Source: Octopus bimaculoides
Lineage: Eukaryota
DNA length: 64,000 nucleotides
Reading direction: 5' to 3'
NCBI RefSeq assembly: GCF_001194135.2
Contig: NC_069002.1
Location: forward strand, 36,782,057-36,846,056
A model generated the notes under the pieces. The model saw nothing but the letters and a program-made list of their open reading frames with translations, made no database searches and had not been told where the DNA came from. Made by a program: the position numbers and the translations under genes. Of the stretch, positions 1 through 64,000 are shown in pieces; within the stretch, counting starts at the first letter, position 1; each line of letters begins with the position of its first letter.

Positions 1-1796
1 GTGTTCCAACTGTGACCATCCTTTAGCAGTTCGAATGACCAAGTAGATGTTTCCTTGCTGACTCGTTTGTGTTATTTATTCCCCCAAACAAAATCTTTTT
101 TTTTTAAGATGTTAGGATGTGATTTGGAGGAGATTTGGTTGTTATTTTTAGTGTACAAAGTGCCTTAGTTGTAGCTCCTTCGTTGGTTTGTCTATTATGT
201 TTGTTGCTCTTGGTCAGTCTTGATTGACCCCTAAGTGTTCAGATTTTTTTCTGTCAAATCTAATCCTTATTTATTCACATTGTTTTGAATTAATCATGCA
301 TTATCTTGTAGCTTTCAGATATCAGTGGTGTGATTATTTATTTTTAGACTGACATTGTAGGGTAGGTTGAAGAGGCTGGAGCTGGTTAGAATATTCTGGC
401 CACATGTGGCTGGTTTTAAATGCTAAAGGGTTAAGCAGATTGTTGAGACAGACTTTCTATGGTCTGGTTGCCTTCCCTGTTCCCAACCTTCATCTGATAT
501 TTATAAGGCTGGGAAGCAGACTTCTTACCACATAGCCATGTCTGAAAAAAATCATTGAGCTTTGTTGCTAGTTTAGGTTTTGGTGTTAAATTAGATTGTC
601 ATCTGGCTAAGGACCATTGCACACACTCTGACCTGCAATGGCAGAACATATTGCATCCTCTCCACTATCAAGTGTCTGTACTGCCATAGGTCTGATTGAG
701 CTGACCTATATTTTTAGGTATTCCAACGATGACCATCCATTTTTTTCCAGATATAGTTCATGTATTATTTTATTATCCAATGTGTCTTCCCTTATTTTTT
801 GAAGGGAATTTGACTGCTATTTCTAACAGACTGAGTGACCATGGACGAATAGGCTCTTGGTGTTTGAGAGTATTGAAAATGGTTATGGTGGTTCAGTTAG
901 GATTCAAAAGTTGCCATTGAAAGTTTGTGCTGTACCCCTCCCCTCTTTCTGTTTGTCTCTGTCTTCTCTATCTCTCTATCTCTCTCTCTCTCTCTCTCTC
1001 TCCCTCATAGTGTTGCATGTCTTTTTTATGACTTAAATGGGGAAGGAGGGGCAATAATCATGATCTTGGATTATTGGCTGATTTCACAGGTGCAGTCATG
1101 GCTGTGTGGTAAGAAGTTTGTTTCCCAACCACATGGTTCTAAGTTCAGTCCTATTGCATGGCACCTTGGGAAAGTGTCTTCTACTATGGCCTTGGGCCAA
1201 CCAAATCCTTGTGGGTGGATTTTGGTAGAAAGAAACTGAAAGAAATCTGTAGTATGTCTGTCTTTGTGTCTGTGTTTATCCCTCACTATCACTTGACAAC
1301 CGATGTTGGTGTATTTATGTCCCCATGACTTAACAGTTTGGCTAAAGAGACTGATAAAATAAGTACCAGACTTTAAAAAAAGAGTACTAGGGTCAATTCA
1401 GTCAACTAAAAATTCCTCGAGGTGGTGCCCCAGCAGGGCTGCAGTCTAATGACCGAAACAAATGAAAGAGAAAACATATTTTTTCAATTTTTACAATACG
1501 TTACAGTATAATTTTTAAGTTACTTAAATCATTAGTTCCCAGTCTGGAGTCTGCCACAACTATGATTTCACTTGGCTTGACAAGTCTTCGCAAGCACAGC
1601 ATATTGCCAGGTCTCAGTCACTTGTTAATTATCATCATCATCATCATCGTTGTTTAACATCTGCTTTCCATGCTGGCATGGCTTGAACGGTTTGACTGAG
1701 GACCGGAGAACCAGAAGGCTGCACCAGGCTCCAATCCGATCTGGCAATGTTTCTACAGCTGGATGCCCTTCCTAATACCAACCACTCCGAGAGGAG

Positions 1797-1831
<35 letters not shown>

Positions 1832-2580
1832 AAATGAACAACAAGCTTCTTTCAGTTTCCAGTTTCTTCCTACCAAATCCACTCACAATGCTTTGGTAGG
1901 CCTGAGGCTATAGAAAAACTCACGTGCCCAGGGTGTCACACAGTGGAACTGAACCTAGAATCATGTGGTTGGGATACGGGCTTCTTACCACACAGGCATG
2001 CCTGCACCCGACAGTCATAGGGAAAAATTCATTTCATCATATCGACATTTCTTCACTGGTTCCTAGTTGTAATGTTGCACCAGGTAACCTACTGGATAGC
2101 ATACCACCACAATACTTCTCTGAACAAAGAAACTTCAACCAGATGTAGGTACCATCATGTTCATTCCAACTACCCCTGTAATAAACACTTTCTATAGTCC
2201 TTCTACCCCAGAATTGCAGTCCTTTGAAGCACCCTCCTTTTGCATGCTTTCCCAACAAGCGTAAAATTGCAAAAATCCAAGTTGATAATCAATTACATCG
2301 ACCTGATCACTCTGATGTCACCTAAAAATGCTATTTTTCAACTAGAGATCTTAGTGAAATACTTAGAACAGACAGAACATCTAAGGATTGGCTCGTGAAG
2401 TTAAATAGGCCAACAGATTAGGTCTAAGCATTTAACAAGTAACAGGCAGTTGGAAGGCTTGCATTCACCCAAGGCCATGTTATCTACATCACACACACAC
2501 ACATGTATGTACATGTTTATGTATGTGTATGTATATCTATATAGATGTGTGCGTGTGTCACACAGACAGACATTCTCATC

Positions 2581-2626
<46 letters not shown>

Positions 2627-2793
2627 AATAACACGGAAAAAATAAATAAACAGTTACCAGTGTAGCTAAAATTCACACAAGAACCAAGGATGTAACAGCC
2701 TACTTATAAAGGTAGAAACTCCAGGTTTAGGTGAAATGTTTTGTATAATGTAGATAAATAAATAAATGGAGTTAAACACAAGTGTTATTCAAA

Positions 2794-2897
2794 TTCTTTT
2801 ACTTCCGACATATGTTTCAAAGACAAGGTTGGTATTATTCCAGAAGGAACAAAAATGGTGTAAAACAATGCAGTCTTCTCATCAGGGAAAGAAAGAA
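2794..2897 (-). ncRNA. Minimal type I hammerhead ribozyme (Penelope-like-element type), catalytic core intact
   Basis: The minus strand reads TTTCC-CTGATGA-GAAGAC-[48 nt]-GTCTTT-GAAA-C-ATAT-G-TC-GGAAG. Helix I is TTTCC/GGAAG (extendable), helix II is GAAGAC/GTCTTT, and helix III is AC/GT with the palindromic loop ATAT. GUC cleavage falls after C2807. Confidence 0.75.
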
Positions 2898-3330
2898 ACC
2901 AAACACATCAATAAGTCATTTTAACAGAATGTGATGACTGCATACATGATGAAGGGAACGCTATTGAGTTTTTTTTTTTTGAAAAATCGTTAGTAGATAT
3001 AACGTCAAAGGTAGTTTATTGAAAGAGGAGGAGGAGAAAGAAAGAAATTAGCAGAAAACTAATAGAGGAGAGATATGGAGCGATAGGTGAATTAGAATAA
3101 AGCTTAAAGACATGGAAGTAGATATATTTAGCGGAAGTGAAATGTAAGAAGACAGCGAAAGGTCGAATTTTATAGAATGGTAGAAATCACTTATAGGAAC
3201 TAAAAGTAGGTTTCTGCTAATGTTTGCAACGATAAACGTGTTCTATAAACGTGTTCACAAGAGGATTGTCTGAGAACAGGATGAAATACATTTCTGTTAA
3301 AATATCTTATTGATGTGTTTGGTTTCTTTC

Positions 3331-3418
3331 TTTCTTTGATGAGAAGATTGCATTGTTTTACACCATTTTATTCCTTCTGGAATAATATCAATGTTGTCTT
3401 TGAAACACATGTTGGGAG
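3331..3418 (+). ncRNA. Degenerate inverted copy of the same hammerhead
   Basis: TTTCT-TTGATGA-GAAGAT...GTCTTT-GAAAC-ACAT-GTT-GGGAG. It carries C3U and C17U changes and a non-palindromic loop. Confidence 0.6.
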
Positions 3419-3717
3419 TAAAAGAATTTGAATAACACCTGCATTTAACTCTATATTTATATATATATATATATACATACATATATATATATATATATAA
3501 GCCCGTCGTATATATGTGTGTGTGTGTCTGTGTTTGTCCTCCAACATTGCTTGACAAACGATGTTGGTGTGTTTACGTCCCCGTAACTTAGCGGTTCGGC
3601 AAAAGAGACCAATAGAATAAGTACTAGGCTCACAAAGAATAAGTCCTGGGGTCAATTTGCTCAACTAAAGCGGTGCCCTAGCATGGCCGCAGTCAAATGA
3701 CTGAAACAAGTAAAAGA

Positions 3718-3782
<65 letters not shown>

Positions 3783-4383
3783 TATATACATATATACACA
3801 CACACATACATACAAACACATAAATAGATAATGTGGGTGTGAATATGTGAATACGTATGCTCATCTATTTGTCTTATTTCTTCTGTCTCTGTCTTTCTCT
3901 TTGTGTGTGTGTGTGTGTGTGTTCACCTGCTTGCATGACATTGATACTGCAGTTGTCTGACTGTGGTGCTTAAGGTATGGCAACGATATACCAGAACACT
4001 CACTGAATGAGTTTTCACGGAAAGTTATCCAAAACTAAAATTGTTTTTAAGGGATTCTGCCACATTACTTAAATGGCTAATGTTGTTATGTGGGCTGAGT
4101 CATCACCATCTAATCAGCTAAACCACCAAACTAACTTTATACAGTTGGTTATGATTACCCCCCCCCCTCTCTCTCTCTGACTGCCTTACCATCATCCATC
4201 ACAGTAGTATAGTGTCCCTAATTCACTCTTACCCCTCCTGATAGTAAAATTGAAGAAATCATTATTACTAATGTGTAGTTGGCATTATGCAGTCAGTCAT
4301 TGCTTACCTCCTCATATTTCCAACTTCCTGGGGTTGGTAATGGAGGTGGGAAGGGCCAGTTGTTGTTTCTGCAGAAGCTATTC

Positions 4384-4401
4384 CTGCTGCTACTACTACT
4401 A

Positions 4402-4435
<34 letters not shown>

Positions 4436-4463
4436 ATTAACAGCTTTAACAATAATAATAATT
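4384..4463. repeat. Compound trinucleotide microsatellite (CTA)n(CTG)n...(AAT)n, representative of the many (TA)n, (CA)n, (CT)n and (TTA)n tracts in the window
   Basis: Directly visible. Long (TA)n at e.g. 3718-3795, 22045-22118, 37405-37468 and 53608-53676; (CT)n at the window end. Confidence 0.95.
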
Positions 4464-6912
4464 TCTCTATATTGGCTCCAGTTCAAATGTTTGTAGAGAA
4501 GGTGACCGTACTGCCCCAACTTTTTGGCTGGGGTAAGTATCTGAACCATTGTCAAGCACCGAAAGCCAGCATAATTGATAATCTTCTGGGGATACTTTGC
4601 ATATTGATGGGGCAATCTTATTTGGAAAACTTTCACCTTAGAGACTAAATGTCCACAACATAGAAGACATTCTAGTTAGAAAGCTTTCTAGTTTGAGATA
4701 AGCACTAAACTACTGACCTAGCATTATCATCAGTTAGAACTGTACAAGATATGAGCTGGCCTATAAACCATTCTGTATGCACTTATCCAAACATTGTTCC
4801 GTGTCCAAACATTGCTGACTTCCAAAGTTACGTGAAACAAATATTGTTAAATATAGGTACAGTGTAGCTGTGTGGTAAAAAGTTTGCTTCTCTACCACAT
4901 AGTTCTAGGTTCAAACTTACTGTGAAGCACCTTGAGCAAATGTCTTCTATTATAATTCTGGACGAACTAATGCTTTGTGAGTGGATTTGGTAGTTGCCAG
5001 TGCCGCTGGACTGGCTCCCGTGCAGGTGGCAAATAAAAAACACCTTTTTGAGCGTGGCCATTGCCAGTACCGTGTGACTAGCCCTCGTGCCGGTGGCACA
5101 TAAAAGCACCCACTACTCTCGGAGTGGTTGGCATTAGGAAGGACATCCAGCTGTAGAAACTCTGCCAGATCAAATTGGAGCCTGGTGCAGCCTTCTGGCT
5201 TGCCAGTCCTCAGTCAAATCGTCCAACCCATGCTAGCATGGAAAGCGGACGTTAAACAATGATGATGATGATGATTCTATTTATTTTCTTCCTTTTATAC
5301 TCCATATGATACTCCAGCTGTTTTTGTAAGTCATTCTTGTACCGTCCTCCATCCATTGTCCTTGTAACAATGAAAGAAATCTTTATGTTCTCCATGTCTG
5401 AAGTGATGAAAGCCAAAGTTGATCTCAAAATATAAAGGCTCACAGCCAAATAAGCAACCCTTACATTTGTAAGAAATGGATGCAATTGATTAAAGTATCA
5501 ACCAATTCTGAACGTGTTCTGTTTATTTTCTGACTTTATCAGTAAAGTGTAGCCTTCTTTCAGTAAAGAAAGCTTGCTAAATTAGTTGCCTCAAATGAAT
5601 CAGTAAACCAATATGCAATGTACTCTTAGATGCCATCTGTTTGAAAAACCAACGGTTAAGATATGTTAATATATATAACGTTGGGAGAATTAAATAATTC
5701 TAATCGGGGGTATAGAATCAGATTTCCAATAATACAGTGAGGATAAAAACAATATTAGACATTGACCAATGTTGTTCTAATTATGTTGATAGGTATGGGT
5801 GGCAACTTTAGATGTATTTCAGCTTTGTTAGACCTTCCAGTGCAGAATAGATTTTACTTGAATATTCCATTCCATATCATAAGTACTTATTTTATTGGCA
5901 GTGGAGTGAACAAGGGCTAGAATTAAAGCTTGGTAGAATTTGAATTCATAACTACTACAAGTGCAGATATGGTATAAGTGCAGGCATGGCTGTGTAGCTA
6001 TGAAGTTCTCTTTCCAACTACATGTCTTCGTGTTGTCTCATTGTATGGCACCTTGGGCAGGTGTCTTCTACTATAGCTCCAACTTGACCAAAGCCTTCTG
6101 AGTGGATTTGGCTGATGGAAACTGAAAGAAATCCATCCTACATGTATGTATATATGTGTATATTTGTCTTGACATAAATGAGTGTCACCATCATACAAGT
6201 AGTGTTTCTTGTTTCCAATCTTCCATGAAATGATGTTCAGCCATGAGTGAAGTATTACCTTGCTTGAAAACAGGTGACGATTGGCAACAGGAAGACCATC
6301 CATCTGTGGTAAATCTGCTTCAAAGAATTCTGTCTGACTCATGTAATCATGGAAAAGTGGACATTAAAATGATGATGATGAACTAGCATCTCTAGCAGCT
6401 CACTGCCTTTGCTCATAGAAATGGTCTTATATTGTTGTATTCATCATCATCATCATCGTTTAACGTCCACTTTCCATGCTGGCATGGGTTGGATGGTTTG
6501 ACTGAGGGCTGGCAAGCCAGATGGCTGCACTAGGCTCCAATCTGATCTGGCAGAGTTTCTACAGCTGGATGCCCTTCCTAATGCCAACCACTCCGAGAGT
6601 GTAGTGGGTGCTTTTACGTGCCACCGGTACAAGGGCCAGTCAGGTGGTACTGGCCACGGCCACGCTCAAATGGTGTTTTTTTATGTGCCACCTGCACGGG
6701 AGCCAGTCCATCAGCACTGGCTGAAGTTTATATAAGAAGATATGGTCATTTTTAAGATCTCTAATCAGTTGAATATTGGCATTCATTTAGTTGTTTAACC
6801 CCGTGATGATTCCCGAATTGACAAGGATCAGCCTCCCTCCCTACTCTAGATATTAGTGAAATTTATTTCCACTATCTGAATTCTCCTTTCTTCACCATTG
6901 TGTCGGACAGGT

Positions 6913-7127
6913 TTAACTCTTTAGCATTTAAACCAGCCATATCTGGCCAAAATATTCTGTCTTTTAGGCAAACTCGCCTCTTGTACCTTACCCTATAATG
7001 TCATTCTAAAACTAAACAATCACATCATTAAACTCTCAAAGCTACAAGACAAAGCATGATTGATTCAAAACAATATGAAGAAATAAATATTGTATTCGAC
7101 AGAGTAATCTGAATGCTAAAGGATTAA
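6913..7127. mobile_element. TTAA-type (piggyBac-like) MITE with TTAACCCTTTAGCATT termini
   Basis: TIR-bounded ~215-bp unit. Other copies at about 223-434, 29352-29578, 36986-37120 (internally deleted) and 48171-48390. Confidence 0.8.
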
Positions 7128-7151
7128 AAATGCAAAACCATCTTAATTTGA

Positions 7152-7348
7152 TTAACCGTTTTGATACCTATCTGCCTGAGACCACCCTTAATACTAACTT
7201 CCTTTGGAATGTCCTCTAGAACTAAACCTTCCAGAAAAATTTCAGGTTAATTTATGTTCCAGATACTAAAGTCCTCATTATTTTCAGGGTTAATTAAAAC
7301 GAAAACAGTGTATTTCAAAAGAAAACAGAGTAACAAAAAAAGGGTTAG
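7152..7348. mobile_element. Second TTAA-type MITE adjacent to the first
   Basis: The left end TTAACCGTTTTGATACC and the right end (reverse complement CTAACCCTTTTTTTGTTACTC) form imperfect TIRs. Confidence 0.5.
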
Positions 7349-8673
7349 GACACGACAATATACCCTTTGTTTTCAATCCTCACTGGACGGGAGTTCTCTC
7401 CTGGAAGTTCTGTCTTCACTTCCCACAAGAAACACTGGCTTAGCTCCACAGAGGTTCTGAGAAACTCCAGAGTTTGGTGAAAAGATTCCAGGGTTCCATA
7501 GGATAAGGTGTTTTCTTAGTAAAAGTTTATAAGATAAACACTGGCATCCTCCATGTGTGAAGACATGTGGCCTAGGGATAGGGTAATTTCGATTCCAGGA
7601 CAGGATGGTGTGTTGTGTTCTCGAGCAAAGCAATTCATTTCACGTTGCTCCTGTTGGTCACTCAGCTGTAAATAAGTAACCCTGCGACAGACTGGCGTTC
7701 CATTCAGGGAGAGTACTGTGATCTGACGAATCCTTGGACTCGAGACAGTAATGTCTAGGGGTCTTAGTTTACTTTGATGTAAGAAGCTTGGTTCCCAAGC
7801 TGTGTGTGTGTGTCGCCTTTTCCCTACACCACTTGACAACTGGTGTTGGTGTGTTTACGTCCCCGTCACTTTTAAAGGTTCGCCAAAGAGATTAATAGAA
7901 TAAGTACCAGACTTATAAGAAAAAAAGTACTTGGGTCGATTCATTCGACTAAAAATTCTTCAAGGCGGTGCCCCAGCATGGCCGCTGCCTAATAGTACAC
8001 AAAAAAGTTAAAAGATGTTCAAATCAATAGATTATTGTATGTTAGTTTTCTTATATGAATACTTTTTAAAACAATTTTGTTTCATTTGTCTTATTAAGAT
8101 TAGTGGCAGCGGTTTTGCCTATAAAATACTTTGGAAGATCGTAAAAAGATTCTGCGATAACCCCCCCCCCCCAAAAAAAAAACGTTTAGATTTCAATATA
8201 TGTAATATTGTCCATGTATGCCTGGGTCACCGTCGGTTCATCAACGGCGTGCGAAACTAAAGAGACCTGCTCTGACCTCTCACCCAATCTCAGGACTTTG
8301 ACCTGAGCCGATCCACTTTGAGAGATTGAATTGTCAGGTCTGTAACAATTTTAGACGGCCAAGAATCATCTCGGTTTGCTCGCTTATAACATGGATTATT
8401 CCATAGTCTATGTAAAAAAATGTTTCGAATTTACAGAGACGACCCAGTTCCATTAATAGAATAATACTTTAACTCGGCCAAACCTAATTTGACCAAAGGC
8501 TAAAGTGCAAGATAAAAACAAAATGAGGTANNNNNNNNNNNNNNNNNNNNNNNNNNNNNNNNNNNNNNNNNNNNNNNNNNNNNNNNNNNNNNNNNNNNNN
8601 NNNNNNNNNNNNNNNNNNNNNNNNNNNNNNNNNNNNNNNNNNNNNNNNNNNNNNNNNNNNNNNNNNNNNNNNN

Positions 8674-8722
<49 letters not shown>

Positions 8723-8999
8723 ATGTGTGTGTGTGCACATACACACGCAGGCGCGCACACATACGCATGTACATATACTTAGATGTATGTATATAGGTGT
8801 GTGTGTGTGTATGAGTTCTATCTTTAAACATGTAAATAAATAGATGGTCGCTGATGGATGGGGCTAATATCATCAAATAACTTGTCGCTGCTACTTAATG
8901 AGTGGCATAGAATATATGGAGTAATTTTTTCTTGGACAAGAAAACAATTATCTTTCTCTAGTTTAGGGAGATATTTTCTTAAGAAACAACGTAAACTCG

Positions 9000-9338
9000 T
9001 TTATCCGACATTTCGTAACGAGAATAGGAAAGAAAGAGACGACGAAGAAGAAGAACGAGGAACAATCCACGGACTCCGAGATAACAAAGATCCGGGCACT
9101 TAAGAGCGTGTGTGCGTATGTGTGTGACCTGCGCATGCGTACCTCTCACACTTACAAACGACAGTTTTCTGAGGGAGTAAACGATGGTGTCGGCTTAAAA
9201 GCGTCGCGAAAGTACCAAATGCAATCGTCAGCATCTTGGCTCAATTTGGGAAGAGGGAGGTCTGGCGGCTGCCTTAGTTGATACATTTGTCTGTTTTATT
9301 CTCCCTCTTAGAACTTTTGATGTACAGCCGCTGCCAAG
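9000..9338 (+). promoter_or_regulatory. CpG-rich promoter / non-coding first exon(s) of the CK1 gene
   Basis: About 21 CpG counted in 9001-9300 versus about 2 in 30301-30600. NRF1-like TGCGCATGCGTA at 9130-9141. Donor CAAG|GTACGC at 9338/9339 would join to the ATG exon as CCAAG|ATGG. A strong acceptor (TTTTATTCTCCCTCTTAG) at 9311 could define a 27-nt UTR exon 9312-9338. Confidence 0.65.
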
Positions 9339-9479
9339 GTACGCTGTAGAAAAAAAAAATTAACAAAAAACAACAACAAAAACCCAGCATACATGCAACC
9401 ACACACACACACAATAGTATTTTATGTATGTCTGTCTTATTCATCATTGATTTTCCAGTTAACTTCATTCTGTTTAGAC

Positions 9480-9518
<39 letters not shown>

Positions 9519-9722
9519 ATATATATGTGTGTATATATGTATATATATATGTAGATATATGTATATATATAGTTGTACAATCAATCGAAAAAGAAAGTAA
9601 TATACATCTCTAACATTTATGTCATCGACTCCAGTGTCTTTTCTTTCTCGATCCACTTCCGTTGTTTTGTTCTTTTAGTACTAAACTTACCATTTCTTTG
9701 CGTATGTATCTGTATGTATGTC

Positions 9723-9754
<32 letters not shown>

Positions 9755-10607
9755 ATACTACGTATATATGCACACACGTTCTTCCTGTTAAAAATCTTAT
9801 ATTTTATTATTGTTGGCCGTCTCTCATCTATTCAAAGAAAGTGATTAACCAAAGTAACATGTTATGTTGGCGTGTGTGTGTGTGTATATATCTATAGATA
9901 TACACGCACACCATACAAATCCATTTCACATTTACATTTGTTTATTTTTTTTTTATACATTTATTCACATTTATTTAAAAATACTTGAGATAGGCACAGT
10001 TCATTTCTTCTAGACTTGTATTGAAACATTCTTGGCCAACATTGATGGAGAGGCAAATGTAGATACTCGAGTCTTTAAATACAATATTAAAATGTATCTT
10101 CTTGTATTCATGTTTGTAATAGATGACATTTATGCTCGTAATATAAAATCGAAGATTATCATCTCCGTTGCTTTTGTGCGTTCGTTTAGGCGATAGGTAA
10201 TGTGTGTGTGTGTGTATGTATGTATATATATATGAGAGAGAGATAGGATATATACACACATATGTATGTGTGAGAGCCCTTGTACCATGTTTATAACTTT
10301 ATATATATATATATATATGTAGTAAGTTACGTAAGCTTGCCTACAATAATAATGTTTAGTAACGTATTGTAGACGTTTCTGTTTGTTACAAGAGATTTTA
10401 TATTAAGTCAAATCATTTTATATTCTCCCTAAACCAGCTGGAAAACCCATTGACTTATTTATAATCCCCTCTGTCTATCTCACTCACTCTAATTAGCCCG
10501 TAAACGACCTGTAATAATAAATATTTTAAGTGATTCTTCATGAATTTTAAAGAAAATCTTTTTGTTTTTTTGTCTCTTATATTTCCCCTGTTTATTCTTT
10601 ATTGCAG

Positions 10608-10683
10608 ATGGAGCTCAGAGTTGGTAATAAATACCGTCTTGGTCGAAAGATAGGCAGTGGCTCTTTCGGAGATATATATTTAG
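10608..10683 (+). CDS. CSNK1D: Casein kinase 1 delta/epsilon, coding exon 1 ([26 protein letters not shown]; glycine-rich loop)
   Basis: The polypyrimidine tract and TTGCAG acceptor lie immediately before the ATG at 10608. The 76-nt exon translates to the classic CK1 delta/epsilon N-terminus with GSGSFG. Donor G|GTAAGT at 10684. Delta versus epsilon cannot be separated (likely a single invertebrate orthologue). Confidence 0.98.
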
Positions 10684-12678
10684 GTAAGTATATATAATAG
10701 AACACTGATTGATATGCATACATTACACGTTATACGCGCGCATACATACATATATATATATATATAACGTAATAGATATGATAGTACACGCATGTTATTG
10801 TCCAGCCCTGGGTCAATTTTGATAACGTTTTTATTCTAAATTTAGAATATCCAGTTGAAAAATTTTTTTTTCTCTGACGATATATCGATACCGAAAAAAA
10901 ATAATCTACTCTTCCCACTCCCCACGGACTTAACGAAACTCAATGTGTCCTTCACTTATTGAAGACGATAGGTTGTGATTTGAGAGAGATTTGGCTGTTA
11001 TAAATGTCGAGCGATCATGTGTAGGCTTCCTTGTTAACAGATTTGTTATAGGAGCAACGAAGTGTTGGTGTTTTGGTTACGTCCCCTTAAATTTCAGGTT
11101 CGAATCCAGGTCGACTTTTCCATTCAGCTTTTCCGATCGCAATAAAAGGACAAGCCACCCGATCCCATTAAAATATTCTGCCCCACCCAGCGTGGCTACA
11201 AGCAAGTAAACACATTATACAAACAATACACACACGCATGTCTGTATAATAATTTATTAAAATTCGTAAAACAAGATACAAGAAAAAGTGGGGTTTTTTT
11301 GAGGTTTCAGAATGCAAGAGGACATTTCCCCGTTCCCTAATGAAATAAATAGAAATTTAATATATTTAGTTCTCGGAGTGGATTTGCGAGTTATAGATTC
11401 TCGCCTCCAGTCAACCACTTAATTTATATCACCTGTGATTTTTTCTTTCTTTCTGTGAGTGGTGGGGGATAGATTTCTGTTCAGCTACATTTAGAGGGGG
11501 AAACACCTTCGTGAGAACGGGTCAGTGAAATACACTAATAGCAATAATACTCTGCACACCTCATTATTATGTTACCTGTCTGTCAGACTTCGTGCTTGTG
11601 TAGGAAATTAGTAATTAATTCATCCACGCATTGTTCATCAAGAATATTATAATAGTTCTTGATAACAAAATTGTTGTTGATAGCAGAAAATGCCTTATGT
11701 GTGTATAAGTCTTTTTAGAAATAATGTATATGTATATATTTTATATATTAAAAAGAAAATAGTTTTTTTGTTAAAACATTGAAAAGAGGCCAATTCTTTC
11801 ATTCACACACACGCAAGTATCTGATGTACTTATACATACCATTGTAGATAATGTACATACGTACACAAATATAGTGTTATACACATACGTTCGTAATGTA
11901 CAGATGCGTATATAATGCAAATTATGGGATACAATGGCATGATCTCCACAACATAATCATCTTTTCACTTCAAACCTATGTAAAGTGAGGTAGAGAGGGG
12001 AAAGGCGATACAAAGTTTAAATTGGATATTAGCATTATGTGTAGATCGGGCGGGGATTAATTCTCGAATTCCACCCCCAGGGTGTGTTGGATGATTATGA
12101 AACAGGGTGCAAGAGTAAAGGGTTCTCCCATTTCCTTTAAAAGAACTTGCTCTTCTGCTTTCTTAGATTTACAGTTTCTTTTCTCTCCTCAATCGCATGG
12201 CTTCAAATTTTGGCACAAGCCAACAATTTCGTGGGAGTGGATAAGTCGGTTACATCGACTCCAGTGTTCAACTGGTACTTATTTTATCGACCTCGAAAAG
12301 ATGAAAAGCAGAGTTGACAATAATAGTGATGGTTTCTTGCGTTTTTGAAGTTCTAGTAGCAGGAAGTAAATGGAAAAACCTAATCTACGGCGGTAAGGTG
12401 AGGTGAGGTGAGGGTTGGTTGGTGACGATGTGAGAGAGAGAGAGGTTGATTAGAAATTGCCGATTACGAAGTCGGTGATCAGTTTCACCACAGGAATATT
12501 GAGGGGGATTCAGTGTTTCTCATTTTGTGTATGTTTTCTGTCCTGAATCAGGCAAAAACTGTTGGTTTACTGTGAGACATTGAAGCACTTGCCACAATAA
12601 ACCTTTACGACTATATTGAGTTCTCCTTTTTTTAGTCGTAACAAACACACACACACACATGTGTTAGTGTATGTTGTA

Positions 12679-12710
<32 letters not shown>

Positions 12711-14593
12711 CATATATATAAGGCGAAGGAAAAGAATACACGCACCCGGTGTTCAGGGTTAGGGCTACGCCGAAAACAGATATCTGTATATATCTGTGCG
12801 GTGCGTCTTTGTTTGTCATTAGACTGTGGCCATGCTGGGACACCGCCTTGAAAATTTTTTAGTCGAATGAATCCACCCCGGTACTTTTTCCTTTTTTTTT
12901 TGCTTTTAACTCTGGTACTTATTCTATCGATCACCTGCCGAACCGCTAGGTTATGAGAACGTAAACACACCAAAACTGGTTGTCAAACGGTGCTGAGGGA
13001 CACACATATATACGACGGCTTGTTTCAGTTTCCGTTTACCAAATCCACTCACAAGGCTTTAAGTGGGCTTGAGGCTATAGTAGAAGACACTTGCCCAAGG
13101 TGCCACATACTGGGATTAATTCCAGAACCATGTGGTTGGGAACCAAGCTTCCTACTATGCATATATTGTTAATGTATGTGCTCAGTATCCTTGTGCACAT
13201 GTATATGTGAAATCAGTGGTACCTCTGTGGCTGACTGGAAACTGTCAAACCGTCCACCCCATGCCAGCATGGAAAACAGATGATGATGAATATATACACA
13301 TACGATATATTTGTGTTTTCTGTCTATACGGTGTATGTATACATAAGTCTTGTGTATACACACACGTACACACGTCCTTATGTATATATGTATGTGTTGA
13401 AGTTTTAATGTTAAATTGGAATAATAGTTATTCTTTTCTTTGCTTGTACACAAAATAATTTACATGGTTTTTAGGAGGGGCATCCAGGTTGAGAAACTAT
13501 GCCAAAACAGACACTGGAGCCCAGTACAGTCTGCTCCCCACCGCCCCGTTACATCCTGTCAAACTGCCTCATAGCACATGGATGTTAAATGACAATAACA
13601 CATGTAAATATATTTTGTGTGTGTGGGTATGTATTGTATGGGTTCGTGTGTAAATATATATAAGGAGGTGTAATGGTAGTGGGTTCGATTCCCATAGTCT
13701 CTCCTGGCTAACGTTCTTGTTGTGAAGATACATGATCTAGTGGTTAGAGTGTTGCACTCCTGATTGAAAGATCATGGTTTCAATTCCTAGACCAGGTGGT
13801 GCATTGTGTTCTTTAGCAAAACACTTAATATCACTTTGACACCTGATGCATGGTAAACCTTGCACCTGTTCAGGCAACGTTGATTTGATGGAGTGAGCAA
13901 ATGTACAGCAGATACATTTGATTACTGACAACAAATGATCTGTGCAGGTTGTTCTGCAAAAGCTGAATACTCATCCGTCGTCTTCGACAAGAGAGTCCAT
14001 CACACACACAGTGTATGTATGAATTTATATTCTGAATGGATGAAAATAAAAAGAAGGCTGCTGTGTGTGTGTGTGTGTGTGTGTGTGTGTCTTCTATCTG
14101 TGTATTTGTGTCCCCAATCATGACATGGCTTGATAGTTGTAATCATACATCACCATAATACAAGAGGTGGTGGTGCTTCCAATCTTCGTGTGAAAACATG
14201 TCTGGCCATGGGTAAATATTACCTTACTTGGAAAAAGGTGAAAATGATCAACGGGAAGAACATCTTCATATAGGAAATCTGCCTCAGCAAATTTCGACTG
14301 ACCCAGACAAGCGATCATAGAAAAGTAGATGTTAAAGTGATGCAGATGAGATAGAGGGAGTGTGTCCCAGTTACTGTTTGTATATATAGATGCTGTATGT
14401 ACACTGTATGGATATATTTGTATATATATGTGTTTGCATATATTTTTACTTGCACATGCTGTGTAGATATTTTAATGTGTGTGTGATATATATATATATA
14501 TAAATTTATATAAATAAGGATAAGGTCATTATTTGAAATACCGATCTTATCAGGTGGCCAGCATGGGAATAAAAACCTTCAAAAGTAATAATT

Positions 14594-14823
14594 ATTTAAA
14601 ATTATAATTTAGGGTATCTAAGAGATATCACCACACTGGAAATAGCAGTCAAGACTTGACTCTAAAACCCCATTAAATGTTTATACAGCACCAGGAGAGA
14701 AGACAAAGAGACAAAATAAACTAGCAAAAAGAATTACTGGATAATTCCAGATCCTGGATTTCTGGCTCTGCATAAGAAATACTCTGCCTTCATCAATGGA
14801 GTATACTCAGAAAACACATAAAT

Positions 14824-14874
<51 letters not shown>

Positions 14875-15093
14875 CAACATACGATATACTTACATATACG
14901 AACGTATACATATACATAAGAGCCAGAAATCCAGCATCTGGAATTATCCAGTAATTTTTTTCCTAGTTTATTTTGTCTCTTTGTCTTCTCTCCTGGTGTT
15001 GTATGAACATTGAATGTGGTTTTAGAGCCAAGTTTTGACTGCTATATCTAGCATGGTGATATCTTTTAGATACCCTTAATTATAATTTTAAAT
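14594..15093. mobile_element. Foldback unit in intron 1 (arms 14594-14769 and 14919-15093, ~91% identical), probable Penelope-like remnant
   Basis: The arms align by hand with about 15 differences. The 149-nt spacer contains (TA)n. The right arm is truncated inside the hammerhead. Confidence 0.65.
14746..14800 (-). ncRNA. Hammerhead-like motif of a second family (C3U variant)
   Basis: The minus strand reads TCCA-TTGATGA-AGGC...GCCA-GAAA-TCCAGGA-TC-TGGA. Helix I is TCCA/TGGA, helix III is near-palindromic, and the cleavage triplet is AUC. Confidence 0.5.
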
Positions 15094-15417
15094 ATACACA
15101 TATACACATATACACACACACACACACACACATGCATACTATGAATGTCTTTCATCATACACACACATAGAGAGATGGACAGTCGTAGGCATAATATAAT
15201 AATCAAGTCATTACAGCTGTTTACAGCAATATTACACATATCATTTGTCACTTCCCTTCTGAAGGAAATGTTCTGTGCTCCATGAAAGTACTTCTGTATC
15301 ATGGTTCATTTTCCATTGCTTTTAATTGTTTGCATCTAATGTCATAATATCAATTATTCACAGGACACATTGAAACGGTTGTAATGATCTGATTATATCA
15401 AAATTAGTTAACAATTC

Positions 15418-16262
15418 CTGGAAATATATTCCAGACAACTTCCATGCTGCTGGCATGGGTTAAGCAGTTTGATAGGAGCTGGCAAACCAGAGGACTACAC
15501 CAGGCTTCATTGTCTGTTTTGGTATGTTTTCTATGGCTGGATGCCCTCCCTAATGCCAACCACTTTACAGAGTGTATTGAGTGCTTTTTATGTGGCACCA
15601 GCACCAGTGGGGTTGCCAAATAACTTGCAAGACAAAGACCTATGAGCTGGGAGACAGAGTGGTACTGAGGGAGGTGACTTTGTATCACTTGAGAGGTTAA
15701 AGTATAATAAAGGGATAAAGAAAGGTGTCTTGCTTTTCCAGTAGGCAAAGAAAGGAGAGATAAAAAGACAAATAGACAAAGAGAGAGAGAGAAATAGATG
15801 GTGTTGGAGATTCATTGCAACCTGCACATAGGGTACAGTGGGGGGAATATAAGTGGTACAGAGGGGATAGGAGCAAGGAAGTTTCATAATAGTGTAAGGG
15901 GAGATGAAGAGATGACTAGGAAGTTAGGCGAGAGAAATTGGAGTGGCTGGCAGATACATGAGGGAGAATGGCGGGGCCTGCAGCAGGTGGTGGGAAGGGT
16001 AAAGATGGGTCGTGGGGGGGTGTTTTGACAGAAGGCAGATTGTGTGTGTTTGAGAGGAGGACATGATTGCAAAGGCCATGTTTGTATGTTTGGCCACAAT
16101 TTTACTTAGCATGACATGTCTTCTCATGCCCAGCCAATCACCAGAGGCCTCAGTCCTTTGTCATCTCCTCTGTGAGGCTCAACATCTGAAGATCATTTCT
16201 CACCACTCCATCACACATCTTCCTGGGTCTACCTTTTCACAACTTCTCTCCACAATTTCCCC
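15418..16262 (-). mobile_element. 3' portion of an RTE-type LINE (decayed ORF C-terminus plus 3'UTR)
   Basis: Minus-strand 16262-16080 translates, with disruptions, to KGRPRKM..VVRNDLQMLSLTEEMTKD, the typical RTE C-terminus. It is followed by a purine-rich spacer and the shared 3' tail. Confidence 0.75.
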
Positions 16263-16427
16263 TTATTTGATATTCAAGTGAATTTTTTCTTGTAACCAAC
16301 TCACCCACTACTAGAGTGCCTTACTCTGATTAAGAAGTTAGATTTTAAGAACCTGAACTGTAGAAGCACTAACTTGGTGCCTATCCTTTGTATAAGCATT
16401 CTCATACACACAAAGTACATATGCATT

Positions 16428-16475
<48 letters not shown>

Positions 16476-16860
16476 GCTCCTTTCTTTTCTGGACAAGACA
16501 TCCACCAGGCTGGACATCATTTCTGTTACCTCCCAACATTTTTTCTTTTCTACTATTTTCTTCTCTTTATTCTATTACCTTTAAAAATTTCTCCCAGGCG
16601 TTACCCATTACAATTTGTCTTGGCCCAACGGCCCTTAATGTTTGTTTTCTTTGTACGTCCACTCTGTTGTTGTTTGTTCATTCGAAGCCCTAACTCTCCT
16701 CAAATTTTATATTTTAAAAATTTCTGGATGCTGCTTTCTTATGAAGTTTCTCTATTTTGTTGTTAAAAGCACGAAACAGAGAATAATAAAACAGTTGACA
16801 ACTGAGGAGGAGTTAGGCTTCTTTTGGTATTTTGTCCTGTACTTAATGTATATTTTTAGT

Positions 16861-16898
<38 letters not shown>

Positions 16899-18352
16899 GT
16901 AAATACATAGACTGTATGGATATATTAGTCTATGTGGTCCAACCCATGCCAGCATAAACAACACATTAAATGATAATGATGGTGTGTGTATGTATACATA
17001 TATTGTATGGTTGTGTTTGTGAACATGCACATACATTGCTTATAGATACATATATACTGTATGAATGTTAATGATGTCTGTTGAACCAGAAATGTGTCTA
17101 CAGCTGTTCTCTTGTCTCCACACAATCAGACTTTGGTTTTGTTAATGGCATATCAGTTTTGGAAATTCTTGATTTTGGGGATTATCTCTCCTCTTCATTT
17201 GGAGTTGATCCCAATTGCTACAAAGTGATGGATCTGCTTTGTCTGAAATGAGAGGATAATTTCAGTGAAAAAGAATGTGTCTTGTAGGAAATTTAAGGAA
17301 CTTTTATTGAAAACATGCCACTGACTGCTCTCAGTTATTTCCTTTTATTTAATTTCATTGTATATATTGTGTATATATATATATATATGTTAAAGCACCC
17401 ACGACACTCTCGGAGTGGTTGGCGTTAGGAAGGGCATCCAGCTGTAGAAACTCTGCCAAGTCAGATTGGAGCCTGGTGTTGCCATCCGGTTTCACCAGTC
17501 CTCAGTCAAATCGTCCAACCCATGCTAGCATGGAAAGTGGACGTTAAACGACGATGATGATGATGATGATGTATTTGTTCATTTGGTTTTACACCCATTT
17601 TTCCCATCCTGTCCCATGTTAGAAGAAACTTTGAACATTTTCTGTGGCCAGATGCTCTTCCTGTTGCCAACCTTTAGCATTTTGTTTAGAAATTGCATAA
17701 CACTCCTTAGTAGTTCATACAACTATATGGTCATTTCTCTAGTATGACATAAAGACTCCTAATAAGTGTTGCACAATCACTGAAGATTTAACAATGCAAT
17801 CAGATTCATTATGAAATGTAAGATGCTTTGAATATGCAAATTCCTGTTTCACTTTCATATGTTCTCTGTAAACTACACAATTGTAGATTCCCACCAAATG
17901 AAACTTTTGGATATATTAGAAGACACATGGTTATTTGTTGTCTAAATGATTGCACTACACACCCACGCAATACAGTTGTTAGGAAGTGGCCTGCAACAGG
18001 CTGGACAGAAAGAAAACTGAATTTTGAACCTGTTATTTCACATTCAGCGCTTAATGTGTGAATACGTTGTCAGTGAGACAAGAATTGTGATGGAGGAGGC
18101 ACCTTTGTTGGGCTGCACTAAAGTTCATCAGTTGGCCTTAATCTTGCCTTCCAGTATTATTAAGGCAGTGAACTTGCAGAATCCTTACTGTTGAATAAAA
18201 TGCAATATTTCTTCTGGTTTGAAATCCTGCTGAGGGGTCAATGAAATAAGTACCAGTTGAGTACAGGGGGTCAATATAATCAACTAACCCCCTTCCCCCA
18301 GTTTCAGGCCTTGTGCCTTTCATAGAAAAGGATTATTGTTGTTCTTACTAAG

Positions 18353-18530
18353 GTGAGTGAGCTAGCAGAGTTGTTAGCACACGAGACGAAATGCTTAGCT
18401 GCATTTCTTCCATCTTTGTTCTGAGTTCAGATTCCGCTGAGGTCAACTTTGCTCTTCATCCTTCTGGGGTTGATAAAATAAGTACCAGTTGTGTACTGGG
18501 GTTAATGTAATTGACTACCCCCTCGTCTTG
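18353..18530 (+). mobile_element. tRNA-derived SINE, family B (GTGAGCTAGCAGAGTTGTTAGCAC...AAGTACCAG)
   Basis: Recurrent motif with copies at about 12225-12320(-), 18160-18335, 21410-21480, 38290-38460, 42826-43030, 50790-50900 and 57820-57965. Confidence 0.8.
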
Positions 18531-20127
18531 TGTCTGTATCAAGCAGTTTTTATTATAGCTTCCCAACTATGTAGTTCCACTGCATGGTACCTTGGGCAAG
18601 TGTCTTCTATTGTCCTAGTCTGCTCAAAGCCTTGTGAGTTGACAGAGACTAAAGGAAGCATATCATATGCCTCTTCATTTTGACAGTGTGCAAATAGCTT
18701 AAATGAGGGTCACTCTGTTACAAGTGGTGTTATTTGTTAACAATCTGCCATGTGTGGATATGTATGGTCATTGGGGAAACGTCTTGCTTGGAAGGAGGGC
18801 AACAGAAAAGGCTTTCAGTCAGAGGGAATCTGCCTCAACAAATGGGCACCTACCGATTTGGATAAGGGGACATAAAAATGATGATATATACATATATATA
18901 AATATACATACACACGCACAGTTACATGTATCTGTGTATGGGTTTATATAGATAATAAATATACATGTATACGCGTGCGTGTGTATAATATATACTATTG
19001 TTCGGTATTGTGGACTGGCACTGTCAGTTATGACGACTAGTTTTCCAGTTGATGGTGAAATTTAGCGTACAAGTGGCTGAGTACTTACTCTACAGACAGA
19101 CAGACATACTTTTCAGGTAGTTCTCGGAGATTTAGCATCACACAGGATGTAACAAGACTAGCCCTTTGGATAACAGGTTCCACCCGTTTTTTGCCGGCTG
19201 AGTGAACTGGAACAACGTACACTCAAGGCCTCTGCGCCACCGGTAATCGAACCTTTACGATCGTGAACCGGATACCCTTTCCACTAAGCCACGCACCTTC
19301 AAGCTAGATGCATATTTTAAATCGTTTCAATAATCGCCAGGATAATCTCGATAATTGTATTCAGTAATGAGAATGGATGGCTCCTCGGTTTTTAAACCGT
19401 TGCTGGATTGTGTCAGAAATGAAACCTGGTGCATATAGGAAGTATATATATGGGCACACACACACACTCTCTCGCACACTTATGTAGATCGCGTCAATAA
19501 AAGTTGGAAGCTTGTATATTTAATATTAAGTTTTGTGTGGTTCTGCTGGCTTGGTCCGTACGGATTCTGTGTGTCTTTCATTCTTGGCGAAAAAGAAATA
19601 TTTAAATTTCAGACGCCTTTACAACTGTCATCCCTCGATGTCTGTGGCTGGTGATGCTCGTTGAGTGTTTGTAATGGTGGGAGTGTCTTAGATGATGAAG
19701 TAGATGAGTGAAGCTTTTAGCTCGTGGGGAGATATAATTTCCACTGTCGACTTGTCTGTGTGACTCATAACAAGTAGCAAACACACACACACACCTGTCT
19801 TGAATACATAGGCTGTAGCTGGTGTCGATAAGATTACGTGTGTGTGTGTATGTATCTATCTAATTAGATAGATAGATAGATAGATAGAGAGTAAGAGAGG
19901 GATCTAGAAATATGGATGCATTGACGTGAAGTGTGTGTGTGTATATATGTATACATATTACCTGGCGTGGGATTTGACTATGTATTATATATATATTGAT
20001 GATAGAGAAGTGTGTATGTATGTATATATAAATACATAGAGCTTGGTGAAACACGTTAGGTTATATGTACGGGGAAATGCATGTATGCCCTTTTTTTTTT
20101 TAGCTAGTATGTGTACATTCATTTATT

Positions 20128-20163
<36 letters not shown>

Positions 20164-20269
20164 CATACACTTGAAACAAACTGTTTTGATCCATACCCGT
20201 AACTCCCAAAATATGTGAGTGTCTGTTCGTTTGTCCACTCACTGGTGTGTATATATATATATATATATA

Positions 20270-20999
20270 NNNNNNNNNNNNNNNNNNNNNNNNNNNNNNN
20301 NNNNNNNNNNNNNNNNNNNNNNNNNNNNNNNNNNNNNNNNNNNNNNNNNNNNNNNNNNNNNNNNNNNNNNNNNNNNNNNNNNNNNNNNNNNNNNNNNNNN
20401 NNNNNNNNNNNNNNNNNNNNNNNNNNNNNNNNNNNNNNNNNNNNNNNNNNNNNNNNNNNNNNNNNNNNNNNNNNNNNNNNNNNNNNNNNNNNNNNNNNNN
20501 NNNNNNNNNNNNNNNNNNNNNNNNNNNNNNNNNNNNNNNNNNNNNNNNNNNNNNNNNNNNNNNNNNNNNNNNNNNNNNNNNNNNNNNNNNNNNNNNNNNN
20601 NNNNNNNNNNNNNNNNNNNNNNNNNNNNNNNNNNNNNNNNNNNNNNNNNNNNNNNNNNNNNNNNNNNNNNNNNNNNNNNNNNNNNNNNNNNNNNNNNNNN
20701 NNNNNNNNNNNNNNNNNNNNNNNNNNNNNNNNNNNNNNNNNNNNNNNNNNNNNNNNNNNNNNNNNNNNNNNNNNNNNNNNNNNNNNNNNNNNNNNNNNNN
20801 NNNNNNNNNNNNNNNNNNNNNNNNNNNNNNNNNNNNNNNNNNNNNNNNNNNNNNNNNNNNNNNNNNNNNNNNNNNNNNNNNNNNNNNNNNNNNNNNNNNN
20901 NNNNNNNNNNNNNNNNNNNNNNNNNNNNNNNNNNNNNNNNNNNNNNNNNNNNNNNNNNNNNNNNNNNNNNNNNNNNNNNNNNNNNNNNNNNNNNNNNNN
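20270..20999. other. Assembly gap (730 N); others at 8531-8673, 21777-21786 and 43221-43230
   Basis: Runs of N. The two large gaps abut (TA)n. Confidence 1.
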
Positions 21000-22043
21000 G
21001 AGTTAAATCTCTCTCCTGAATACTTGGGGTCGCACGAAGAAAGGTTATCAACGACAACTGTTTCCCATAATTATACATACACACGTATATATGCACACAT
21101 ATACACATTGTGTAAAATCTGTAAATTGATAAGCAATTAGTGACTAATTTGAGACGGTCAAAATACTCCCATTAATACATTTTCTTTTAATTTTTCTTTG
21201 TCAATGAGAATGTGTGATGTTCATCCGTTTCTTGTTTTATTGGTGACGTAAGTCATGAATTTTGAGATAAGCGATGGAAAAATGTTTGACACACAGCATT
21301 TAATAAGCTAGTGTGTGTATAAATATAATTTCTTATATATACACACTTACATATATCTAAATGTGTTGTGTGTTCTACATTAATTTTATAAGCTGTTGAT
21401 TTAGACATTGTTTTTACAATCATCGAGGTCGGCTTTAATTTTCATCCACCCGGGGTCGATAAAATGCACTACCTGTCAAGTAGTGAGGTCTATTCTAGCG
21501 ATTATTACTCACTTTCCCTTCATCTCTGCTCTTGTAAATTTACAGACATCATCATTATTATCCTCAACATTACATTTTGCCTCCATTGAAAGACATCTCG
21601 CGTGCATAACCACTTTGCTAGAAACAGCAGCGAATCTAACTTGACTTGCATTCCACTTTTTTTTTTGTTTTCTATTTGTGAAGGACTGAGAATAGTTTTA
21701 GTCTCAGATAAACAGAATAAAAGATTGGCTAGTCACAGCTGAATGCCTTTGATTATGTCTTCTGTGAGTCGTGTGTNNNNNNNNNNATATATGTATGTAT
21801 GTATGTATATATAGGCTAGGCGAAGGTAAATATGTCCGTGTGTGTGTGTATACACATTCAGATATTTCATTCTGGCCATGAAGTGTGTGTGTGTATGTAT
21901 TTTATTTATTAGTTGAAACTGATTCGTCACTCAAAGTGGATTACTTATAAAAGTAGTACTCAATGCAAAATTTCGAGTGTAGTGTTACATAGTGCAAAAC
22001 TATATATATATATATGTTATATTGTTATTATTTGTATATTCTC

Positions 22044-22122
<79 letters not shown>

Positions 22123-22319
22123 TCTGCGTAGTCATTCTGCTACCTAGAAACGGCAGCTAAATCTCCCTCGAACCACATCCTAACATCTTAAAAAAAGAAA
22201 AAAGGTGGCGGGGGAAGTAGACTTGACTTAACGTAATCTTTATACTGATTGTAAGGTTGGCTTGTTTGATCGCAAGGCTTGACCTGAGGCTTTTAAACAC
22301 CACCAACCACCAATTCTTG

Positions 22320-22864
22320 CTTCGTAAATGTCTTTATATATTTTCATATGTATAATGCGACTTGGTATATTTGTGTGGAAGGTGTCTTTTCCCCCTTTGC
22401 TTCGCTACCAACTTCGCCAAGTCTTTTGTTCGGTGTAAAGAACATGGCGGATAGTTTTTGGTTTTAGGATGGAAGTGTCGTCGTCTCGGCTCGTCTCGTC
22501 TCTTTTGGTCTCTCTTTTTCTTCGTCTTGCTCGCTGCTGAAAACATTTGGCTCTCTTTCCATTTATTACTGCTGAAATATATTATTATTATTTGCGTTCA
22601 CACACTCATCGCAGCTCTTAATGTTTTTGCATTGTTGAATATAAAACATTTCATTGTGACTCAGGACGGAGTGAAGAATTTACTTTCTGCTTCTTCCTGA
22701 AAATATTAAATTAAAGAAATAAAACAAAAGACGAGGCTGTCGTATATTTTTCTTAGTTTAATTGTATATACAACATATCTTTATACACGCTTTATTCTAT
22801 ATCAGATTGTGGGTATAACATTTTTTAAATATTATAGTGTAGGTGTATGTTTCACATTGTAAGT
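22320..22864 (+). promoter_or_regulatory. Second CpG-rich, promoter-like segment inside intron 1
   Basis: About 15 CpG in 22321-22620, non-repetitive. YY1-like AACATGGCG at 22441-22449. Possible donor ATT|GTAAGT at 22859. Confidence 0.4.
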
Positions 22865-22917
22865 CGTTTGTGTATTGTATACACACTGTAACGAGTATAT
22901 ATTATATATTGCAAGTA

Positions 22918-22974
<57 letters not shown>

Positions 22975-23276
22975 GAGAAAATACATAAACTCTGTACCTC
23001 TGTGTGTATGTGTTGTATGTGCACCCACAAATCTTTGGTTCTTAGTTTCGAATGAAATAAAAATGTGCCCGGGAAAAAATATGATACAAAAATAATTATC
23101 TTGACTTTTTAGACAATCGCTTCATTTGAATGGAAATGTTCGTTCTTTTTTTCTTTTCTTTTATTTACTGAAAATCTCAGAAGCGTTTCTCAGGAATAAA
23201 ATATAAGAATTCGCAAAAACAAAAACAAAAAAAACAGTCTAAATACTTCCAACTTTGTGCGTGTATAATATAGATA

Positions 23277-23328
<52 letters not shown>

Positions 23329-24159
23329 TACCCTTTAAACTTTGGCTCCTTCTCCCCTTTCTATCTTTTGTCTCTCTCTGGTGTCCTTCATTTTGTATAG
23401 TTTAGGGATGGATCTCATTTTTCTCTCATTGCTGTGATTTACGATATTATATAATTAGTTGTAATGGTTTTAATATCGATATTTTACCTGCTCTTCTCGA
23501 AATATGTGTGTGTGTGTGTATATTTCTAGATGGCTGTGTGGTAAAAAGTCTGCTTCCCAACCACACGGTTTCCTGTTCAGTCCCTCTGTGTCTATTGAAG
23601 TACCTTGGGGGTATTTGATATTCTTAGTTTTTTTCTCTCAGAAGTTAAAAAGAACAAATTTCAGAAAATTACTCAACATTTTCCTCGTAAAGATGTATCC
23701 CTTTGCAAAACTAGTCTGTAATTTCGAACACACATGCACCCACTATTATATATTAAGATATATGTTAATATTATATATATATGTAGGTAAAAATTGAACT
23801 TTAACACAAATGCTGTTAAATTTTTACCTGATACGAAAAGTTATTGTTTTATAAAATCATTTTAATGTCCACCTTTCAATGCTTGTATTGATCGAGCAGA
23901 ATTCCTTGAAGCAGATGTTTTTTTTTTATGGCCAGATCCCTTTCTTGTTGCCAACCCACACCTATTTGTAAGCATGGTAACATTTCCCTATGGTTAGGAA
24001 TATGTCTTGTGGATTGGGAACAAACAGAGACACGCTCACTTAACATTCTAATTAGCAGAACTCACTCAAGGGCTAGGAGTTTTATTAATGGCATTTTAAG
24101 GGTCCATACATGAAACTTTTGGCCCTCGAGTCACTAAGTAACATCTGCCAATTAATTTT

Positions 24160-24460
24160 CGAGCGAGATCGTTGCCAGTGCCCCTGGACTGGCTCTTGTG
24201 CAGGTGGCACATAAACTACACCATTTTGAGTGTGGCCGTTGCCAGTACCGCCTGACTGGCCTTCGTGCGGGTGACACGTAAAAGCACCCACTACACTCTG
24301 AGTGGTTGGCGTTAAGAAGGGCATCCAGCTGTAGAAACTCTGCCAAATCAGATTGGAACCTGGTGTTGCCATCCGGTTTCACCAGTCCTCAGTCAAATTG
24401 TCCAACCCATGCTAGCATGGAAAGCGGACGTTAAACAACGACGACGATGATGATGATGAT
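24160..24460 (+). mobile_element. RTE-related 3'-tail element ending GGAAAGCGGACGTTAAAC(GAT)n
   Basis: Highly similar copies at about 1631-1795(-), 4996-5275(+), 6443-6720(-), 17390-17570(+) and 59470-59665(+). Confidence 0.8.
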
Positions 24461-26836
24461 CATATATAATATACGCACATACAGATATGACTAGTTGAGA
24501 GGCTTGCTTCTCAACTATGTAATGTTTGGTTCAGTCCTATTGCAGAGCACGTTGGATAAATGGTTTTTATACCCCCAGGCCAGCTAAAGCCTTGTAAGTA
24601 GATCTGATAGATGGAAACTGAAAGAAGCCTGTCATACATTTGTGCTTGTGTGTGGAGGGGATGTATGTGTCTACTCACGCCCAGACATTATACATGATGG
24701 TTGTAAATGAGTGTCTGTCATACAAGTGAGGGTTGGTGACAGAAAGGGCATGCAACCACAGGAATTCTCTACCTCAAGATCCATGCAAGCATGAAAAAGT
24801 GGATATTAAAATGATGATAAATGATACATGTATGTTATTAATGTTTGTTTTTATGTCAAGTTCATCATCATCATCAATAAAAAAAAAACTGTTTAACATT
24901 AAACTGGAGGATCAATTCATACTTTTAGTAGATTATTTGTTCATTAAATTTTTTCTGGGAAAATTACATATATCTGCTTTAATAGTTAGTCATTTGTGTA
25001 ATTACTCAAGGATATCAACCCAGTTCAGTTTGGTATTATTTGTCAACACCTCGTGGGTTAGTAACATTTTTATCAAAAAGAGTAATTTTAATGTTCATAT
25101 TAGGCAACGCCATATCATTTTTTGATGTTTATGGTGTCTACGGTTATATGTGAAATGAAATGGTCCCTGGGCTTCTGTTAATTTTAGGATGCAACTGATC
25201 TAACCATTTGCTGTATTACTTCAGTAAATTAGTCAAGCACTTGAGGGTTCATCATTCAGAAGAATATATAAACCAGACAGACTTGGTACTAACCAGGAAA
25301 TGAGGTAGGCATGGAAATAGTAACACTCCTGATACACTGATGGTCAGGAAGATCTGGACAGAAGCCAGAGGTACAGGACAATCCAGAGAAGGAAGTTAGG
25401 GAAGTAAAAAAAAACTTAGATGTAACTTCAAAGAAACAACATGTCTAGTGATGAGGTGGAGATTGACTTACAACATACTGGAGCTGAGTTACAATTGACA
25501 GGCTTAATTCTTGTAAATTCTATATCAAAGCCTGTCACTTAACACTTGTTTTTGTTGAAGGGCTATTAGTTTACCTCTCTGTTGTTGTCTTTTGTTGGCA
25601 CTTTCTATCTATTATGGGTAGTCAAGTCTCAGCAGCTAGTGGTTTGTGAATTCAATTTGTTTGATGTTTAACAACTTGATCAATTATGGTGTCACAACCC
25701 CATTTGTTCATTTTTGGTGGTTTATTGGTGTAAATAGTGAACTTATTGAACCTTGCTACATTTTGGTCTCCCTTATTTCCTTCACTCACTTTCGTTTGTA
25801 AGTGGCTTCCATCTTTGTAACAGCAGCATTGCTATGCCATTATTTGTATAATGGACTGTTTAAGAAACTCTTTTGGATGAAGGGTCTACTATCTTTACAA
25901 ATGTATGTTGCTATGCATTGCACTGAAATGTAAGTAGTTAGGATATTTTATATCCCAGTACATCTTCATCCTCTGGGTCATTTCTGAACTTTTTGTTAAT
26001 TAGTGCAGATAATTATTCTTCAATTCAAAACTCCACTGGAAATTGTCTTGTTCTGCATCTTTGCAAAAGTTGACTCCCATTTTCTGCTTAGCCATGGCAT
26101 GTATAATATTTGTGTTATTTAGTTCAGTCTTACTGCTTGATAACTGATATAGTCTTCAGGAAACATTTTTTGCATTTATTCAAAGATAACCATTTTCTTT
26201 TTCTTATCCAGGCTTTTATTTGTGGCAAAAGTTTAAAGAATAGTATTCAGTACATAAAATGTAGATAGTTGGATAGTTCCCTCTGTTGATATGACCAATG
26301 TATTACTATGTGATTTAGATCAAGTACTGGAAGTCATGTTTGCAGAAACATGCACCAACATGTTTTTGTCTTTATATAGATTGATATAAAGAAGCATTTA
26401 TAGGTAAGGGCATAGCTGTGTACTAAAATTTACTTTGTAACCATTTAAGTTTCAAGCTCTATCTTACTGTGTGGCACTTAGGACGAGTGTCTTCTTTTAA
26501 AGCTGTGGACTGAACAATATCATGTCAGTGAAATTGGTTACAACTGCACAGAAGCTTGTCATGTGAATGTGTGTGTGTGGGCATGTTTCCCTCGTGTCTG
26601 CATTGACACTGTTTGGGTAATAGTGATACATTTGCATTTCCAGCAGAGTAAAAAACAAGGGTTGGCAACAGGAGGAGCATCTGACGAGAATAGTGCCTCA
26701 ATAAGTGATGATATCTTTTACATGTTCCTGTCATCAGATTGTGGCCATGGGGCACTGCCTCAAAGAATTTTAGTTGAATGAATTGACCCCAGTACTTTAA
26801 AGCCTGATACTTATTCTACTGGTCCCTTTTATTATT

Positions 26837-26867
<31 letters not shown>

Positions 26868-29800
26868 TGACAGGCTACTTTCAGTTTCCGTCTACCAAAT
26901 CCACTAAAGGCTTTGGTTGGCCAAGGCTTTTAATAAAAGACTCTTGCCCAAGATTCCATGCAGTGGGGCTGAATCTGGAACCATGTAATTAGGAAGCAAA
27001 ATTCTTACCACATAGCCACCTGTGATAGTTTGGTTATCTGTTTGTTTGTGCCTAGTTGCCTTCTACATCTGTTAGCGAATCTTCATGAAACTTTTTATAC
27101 ATGTTAAACTAACATCCAATTTGTTACTAGGCTCATTACAGTTTAGGCCAGGGCCCCTAGAAAGAGTCCCATCTATTTTCCTTTAAAAGCCAAGGGGAAA
27201 TAACCCTTTCATTTTTCTTTATTTTTCTCTTTTGCCCACTAGTCATTTCTCCCTCCATTTATTAGAGAAGCAGTATCATTAGAGTGATCGGTTGCCAGTG
27301 GTTACGATGTATGAATACATGTGCATTCTACATTAAGTGAACTTTCTTACAAGAAGTTGTTAAATTTAATGACATTTCATAGACCTACCTAAGATCTTTC
27401 ATTTAAAACAAATTTGAGTAAAATCTTACCATGGGTTATGGAGATATCAATGCCACAACTTACTTGCAAATTTTACCATTGATGTACTGTTTCCATGGCG
27501 ACTATGCAAAATTTTTTCAAACTATTACATTTTATTTGATATAAATCAAGTTGAGTATGTTTATTTTCTAGTATTTGAACTGTTAGGGTTATTTTTGCAC
27601 TGTGCCCAGAGCAACTCTTAAACAAGCAGGTAGTATTTTCCTCAACAATAAGATCCACTTATTTCAGTTAGTGACTTATTCACGAATATCCCATGAATGA
27701 CAATGCCTTTCATGTCACTTCAGCCAATTGACAGGTGCTGCATGAAGAACTTTCCAGAGTTTACTTACTTTGAATTGTTATAATCTCATATCCAGTTTGC
27801 CTGTTATTACATAACATACTTCACGATTTTGGTATACATACCTTATTGGTATTTCCTCCTAAGTTCTATATACTCTGGGAATGCATCGAAGCCCTTTTCA
27901 GGGCTACTTTATTTGAATTCTTACTATCGGCTAACTGATTTACATGTTATTACATAACTGACTTCATGATTTTGGTATTCATGACTTATTGGGATTTCCT
28001 AAAAACAAGATCCTATGTAAGATAGTTCAGTATTCTCTGTAAATGCACAAAAGGCTGTTTTATGAGCTGCATACTTAGTATTGTTGCTATTGGATTAGCA
28101 AAACAATTATGAGAACGAGACCAGGAGATAAGCCCTACTTTTCCGGGAATTACCGAGTAAGGCAGATAGTTATATATCAATTTTTTATACAATTTCTTTT
28201 TCTTTAAATGATGGAATGATACAATAATGGAAATATTAAATTGTGAATTGAATGTTACGTTAACAATTTTGCTGCTGAGTATTCTATTCCTTCTTCACCA
28301 ATTTTGATGCAGTGTGTAGAGGCTCCTTAGTTTGCTCAACTGTTTGGTCCCAAGTAAATCCTAATCAAACGAATATCCAAAGTTACTCATCCTGCCTTTT
28401 TGTTTAGTGGACTACACTATAGTCTTTATTTAACATGGCTGCTTGTGATTTATAGGAAATTAAGCTGTTATTTCCTAGAAGATTGAACGACTGCATATAG
28501 ACTCCTTTGTCATATGTATTTATACTTGGTGTGGTTTAAGTTTTGAATTCAGATAATCTCTGTTTATATTTCTTATTCTTGTTCATGCTGGCCATCAGTT
28601 TATCTCTTAACCATCACCTGTTTATTGATTTATTCACCATTTGGTTTGAAACATTTTTATATGCACTGTTGTGGAGTTCTTGACCTCTGGTTAGGTCTAC
28701 ATACAAAACCCATCAATCTTAAAGTTTACGTTAATAAATTAAAGCACTCCATAATTTTATCTAAGAAAGAAATTAGTTGACTAAATACTTCCAAATTACG
28801 GATTAATTTCAATATTAATTGAAACCTGGCCAATCAATTTCAGTATAAATATAATCACAAATTGTTTATGCAGTTTTGATATATACTGTTTGTAAGCAAT
28901 AGTTTCATTGTTTTTCTTGTCATTTCTTTTATCTATTTTTAATGTACAAAACATAAACAAGCAAAGACTTTCAAGATTAAAAGAACTGAAAGTACAATGA
29001 CCTTTGTGTTGCAATAATAAAAGAAAATAGAGAAAATTATTGATTAGTTTTAAGTGATATCATCGTAAATTATGTATGCATGCCAAGTTACATATGTTAT
29101 TGCAAGTTTAACTTCCATCTGATATGTTAAATCAAACCTCGTTTTAATCTGCCCAAAACATCCTGGATTTTTCCTGTAGATAACTTAAGTATTAAAGAAT
29201 AACTAAGCTTTTGTTTTTAATGTTTGTGTTGTGGTCTGTTCCCATGTTAGACCTATAATGAAAAATAAATTTCCACATCCTTCACCGTTCCATCTATTTT
29301 GTAGGCAGTGAATCCAGGACAATATTATCCAATGTGTTGTTTTTTTTTCTTTTACCCTTTAGCATTTGAATCAGCCATTATCTGACCCAAATATTTTACC
29401 TGTTTTATTTTCAAACCAACCAGATGTGGCCTCTTAACATCTATCTACTTCACAATGTCATTCTAAAAATATAGTCACATCAAAATCTCAAAGCTACGAG
29501 ATAATGCATGATTAATTCAAAACAACATGGATTAATAGATGTTATATTTGACCTAGTAACTGAATGCTGAAGGGTTAACTTGATATGATGTAATTTGAGT
29601 GAGATTTGGCTGCTAGTTTTAGTAGCAACTCTTTCATCAGAAGTAAATATTTGGTTTCCTATAAAGCAACAAGACATAAATGTAAAACAAAAATGTCTTG
29701 TTATCAGTATTGTGTTGTATTTAATGAAGCCTCTTTTTTGAATATTGTTAACATTTTTTTTCTTGGTTTGCTTGTGATCTTGGAGTTAGTCAGTCCATGC

Positions 29801-32800
29801 CATCTATATAATAGACTTTATTCGCTTTGAAAATGTTGTGGCCAATTTATTTCTCTAAAATGACTGAATAAATGTTCCTAGCTATAATGATTGAATGATA
29901 TTGTCAACTGTATTTAGAGCTGAGGTGTCTTCTTTTAACTACTAACGCAGTGGTTCTCATAAGGACAAATACCAGCTCCCCACTCTTTAGTGAAAACTTT
30001 TGGCATTTCCATCTTTATTAACAAGAAATCAATTTGCCCATCTTTTCAACCCCATTCTCCCCTAACATGAGAAATACTGCTCTGAAGTCTTGATTGATCA
30101 CCAACTTGGTTACAGTTGTATCCCAGATTTATTGTTTTCAAGATGAATGTTTATTCATCAGATCAGAAACAATTTTTTATAACCTCAGAATATGGTAACT
30201 GTATTTCACAAAGACTGCTAGATTTTTGTTTTATTGATAAAGAATTAATTTGCCTTACTGCTTGAGTATATATTTTCTATCAACAGTTGGTAAGCTAGGT
30301 TCAGGATTTGGTAAGCCAGGTTCACTTTTTTTAAAAATCTTCCCTCCTTTGTATTTTGAATGCAAGAAAATTGACTAGTTCTGTTTGAATAAAGTAGAAC
30401 TAAAGCTGCTATATATAATCTTGACCTGGATCGGATACAAGAATGTTAATTTTGTCAAATGTTTAAAGTGTCTTACACTACTGCACCTGATGATTCCACT
30501 TGAAAGAATTTGTGGAATTGGTGTTGAGAATATTGAATTTTCTTCATTTATTTCGTTAAATGAATTGCATTTGAGTTGCTATGAATTGAGTATTCATAGA
30601 AATGAAATTGTTAACCTGATCTGAATATTGAAAACCTGTTCCCTGTATTGCATAACATGAAAAGCAATAATGTTGTCTCATTATATAAAGTGAATACATC
30701 TGATTGAATTGATCTAATCAATAAAAAAATAACCACAGATTCTTCAGGAAGTCTTAGAATTAATTAAATTCATTAAGGCAAAGAGACGTGGTACCAATAA
30801 CATTTTCAGTCCTTCCTGTATTTGGTGTTTGGAATAACAGGACGGGCTTAGTTGGTTGTTCAGTTTGAACAAGAGTTGAAGGGACATAGTTCTGGAGAGG
30901 AGGAGACATTGGATGGAGTTATTAGCAGAGGCCTGAGAAATAAATATAAGTTCATTACAATAAAATAAGTTACATAGGTAAAATATTGCTCATTTATATA
31001 GATGTATGTAAAATATCTATTTAACCAAAAGGATTTTAAAATCTGTTATATCCTTTATTTTGAACTGCATCAGAGATTAGAAAATTACTATTTTTAAATC
31101 TCACAACGAGAGATATTCAGCAACAGTACTTTAGAGTAAAGATTTTTGCCAACATAACATGGCAGTCCTGGTTTGTCACTTCAATATAAAATAAAATTCC
31201 ACAACAATTTGGCTTACACTGACTGTATGTTGTGTGCTTTCAGTTAATGTAAGAAACACATTCTTTGAATTACAAAAAAATGCAGTTGGTCAATGGCACC
31301 GTGAATTGAGGAATCAGTTAAAGGTTTTGTGTACCAACTCCACATCCCTACTAAATAGAAAACTGTGTATAATAAGTTTAATATAAGTTTTTAATCTTGC
31401 TTACATCTAGTTCATTTACTATTCTGCAAGTATCTCTCTTAACATAACATTTCTGCTTTTTAGAACTGATTCTTCAGAAATTCAAGATGGTTATCAATTC
31501 CAAGATTCAAATTCACATACCATTCCTTCATTTTTTCCACCCAGAAGTTCTAAACTGAATTAATTATGTAATTTACTGTAAATTAATTTAGTGTTAAATA
31601 TGTGCAATGAAAATTACATGTCACGTCTGGTTTAACGATTTCAACACTGATTTTATTTTCTGCTCATTATTTATAATTTTGAATCATTAAAGTATGAATC
31701 ACAGAAATTGTTTCTTAATTGAAATACTGTCTGATTTACTTCAGCTGTGAATTGTCAGGCACATGCTTGTAAATAGACAAAAGTCTTGGGAGTGAAATTT
31801 GTTAAGATGGTAACTGTGGAAGTCTGCCTGACAGGCTGGGAGTGTGAGGATGACACTTGATGCACAGTATGACCCTGTCCCCTTGACTGTAAATAGATAA
31901 GTTCACTTAGTAATTTAGGGAGAAAATTGAATGCCAGAAGGCAGTGGTATACCAGCATATAATATGTGGTATACCAGTATACCACTGGTATACCAGTGGT
32001 ATAATATGTCAGAAAAATCTTCAGTATGTGGCTCTGTTACAGGGTCACCAAAGTCAGCTTTGATTGAAAGTTTTATCCAATTAGACACAATAGCTGTCCT
32101 TAAATCTCATACATAGTTGAAATATTACCCCTGTATATATTGTTGTCATAGAGTTTATAATTTTGAATTGGGGCATCTTAAAAGAATCAGGTCACAAGTT
32201 ACTTTTTGATTAGTTAACAAGATCTTTTCATCACTTCAAACCTGCCACCCTATGCCTTTTGTTGCTCATAAAATAGACATTAAAATCCCGTATTTTATTT
32301 GTAATCTTTTTCTGGTATCAAGTGGAATAGTTTTTTTTTTTTTTATGTCTGTAGCATAAAGTATCCCCAGTTATAGTATTCTATTATTCTCTTGTTCTGC
32401 TGCTATTAAGATTGTTTTGGACCTAGTCTTCACTGTTAAGTAGCACTCCAGGAATCTGATAGAGAACCATTTATTAAATTAAAAGTAGTGTAAACAGAGA
32501 ATAATACTAAGCTGATAACTCTTTCTTTGGTTAATCAGTTGTCAGTAGTAGTAGCAGTAGCAGCAGTTGAGGGAGAAGTTTATGTCGACTAATGGAATCT
32601 CACTATGAAATCTGTTAATTGTTGGCAGTATGGTGCTTACTATAAAATGTGAGGACTGGTATTTTGTAATGAGGGATAGGTTGTGTATAAGTTGGGAGGA
32701 TAGTTCTGACAAGCCAAAAGTAACTAGGGTAAAACAAAAAAATGTTTTGGATGTGATGAAACCAAATCATGAGACTTATATGAGGTTGGTGGGGCAGTTA

Positions 32801-32860
32801 TAATCCATTTATGACTGTAAGGAAATACAATTTTTTTTTTTTTATTTTAAATAATCAGTA

Positions 32861-33260
32861 GGCGCAGGAGTGGCTGTGTGGTAAGTAGCTTGCTTACCAA
32901 CCACATGGTTCTGGGTTCATTCCCACTGCGTGGCACCTTGGGCAAGTGTCTTCTACTATAGTCTCGGGCCGACAAAAACCTTGTGAGTGGATTTGGTAGA
33001 CGTAAAACTGAAAGAAGCCCATCGTATATATGTATATATATATGTGTGTTTGTGTGTCTGTGTTTGTCCCCCACAACATCATTTGACAACCGATGCTGGT
33101 GTGTTTACGTCCCCATAACTTGGCGGTTCAGCAAAAGAGACCGATAGAATAAGTACTAGGCTTCCAAAGAATAAGTTCTGGGATCGATTTGCTTGACTAA
33201 AGGCGGTGCTCCAGCATGGCCACAGTCAAATGACTGAAGCAAGTAAAAGAGAGTAAAGAG
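32861..33260 (+). mobile_element. Full-length tRNA-derived SINE, family A (head GGCGCAGGAGTGGCTGTGTGGTAAG)
   Basis: A/B-box head and AAGAGT-type tail. Other copies or fragments lie at about 1086-1470(+), 1841-2010(-), 3499-3719(+), 4856-4995(+), 7790-7995(+), 12800-13160(-), 26720-27020(-), 42290-42495(-), 43580-44100(+), 50365-50710(+), 56110-56492(-), 56535-56730(+) and 56900-57060(-). Confidence 0.85.
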
Positions 33261-34029
33261 GAGTTTAGAGAAATTTAGTAAACTCATTTATGAAGCTGGT
33301 GTTTTAAACAATTTTAATTGGAAGGTTTTGGTTTAGATATGAATACTTTAAAATGGGTAGTTTTTGTATAAAAGAACAAGAGGCAGTGTTAGATAGGTTC
33401 AACTCAAAAGAATCATTAGAACTTAAGCTAAAAGGTTTGATAGTTTAGTAGAGCACTGAAAATAGTTGCATAAGATAATTTTGTTGATCTTTCTTGGTTG
33501 CCATTAGAAAAGTAGGACGTTTTTACATTTGCCTTGTAGGTTATCTAATTTCTATGGAATAATAGATACTAGAAATGTGATACTTTTCAAGTGATTTGAA
33601 TTCCTCACAAAAGCCAATCTTACAAAAACCGTCTTTGATTGGTTTTGTACCAGTTGCAAGAGAATACGAAGAATATTAATGACTTATTTAGATTTTCTTT
33701 TAACCATATGTATTGTGCAGCTTTGTTGTTCCTCTGATGAAGGACTACGTGTAAACGAGTAAGCTTTGGCAAAAAACATGTTCAGGCAAAGGTGCATTGG
33801 GTTTAACTTAGATGAAACTATAAGTGAAACAATCGGACCCACTGTGTTGGTTAGTGATTAAACTACTGTAAATATAAGATTTATAAATGTTAATTACTCT
33901 GAACTTTATTAATGATGTTAATGCTCTAGATGCTTCTATTGATTAGAAGTAAAAAAAAAAAAAGAGAACTGCAGTTTTCAAAATTTTATTTTTAAGGCAT
34001 ACACAGGAATTTAATATTGTTACATATTA

Positions 34030-34480
34030 TGGTGTAGGCATGGCTGTTTTGTAAGAAGTTTCCTTTCTAACCACATGGTTCTGGGGTCAGTCTCTCTGCA
34101 TGGCATCTTGGGCAAGTGTATTCTATTATAGCCCTAGGCCAACCATAGCTTTATGAGTGGATTTGGTTGAAGGAAACTGAAAAAAAGCCTGTTGTATGTA
34201 TATATATGAATATGTGCACGTTTGTGAGTATGTCTGTCTGTTTGTGCTTCCTTGTTTTGATATTTCAGTATAGTTGTAAATGTGTGCCATTGTCACACAA
34301 GCAGTGTCATTCATTTCCAACATTCCTTGAAAACATGTCTGGTCATGGGGAAATATGACTTTGCTTGGAAACAAGGGAGGGTTGGTGACAGGAGGGCATC
34401 CAGCTCAAGAAATCTGCTTCTACTAAACTCTGTCCAACCCATGCAAACATAGAAAAGTGGATGTTAAATGATGATAATGA
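34030..34480 (+). mobile_element. SINE family A variant whose 3' part ends in the RTE-like GGAAAAGTGGATGTTAAATGATGAT tail
   Basis: Same head as family A with a different body. Similar copies at about 5978-6380, 14100-14345 (body only) and 24490-24830. Confidence 0.75.
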
Positions 34481-35065
34481 TTATTCTCATGTAGCAGGTT
34501 GTAGTGTGAAAATGATTTAAAAAAGATTCTCTGTTTTTGATGAATATGTGTGAAATTAATTAATTTTAATTGTTATAATTTTCATATAATAAAGAGGTGA
34601 GCAAATACTGGAGGAAAGCTGTAAAGTTCATAAATTTGGATCAGTTTGTTTGTTGTGGGGAGACAAGAATCACACTGTTTTGAGCAAAGTTTTTCATTGG
34701 AATAAGGAACTTTGGTAAAGGGCTTTACTCACAATATCAAGCTTCTGGTCTTCTAAAGTATACAAACTTCACCATGCATGGTAGAATAAGCAGAAGATTC
34801 TTCACCTTTTGAGTTTAATATCAATGAAACAACTCATTTTAGTAACAGTATGTTCCTCTCCTTTATGTCATAACTCATTTCTTCTCTGCATTGCACAAAA
34901 ATTTATTTTACTTTACAAATTTTATCTGCTCTGCTGCTCAAACTATTTGAAAATTAAAACTAGTTCTCCCTTCTTCCCTTAAAATATAAACTTTTCCCTT
35001 TGTATTCAGTATTGTTTTAATGTAATTCCAAAATCTATTTTTGTTTTTGTTTTTTTCTCTTAAAG

Positions 35066-35176
35066 GTACTGATATATCTAATGGTGAGGAAGTGGCAATC
35101 AAATTAGAATGTGTGAAAACAAAACACCCACAGCTACACATAGAAAGCAAAATCTACAAAATGATGCAAGGTGGAG
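35066..35176 (+). CDS. CSNK1D: CK1 delta/epsilon coding exon 2 ([37 protein letters not shown]; catalytic Lys38)
   Basis: Acceptor TTTTTCTCTTAAAG, 111 nt, phase 1 to phase 1, donor G|GTAAGA. The translation matches CK1 subdomains II-III. Confidence 0.98.
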
Positions 35177-35481
35177 GTAAGAGGAAATTCTGTCATTTCA
35201 TACATTGTTGAATATTCCACACACACAAACGTTCTGGTATTTGGACTGTTGATCTCCATAGTAAGCTGATAATTCTTGTATTGTGAAAGTGGTTACCAAG
35301 AACAGATCTAAGGTGATTAGAACCAAAGATAAAACTAGAATTATTCAAAAGACAGCATCACCAGAGAAATAGGTATATCATTACTGTTAATTAAAAGTGT
35401 TTCAGCAATGGCCATCCTGTCAGATTTTCACATACAGTATGTCTAGCACAACATTATCCATTGCATCCTTTATTTCTTAAG

Positions 35482-35807
35482 TGAAGGTGCGTGGCTGAGT
35501 GGTTAGGGGATTCAGCTCATGATTGTTAGGTCGTGAGTTCAATTCCCGGCAATGCGTGGTGTCCTTCAGCAAAACACTTTATTTCACGTTGCTCCAGTCC
35601 ACTCAGCTGGCAAAAATGAGTTGTACCTGTAATTACAAAGGGGCTGGCCTTGTCACGCTATGTGTCAGGCTGAGTCTCCCTGAGAACTACGTTAGGGGTA
35701 CACGTGTCTGTGGATTGCCCAGTCACTTGCACGTTAATTTCACAAGGTGGCTGTTCCGTTGATCGTATCAGCTGGGACCCTCGTCGTCGTAACTGACTGA
35801 GTGCTCC
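35482..35807 (+). mobile_element. tRNA-derived SINE, family C, with an 11-bp target-site duplication
   Basis: TATTTCTTAAG occurs at 35471-35481 and 35808-35818. A box TGGCTGAGTGG and B box GAGTTCAATTCCC. Related copies at about 7560-7720, 13735-13960, 19010-19280(-) and 62240-62505. Confidence 0.85.
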
Positions 35808-37401
35808 TATTTCTTAAGATAATAGGGTGTGGCCATGTTTAAAATATAGACAGGAAATCTAATTTGTGGTTGTCATCCAATTAAAAGATGTAATATGGAT
35901 CTAATATCCTGACTGGTGATTGCAGCTGGCTGTGAGTAACTAAGGGCTGCTGGTATTGTTTCTGGAAAGCAGCGACCAGCATATTTATTACATGTCATTA
36001 AATTTGATCTATTTTATAGTTTGTAGAGTGTGTATTATAAGATATACACTAGAAATTGCATTAAAAAAAATGATAGTTCAATCTGATGTATGTGGAATGC
36101 AGACATTAAAGTATAACGAAGTACTAAGTAGTAAATACATAAACTGTCTCCCAAGTAATGTGGTATTGAAGCACAGAAATAGGCTGTCGTCTCACCTGAT
36201 ACCAGGAGATGACAATAGTCCTTTTTGATTCTAATTTTGAGGAAAAGGGGCAAGCCAATACCATTGACCCCAATACTTTATTGACCTGAAAGGATTAAAG
36301 GCTGAGTTAAACTTTGCAAGGTTTGAACTTATATTGCAAAGAGCTGGGAAGCCTTTTTCTCGCTCTCTGAGGATTTCTGCCAGTTTGTCACATTATTGAA
36401 TGGAGTACTATTGAAAATACATTTGATGATTGTTGGACCAAACTGAAGCACAATAGTGAAGCTAGCGATAGCAGCAGGGAAAAGATGCTACAGTATTAAG
36501 ATGACTAGTTCTGAAAGATTTTTATCACTAGTTTATCAATATCTATGAAATGACATGTAAAATTCAGAATTTGATTGGTGTTTAGAAACTTATCAGTGCT
36601 TTATAACATACAGAAGTAGAGCTAATACGTTAGAGTTGGTCCCCTGTTGAGTGTTTAAGAGGTGAAATTCCTTTTGGTTGATCATGAGATAAAGCTCAAT
36701 GATTTTCAAATAATCTAGATTTTATATAATTGCTCTATAACTATAGTTATACATTAGTCTATGTTGTTTTCATGACATTTTAGTGAACTATCTCCTGATG
36801 TCGGGAACTTTTACTGTGTCTGCTGGATTTTTGTCTTTTGTTTTTTTCACCAGCAGCACTAGTGAAGTTGCCTTGTGGCTTATGTTTGGCAGTGAGAATG
36901 AGGAAGGGACGGTTCAAAGGAAGGACCCAGTTGTCTGTCAGCTTTCCATTAACTTAGATCTTTCATTCAGTATGTATTCATTACATTAACCCTTTAGCAT
37001 TCAGATAACTCTGTCAAATGTAATGCTTATTTATTCACATTAGCTTCACATTATTCACAGGGACATTGTAGGGTATGTGTGAGAGGCCAGATAAGCCTAG
37101 TTTAAATGCTAAAGGGTTAGACACACATACCAGCCAAGCTGGCTGGCTTAAGTACATTGCTAATTGCTCAGGTACCAAGCTGCTTTAATTTATTTGTATC
37201 TAACCTTGCACATTCAATGGATCATATTTTATCTTTTTCTCTTTTCCCCAGCCACTGTTGGTCTCCTTTGTTCATCATCCTTACATATTTCACTGTTATA
37301 TGGTGTCTTATATTGTCTGCCTTTCTTACAGCAAAACCTTTCAACACCATTGGAAGAGACAATTCTCTGGACTTTGTCCCAGTCAGTTTTTATCCTAGTG
37401 G

Positions 37402-37471
<70 letters not shown>

Positions 37472-39128
37472 TACATTCTAACTAGCAGAATTTATCTTTG
37501 TCTTCTTGTAAGCCATTTGTGTTAACCAGAGTTTTTATTTCAAGCCTTCCCTTGCTACCCGCATCTCTATTAAACTCTGCTGTATCTGGTGCATTTACAA
37601 TTATTGTTTTCAACCAGTCTGCAAGAAATCCTAATGTATTTTTCATTAAAATTTCTTTCATTGAATACAGCACTGAGATCCTGCCAACTCTCATCTGTAT
37701 TGATTGAACAAACCTTATTGTTACAGCTATTGTTTTTTTGTTTGTTTTTCTTCTCTGGTCTCTTTTAATGATTTGTGTTAATATTTACCTGTTGTCTTTT
37801 GGAATCTATTCTGTTTGATAATACTAGAGGTAGTTACAATTAGCAAACATGTATATTGTATGTGTGCTTTTGCAAAAATATGTTTCATATGCAGCTGAAT
37901 GAAACTCAAGTCATGAGTTTGAACGCGCACGCACACACACACACACACACCTGGTCTGAAGAGGAATAATTGCCCATAGGATCCTCAAAAGCTCAAGAAA
38001 TGTGGTTTGATGCACGAGATCATTTTTCAGTGACTTAAAGATGTGAAATATTTCAATGTCTAAATTAAGCAGAATGTGAATAGTTAAGTAGCTAGTCGTA
38101 GGAAGGTCATCTAACTGTAAAATAACCACTCCAATTATATTTTTGGTTATTATGATTTTTGGTAATACTTATGAAATTTGCCTATTATTACCTCAGTTGA
38201 TTTCCTTTTTACTATTGTGAAGTGAAAGAGAAGTCATGTCACAAAATTAATGCTGAAATTATCTGTTGCTCCATAGTAAAAGGTTTCAATCCTTGGTCAT
38301 GTCTTTAGTAGTTCTAGAATCTGAACTTTACAGTCATTGCTTTTCATCCTTTCAGGGTCGATAAATTAAGTACCAGTTGTGTACTGGGCTCAATCTAATC
38401 AACTGGCCCTCTCCCCCAAAATTTCAGGCCTAGTGCTTAGAGTAGAAAAGATTATTATTGTTGTTGTTGTTATTATTTCTTTTGGCTAAATTAATATTGG
38501 AACAATGAACCTTGTCTAATACTTCAACCTTGCGTCTATTCTGCCTGTACCTGAGTCAAGTATTTCTCTATAATGTTTATGAATTTTTATGATTATTTTA
38601 GATGCTATTGTCTTTATATTAGTATAAATCTTGTTTCATATCTTAGCAATATTGAAATTTCATATCAAATGTTCTGTTAGAACTTTAACTCCATATTTAT
38701 TTTGAATTGCATTTCTTTTTTAGACCTATCTAGTTGTGTCAGCAGTTTTGAAATAGTATTATGTCAGTTGTTTTTTTTAATTTTTAATAGATAAATGAAA
38801 TGTTCAAGTGTAACAGCTTGAGATATACTACATTTTAATATATATTTAATGTTGCTTAATGATTATTTCCAAGTTGCTTGGAATAGTTCAGATTTTAAAG
38901 TTTTAGATGAATGGTAATCTATACATTAAAATCAACACGGTTTAATTGTCTTCTCTGCTTAATATTAAATGTACCAATTATATTTTTTGTAAGTTGAAGT
39001 CCATATAGCAGAAGTGAGCTAAAACATTAAAATTTAGTGCACAACAGAGTTCAAGGTCAGTCTGTTAAACACTGATGGTGATAGGGTTTTATTTGTTCTT
39101 TTTTTCTTTTCTTTTTTTTTTCAATATA

Positions 39129-39992
39129 TGTGGTCTGATCAATAAGTATCTGGACTGTTGCTATAGTAACGAAGCTAAAGCACGCAGAGTGAAGCTGCTT
39201 GGCACAGACTGACCTTGAACTCTGTTGTGCATGTGCACTAAATTTTACTGTTTTAGCTCACTTCTGCTGTTTATTAGCAGTGCTTGGAAGGAAAGTGTGT
39301 AGTATGTAATTGTCACATTGACCATGACACAAAAAGTTGAGTAGAGAATCTGCATCAAATTTTGCCAAAAGCTTGGCGATACCTGCTCAGAGACCTTTGC
39401 AAGTTTTAAAAAAGTTTTCATCGTTCTCAACACGATCAAGGAAATCTTGTGCCACTGAAACCTGAGTGTCTTTTTGGTCAGCTGAAAGCAGTTTTGGCAG
39501 ACATGTATCTCATATCCAAGCCTCCAGAGATAATGGACTGAACTGAACCGTAGCTAATCTGCACACCCTCTGATAACTCGTGGATGGGGATTTGACAATT
39601 TCTCCTCACAGCTGCATGCATATCTGATGTTTTTCAGTTCTGCTGGTTGTGGGTCTCCCAGAAAATTTGTCATTATCGACATTTTTTTCAGCCATCTTGG
39701 AAACATCTGAACCACTCATACACTTGTGTGTGGTTCATACACTTTCTGCAACTTTGCATAGGCCTCTGAGCAGGTATTGCCATGACAACTTTCTCTGTCA
39801 TGGTCAGTGTGATGATCACCCGCTACACACCTTCCTTCCAAGCACTGCTGTAAATAGCCGAAGTGAGCTAGAACATTAAAACTTAATGCGCATGCACTGC
39901 AGAGTTCAAGGTCAATCTGTGCCAAGTGGTTTCACTCTGCGTGCTTCAGTTTCGTTATGGCAACAGTCTGGATACTTATTGATAAGACCTCG
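39129..39992. mobile_element. Non-autonomous mariner (Tc1/mariner) made of two inverted 5' ends
   Basis: TA target duplication (39127-39128, 39993-39994) and long TIRs (consensus CGAGGTCTGATCAATAAGTATC...). The + strand encodes a decayed MTQKVE*RICIKFCQKLGDTCSET. The - strand encodes YEWFRCFQDG...FSGRPTTS and ends at DRVENDENFF, before the catalytic D. Confidence 0.9.
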
Positions 39993-42900
39993 TATTATCA
40001 TGTAATTAGCTATGTTGTCATCATTTCTATAATAAAATCTTTTATAATTGTACTTTTACTTCCTGATCAGTGATAAACTATTAAGCATTTTATTCTATTT
40101 TTAAACAATTGACACACTCTGCTTCAGATATTTCTAAATCTTAGAAACAGATCTTTGTTATAAGAATATAAATTTCTGTTATTATTTTCAGTGTGTCTGA
40201 TTCTGGATTTTTTTATTTTTTTATGTTGCAATAAAACATACTAGTTGTACTGATCCATTAGTCATCAGCTGTTTAGTCAGCTAGTCTATGAAATACAGTC
40301 CTGTAAAACTTGTTTGTTATGCTAAGCATCAGTACTTGCTACCACTTTCACTGCAATGGATTTGTCATCTGAAACCGGGATAATCTTCCTCTTGTTCAAT
40401 CTATACACTTCAGTTATGGCTTTGTTCACAGTTCAGGGTTATTGAGGTTGTTAGATATGTAATTGTGTAGTTTAACGTAGCAATGATTCCAACAGATTTT
40501 ATCATTGCCCGTTTCTCCTTGTTTTATTTTCCTTTTGATAAAAAATTTGGATTTGAAGGAGATCTGGCTGCTATTTCTTGCAGGTTGAATGCTATGTTTG
40601 CAGTATATGCATAAGTTACTAAAAGTTTTGACATAATTTCAGTTAGATATTGCACTGTTTCTGTTGGTGAAACAAAGGTTGACTATCAATTACTGTTTAA
40701 AAATTTTAGTGATTTGTTTGATTTAAAAAAAAATTTTTTATCTTCCAACATATTGTGTAAGTTTACTCTTGTCAAGAGTCCATTTGATTCATTTTGTTTA
40801 TTTATGGACTAAAGTTATAAAATGAACAAAGCAGATGTTTTAGAACAGTAGTTAACACTCACTGACCAGTGAAATTAGAAGTAGGTGTGATAGTTGTTTA
40901 CAATTGAAAGGTTTTATGCACCATAAGGGCACACATAGTACAATGTCTGTTGGTAGGATTCTTGTTCAGAAGTCCAGTACTTTTTTAACAGTGAACCAAT
41001 ATAACATTTATTTTAAATAGACCATATTTTATCTGTATATTTATTATTTGAAAGGTCACAAGGTCAGAGATCAATACTCTCAATGTTGTCATAAAGTAAT
41101 TCAATGTAAAATAAGGATTTTGATGTCAATTTTTTTTTTAGATGTCTAAAATTAAATTATTTTTATTACCTTCAAAATTCAAAAGTAAAATGGAAAAGAT
41201 TTATCATTTTTTTGCTATTTTTTTTTTAATTAAGCCTTGTTTGTTTGTTAATTTTTTTTTATTATCAAACCTTTTTATTTATCTATTTCATTTAAGCTGA
41301 TTTTTGTACCAACTAGACTAAAGTTAATAAGGGTAAATGGTGGAACTAATCTTGATCAACTTGAAAATTATTAATGATGATTTGACATAAGGTTGATGAG
41401 CAGATGATTACAGGAGTCTAATGAAACTCAGGATAGTGTCACTCTATTCATGAATAAACTGCAGCCCATGGGAGTTTTTGAATGGCATGCCTAATGAAAA
41501 ATTATCTTCACTTTTTTTAGTAGTGCAACATGCCTGATGATGGAGTCATGTCTCCTGTGATCCACTTCTGAAAAAAGGTTGCCTATTGTTCTGACCAAAC
41601 TTCACAATAAAACAACCATGTCCACACAAAGTACTGTTGATGTTGTGAAGCCCCAGGTCAATTCTATGATTGAAGGCTTTCCAACTGTTACCATTCGGTT
41701 AGATTTCCAAAGTAATTCAACCAGGACTACATTATTCACTGTGTCTTCAAGAAAGTAGAGTGTGATTTGAGAGACATTCTAGCAGCTTGAGTTGCTGTAT
41801 AGTCTTCTTTGTGGGTTTGGCAAAACACTTTTATAGTTCAATTAATTAATAACTTGTTCAACGAAGAAAAGGCTCTCTTAATGTTGTTTCATACATGATG
41901 GTCCCTCATAAACTACCCCACAAATATTAGATTATTGGGGGAGGTAGTCTATGAAAAACGTGGGTTATTGAATGCAAACAAAAATGTTATTGTCAGGCCA
42001 TCACTGATTTGTTGACCAACAGCTCGTTAATCATTGCTAACCAGATTACAAATGGAAGGTTTTGTAGCTTTGTTCATCCATTTATTCCACTTAATGTCTG
42101 TTTTTTTCCGTGGCCTTAGATGGGAGGTAATGAAAACAGTATTTTGACAGCTGGATGCTTTTCTGGTTGCCAACCCTTACCTGTTTTTCAAGCTATGGGA
42201 GTTGTTTTTTATTCCCAAGAAACTCGATAACACAGAACTAGCAGACAGGAAACGTCAATGACCATCAGCTCAGCCACAAATAGTGACGTCACTAATTGTG
42301 GCCATAGTGCAGCATAGTTTATTAACCTTTGCACACACACAGCTTCTTTCAGTTTCTGTCTACCAAATGCCTTTATTAAGCATTGGATGGCCTGGGGTTT
42401 TAGTGGAGGGCACTTTGTTGTAGGTGCTGCAAAGTGAGACTGACCCCGGAGCCACATTGTTGAGAAGCAAACTTCTTAATCACACGGCCCTGCCTGTATC
42501 CTCATACAAGAACTGAATATTGGTTATGAAAATTTTGTTTTGTATTTGGTTTGCAAGATTCTTTATGTGAATTTGTGTGTCCACTTTCCCCAGACATAGT
42601 AAAAGATTATGAAAATATTTATTTATCAAATATGAATTAAATTGATGTTTTACTTCCTTGTAATAAAAGATTTGTTAAAGTAGTTTTGATACAAAGAATT
42701 TGGAAAACAAAAATTGTAAATTGTTTGAAAACCAAGCAATAAATCTGTTTAATTTTGACTCTGATTACATCATTTACTTGTGTGACAATTGTGAATTATT
42801 TTATTATATAGTCATACCTAAGGTAGCAGCCTGGCAGAGCTGTTAGCATGCTGGACGAAATGCCAAGTAGCATTTCTTCCAGCTTTTTGTTCTGAGTTCA

Positions 42901-43254
42901 AATTTTGCTGTGGTTGAGTTTGTCTTTTATCCTTTCGGGGTCAATAAAATGTGAAATATTGGTGTTGATGTAATTCACTCCCCCACAATCCCAGCCCTCA
43001 ACTTTCAGACCTTGTGCCTATATCAGAAACAATTATACAGACATATGTGATTGATTCTAGCAGAGGCTCTAAATATATATTTTGTAATTCTAAAAACTAT
43101 ATAGTTTTTGTCTTTGATAATTGATTTTATTGTAAAAAGTTCTCAAACTGAATTGGAGTATTAAATTTATTTATTTTTTTTATGTCAGAATTTTAAATGT
43201 AAAGACATTGTTTTGAACTTNNNNNNNNNNTTTTTTTTTTTTAACTATTTTCAG

Positions 43255-43403
43255 TAGGAATTCCCACAATCAAATGGGGTGGTGCTGAAGGCGATTACAA
43301 TGTCATGGTCATGGAGCTTCTTGGTCCCAGTCTTGAAGATCTATTTAATTTCTGTTCAAGAAAATTCAGTCCAAAAACTGTGCTTTTGCTTGCAGATCAG
43401 TTG
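43255..43403 (+). CDS. CSNK1D: CK1 delta/epsilon coding exon 3 ([50 protein letters not shown])
   Basis: Acceptor TATTTTCAG, 149 nt, donor TTG|GTAAGA. Contains the CK1 signature [10 protein letters not shown] and gatekeeper Met82. Confidence 0.97.
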
Positions 43404-46400
43404 GTAAGATTTGATTTTCTTTAATTTTTAATTATTTTGTATTGTATATTTTTTTATATCTATTTGAACCTAGTCACTAGTGTTGTTCATTTATTCTTTT
43501 GTTGTGAATTTTTGATAGAGAGAGATTTTTCACCAGTAATATTTCTAATTAATGCACTTAGAGTGTAGGAAATGTATTCAATAACACTTTGCAGCATCTT
43601 GGGCAAATGTCTTTGATTGCAAACCCTGGATTGACCAAAGCCTTGGGAGTGGATTTGGTGGATAGAAACTGAGAGAAGCCTGTCAATTGTGTGCGTGTGC
43701 ATGCATAAGTGTGTTTATCCCTTGTGTCTTTATATTTGTGAAAATCATTCAGCTATGAGTGGTGACATTGCTGTAATTTCCCCTGTCAGTGGGTCATTTA
43801 CTGGCTTTTGAATCTTGAAGACAAGTGGAATAAGGTATCTCTTACTTGAAAAATACTTAATGGTTAACAACAGGAAGGGCCATCTGGTTGTAAAACATTG
43901 CCTCAATAATACATTTGTCTCCCCCCCCCCTGGCAGCATGGAAAAATCGATGTAAAAACAAACAAGATGCAAGCATGGCTGTGTGGTAAGAAGCTTGCTT
44001 CCCAACCACATGGTTCCAAGTTCAGTTCCACTGCATGGCACCTTAGACAAGTGTCTTCTATTATAGCCTTGGGCCAACCAGTGTCTTGTAAGTGGATTTT
44101 CCAAGTTATATTGCTATCTGATATTGACTTGTAATCATACTTCAGACATTTATGACGAGGAAGAAAGGGTAGCTGTATGTTGTGAAATGGCTACGAAATT
44201 ATTAGGAATGGTATTTGTAGGTTATCTCTAGTGAAGGAGGCAACCAAATTAGTTTGTCTAGTTAAAGTAAAAATTGTGTGTGTGTGTGTGAGTGTATTAT
44301 AGATGTATGTTATTATCTGTGCATTTATGTGATAGTATTAGGTGTTTAACATGTTTACTTTTTATTTCATTTATATTACTGCAATACACATCAATATAGT
44401 GATTTGAAATACTGATTGTAATGGTGACCTTTTGACTGACAAACTGAGAACCATAAAATAAATGTCAGTGTCTTGTTAGATGTAAATGAATTACTGTTAC
44501 AAGTGGAAGAAAAAGAATATACTTGTATAAGATCCTGAATCTTATAAACTAGTTGTCTATGAATTGTTGTTTAGCAGCAAGGTATACTGGGTGGGTGGAG
44601 GGTGGGGTAACGAAAAGATTAAGCTGCGATTCTGACTATAATGGATAGGAAGATAATATTTAGTTTTTAAAGATATTTGAAATTTCAAATGATTTAAAAA
44701 TTAAGCACCCCTGTTACAAAACTCGATTTAAAATGGATTTTTAAAATGTGGATAATGTTTCATTTGCAAGTTTTGCTTTGTAGAGTTTAGATTTGAAAGT
44801 ATATGAGCAGAGTTTGTTAGTTCTAACCCAATATGATTTTTTCCCCCTCATCAATGTTTATGTGTTAGGACTAAGGTTAACAGCTTCTGTTGAGTGTTTG
44901 AGTCTATATATGGGAAACAATACAATCAGTTTGCCTACCAGAAACAGCAGTCACATCTCCCTAGGCTTTCATGACATAATCCTTGAACATTGTCTGAGTA
45001 AAATAAAAAACTGGAATGGCTGGTCATGGCTGGAATATTTATATTATTTGCTGGTTTAGGTTTAACTTAGGGCCAAATAATTGTTAGTTGTTGTAATGAA
45101 ACTGTCCTAATTAAGTTGTTGTTAAGTCCCAGCAGAATTATGAGCAAAGCAATTTCAGCTGACTATTCTGTAATTTCTCTCAGCTTTAGTGAATTTAATT
45201 CTATGTTATTGGTGTCCTTAAAAATAGGACTGTTTGTTTTTAGCAAGTTGAGTGACCACATATCTGCTCTTCAGTTGACTCAGTCCCATATAAGTTGATT
45301 AATTTGCTGAGAAGTGATTCTCAAAGTAAAAGAATTTATTTCACTACCTGGAAAAATTTTAGTTTTTATCCAAGATTCAAAATGTTTTACAAAACATTAA
45401 ATACCATTTGGATTTCAAAGAACATCAATATTGCACAAGTTGGGTAATTTATGGTTAATATTGAAAAAAAAAAAAGAATTTTGTACAAGGGAGCAAACTT
45501 TGTTTTGTTATGGAATCTTATTAAATATGAGATGGTAAATGGAGAGAAATTCGATACTGCTCAGCTTTAGCTTTTAAATTTATCAGAGATATAATGAAAG
45601 AATGAGGAAACTGGTCTAGAGTTGCTAAGATCTTATCAGTGTACGACATATGGCTGCTTGCTTTATTATTTCTATTTTTATTTAAACCACTTGTTTTATG
45701 CTTGGCTGACATTTCTTGTGTCAGGCATTCCTATCAAGCAGTGATAGTACTACTACTACGATAGAGTCAGTAAGCAGAGCAATGACTGATAATTCGATTT
45801 GAAGTCAAACACTGAGCATGTCTGGTCAAGTTAGATAATTCCTACTTAGATTTAGATTTATTCTTAGATTCTTTTACTCTTTTACTTGTTCCGGTTATTT
45901 GACTGCGTCCATGCTGGAGCACCACAAATTATTTATCTCTCTCATGATTACATATGTGTGTGAAAGATAAGATTGCGGTGTACAATTTGGAAGGATTTGC
46001 TGTCAAAAATGTTGAGAATAACATTCTGCACTGTTGTAAAATCTTTTATAATTGAAATTTGGGATGTCCTTCTTAACACCAGCTGCTTTTCTGAGTACAT
46101 CTGGTGCTTTCTTTTTTTTTTTTTCATGATACCAACTCTAGTGAGGTCACCAAATAACTCACGAGATAAAGAAAAGACATTTGAATGAGAATGGTTGTAA
46201 TGGGTTTGATATGATATTTAGGGAATATAAATGTATTTGAAATTTTGACTAGGACAGCAATGCATTGTTGATCAACCCTGATTGAATAGAGCAGTAATGT
46301 TAAAGTGTTTGTTACTTTACAATACATGGATTTAATTCTTGTTGCAAACATCAAACTTTGTTGGGACACATTGCTGTGTTGGACATTAATAGGATGGCCT

Positions 46401-47153
46401 CTCTTGTTGAATACTAAGTGACTGACTAATTATGGAATAAATGAGATACTTGTTGAGATAAAATAGTACAGTTTAAAACAGCAGGAAAATTACCAAATTT
46501 GGGAAGAAGTAATAATGGCTGGTGCTGTGTTATGCAATTAGTTATGTAGTTGACTGGCAGGTGATAACTACATGGTTCCACTCCTATAAGTGGTAAGCCT
46601 GGTGTTAATGTCTAATATTTTCATGGGTTGATGGTATTTTGGAAATGTCAGCACAATGATTCAGTTCAGATTTTGGGAATCTATCCCTTTGTGTGAGCTG
46701 TGTCAGGTTCAGTGTTTTGAATATTTAATTTTAAAATAAATTGTATTTTTGGTTTCGCAGAGAGATTAAAGAGCAAATTAGAGCATTTAAAGATATTTTA
46801 GATATTTTAACGAAGATAATTTGCGTAAGTAGTCAAAGAAGATGGTAAGCATTATTGTTTCAGGTTTGCCAGAATATTTGTATATAGTATATAATGTAGC
46901 AAGTATACAACACAGTATGTATTGTATACATGCTGTATACAAAATAAAAATGTTAAATGAAAATTTTGGCCGTTTTGGAAAGCATCAAATATGCTTTTTT
47001 TTTTTTAAAAAACATTTCATCACAACAAATATTGCTGCTTCATAAGCACATCTTATTTCGGTTTAAAGATCAGATGTATTATATCCTTAATATTTTGATA
47101 TGCACACTTAAAGACCTTAGAATATTAACTATTTTTTATTTTTCTAACTTCAG

Positions 47154-47382
47154 ATAAGTCGGATTGAGTACATTCATTCAAAGAATTTCATCCATCGAGA
47201 TGTCAAACCAGATAATTTTCTCATGGGATTAGGGAAAAAGGGAAATTTAGTATATATTATTGACTTTGGACTTGCTAAAAAGTACAGGGATCCAAGGTCT
47301 CACCAACATATTTCTTATCGAGAAAATAAAAACTTAACTGGCACAGCAAGATATGCTAGTATAAACACACATTTAGGAATAG
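47154..47382 (+). CDS. CSNK1D: CK1 delta/epsilon coding exon 4 ([25 protein letters not shown]...[10 protein letters not shown]...[16 protein letters not shown])
   Basis: Acceptor TTTCTAACTTCAG, 229 nt, donor G|GTAAGT. Contains HRD, DFG and the CK1-specific SIN motif. Confidence 0.98.
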
Positions 47383-48991
47383 GTAAGTAACAACTTAATT
47401 TTCATTATCACCATCATCACTAATCATCGTCACTCATTGTGAAGAATTTTGTTACAAGAAATGAAAGATTTGAAGAAAAAAATTTCATGGTTAGATTAAT
47501 AATTTGTTGATGGGTAATTTTGTGTGTGTGGACAATGGGTGTAAGAGGCCAGAGCCCTGGATGGCATGGTCAATGCTTAAAAAAAAATCATTACAGCTTT
47601 TGTATTGTGTAATTGTAAACAAGATATATAACTCTGCTTACTTTAGCCATTTAGCATGATAACAAGTTCAATTCATATTTGTAACTGTGTGGTTAACAAC
47701 GGCAATAATATGTAAAATCCAGTACTAGGATATATAGATATTGAATTTACAATCTGGTTCCCCCCCCACACACACTTTACACTGGCATAGCGCTAACACT
47801 CAACAAAACAAGAAAAACAGTCCTTTAAATGAAAAGACTTGTGATTAGTGTGGACTTAGAAAGTTTTATATGATTACAAGCTAGTGATTTTTAAATCATT
47901 AGTGTTTGAAGCTGATAACGAGGTAAAATGGGTTTACTGCACAAACTGACAAAGATGAAAAAATTGTAGATTAGTTATGTATGTATGAATTGAGTGGTCA
48001 GTGGCCACCCAGCAGTTGCCAGTGTGAGACCCTTAGTCTTTGTTGAGACCTCTTTCTAGGGAGAAGGAAAACTCTGATGTATCACCTACAACTTGTTTGC
48101 ATCTTATGATGTAGGCTGTTGTTTTGGGGCAAATGCATATATTGTTTATAGAGTGGGATTGGCCCTGTGTTTAACCCATTCAGATTACTCTGTCGAATGC
48201 AGTGCTTATTTACTCACATCATTTTGAAGTAATGATGCATTATCTCGTAACTTTGAGACTTCAATGATGTGATTGTTTATTTTTAGGATGATGTTATGGG
48301 ATAAGTGTGAGAGGCTAGATCCAGCCAGTATGAACATTAAAAAGGTACAATATTTGGGCCTGATAAGGCTGTTTAAATGATAAAGTGTTATAAAGTTTTG
48401 GGCACAGGTACCACTTGATTTTTAACATTTCTGTTGTGTTGCATACTATGGCTGACCAAAGCAAAAAGAAAATCCAAGCACACCATGCAAAATTCCATGG
48501 TGGAATGCAGGCATGGGTGATGAGCTCTGTGAACACCTGCTGCAAGAGGTACTCTTCGTTACCCCATCCATGCAGCATTACAAAAGAACAATCAGGCAGT
48601 GGCATTGCTCAAAACCAGGTTGCAGCCATCGTGTAGATGTGCGTGTGTGCATGCCTACATATATTCAGTCATTCACCCACCATCCTTAATCTTTATTTAG
48701 TTTCCCAAAATATTATTTTTCTACACAAGTCAGAATGAAGAAATACAAATACTCTCTTACAATGGTGAACAATATTACTGAAACCGTTCATTTGGTCATC
48801 TTTTTTAAAAAAAGACTTCATAATTTATGATGACGTAATTGGAAATGCTGTACTTGTATAACATTCATGGATGCTACCATCAATCAGTATAATAATAATA
48901 ATAATAAAACAAGATAACTGGAAATGATGAATGTTATCTTTCTGATTATGTTGTTTTCTGTCGCTAATTAATGTGTTACTGATATTTTCAG

Positions 48992-49162
48992 AGCAAAGTA
49001 GACGAGATGACATGGAATCATTAGGATATGTTTTCATGTATTTTTTGAGAGGAAGCTTGCCATGGCAGGGATTGAAAGCAGCAACCAAACGACAAAAATA
49101 TGAAAGAATTAGTGAAAAGAAAATGTCAACACCTATTGAAGAGCTTTGTAAAGGATTTCCTT
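48992..49162 (+). CDS. CSNK1D: CK1 delta/epsilon coding exon 5 ([57 protein letters not shown])
   Basis: Acceptor ATTTTCAG, 171 nt, donor T|GTTAGT. Matches ORF-track entry 48973..49167. Confidence 0.98.
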
Positions 49163-51334
49163 GTTAGTAATATTAACCAATTTTTGCATTTGCCTCCACT
49201 TTCTGTTAACGTGGTTGTTTCGTTTACTTCAGTTTTCTTGAGTTCTATCTAATTCAAATTTTTGTCTTTACTTTTATTTCTGCTTTTTTTACTGTAAACC
49301 TTTCATGAGCTTGGTATTTTCAATTTTGAAAATGTAGATTGCGAGGAATTTAGAAAAATAACTTTATCTCTTAATATATTGAACTACCGTTTGGAATATA
49401 GAATTATGATGAAAGGTATTTAACTCTCAATTCCTATCATGCTTTTTCTGTGTAAGTTTGTAGTATTAATTGTTGTTTGAAATAGTTTTCTTTTTGATAA
49501 TTAAAGAGTCCTAGTTTAGTTTTTGGTAAGCCCCATGTCATCCCCGTTGGAGAAAAACCTGTAATCAAAGGTATTCCACTCTTGATCATGATTCTTAAGG
49601 TGTGTAGAGAACAGTGAGTCATTTGTCTAAGCAAGGACATGGTGGATTCTTAGGTGTCTCACGCTGACTTTGAGAAAAATCTTGCAATATCATGTTCCTA
49701 AAAAAAAAAATTTTTTTTTAAAAAACCTTATAAGATTATTTACATTATGGATAAATTATTCCAAATGAAAGTACATTATCAATTGGCTTCAATTAAACAT
49801 TTTGAAACAGGTGACCTTGTACAACAGAACCAGATGTGGTCTCTGCAGGATTGGTATCAAAAGAATTAAGAGAAAAAGAAAAAGTATAGTTGCAAAGAAT
49901 TGATATTATCAAAGACTAGCAACAGTAATTTTCCTCTTCTGCAAACACTACATGTCTTATATAAAGAAAAATTTGGTTATTCAGACTCCACCCCTCAGAA
50001 AAGAAAAAAATAATAAATCAGCAACCTTACTCAGATTACATATGTTTCAGTACACACACTGTGAAGTTGCTAGGTGTGGCCTGTGTTTCTCTCTTCAAGC
50101 ATGGACAAAAACTGTTAGACGAAGGAACTAGGATTGGTGCTTTCTCTAAATTCTGTTGATTTTGTTTCTTCATTTTAGATTATCTTACTTTCTTATCCAG
50201 CTTTTTTTTTTTCTGTTCTATTTCATAAATGTCCTGATTTTGTTGTTTCACATCAGTTATAAGTTGGGCTGTTTTTAATAGGAACTATTTTCCCAATGCT
50301 TTTATATAATCAGGTCAGGTATTTGTCCCAGTTATATGGAAAAAAAAAGAAAGTTAACATTGACACAGGCGTGGCTGTATGGTTAAAAAAGCTTGCTTTG
50401 CAACCTTATGGTTTTGAGTTCAGTCCCACTGTGTAGCACCTTAGGCAAGTGTCTTCTGTAGCCCCAGGACAACTAATGCCTTGTGAAAGAATTTGTAGAC
50501 AGAAACTGTGTGGAAGTCAGTCATGTGTGTGTTCTCGCCCAAGTTTGACAACTGGTGTCGGTTTATTTACATCTCAAGAACTTCGTGGATCAGCAAAAGA
50601 CACTGTTAGAAAAGTGGCAGACTTGAAAAAAAATATGTACCAAGGTCAATTTGTTTGACTAAACCCTTTAAGATGGTGCCCCAGTATGACTGAAACAAGT
50701 AAAAGATAAAAAGTAGACAAGCATGTTTGCCTCAATGTACATCCAAATGCATTCTTCATTATTGCTATAGCTACCAGAGAGTGGTGACTTGGCAGAAACA
50801 GGAGCATTGGACAAAATGTCTTTCAGCATTTTACTCTCTCAGTTCAAACCTTTTATCCCTTTGGGTTGATAAAACAAGTACCAGTCAACTCCTAAAATTT
50901 CTTTTTATTTGGGAGACGATGATGGTGGAGCAGGGGGTGTACAATGATAATTCCAGTTTCAAAATCTTTCCCTAAACACATTTTAAACTACTTTAAATAG
51001 AAAAGTAAATTTCCTTTTGTATTATGGTAACTGGTTGTTGGATTAAGGAAGTATGTTTCACAGTTACAAAATTTCTGGTTTGATTCTACTAAGAGGGGAA
51101 ACTGTGTGGAAGTTCATCTTTGATGGTAGACTTAATTCATTACCCAATTTAGCAGCACCGCCTGGCCCTGGGGTGTCTTTAGTGACATCCATTCTATGGC
51201 AGTGTCAGATATCCTGCCTGAGGACAGCCCAACCAGCTTTTTGCACCTCTGGAAAGAATCATAGGTGAGGTTCTTCAATCTAATTATGCCATTAAAGAAA
51301 ATGTATTGCAATTATTTTTTTTTTTCTTTTACAG

Positions 51335-51483
51335 CGGAATTTGCAACATACTTAAATTTCTGTCGGTCCTTACGGTTTGACGATAAACCAGATTATTCCT
51401 ATTTGAGGCAGCTATTTAGAAATCTCTTCCATCGTCAAGGATTTACTTATGATTATGTCTTTGACTGGAACTTGCTAAAATTT
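51335..51483 (+). CDS. CSNK1D: CK1 delta/epsilon coding exon 6 ([50 protein letters not shown]; end of kinase domain)
   Basis: Long T-tract plus TTTACAG acceptor, 149 nt, donor TTT|GTAAGT. Confidence 0.98.
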
Positions 51484-51529
51484 GTAAGTATATCTTTAGA
51501 AATGATGTTTTAGCAGAAATGTTTTCAGT

Positions 51530-51700
51530 AAATATGATGCCGCTTATGCTTAACTTTTCTCTCAAGAGGCTTACACTCTTTCGAACATGCACACTGACAT
51601 TGCACATCCAGTGAAGCAGACTGGCTTCATTTCTTTCAAGCCTACACATGTCCTCGGCTGTCACAGCCCATGTTTCACTGCCATGTAGCATGGCTGTTCA
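51530..51700 (-). mobile_element. RTE-type LINE reverse-transcriptase C-terminal fragment in intron 6
   Basis: MLHGSETWAVTAEDMCRLERNEASLLHWMCNV matches the LYGSETW...LE..E..MLRW pattern of RTE-clade elements. Confidence 0.85.
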
Positions 51701-52027
51701 CATAATAATAATAATAATAATAATAAGGCACTGAATTGTTATCTAATCCCATGCTGACACTTATTGCCAGTAATGTTCCAGATGTGATCATCCTGTGTTT
51801 TTTTCTATATTTTTCCCAAGCATTGTGTCTCTAGGACTACATTATTTAGTGTGTTGTCTAAGACAGCAGTCTGTGATTTAAAGGATGATTGGTTGCTATT
51901 GCTTCCATGTCAAGAAACCATGTAGCAGTTCCCTCTTTGGCTCATTGCCTGAAAAGCTTTTGATAGACAGAAAAAGCAAAATTGATTCTTGTTTAATGAA
52001 TTTTTTTTGTCTTCCATTGACTTGCAG

Positions 52028-52169
52028 GGAGGTAGGTCAAATGATGATTTTGATAGAGATCGCAAAATGTACAGCTCGACAGCTAGAGGATTACAAGGTA
52101 CGACCACTGCTGGCCGTATGCGATCTGATCAAGTAGCTGTTGCAGCCTCCCCCAGTGGCGATTATGGCA
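52028..52169 (+). CDS. CSNK1D: CK1 delta/epsilon coding exon 7, start of the regulatory tail (GGRSNDDFDRDRKMYSSTARGLQGTTTAGRMRSDQVAVAASPSGDYG)
   Basis: Acceptor TTCCATTGACTTGCAG (phase 0), 142 nt, donor A|GTAAGT (phase 1). ARGLQGTTTAGRMR resembles TRGLPSTASGRLR in the vertebrate CK1 delta tail as I recall it. Confidence 0.9.
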
Positions 52170-53278
52170 GTAAGTACCTCGAGATTTTTAATTTAAAATA
52201 TATTTACTCTCAAAAATAGTGTAACAATATTAGAGACATTTTAATGTAAATGAACAGTTATATGTTTTATGATTATTTAAATTAATTTATTTGTAGTTCC
52301 TGTTGAAAAATTACCATATGATAAATAATTAGCTACAACTCTACCCTATCAATTATGCTTAAGCTATTTTACATTACATTACTTCAGACAAAAAAAATCT
52401 AATACATTTTGTTTGACCATGATAAAAAATTTTCAAGTTACTAATAACTGTTGCTACTGTTTTAACTATTACTAATTACTTAGTTATTAAGCAAATTTTC
52501 TTATTTTCACTGACCAATTTTTAAAGTTCAAGTCAAGATTTAATATGTTTCATGATTGGAAATAGTGCTCAATAAGTTACTCTATAATTCAGTTGTATCT
52601 TTTCTGATTTCAAATGCTTATTTAAATTGTTCAATGAAATTGTTGTAATGTTTGTAATTTAGATTTAAAAAAAATTTATTATAATCCCTACCAATAACAC
52701 AGCCACCAAATTCTATAGAAATAATATAGATTTTTAGTACAATAATAAACTTGTTTTCAAACTCAAATTTTCTAATCCTCTTACCAACTAGACTAGATAC
52801 TTTTTATTGCATGAAACTGTACCAGTCTCTTACTAATATTAAGGAACAAATGTTCTGTACCCATTTCACTGCCATACTCTTCCTGTTGCCATATCAGAAG
52901 TTGCAAATCATGAATGAACTTACAAATGAATTTTCTGTGACAATCTCTTTGTGTTTGTATCAAATCAAAAATAGCTATGAAGCGTGAAGGAATTTTACAT
53001 TATGTAGAAGTCAACAATCAAGTAGCAATATTTGACTTGAATAATTAAAGACAATCCAATATTGTTTGGTTTATATGTACATGTGTATCTTGAACTGAAT
53101 TTTGTTTTGAGGAACCAATACTCAGTTAACCAATATTATTCTGGTCTGGTGACATTACTGACTAGGGTTGGATTTTCAGTGCTTAACTGCCAAAGCTATT
53201 TTAAGTGGGATATTATATTTATATATATATTGTTAATGTCATAAGAATTATATATACTTTCTTGAGAATGTGAACTAA

Positions 53279-53584
53279 TTCTTTTTTGGAATATCTCAAA
53301 GCATACACATAAAGCTTATAAATAACATGTAAATATAGGGTCAGAAAACCCTTTGCAATAAAGTCGAAGGCTGCCTGTGGGACTTGAACCCATGTCTCTT
53401 GTAGACATGAACAACATACAGTTGTTGCTGGTAAGTTTCTAAAATGGATAGAGAAATTTGAAGGATTGCTTTGGTACAGTGGTAGAATGCCTGTCCTGTC
53501 TCCAGGTGATGTGGGTTCAAGTTCCACTGGCACATGCTATTATTTGTAGTTCTATGTGTGTGCTTCAAGATATTCCTAAAAGAA
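53279..53584. repeat. Imperfect foldback of two inverted copies of a tRNA-related element
   Basis: Plus copy has an A box (TGGTACAGTGGTAGAA, 53472) and a B box (GGGTTCAAGTTCC, 53513). The inverted copy is at 53372-53407. Outer arms 53279-53330 and 53533-53584 also match. Confidence 0.7.
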
Positions 53585-53603
53585 TACATATACAGTGTGT
53601 GTG

Positions 53604-53680
<77 letters not shown>

Positions 53681-53858
53681 TAAATGTTTAAAAGTTAGCT
53701 AAAGCTGAAACTTCACTAGCACCACCAGGCATCTCACTTGTGCTTCTATGTATTGATGTACTGTGAACATATTTAGCAAAGTTTGATAAGTGAGTTCATA
53801 GGAAACTCTTTCTTGGCCTAATGTAGTTGCTCAGCTTTAACTATATATATATATATAT

Positions 53859-54139
53859 AATTGCAGCATGGAAGGTGTTTATAAGCCATTTAAGAAACAC
53901 ACAAAAACCGTTAGATTCACTTCAACATTTAAATTTAATTTGTCAAAATATTTTCGTCGCTTTGAGACCGCGACCTGTTCACTGACAAAATTCTGTGCAG
54001 CACAGAATTTTGTAAGTGAACAGGTCGCGGTCTCAAAGCAACATAAATATTTTGGCAAATTAAATTTATATGTTGAAGTGAATCTAACGGTTTTTGTGTG
54101 TTTCTTAAATGGCTTATAAACACCTTCCATGCTGCAATT
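53859..54139. repeat. 281-bp near-perfect palindrome (140-bp arms, 1-nt loop at 53999, 6 mismatches), probable MITE/foldback element
   Basis: Arms compared base by base. The ORF track shows nearly identical peptides on both strands (53868..54119 + and 53879..54157 -). Abuts (TA)n. Confidence 0.9.
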
Positions 54140-55959
54140 GTTTTCGTTCCAGCACACGATCTCAGATTAGGTCACTTGCTATGCAAATACATCTCTGTAA
54201 TATATATATTCATTCATTTATTAGAAGCCAAGCTTCTAAGATAGGAAAACGTCTCCATCATCATGTTCCTCAATGCAAACATGATGATATTTGGAACAGT
54301 GGCAAGCAAACCTCAGCATCAAAAAAATTAATAATCTTTTAGGTTGTGGATACCTTTTCTTTCTCTTCTTTGTACTCATATACACACACTTAGTAGTACA
54401 CTTAACTCATGGCACTTACAAATATATTTATGGGAGTTAAACAAACACTGATGAGAACTAACCAACATCCAAAACTGTAGTAAGTCTGGTAGCTGCTTCA
54501 TGCTGCCAACAGCATATTAACTGGAATTCATTTTGTAGCAAGATAACCTATGCTCCTTTGTATCATTGTAACATATTTTTTATGCTGTGTTGGTGCATCC
54601 ATAAATTCTAAGCAGTTATCAAACTGACACCATTTTTGTGCAAATGGTATATTTTTTCAACAAAACTTGGTGCTACAATGGCAGTTTGAGTAGTCACCGA
54701 AATTCTGACAAGAAATATTATAATTTTTGTACTATTTAAAAAAAAAAATTTTAATAGCACTTTCATGGAAGTTTGTTTGAGCATTTATATATCCTTTTAT
54801 ATATGAATGTATCCTAGTTACATATTGGCTATGTGACAGTATGGTATGGTTTGATGACCTGCTTATCTGTGTGTGCATGTATACACAGTATTTATATTGA
54901 TATCAGGGTGTATTTATACAGAAATACATATTTGTGTTTATATCTGTGTATACATATTTATGTGCATATACACACATGTATGAGCTCGTATATCCAATGC
55001 ACATGGATTCGTGTATATATATCTATGTGTATGTGCACACACACACATACATAAAACCAGCACATGTATGAAATAAAATTGATAACAGTAATAAACATAA
55101 TGTTTAATAAAAACATTTAGCCTCAGTGTGAAAAAGAGACTTTATGGTTATACAATAGGTCTTTCATCCACCTGTGAAAAAGGTCAAGGCAAAAGAATCA
55201 ATTAATTTTACCTTTCATTATTAGAGTTATCATCTGTATTCAGTTATTTCCTTCTGTTTACTGAGAAGACTTAGTTAAAGACTGATACATCTAATCTTAA
55301 CAAAGCTAGGTCTGACTTTATCTCTACAGCAATTGCAGAGTTAGCTGTGCATATTAAGGGGAGCATTGACACTGAACATACGAGATCAAAACTGTAAAAA
55401 AAGGTGATCATGTTTCATAAGCATATTTCTAGCACCACTAGGAATACAGAACCCCTGCGGTTAAACAATAGCCTTCGCATATTTGCTGTTGGTGCTGTAG
55501 TAGAACACAGCCAACTTTTCACTGTTACTATGGCCCTTGGATGTTTATTAGAACCGTCCAATGTATTCTAAGCCTTTGCACCAGTTCTCCAGTCTGAGGA
55601 TGACTTCTCACAAGTTACACAGCCCCCCACCCTCAAAGTGTCATACGTAGGAGCTCCACTTCTGACTACAGACATGAAAAAGTGACGCAAGTGTCTGGTC
55701 GAAGCTGATAATACATTTATCGTAAAGTCGACGTTAACCTCATCACATGTGATATAGTGCTTGCTATACCTCAATTGAAATTGGCTTCAATGGAAGCTGA
55801 AACTCATCCAGTGACTCAACTATTTCTCTCTGGCTGCTGAAAAACCTGTTTGACTGCAGTTTCTATTTTCACAATATGACTAAATATGTTTGCAAAGTTT
55901 GCAAAACATAATAATCTATATATATATATATATACACATATATATATATACACATATAA

Positions 55960-56093
55960 TATTAATATTTAATGGAAGCAACAGAGTAACTCAAGGTCTG
56001 AGAGTTTCGTATGCCGGTACTTATTTTGATAAGTGCCAATGCACAAAACTCTCAAAGCTTGAATCGGTCTGTTGCTCCCACTGAATATCAATA
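55960..56093. repeat. Older 134-bp hairpin element (65-bp arms, ~74% identity, TTTG loop)
   Basis: 17 of 65 positions differ, many compatible with G-U pairing. Near-mirror ORFs appear in the track. Abuts (TA)n. Confidence 0.75.
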
Positions 56094-57459
56094 AAAATAA
56101 ACATGTCCTTTTACTTGTTTCAGTTATTTGACTGCGGCCATGCTGGAGCACTGCCTTTAGTCGAGCAAATCTACCCAGGACTTATTCTTTGTAAGCCTAG
56201 TACTTATTCTATCGGTTTCTTTTGGCGAGCCGCTAGGTTATGGGCACGTAAACATACCAGCATTGGTTGTCAAGCAATGGTGGGGGGACAAACACAGACA
56301 CAAATGCACGCACACATGTGTATATATATGACAAGCTTCTTTCAGTTTCCATCTACCAAATGCACTCACAAGGCTTTGGTCGGCCCGAGGCTATAATAGA
56401 AGACACTCACCTAAGGTGCCACACAGTAGGACTGAACCTGGAACCATGTAGTTGGGAAGCAAGCTACTTACCACACAGCCACCCCTGCGCCTATTGTTCA
56501 TATTTTGAGTTCTGTTTTTCCTGCTTGCATCACTGCAGGTGCGGCTGTCTGGTAAGAAGCTTGCTTCCCAACCACCTGGTTCTGGGTTCAGCCCCACCGT
56601 GTGGCACCTTGGGCAAGTGTCTTCCTTCATAGCCTCAGGCCAACCAAAGCCTTGTAGGTGGTTTTGGTAGACAGCCCTTTGAGGCAGTACTCCAGCATGG
56701 CCACAGTCAAATGACTGAAATAAGTTAAAGAATAATAAATATATATATATATATGGGAGAGAGATCTGTTCTTCAACAGTGAGTATACCATTAGCATGTG
56801 CACTCCTAACATAATCTTCAGGCATAACCAGTATGATGCAGGGTTGATGCATGCAATTTGAGTTACAGGTACAGTCCTGATGGGATTCCACACACTTTCT
56901 GTTGACCCAGTTTCACTCATGAGGCTTGGGTCAACCCAAGGTTATGATAAAAGACACCCTAGATGCCATCCTCTAGAATCGAGTCCAATGCATCATTATT
57001 ATTATTATTGTGAAGCAAATTTCTTAATCATTTGGTTAGGGTTGTGTGTGTGTGTGTATAAACCTGGAACTTGATTCTGAGGTTTGCAGATTAACTTATA
57101 ACTTATTTTGAATTGTCATTTACCTTCTACAGCTTATTGAAAGTTTTACAAATATTATACTAATGGTTGATCTAAATTACCTCTCTGTCACTTGTGGTTA
57201 TAATCACTACATATCTTTGTAATTTCTCTTTTTAATGTTATGCATCAACCTTTGGCTCTCCTTGGTGGTATAATGCTACCTTTTAACCAATATTGATGAT
57301 ATCACAGGAACATAAAGCTGAAAGAATTTAGTCTCTGCATCTCCCCTCGTACTTCCTTGTTGAGCACTTGTTTCACTTTTATATAAGGATGGTTGATTGC
57401 CAATATGTTCTTATCTTTGTTGCCTGAGATATTGTTAAAAATTTTTGTATTTTGTACAG

Positions 57460-57490
57460 TTCTACGACGGACAGATCTCTTATTTAAAAA
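57460..57490 (+). CDS. Candidate 31-nt alternative microexon of the CK1 tail (I-LRRTDLLFK-)
   Basis: Acceptor TTTTTGTATTTTGTACAG and donor AA|GTATGT. Open in the phase-1 frame left by exon 7. Retains CpGs in a CpG-depleted neighbourhood. No transcript evidence. Confidence 0.5.
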
Positions 57491-58298
57491 GTATGTATTG
57501 TATATTCCTTTAAGGGCTGTAATACCATCTCACTTTAAACACTTTGTTATTTATATGTTATGTAATGAAGAAGACAGTTATCAATTAAATTACAAATTGG
57601 CTCTTTAGTCTGCTATGTAAACTCAAATAGTCAGAACTAGAACTAGTTCTAAGAAGGTTGAAAATGAAAGAAAATGTTTAGTTATATCACATTTATGAAT
57701 AAATGAGATTTCGCTATGGAATCTGTAAATTAGAGAATGGTTCCTATTGAGAATAACAATCAATCATGTTAAGAAACCCACAATAAATATTGTACATTAA
57801 TATAATTGCATTGTAAGTTGCTGAGCTGGTAGAATCGTTAGCACACTCGGTGAAATGCTTAGTAGCATTTCATATGTCTTTACGTTTCTGAGTTCAAATT
57901 CCGCTGGGGTCAAATTTGTCTTTCATCCTTTCAGGGTCAATAGAAATAAGTACCAGCTAAGCACTGAGGAGTATTGTCTGCATATAAGATAAACAGCCAA
58001 GCAGCTACAATTTCTTTTACTTCATTAGGACTGACTTGTGGACCGATCCTCAACTACTAATGTAAATAATTGTGCTTAATATTTAATTAGAACTTCTACA
58101 ATACTAAACACTAAACAATACCAAGTCATGACATAGTCAACTGCAGACTAGGAGAATGTGTTGACTATTGTTTATTATAATTACATTCAGTGTCAGTCAA
58201 TCTGATAATAATCCTCATATTTAAGTAACCAATTAGAATAGAATATTTACCTGCCTTTTCTTTTTTTTCTTCCTTCTTCTTTTTACATTTGTTACCAG

Positions 58299-58303
58299 TT
58301 TAG
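58299..58303 (+). CDS. Candidate 5-nt microexon TTTAG (or a recursive splice site at 58303/58304)
   Basis: A ~45-nt polypyrimidine tract plus GTTACCAG, then TTTAG, then donor GTAAGA. 31+5 = 36 nt restores phase 1. Confidence 0.4.
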
Positions 58304-60082
58304 GTAAGATTTTGTTGCTTTTTTTTTAAACCTCAATCTGAGAAATTAAAAAAAGAAAGGAATTAGCAGTATTTCCACTCATCTTTGCTTTTACCCTTTA
58401 AACATATATAAAATATGTACCAGTAAGGTACTAGGGTTGATCTGAACAACTGTACCCTTAAAGGCAGTGCTCCAGTATGGCCAAACTCCAAGGCTGAAAC
58501 GAATAGAAGAATTTAAAAAAAAAGAACTTTTTTTTTGCGCTTTGTTTTCAGTTTCAATTTTTTGCTTTTTTAATTAATTTTAGTATTGAAATTGTTGTTC
58601 TCCTCTGCTTCCTCATAAATCTTTATATTTTTGGCAATATGCTTCTTTTGTCTTTTTTATCATTTACATTGATTGGGTTTTTTTTTTGTTTTTTATTAGA
58701 GACAAACATGTTGGTACTTTAGGGTTGTTCGTTTTGAAATATATATATAATCAGTGTAATTGGAAATGAAAGTATGATCCATTTTGTTGTCATAGCAGTG
58801 TGCTTGTGTTTGTGTAGATTTATGTTGTGTGGTACAAAATAATTGGATTTCAGGGGAATTTAATGCTATTTACATTGAATTTTTAATCTTTAATATATAA
58901 ATTCTGTATATCTGCAAAAGAGGTTTCTCTGCAAATTTCTATTCAGTCAACTAATTTGGTTACCAAAAAACAAGAACCAACATTAACTTCTTTGAAAATA
59001 TGGAGGTAATCTTGTATCACAAATAATGACTGAATTGATAAAGCTGATAAAATAGCTGTGTTGTAAAGTACAATTTAGAGAATTGAATTTCAGAAAAGAT
59101 CTGTTTTTGTTGGATGTCTTAAGAGTATGCAAACCAAGTGCCATGAATTCCAAACCAGTTTTCTGGATCCCCCCATTGATTTTATACTCTAGGTTTCTTT
59201 AATAATTTGAAACATTGAAGTGGTAAATGCTTTTAGTATTGAAATCTTTCTGGAGAAATTTTTGTGTCTCCAATCTAACGACAACACTTTCGGTATTTAT
59301 TCACTTCATCCCCTTATCATATTAATGAGGGTGAGAGTTTGCATGTGTGAGGAACATCACTTTCTTGATTAGTATGGAAGGGTTTACATTTGAAGAACAG
59401 ACCATCACGTCTTGTTACATAATATATACATACGTGTGTGTATGTATTAATGTATATATGTGTGTGTGTGTAAATATGCCAGTGATGTGTAAAAGACACC
59501 CAGTACACTATGTAGAGTGATTGGTGTTGGGAAGGACATCCAGTTGAGGAAACCAAACCAAACCAAAACAGACTGGAGCCTGGTGTAGCTCTCTGGCTTA
59601 TCAGCCCCAGTCAAACCATCTTACCTATGCCACCATAGAAAACAGACTCTACATCATGATGATGTATGTGTGTGTATGTATGTATACACACACAAATACT
59701 CCCTTTATATACACTCATTTTATCATTTGCAATCAAAGTACCAAAAGAGAAGGCAAGTTTTAACGACTATAATCAAGTTGAAATTTCAAATGAAGTAAAG
59801 TCTCACATAATTTATAGGGTAGAGTTGTAAACATTCAGAAATATTGAGATAATTTGTACATTTTTAATTGAAAATTTTTATTCACTTTAATTTGTAAACA
59901 TTTTCTTCTGTTGCTTTATTTATTCTAAATCAATCTCATTATAAAGCCAATAAAAATTGTTTTTTTTTTTCTTTTTAATTTTTACTTTTTTCTATTTGTA
60001 CCTTCTGTGACGATTCTCTCTCTTCCTTCTTTTGTTTCTCTTCTCTCTTTTTTTCTCTCTCTCTCTTTCTTGGGATGTTAAG

Positions 60083-60105
60083 GTTTGACATGTCTTGTTA
60101 TTTAG
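60083..60105 (+). CDS. Candidate terminal exon A: (G/S)LTCLVI-stop
   Basis: First AG (60081-60082) after a 134-nt AG-free, pyrimidine-rich zone. The phase-1 frame gives TTG ACA TGT CTT GTT ATT TAG. AATAAA at 60438. Confidence 0.3.
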
Positions 60106-61080
60106 TGCCAATGAGTAAATTAATTTGTTGCTAGCATGGTGCTTGGCATTTTAAGCTTCTAGGAACATTGCTTAGACTCTTTGTTTTCAGGGAAATGGTA
60201 GAGGAGACACTCTATACATTTAAACCTTTTGCATGCTGCAATTAATTTCAGCAACAGCATGACTATGGTTTTAAAATCTTGCTTCTATTAATTCAATCTA
60301 TCTTCCATTGCATTAGTGTCACTAGGCATGAGACTCCTCCTACCAAAATAGCATTCTATTAGTAATCATTATTTAAAATGATCTACATTAGACTTAATAC
60401 GGAACAAATAAGATAGCAAGTTTGTTTTTCTTTTACAAATAAAATAAAAATTTAGTTTTCCAAATCAATTATTATTATCATTATTATTATTATTAAATTC
60501 ACAGTTTATAAGTAGTTATTAGTTAATCTCTTATCAGTTGTTGGAATTGTTTGCCTTGTTATTAATAGCTAGAACTGAAGATAATTTGACAGCCATTACA
60601 AAACTAACCGGCTTATCTGGGAATATTGGCAGATAAGCAAATGTGGGGCAGTTTCCAGAGGTTGTGATTCTAGGTTCTAAGCTTCTTGTTATTTGCATGA
60701 TAAATAAGAGCAGCACTTCATCTACTTGAGGTTGGTCACCGTTCCTTGCTGTTTGGCAACATGTTGTTATGAAAGTCGGGCTACAAGTAGTAAGAACTAA
60801 AGCAATCTTGGAGAACAGAATTCAAGTTAACTCAAGATCATTTACATCACTCTTTTTCATACTTTTCTTTTTCTTTTGTATCATTCTATCATCATTCATC
60901 TTTTACCACCATGCTAGCAACATGACTTACATTTCATAAGAAATAATGGTTAATTAGGAGATTGTATTTATAAATTTATTTTTTTTAAATGTTTCTATGT
61001 AAAAAAAAAAAAATTTCCTTTCTTTCTCCTCTCTATTTCTTCAACTCTTCAATGTACATCTATTTTACATCCTTGTACAG

Positions 61081-61115
61081 TCAGGAGTGGGGACAGATAT
61101 AATCTGGTTGTCTGA
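61081..61115 (+). CDS. Candidate terminal exon B: (V/I)RSGDRYNLVV-stop
   Basis: A ~60-nt polypyrimidine tract ends CCTTGTACAG at 61080. The phase-1 frame is open to TGA at 61113-61115. AATAAA at 61219 and 61223. Confidence 0.35.
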
Positions 61116-63930
61116 CCTAATAATGTAATGCGAACATGGAACCAGTCAATGTTAAAATGATAAGGATTTTGGCTGTTCTTTTACCCTGCATTTCAAAATG
61201 AAACAGAATGAATTTAAAAATAAATAAATATGAATTTATATGAGAACATTCACGTACAATATCTTGGGTATTTCTTCCAGCCATGGCCACCCCACTTTCT
61301 TTTTCTAGCATGTTATACCCTCAGCTACATTATCTAGTTTGTTCTTTTTGAAAGATACTAAGATGTGATTTGGCTGTTATTTTTAACAGATTGAACAACC
61401 AATTGCAACTTCCTTCTTGTCTTGATACCAAAATTTCAAATATGTGTGACAACAGTCGTATCAAAACGGTCAGTGGAAAACGGTCGGCAATGCTGGGTAA
61501 GAGACTGACTATTGGTCTCCTGCTTCAGAGTTTCATTAGCACTCATTTGGTATCAGACCAGTGAGGAAGCTGACTATTGGTTGCCTTAGTATCTTTACAA
61601 AAGAACACTGTGGATACATGATGCTCGGAAAACGATAGGGTGGCCATGACTGGAATGCTTTTATTGAAGGGTTAGTTGTTCAGGGTTAATCTGAGATTAC
61701 ATATTTGGTATCAAGCTTAATGCATACACCCAAATCACCACTGATTGACTACCAGGACTCTTACTCACAAACTTCCTACCCAACTAATCTTCTAAATAGA
61801 TCAGATTATAATGAAGGAGCCTTTATATGATTGCTTTACTTACTAGAAATAGCAACCAAATCTGTCAAACCATTTTTCTCATTTTCAGCAGGGGAAAGGC
61901 CATTGGTTAATGTAATCTAGATTCCTGGAAAGAAAATTGGGAGGGTGGTGAATATAGCCATAGCTGGAACATTTCTGAAGTTTTCTGGATCAGACTAAAC
62001 CTAAAACTAAACAATATTTGGGAGTGTTTTTAAATGGGTTCTAAAATCTAAATGAAAATCAAGCTTTTTTTTAAAAAATGCCTGCAGTACTGAAAATTAT
62101 CTCCGAAGTATGTCACTGTAAAACAATCTTTTGAGGTGATGTGTGTGTATTTCAGTACAGTTTTTTTTTATACCACACTCATATTAGTTCAATTACCAGT
62201 GTTATATTAATTTGATTACGTGTGTGTGTGTGTGTGTGTGAAGGTGCATGGTTTAGTGGTTAAGGTGTTGAACTTGCGTTTGCGAGATTGTGGGTTCGAT
62301 TCCCAGACAGGGTGTTGCATTGTGTTCTTGAGCAAAACACTTCATTTCATGTTGCTCTGCAATCATTTCGACATCTGACACCCGTTGCACCTGTACAGGT
62401 AATGTCAATCTGGTGGAGGGAGTGAGCTTATGTCTACACAAACATTTGATCACTATAAACAAATCATCTGTGTGGTTGTTTGGTAAGAAATTGTCAAACC
62501 CTCATATGTCCATTATTATTATTATTATTATTATTATAATTATTATTATTATTATTATTATATAAATACATTGTGATATTTCAGTTTCTCTTGCTATTTC
62601 ATCAGGATAGGATGCCTTCTTTCTTAAGATCAATACGATATTCTTTCATATTTTCCTTGGACTACTGCTGACCTCATTAAACTTTTACTACTTCTACTGT
62701 ACTTCCACTATCTCTGGGAGGTATATAGGCACAGTGATTTCAATTTTAGTGTGTTGGGCTGCTGATCACAGGCCACAAGTTCAAAACTGACTAAAACCAC
62801 TTATTTGTACCTCTAGTTTGTCCACATAATTTCAGTATGTTGTTTACAACTTCCAATCATAGATTCTCAAACCTTTTAATTTTGTATTCCAGTCTTAGAT
62901 ATTTGATAGTTAAGCTAGTTTGCATTTCTTTATATTTTGGAGGAGTGCATTCTGTCTGAAATTTAGAAATGCAAACAAAAAGCTCATGATAAACTATTAG
63001 TTGATATAACTGATAGTCTAACAAATGAAATAATTGTAATAATCTTCCTAAAATATCATACAAAACCACTAGTTATGAGGTGTTTATATTTTAATTAAAA
63101 CCATCCATTATAATTTGAAGAACTTTTTATAAAGTTGTGTTCCATATACAAGCTTAATAATGGGACAGGTCAGCTGTTTGACTAAATCCTTAAAAATTCT
63201 TGATTTTTTTCAAAATTCATGGATGCACATTTTATTCTATTAGAAATCTAGTCATGAAAAGGTTAAAAATTATCATGGGCATTTTTTTTTCTTTTTCTTC
63301 TTTTGTATCTGATTTTCAGCGTTATTCAGTTTGCTAGACATATCAAGTTGGATGGGGTAAAATTATGATTAATATAACACAAAGGAGAAGTGGGTGAATT
63401 GAGATAATATTTATATAAGGCTTGGCTCAGTTGCAGGCTATCTTTCAGTCAACTAATGCTTTTAGTTCAAGTTTGAACAACATTTGCATATTGTTAGAAT
63501 TGTCTTCATAACAGGATGTCTTTTCATTGCTGGTCATTTAGCCATAAAACCCACGGTCAGACAAGTTATCTAATGATATTGAATTAGTTGGTCGAATCTA
63601 GCATCACATGATACCTTTTGCTTTAAAAGGGGAAAAACTTTATAATATGGGAAAACGATAGTCGATACACAGTAGGATGAAATGTCGGAGTCATAATCTG
63701 TGTGTAAAGATTGATTCTTCATTGATAGCCATTATGTAATGAAGAAAGAACAGTGGTTGAAGTTGTGAAGAAAATATTTATTTACTGTTACATTGAATAT
63801 ACCTTGCCTCGACGGGCAGGTGATAAAATCCTAGAGCGTGCGAAGTAAAAAAAAGTTAATTTTGGCCTGTGTGTTCATATTGTAGTAGTAAACCATAGAG
63901 AGAGATATGTACATATATATATATGTAGAA

Positions 63931-63973
<43 letters not shown>

Positions 63974-64000
63974 TATCTCTCTCTCTCTATCTCTCTATCT

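What the first reader, a model, noticed from the sequence alone, without database searches (positions are those of the whole stretch)
57460..58303. Frame-preserving pair of microexons (31 nt + 5 nt) adding ILRRTDLLFKNL to the CK1 tail
Seen: both segments have strong acceptors and donors. Exon 7 ends in phase 1 (A). The 31-nt exon gives A|TT CTA CGA CGG ACA GAT CTC TTA TTT AAA AA, and the 5-nt exon completes AA|T TTA G, returning to phase 1 with no stop. Either alone shifts the frame, so they would be obligately co-included or would switch the C-terminus. Established: tail splice variants tune CK1 delta activity on PER, and microexons are typically neural-regulated. Inference: a previously unannotated modular switch in a cephalopod clock kinase.
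Basis: partly seen in the sequence, partly recalled or inferred. Interest (0 to 1): 0.75.

Follow-up and report, generated by a model that had tools for sequence, protein, structure and literature searches.

The report
Octopus CK1 alternative exon; 5-nt partner unsupported
The 31-base segment is a real alternative exon in the tail of an octopus casein kinase 1 gene, already annotated in two sister octopus species. The proposed 5-base partner exon has no support, and the partners annotated in the sister species lie beyond the end of the window.

Summary
The window is Octopus bimaculoides chromosome sequence carrying exons 1-7 of the CK1 delta/epsilon orthologue. The sequence facts in the finding are correct. 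Exon 7 (52028-52169) ends in phase 1. A 31-nt open segment (57460-57490) lies between cag and gtatgt. TTTAG (58299-58303) lies between ccag and gtaaga.

The 31-nt segment is orthologous to an exon already used in Octopus sinensis RefSeq models. In isoform X1 it is followed by a 62-nt cassette and tail exon A (31+62 = 93 nt, an in-frame insertion of 31 residues). In isoform X5 it is spliced straight to tail exon B, giving a frameshifted 19-residue tail. An O. vulgaris model carries the same 31+62 insert.

Nothing supports the 5-nt exon. Comparable acceptor-plus-donor composites occur about once per 58 kb, antisense strands included. No 31+5 product exists in the protein collection. The site is unrecognisable in Argonauta.

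The 31-nt exon itself evolves like intron (3 of 31 substitutions, 2 non-synonymous) and is undetectable in Argonauta. The 62-nt cassette is 60/62 identical there. Verdict: an ordinary, already-annotated alternative exon plus a probable chance motif.

The parts
10608..10683 (+). CK1 exon 1 (start codon, [26 protein letters not shown]; ends in phase 1)
   Evidence: tblastn with a CK1 delta sequence recalled from memory. Boundaries and translation. Identical to the N-terminus of O. bimaculoides XP_014777672.
35066..35176 (+). CK1 exon 2
43255..43403 (+). CK1 exon 3
47154..47382 (+). CK1 exon 4
48992..49162 (+). CK1 exon 5 (donor gttagt)
51335..51483 (+). CK1 exon 6 (end of the kinase domain, ...DWNLLKF)
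52028..52169 (+). CK1 exon 7 (proximal tail GGRSNDDF...SPSGDYG; ends in phase 1 with A)
   Evidence: Conserved in O. sinensis and Argonauta. Present in transcript L003.
57460..57490 (+). 31-nt alternative cassette exon (A|TT CTA CGA CGG ACA GAT CTC TTA TTT AAA AA; takes phase 1 to phase 2)
   Evidence: Orthologous to O. sinensis L001 70117-70147, with AG/GT conserved. That exon is used in O. sinensis X1 and X5 and in an O. vulgaris model. Single-copy, not a repeat.
58299..58303 (+). TTTAG between ccag and gtaaga: the proposed 5-nt microexon. Most likely a chance juxtaposition of splice-like signals. It can also be read as a recursive-splice-site-like motif, tttag|gtaaga.
   Evidence: Sequence. 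Chance frequency. Identical in O. sinensis, but the neighbourhood is about 92% identical anyway. No homologue in Argonauta. No 31+5 product in the collection.
60070..60180 (+). Deeply conserved intronic element downstream of a CU-rich tract of about 100 nt. It includes a 38-nt block (60070-60107) identical in Argonauta. Possibly an unannotated exon (60083-60114, 32 nt) or a splicing regulatory element.
   Evidence: Negative follow-up (no products; no Rfam family; fold z = -0.22).

Best explanation
The window holds exons 1-7 of the Octopus bimaculoides CK1 delta/epsilon orthologue and the first 11.8 kb of the long region that follows exon 7.

The segment 57460-57490 is a weak-site, 31-nt alternative cassette exon. 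Because 31 is not a multiple of 3, its effect depends on the next exon used, and all candidate next exons lie beyond the window end:
- (a) The 62-nt cassette, then tail exon A. 31+62 = 93 nt, so the frame is kept. 31 residues are added net (32 residues, ILRRTDLLFKKFQVEKKILSLLDKKKTETLLL, replace one Met) in front of the conserved SGTRPGTREREKRSSSRLHRG tail.
- (b) Tail exon B directly. The frame shifts and the protein ends after ILRRTDLLFKKFSWSSSTV (361 aa).

The TTTAG at 58299-58303 is not an exon. It is most probably an intronic chance juxtaposition of a good 3' splice signal and a good 5' splice signal.

Shown: exon orthology, conserved splice sites, the arithmetic, and open frames in both contexts in both species. 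Inferred: that O. bimaculoides actually includes the exon, and that inclusion changes kinase regulation by altering the autoinhibitory tail.
For: - The window is O. bimaculoides CM046622.1; window coordinate minus 607 equals L007 coordinate.
- O. sinensis X1 (P0124, XP_029649503-5) reads ...GDYG-ILPQTDLLFKK-FQVEKKILSLLDKKKTETLLL-SGTRPG.... It is reproduced exactly by splicing L001 exon 7 + 70117-70147 + 88105-88166 + 96779 onward.
- The product I predicted for exon 7 + 31 nt + tail B in O. sinensis exists verbatim as isoform X5, XP_029649508.1.
- O. vulgaris CAI9738738.1 carries the same insert.
- The window and O. sinensis align colinearly. The exon and both its splice sites are retained.
- In O. 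bimaculoides, tail B starts at L007 65291, the 62-nt cassette is 70724-70785 and tail A starts at 79000. All are past the window end, which is L007 63393.
- All O. bimaculoides products are open as described.
- For the 5-nt site: comparable composites occur on antisense strands too. No 31+5 protein of either species is in the roughly 15-billion-protein collection. There is no Argonauta counterpart.
Against: - I have no RNA-seq junction reads for O. bimaculoides.
- The only octopus transcript contig I could fetch (L003, SRR3401912) skips the 31-nt exon and goes exon 7, 62-nt cassette, tail A.
- No O. bimaculoides protein with the exon is in the collection.
- RefSeq and short-read aligners are nearly blind to 5-nt exons, so its absence from annotation is weak evidence against it.
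- The 5-nt site combines good signals with frame restoration at p of about 0.03-0.05, which is not negligible.
- The O. vulgaris model may not be independent of the O. sinensis proteins.
Confidence: 0.8

Rival explanations
1. The 31-nt and 5-nt segments are co-included microexons. Together they add 36 nt, inserting 12 residues net (ILRRTDLLFKNL plus a changed junction residue) in frame before either tail.
For: - The arithmetic holds, and both 31+5+tail A (432 aa) and 31+5+tail B (440 aa) are open.
- The 5-nt site has a 0.80 Y tract, a CAG acceptor and a GTAAGA donor.
- It is one of only two strict frame-restoring candidates in 57491-64000.
- A partner this small appears in only 5% of shuffles.
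- The site is identical in O. sinensis.
- Annotation pipelines usually miss exons this small (my own knowledge).
Against: - The sister-species models use other partners for the same exon: the 62-nt cassette or tail B.
- No 31+5 product of either species is in the collection.
- Equally good composites occur on antisense strands, about 1 per 58 kb.
- Identity with O. sinensis is uninformative: the 101-nt window sits at the 53rd percentile of the intron.
- There is no Argonauta homologue.
- There is no UGC within 46 nt of the acceptor.
- Exons of 5 nt are very rare (my own knowledge).
Confidence: 0.04
2. The motif at 58303/58304 (pyrimidine tract, ...ccagtttag|gtaaga) is a recursive splice site. 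It would let the long region after exon 7 be removed in two steps and would leave no trace in the mRNA.
For: [quoted passage not shown]
- It is the only AG|GTRAG with >=70% pyrimidines upstream on the + strand of the 64-kb window, against none on the - strand.
- The intron is long: 13.7 kb to tail B and 27.4 kb to tail A.
Against: - One such motif also occurs on an antisense strand of L001.
- It is not detectable in Argonauta, whereas fly recursive sites show twice the conservation of control AGGT motifs (PMC6110457).
- I know of no report of recursive splicing in cephalopods, and I did not search the literature for one.
- There are no nascent-RNA or lariat data.
Confidence: 0.08
3. The 31-nt exon is young, low-inclusion splicing noise that annotation pipelines captured. 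It is spliced but has no selected function. This rival concerns function and overlaps with the best explanation on structure.
For: - It differs at 3 of 31 positions between O. bimaculoides and O. sinensis, 2 of them non-synonymous (RR versus PQ). That is no better than the surrounding intron, which is 88% identical overall with flanks at 93-97%.
- It is undetectable in Argonauta, while exon 7, the 62-nt cassette and both tail exons are easily found there.
- It has the weakest splice signals in the gene.
- It is absent from the one octopus transcript fetched.
- In squid the cassette has a stop in the frame that a 3n+1 upstream exon would open.
Against: - Both splice sites and both open reading contexts are retained in two species.
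- The exon appears in two different O. sinensis models and in three X1 protein accessions.
- The two cassette substitutions in Argonauta are synonymous or conservative (K to R) in the frame that the 31-nt exon opens.
Confidence: 0.35
4. The in-window partner of the 31-nt exon is the deeply conserved element at 60083-60114 (32 nt). 31+32 = 63 nt, which would add 21 residues in frame (ILRRTDLLFKKFDMSCYLVPM).
For: - A 38-nt block overlapping it is 100% identical in Argonauta.
- A CU-rich tract of about 100 nt lies upstream. The flanks are aag| and |gtaaat.
- The frame is restored and stays open into both tails.
Against: - No such product is in the collection.
- It is not used in any O. sinensis, O. 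bimaculoides or Argonauta model seen.
- The acceptor AAG is 13 nt from the end of the tract.
- The conserved block ends 7 nt before the putative donor; those last 7 nt carry two substitutions in Argonauta.
- The 31-nt exon it would pair with is not found in Argonauta. The element's conservation therefore cannot be explained by that pairing.
Confidence: 0.06

Closest known systems
Octopus sinensis casein kinase I isoforms X1 (XP_029649503-5, 451 aa) and X5 (XP_029649508.1, 361 aa), and O. vulgaris CAI9738738.1
   Same: Same gene, same exon at the syntenic position, same AG/GT boundaries and same phase. The O. bimaculoides sequence stays open in both splice contexts.
   Different: 28 of 31 nt are identical, and the peptide is ILRRTDLLFK rather than ILPQTDLLFK. 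No O. bimaculoides model with this exon was found in the collection.
Vertebrate CK1 delta1/delta2 splice variants (extreme C-terminus switch)
   Same: Alternative splicing changes the disordered, autoinhibitory C-terminal tail of a CK1 delta-type kinase while leaving the kinase domain untouched. In mammals this changes activity on PER2 and circadian period (PMC11474029).
   Different: [quoted passage not shown] Here the choice point is right after residue 342. It selects between two whole tails (A, 78 aa; B, 86 aa), a truncated tail (8 or 19 aa) or a 31-aa insertion. There is no sequence homology between the variable parts, and no functional data in any mollusc.
Neural microexons (3-27 nt, SRRM4/nSR100-dependent)
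   Same: Short exons in a signalling protein. The 5-nt candidate falls in the size class.
   Different: The 31-nt exon is longer than the usual limit. Neither segment is a multiple of 3. There is no deep conservation, whereas neural microexons are reported as more conserved than other neural exons (bioRxiv 10.64898/2026.09.05.749416). The nearest upstream UGC is at -39 and -47. The size limit and the UGC feature come from my own knowledge.
Recursive splice sites of long introns (Drosophila and human)
   Same: [quoted passage not shown]
   Different: No intermediates, lariats or sawtooth data. Not conserved to Argonauta. I know of no description of recursive splicing in cephalopods, and I did not search for one.

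Membership tests
Orthologue of the annotated O. sinensis alternative exon (X1/X5) | Syntenic position between exon 7 and tail exon B | tested here: met
   Colinear blastn: window 54200-61445 aligns to L001 66924-74111. The exon lies 5.3 kb after exon 7 in the window and 5.5 kb after it in O. sinensis.
Orthologue of the annotated O. sinensis alternative exon (X1/X5) | Same AG...GT boundaries and same length and phase | tested here: met
   cag|31 nt|gtatgt in both species.
Orthologue of the annotated O. sinensis alternative exon (X1/X5) | Open reading frame in the annotated splice contexts | tested here: met
   O. bimaculoides 7-31-62-A gives 451 aa and 7-31-B gives 361 aa.
Orthologue of the annotated O. 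sinensis alternative exon (X1/X5) | Transcript evidence in O. bimaculoides | not testable with these tools
   Raw RNA-seq cannot be searched here. The exact-sequence look-ups found no O. bimaculoides product with the exon.
Neural (SRRM4-type) microexon | Length 3-27 nt | tested here: not met
   31 nt for the supported exon. The 5-nt candidate meets the limit but is unsupported as an exon. The limit itself is from my own knowledge.
Neural (SRRM4-type) microexon | Frame-preserving on its own (multiple of 3) | tested here: not met
   31 and 5 both shift the frame.
Neural (SRRM4-type) microexon | UGC motif close upstream of the 3' splice site | tested here: inconclusive
   A single TGC at -39 (31-nt exon) and at -47 (5-nt site), with none nearer. 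The expected distance range is from my own knowledge.
Neural (SRRM4-type) microexon | High cross-species conservation of the exon and its upstream flank | tested here: not met
   Smith-Waterman scores against the Argonauta intron equal the shuffled-query null. The Octopus-Octopus comparison has no power.
Neural (SRRM4-type) microexon | Neural-enriched inclusion | not testable with these tools
   No tissue RNA-seq access.
Vertebrate-type CK1 delta1/delta2 tail switch | [quoted passage not shown] | tested here: not met
   Here the divergence starts at residue 343 of 420-451. The definition is from PMC11474029.
Vertebrate-type CK1 delta1/delta2 tail switch | Isoform-specific autoinhibition or PER phosphorylation | not testable with these tools
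   Needs biochemistry.
Recursive splice site | Juxtaposed 3'ss/5'ss motif around AG/GT with an upstream pyrimidine tract | tested here: met
   ttcttctttttacatttgttaccagtttag|gtaagat, 79% Y in -30..-3. It is the only such site on the + strand of the window.
Recursive splice site | Elevated conservation relative to control AGGT sites | tested here: not met
   53rd percentile against O. sinensis. No Argonauta homologue.
Recursive splice site | Ratchet junction reads, lariats or a sawtooth profile | not testable with these tools
   No nascent or total RNA data.

The most novel reading that the evidence does not exclude
The 5-nt TTTAG really is spliced in, obligately together with the 31-nt exon. 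That would be a frame-compensating pair including one of the smallest animal exons known, acting as a lineage-specific (genus Octopus) switch in the CK1 tail alongside the annotated 31+62 and 31-to-tail-B routes. A milder variant: the 31-nt exon is a selected 'frame corrector' for the deeply conserved 62-nt tail-truncating cassette, giving a three-state tail (long, long +31 aa, short).
Probability: 0.04. Interest if true: 0.55.

Novelty: already known. Interest (0 to 1): 0.15.

Why it matters
As it stands, the result is mainly corrective.

- The exon is real, but it is already modelled in O. sinensis and O. vulgaris.
- Its annotated partners lie outside the window.
- It behaves like a young, weakly constrained exon.

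The useful by-product is a clear map of tail isoforms of the octopus CK1 delta/epsilon gene:
- tail A;
- tail B;
- a truncated tail via the 62-nt cassette, which is conserved in coleoids;
- a 31-aa insertion via 31+62;
- a 19-aa frameshifted tail via 31 to B.

It also suggests that the O. bimaculoides annotation probably lacks two isoforms that its sister species has.

Tried and rejected
1. The first protein search, with the 97-aa exon 6-7 peptide, returned only short fragments and no cephalopod full-length protein. The full-length query solved this.
2. The third protein search, with the insert peptide, returned only 2 hits, neither carrying the 31-nt exon peptide. The representative-library search returned one irrelevant 983-aa protein. 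Neither gives evidence for or against.
3. The first alignment attempt used a string absent from O. sinensis. It was redone.
4. My guess that 31 nt + tail B gives an immediate stop was wrong. The real reading is KFSWSSS(S/T)V*.
5. The first O. bimaculoides 31-to-B look-up used the O. sinensis residue. It was repeated correctly and is still absent.
6. The look-up of P0244 for a locus returned 'not on record'. P0125 gave the O. bimaculoides locus instead.
7. The O. bimaculoides versus O. sinensis identity profile cannot discriminate. Even the Argonauta-conserved element is only at the 74th percentile.
8. I considered that the 31-nt exon might be exonised repeat sequence. It is single-copy in the window. 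The nearby SINE-like element at 57822-57969 does not overlap it.
9. I considered that the gastropod-like short tail NRKTDLKQRKF* (L006) might be homologous to ILRRTDLLFKKF. The nucleotide similarity is limited to an A/T-rich GACAGAT...TTTAAAA string, and the insert there looks more like the 62-nt cassette. This is unresolved and was not relied on.
10. I tested the conserved element at 60.1 kb as a structured RNA or miRNA. There was no Rfam hit and the fold z-score was -0.22.

Full report
**What is in the window.** A tblastn with a CK1 delta sequence recalled from memory places six kinase-domain exons on the + strand. Splice-site inspection gives seven exons: 10608-10683, 35066-35176, 43255-43403, 47154-47382, 48992-49162, 51335-51483 and 52028-52169. 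Together they encode 342 residues ending ...SPSGDYG plus one base, A, so exon 7 ends in phase 1. The window is identical to Octopus bimaculoides chromosome CM046622.1 (GCA_001194135.2). Window coordinate minus 607 equals the coordinate in locus L007.

**Checking the observation.**
- 57460-57490 is a 31-nt segment between ...tttgtacag and gtatgt.
- 58299-58303 is TTTAG between ...gttaccag and gtaaga.
- Splicing exon 7 + 31 + 5 gives ILRRTDLLFKNL, returns to phase 1 and has no stop.
- The claim of 'strong' signals holds for the 5-nt site (0.80 pyrimidines, TAG|gtaaga).
- It does not hold for the 31-nt exon. Its acceptor tract (0.55) and donor (AAA|gtatgt) are the weakest in the gene.

**The 31-nt exon is real and already annotated in sister species.** A search with the full-length conceptual protein returned O. 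sinensis casein kinase I isoform X1 (P0124, 451 aa). It reads ...GDYG-ILPQTDLLFKK-FQVEKKILSLLDKKKTETLLL-SGTRPGTREREKRSS.... I fetched the O. sinensis locus (L001). It is colinear with the window at 86-90% identity.
- The orthologous 31-nt exon is at L001 70117-70147, with the same cag| and |gtatgt boundaries.
- Splicing L001 exon 7 + 70117-70147 + 88105-88166 (62 nt) + 96779 onward reproduces X1 exactly.
- I then predicted the product of exon 7 + 31 nt + tail-B exon in O. sinensis...ILPQTDLLFKKFSWSSSSV, 361 aa. That exact sequence is in the collection as isoform X5, XP_029649508.1.
- O. vulgaris CAI9738738.1 has the same 31+62 insert.

So the exon is used in two splice contexts in annotated models. 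RefSeq models of this kind are, to my knowledge, built from transcript evidence, but I could not inspect that evidence.

**Where the real partners are.** In O. bimaculoides, tail-B exon starts at L007 65291, the 62-nt cassette is 70724-70785 and tail-A exon starts at 79000. These are 1.9, 7.3 and 15.6 kb beyond the window end. Conceptual products in O. bimaculoides:

| Exons after exon 7 | Length | Outcome |
|---|---|---|
| A | 420 aa | tail A (annotated X2) |
| B | 428 aa | tail B (annotated X1) |
| 62, A | 350 aa | NFRLKKKY* (annotated X3, XP_014777676.1) |
| 31, 62, A | 451 aa | in frame, +31 residues |
| 31, B | 361 aa | frameshift, ILRRTDLLFKKFSWSSSTV* |
| 31, A | 367 aa | frameshift |
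| 31, 5, A or B | 432 or 440 aa | in frame |

None of the O. bimaculoides products containing the 31-nt exon is in the collection, and no 31+5 product of either species is either.

**The 5-nt candidate.**
- With strict criteria, only two frame-restoring open partners exist in 57491-64000. TTTAG is one of them.
- A partner of <=8 nt arises in 5% of dinucleotide shuffles. Shuffling destroys natural pyrimidine tracts, so this is an underestimate.
- In real sequence, composites of a good acceptor, <=12 nt and GTRAG occur 8 times in about 463 kb of strand, half of them on antisense strands. That is about one per 58 kb.
- The site is identical in O. sinensis, but its neighbourhood is about 92% identical anyway. 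Its 101-nt window sits at the 53rd percentile of the intron.
- In Argonauta hians (L002), neither the 5-nt site nor the 31-nt exon has a counterpart. Smith-Waterman scores equal the shuffled-query null.

Absence from annotation is weak evidence, because such tiny exons are routinely missed. I therefore put the probability that TTTAG is a real exon at about 4%, not zero. A second reading of the same bases is a recursive-splice-site-like motif, tttag|gtaaga. It is the only AG|GTRAG with a pyrimidine-rich upstream region on the + strand of the window, and the motif definition comes from PMC6110457. It remains possible at about 8%, but it is also unconserved and untested.

**How constrained is the 31-nt exon?**
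- Between the two Octopus species it has 3 substitutions in 31 nt, 2 of them non-synonymous (RR versus PQ). Its flanks are 93-97% identical and the intron overall is 88% identical.
- It is undetectable in Argonauta. Exon 7, tail A, tail B and the 62-nt cassette are found there easily.
- The cassette is 60/62 identical in Argonauta. Squid transcripts carry a 65-nt homologue.
- The one octopus transcript contig I could fetch (L003, SRR3401912) goes exon 7, 62-nt cassette, tail A and skips the 31-nt exon.
- In squid, the frame that a 3n+1 upstream exon would open contains a stop within the cassette. The in-frame 31+62 reading therefore looks specific to the octopod lineage at most.

The simplest reading is a young, weak alternative exon in genus Octopus. 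Whether it has a selected role is open, for example rescuing the frame of the conserved truncating cassette.

**Mechanism (inferred).** In mammals the CK1 delta tail is a disordered, autophosphorylated, autoinhibitory segment. Splice variants that change only its last 16 residues alter activity on PER2 and circadian period (PMC11474029). By analogy:
- The octopus choices after residue 342 would set the degree or kind of autoinhibition.
- Routes through the 31-nt exon either insert a lysine- and leucine-rich 31-residue block before the conserved SGTRPGTREREKRSSSRLHRG motif, or remove the tail altogether.
- This is analogy, not homology. The variable parts are unrelated in sequence and position, and nothing has been tested in a mollusc.

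**Comparison and verdict.** The finding is partly right. There is a real alternative exon that can switch the C-terminus. The headline is wrong on three counts: a 31+5 microexon pair, a 12-residue insert, and 'previously unannotated'. Neither segment fits the neural-microexon class on length, frame, conservation or nearby UGC. What is there is already known from sister-species annotation, so interest is low.

Noticed in passing
window 60070-60180 (core 60070-60107); Argonauta L002 about 39050-39160; O. sinensis L001 about 72680-72790: A deeply conserved intronic element with a 38-nt block (TTGGGATGTTAAGGTTTGACATGTCTTGTTATTTAGTG) identical between Octopus and Argonauta. It sits just downstream of a CU-rich tract of about 100 nt. 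It could be an unannotated exon: 32 nt at 60083-60114 (alone gives SLTCLVI*, with the 31-nt exon gives an in-frame 21 aa), or 9 nt at 60106-60114. It could also be a splicing regulatory element. No matching protein in the collection, no Rfam family and no significant fold.
   Followed up: partly
outside the window: L007 70724-70785 (O. bimaculoides), L001 88105-88166, L002 53066-53127; transcripts L003, L004, L005: A 62-nt cassette between tail-B and tail-A exons is 60/62 identical in Argonauta, and squid transcripts carry a 65-nt homologue. Spliced directly after exon 7 it truncates CK1 to about 350-359 aa (NFRLKKKY* in octopus, NFRSKKKKLKFARNGED* in squid). This is a tail-less isoform conserved across coleoids. 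One squid contig (L004) has 17 extra nt after the cassette.
   Followed up: partly
L006 (JGI metatranscriptome 3300018978 contig, gastropod-like CK1): This contig also has an insert between the exon-7 equivalent and the tail-A equivalent, ending the protein early (…ADFNRKTDLKQRKF*). Short-tail CK1 isoforms made by an insert at this junction may therefore be widespread in molluscs. Homology of the insert to the cephalopod cassette is unresolved.
   Followed up: partly
proteins P0125, P0130, P0132, P0136, P0139, P0146, P0247: Two alternative full-length tails are each conserved across molluscan classes. Tail A is ...SRERE(K/R)R(S/T)S.RLHRG...RHLRK-like. Tail B is ...RGLP/Q..KD(K/R)LPTRLSLATR...K(H/Q)RP-like. 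The A/B alternative-terminal-exon choice therefore looks ancient in molluscs.
   Followed up: no
window 53918-54080 (arms extend to about 53880-54140): A near-perfect long inverted repeat (hairpin) that matches the plant MIR6140 model on both strands, well below its gathering score. It looks like a foldback or MITE-type element rather than a miRNA gene.
   Followed up: no
window 57822-57969; copies at about 18358-18501, 42831-42949, 38342-38376, 12262-12318(-): A SINE-like dispersed repeat lies between the 31-nt exon and the 5-nt site. It does not overlap either.
   Followed up: partly
window 9174-9338: The 5' end of transcript contig L003 maps here and then continues into the coding exon that starts at 10608. 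This suggests a non-coding first exon about 1.3 kb upstream of the start-codon exon.
   Followed up: no
window 8531-8673, 20270-20999, 21777-21786, 43221-43230: Runs of N (assembly gaps). The last one ends 25 nt upstream of exon 3.
   Followed up: no
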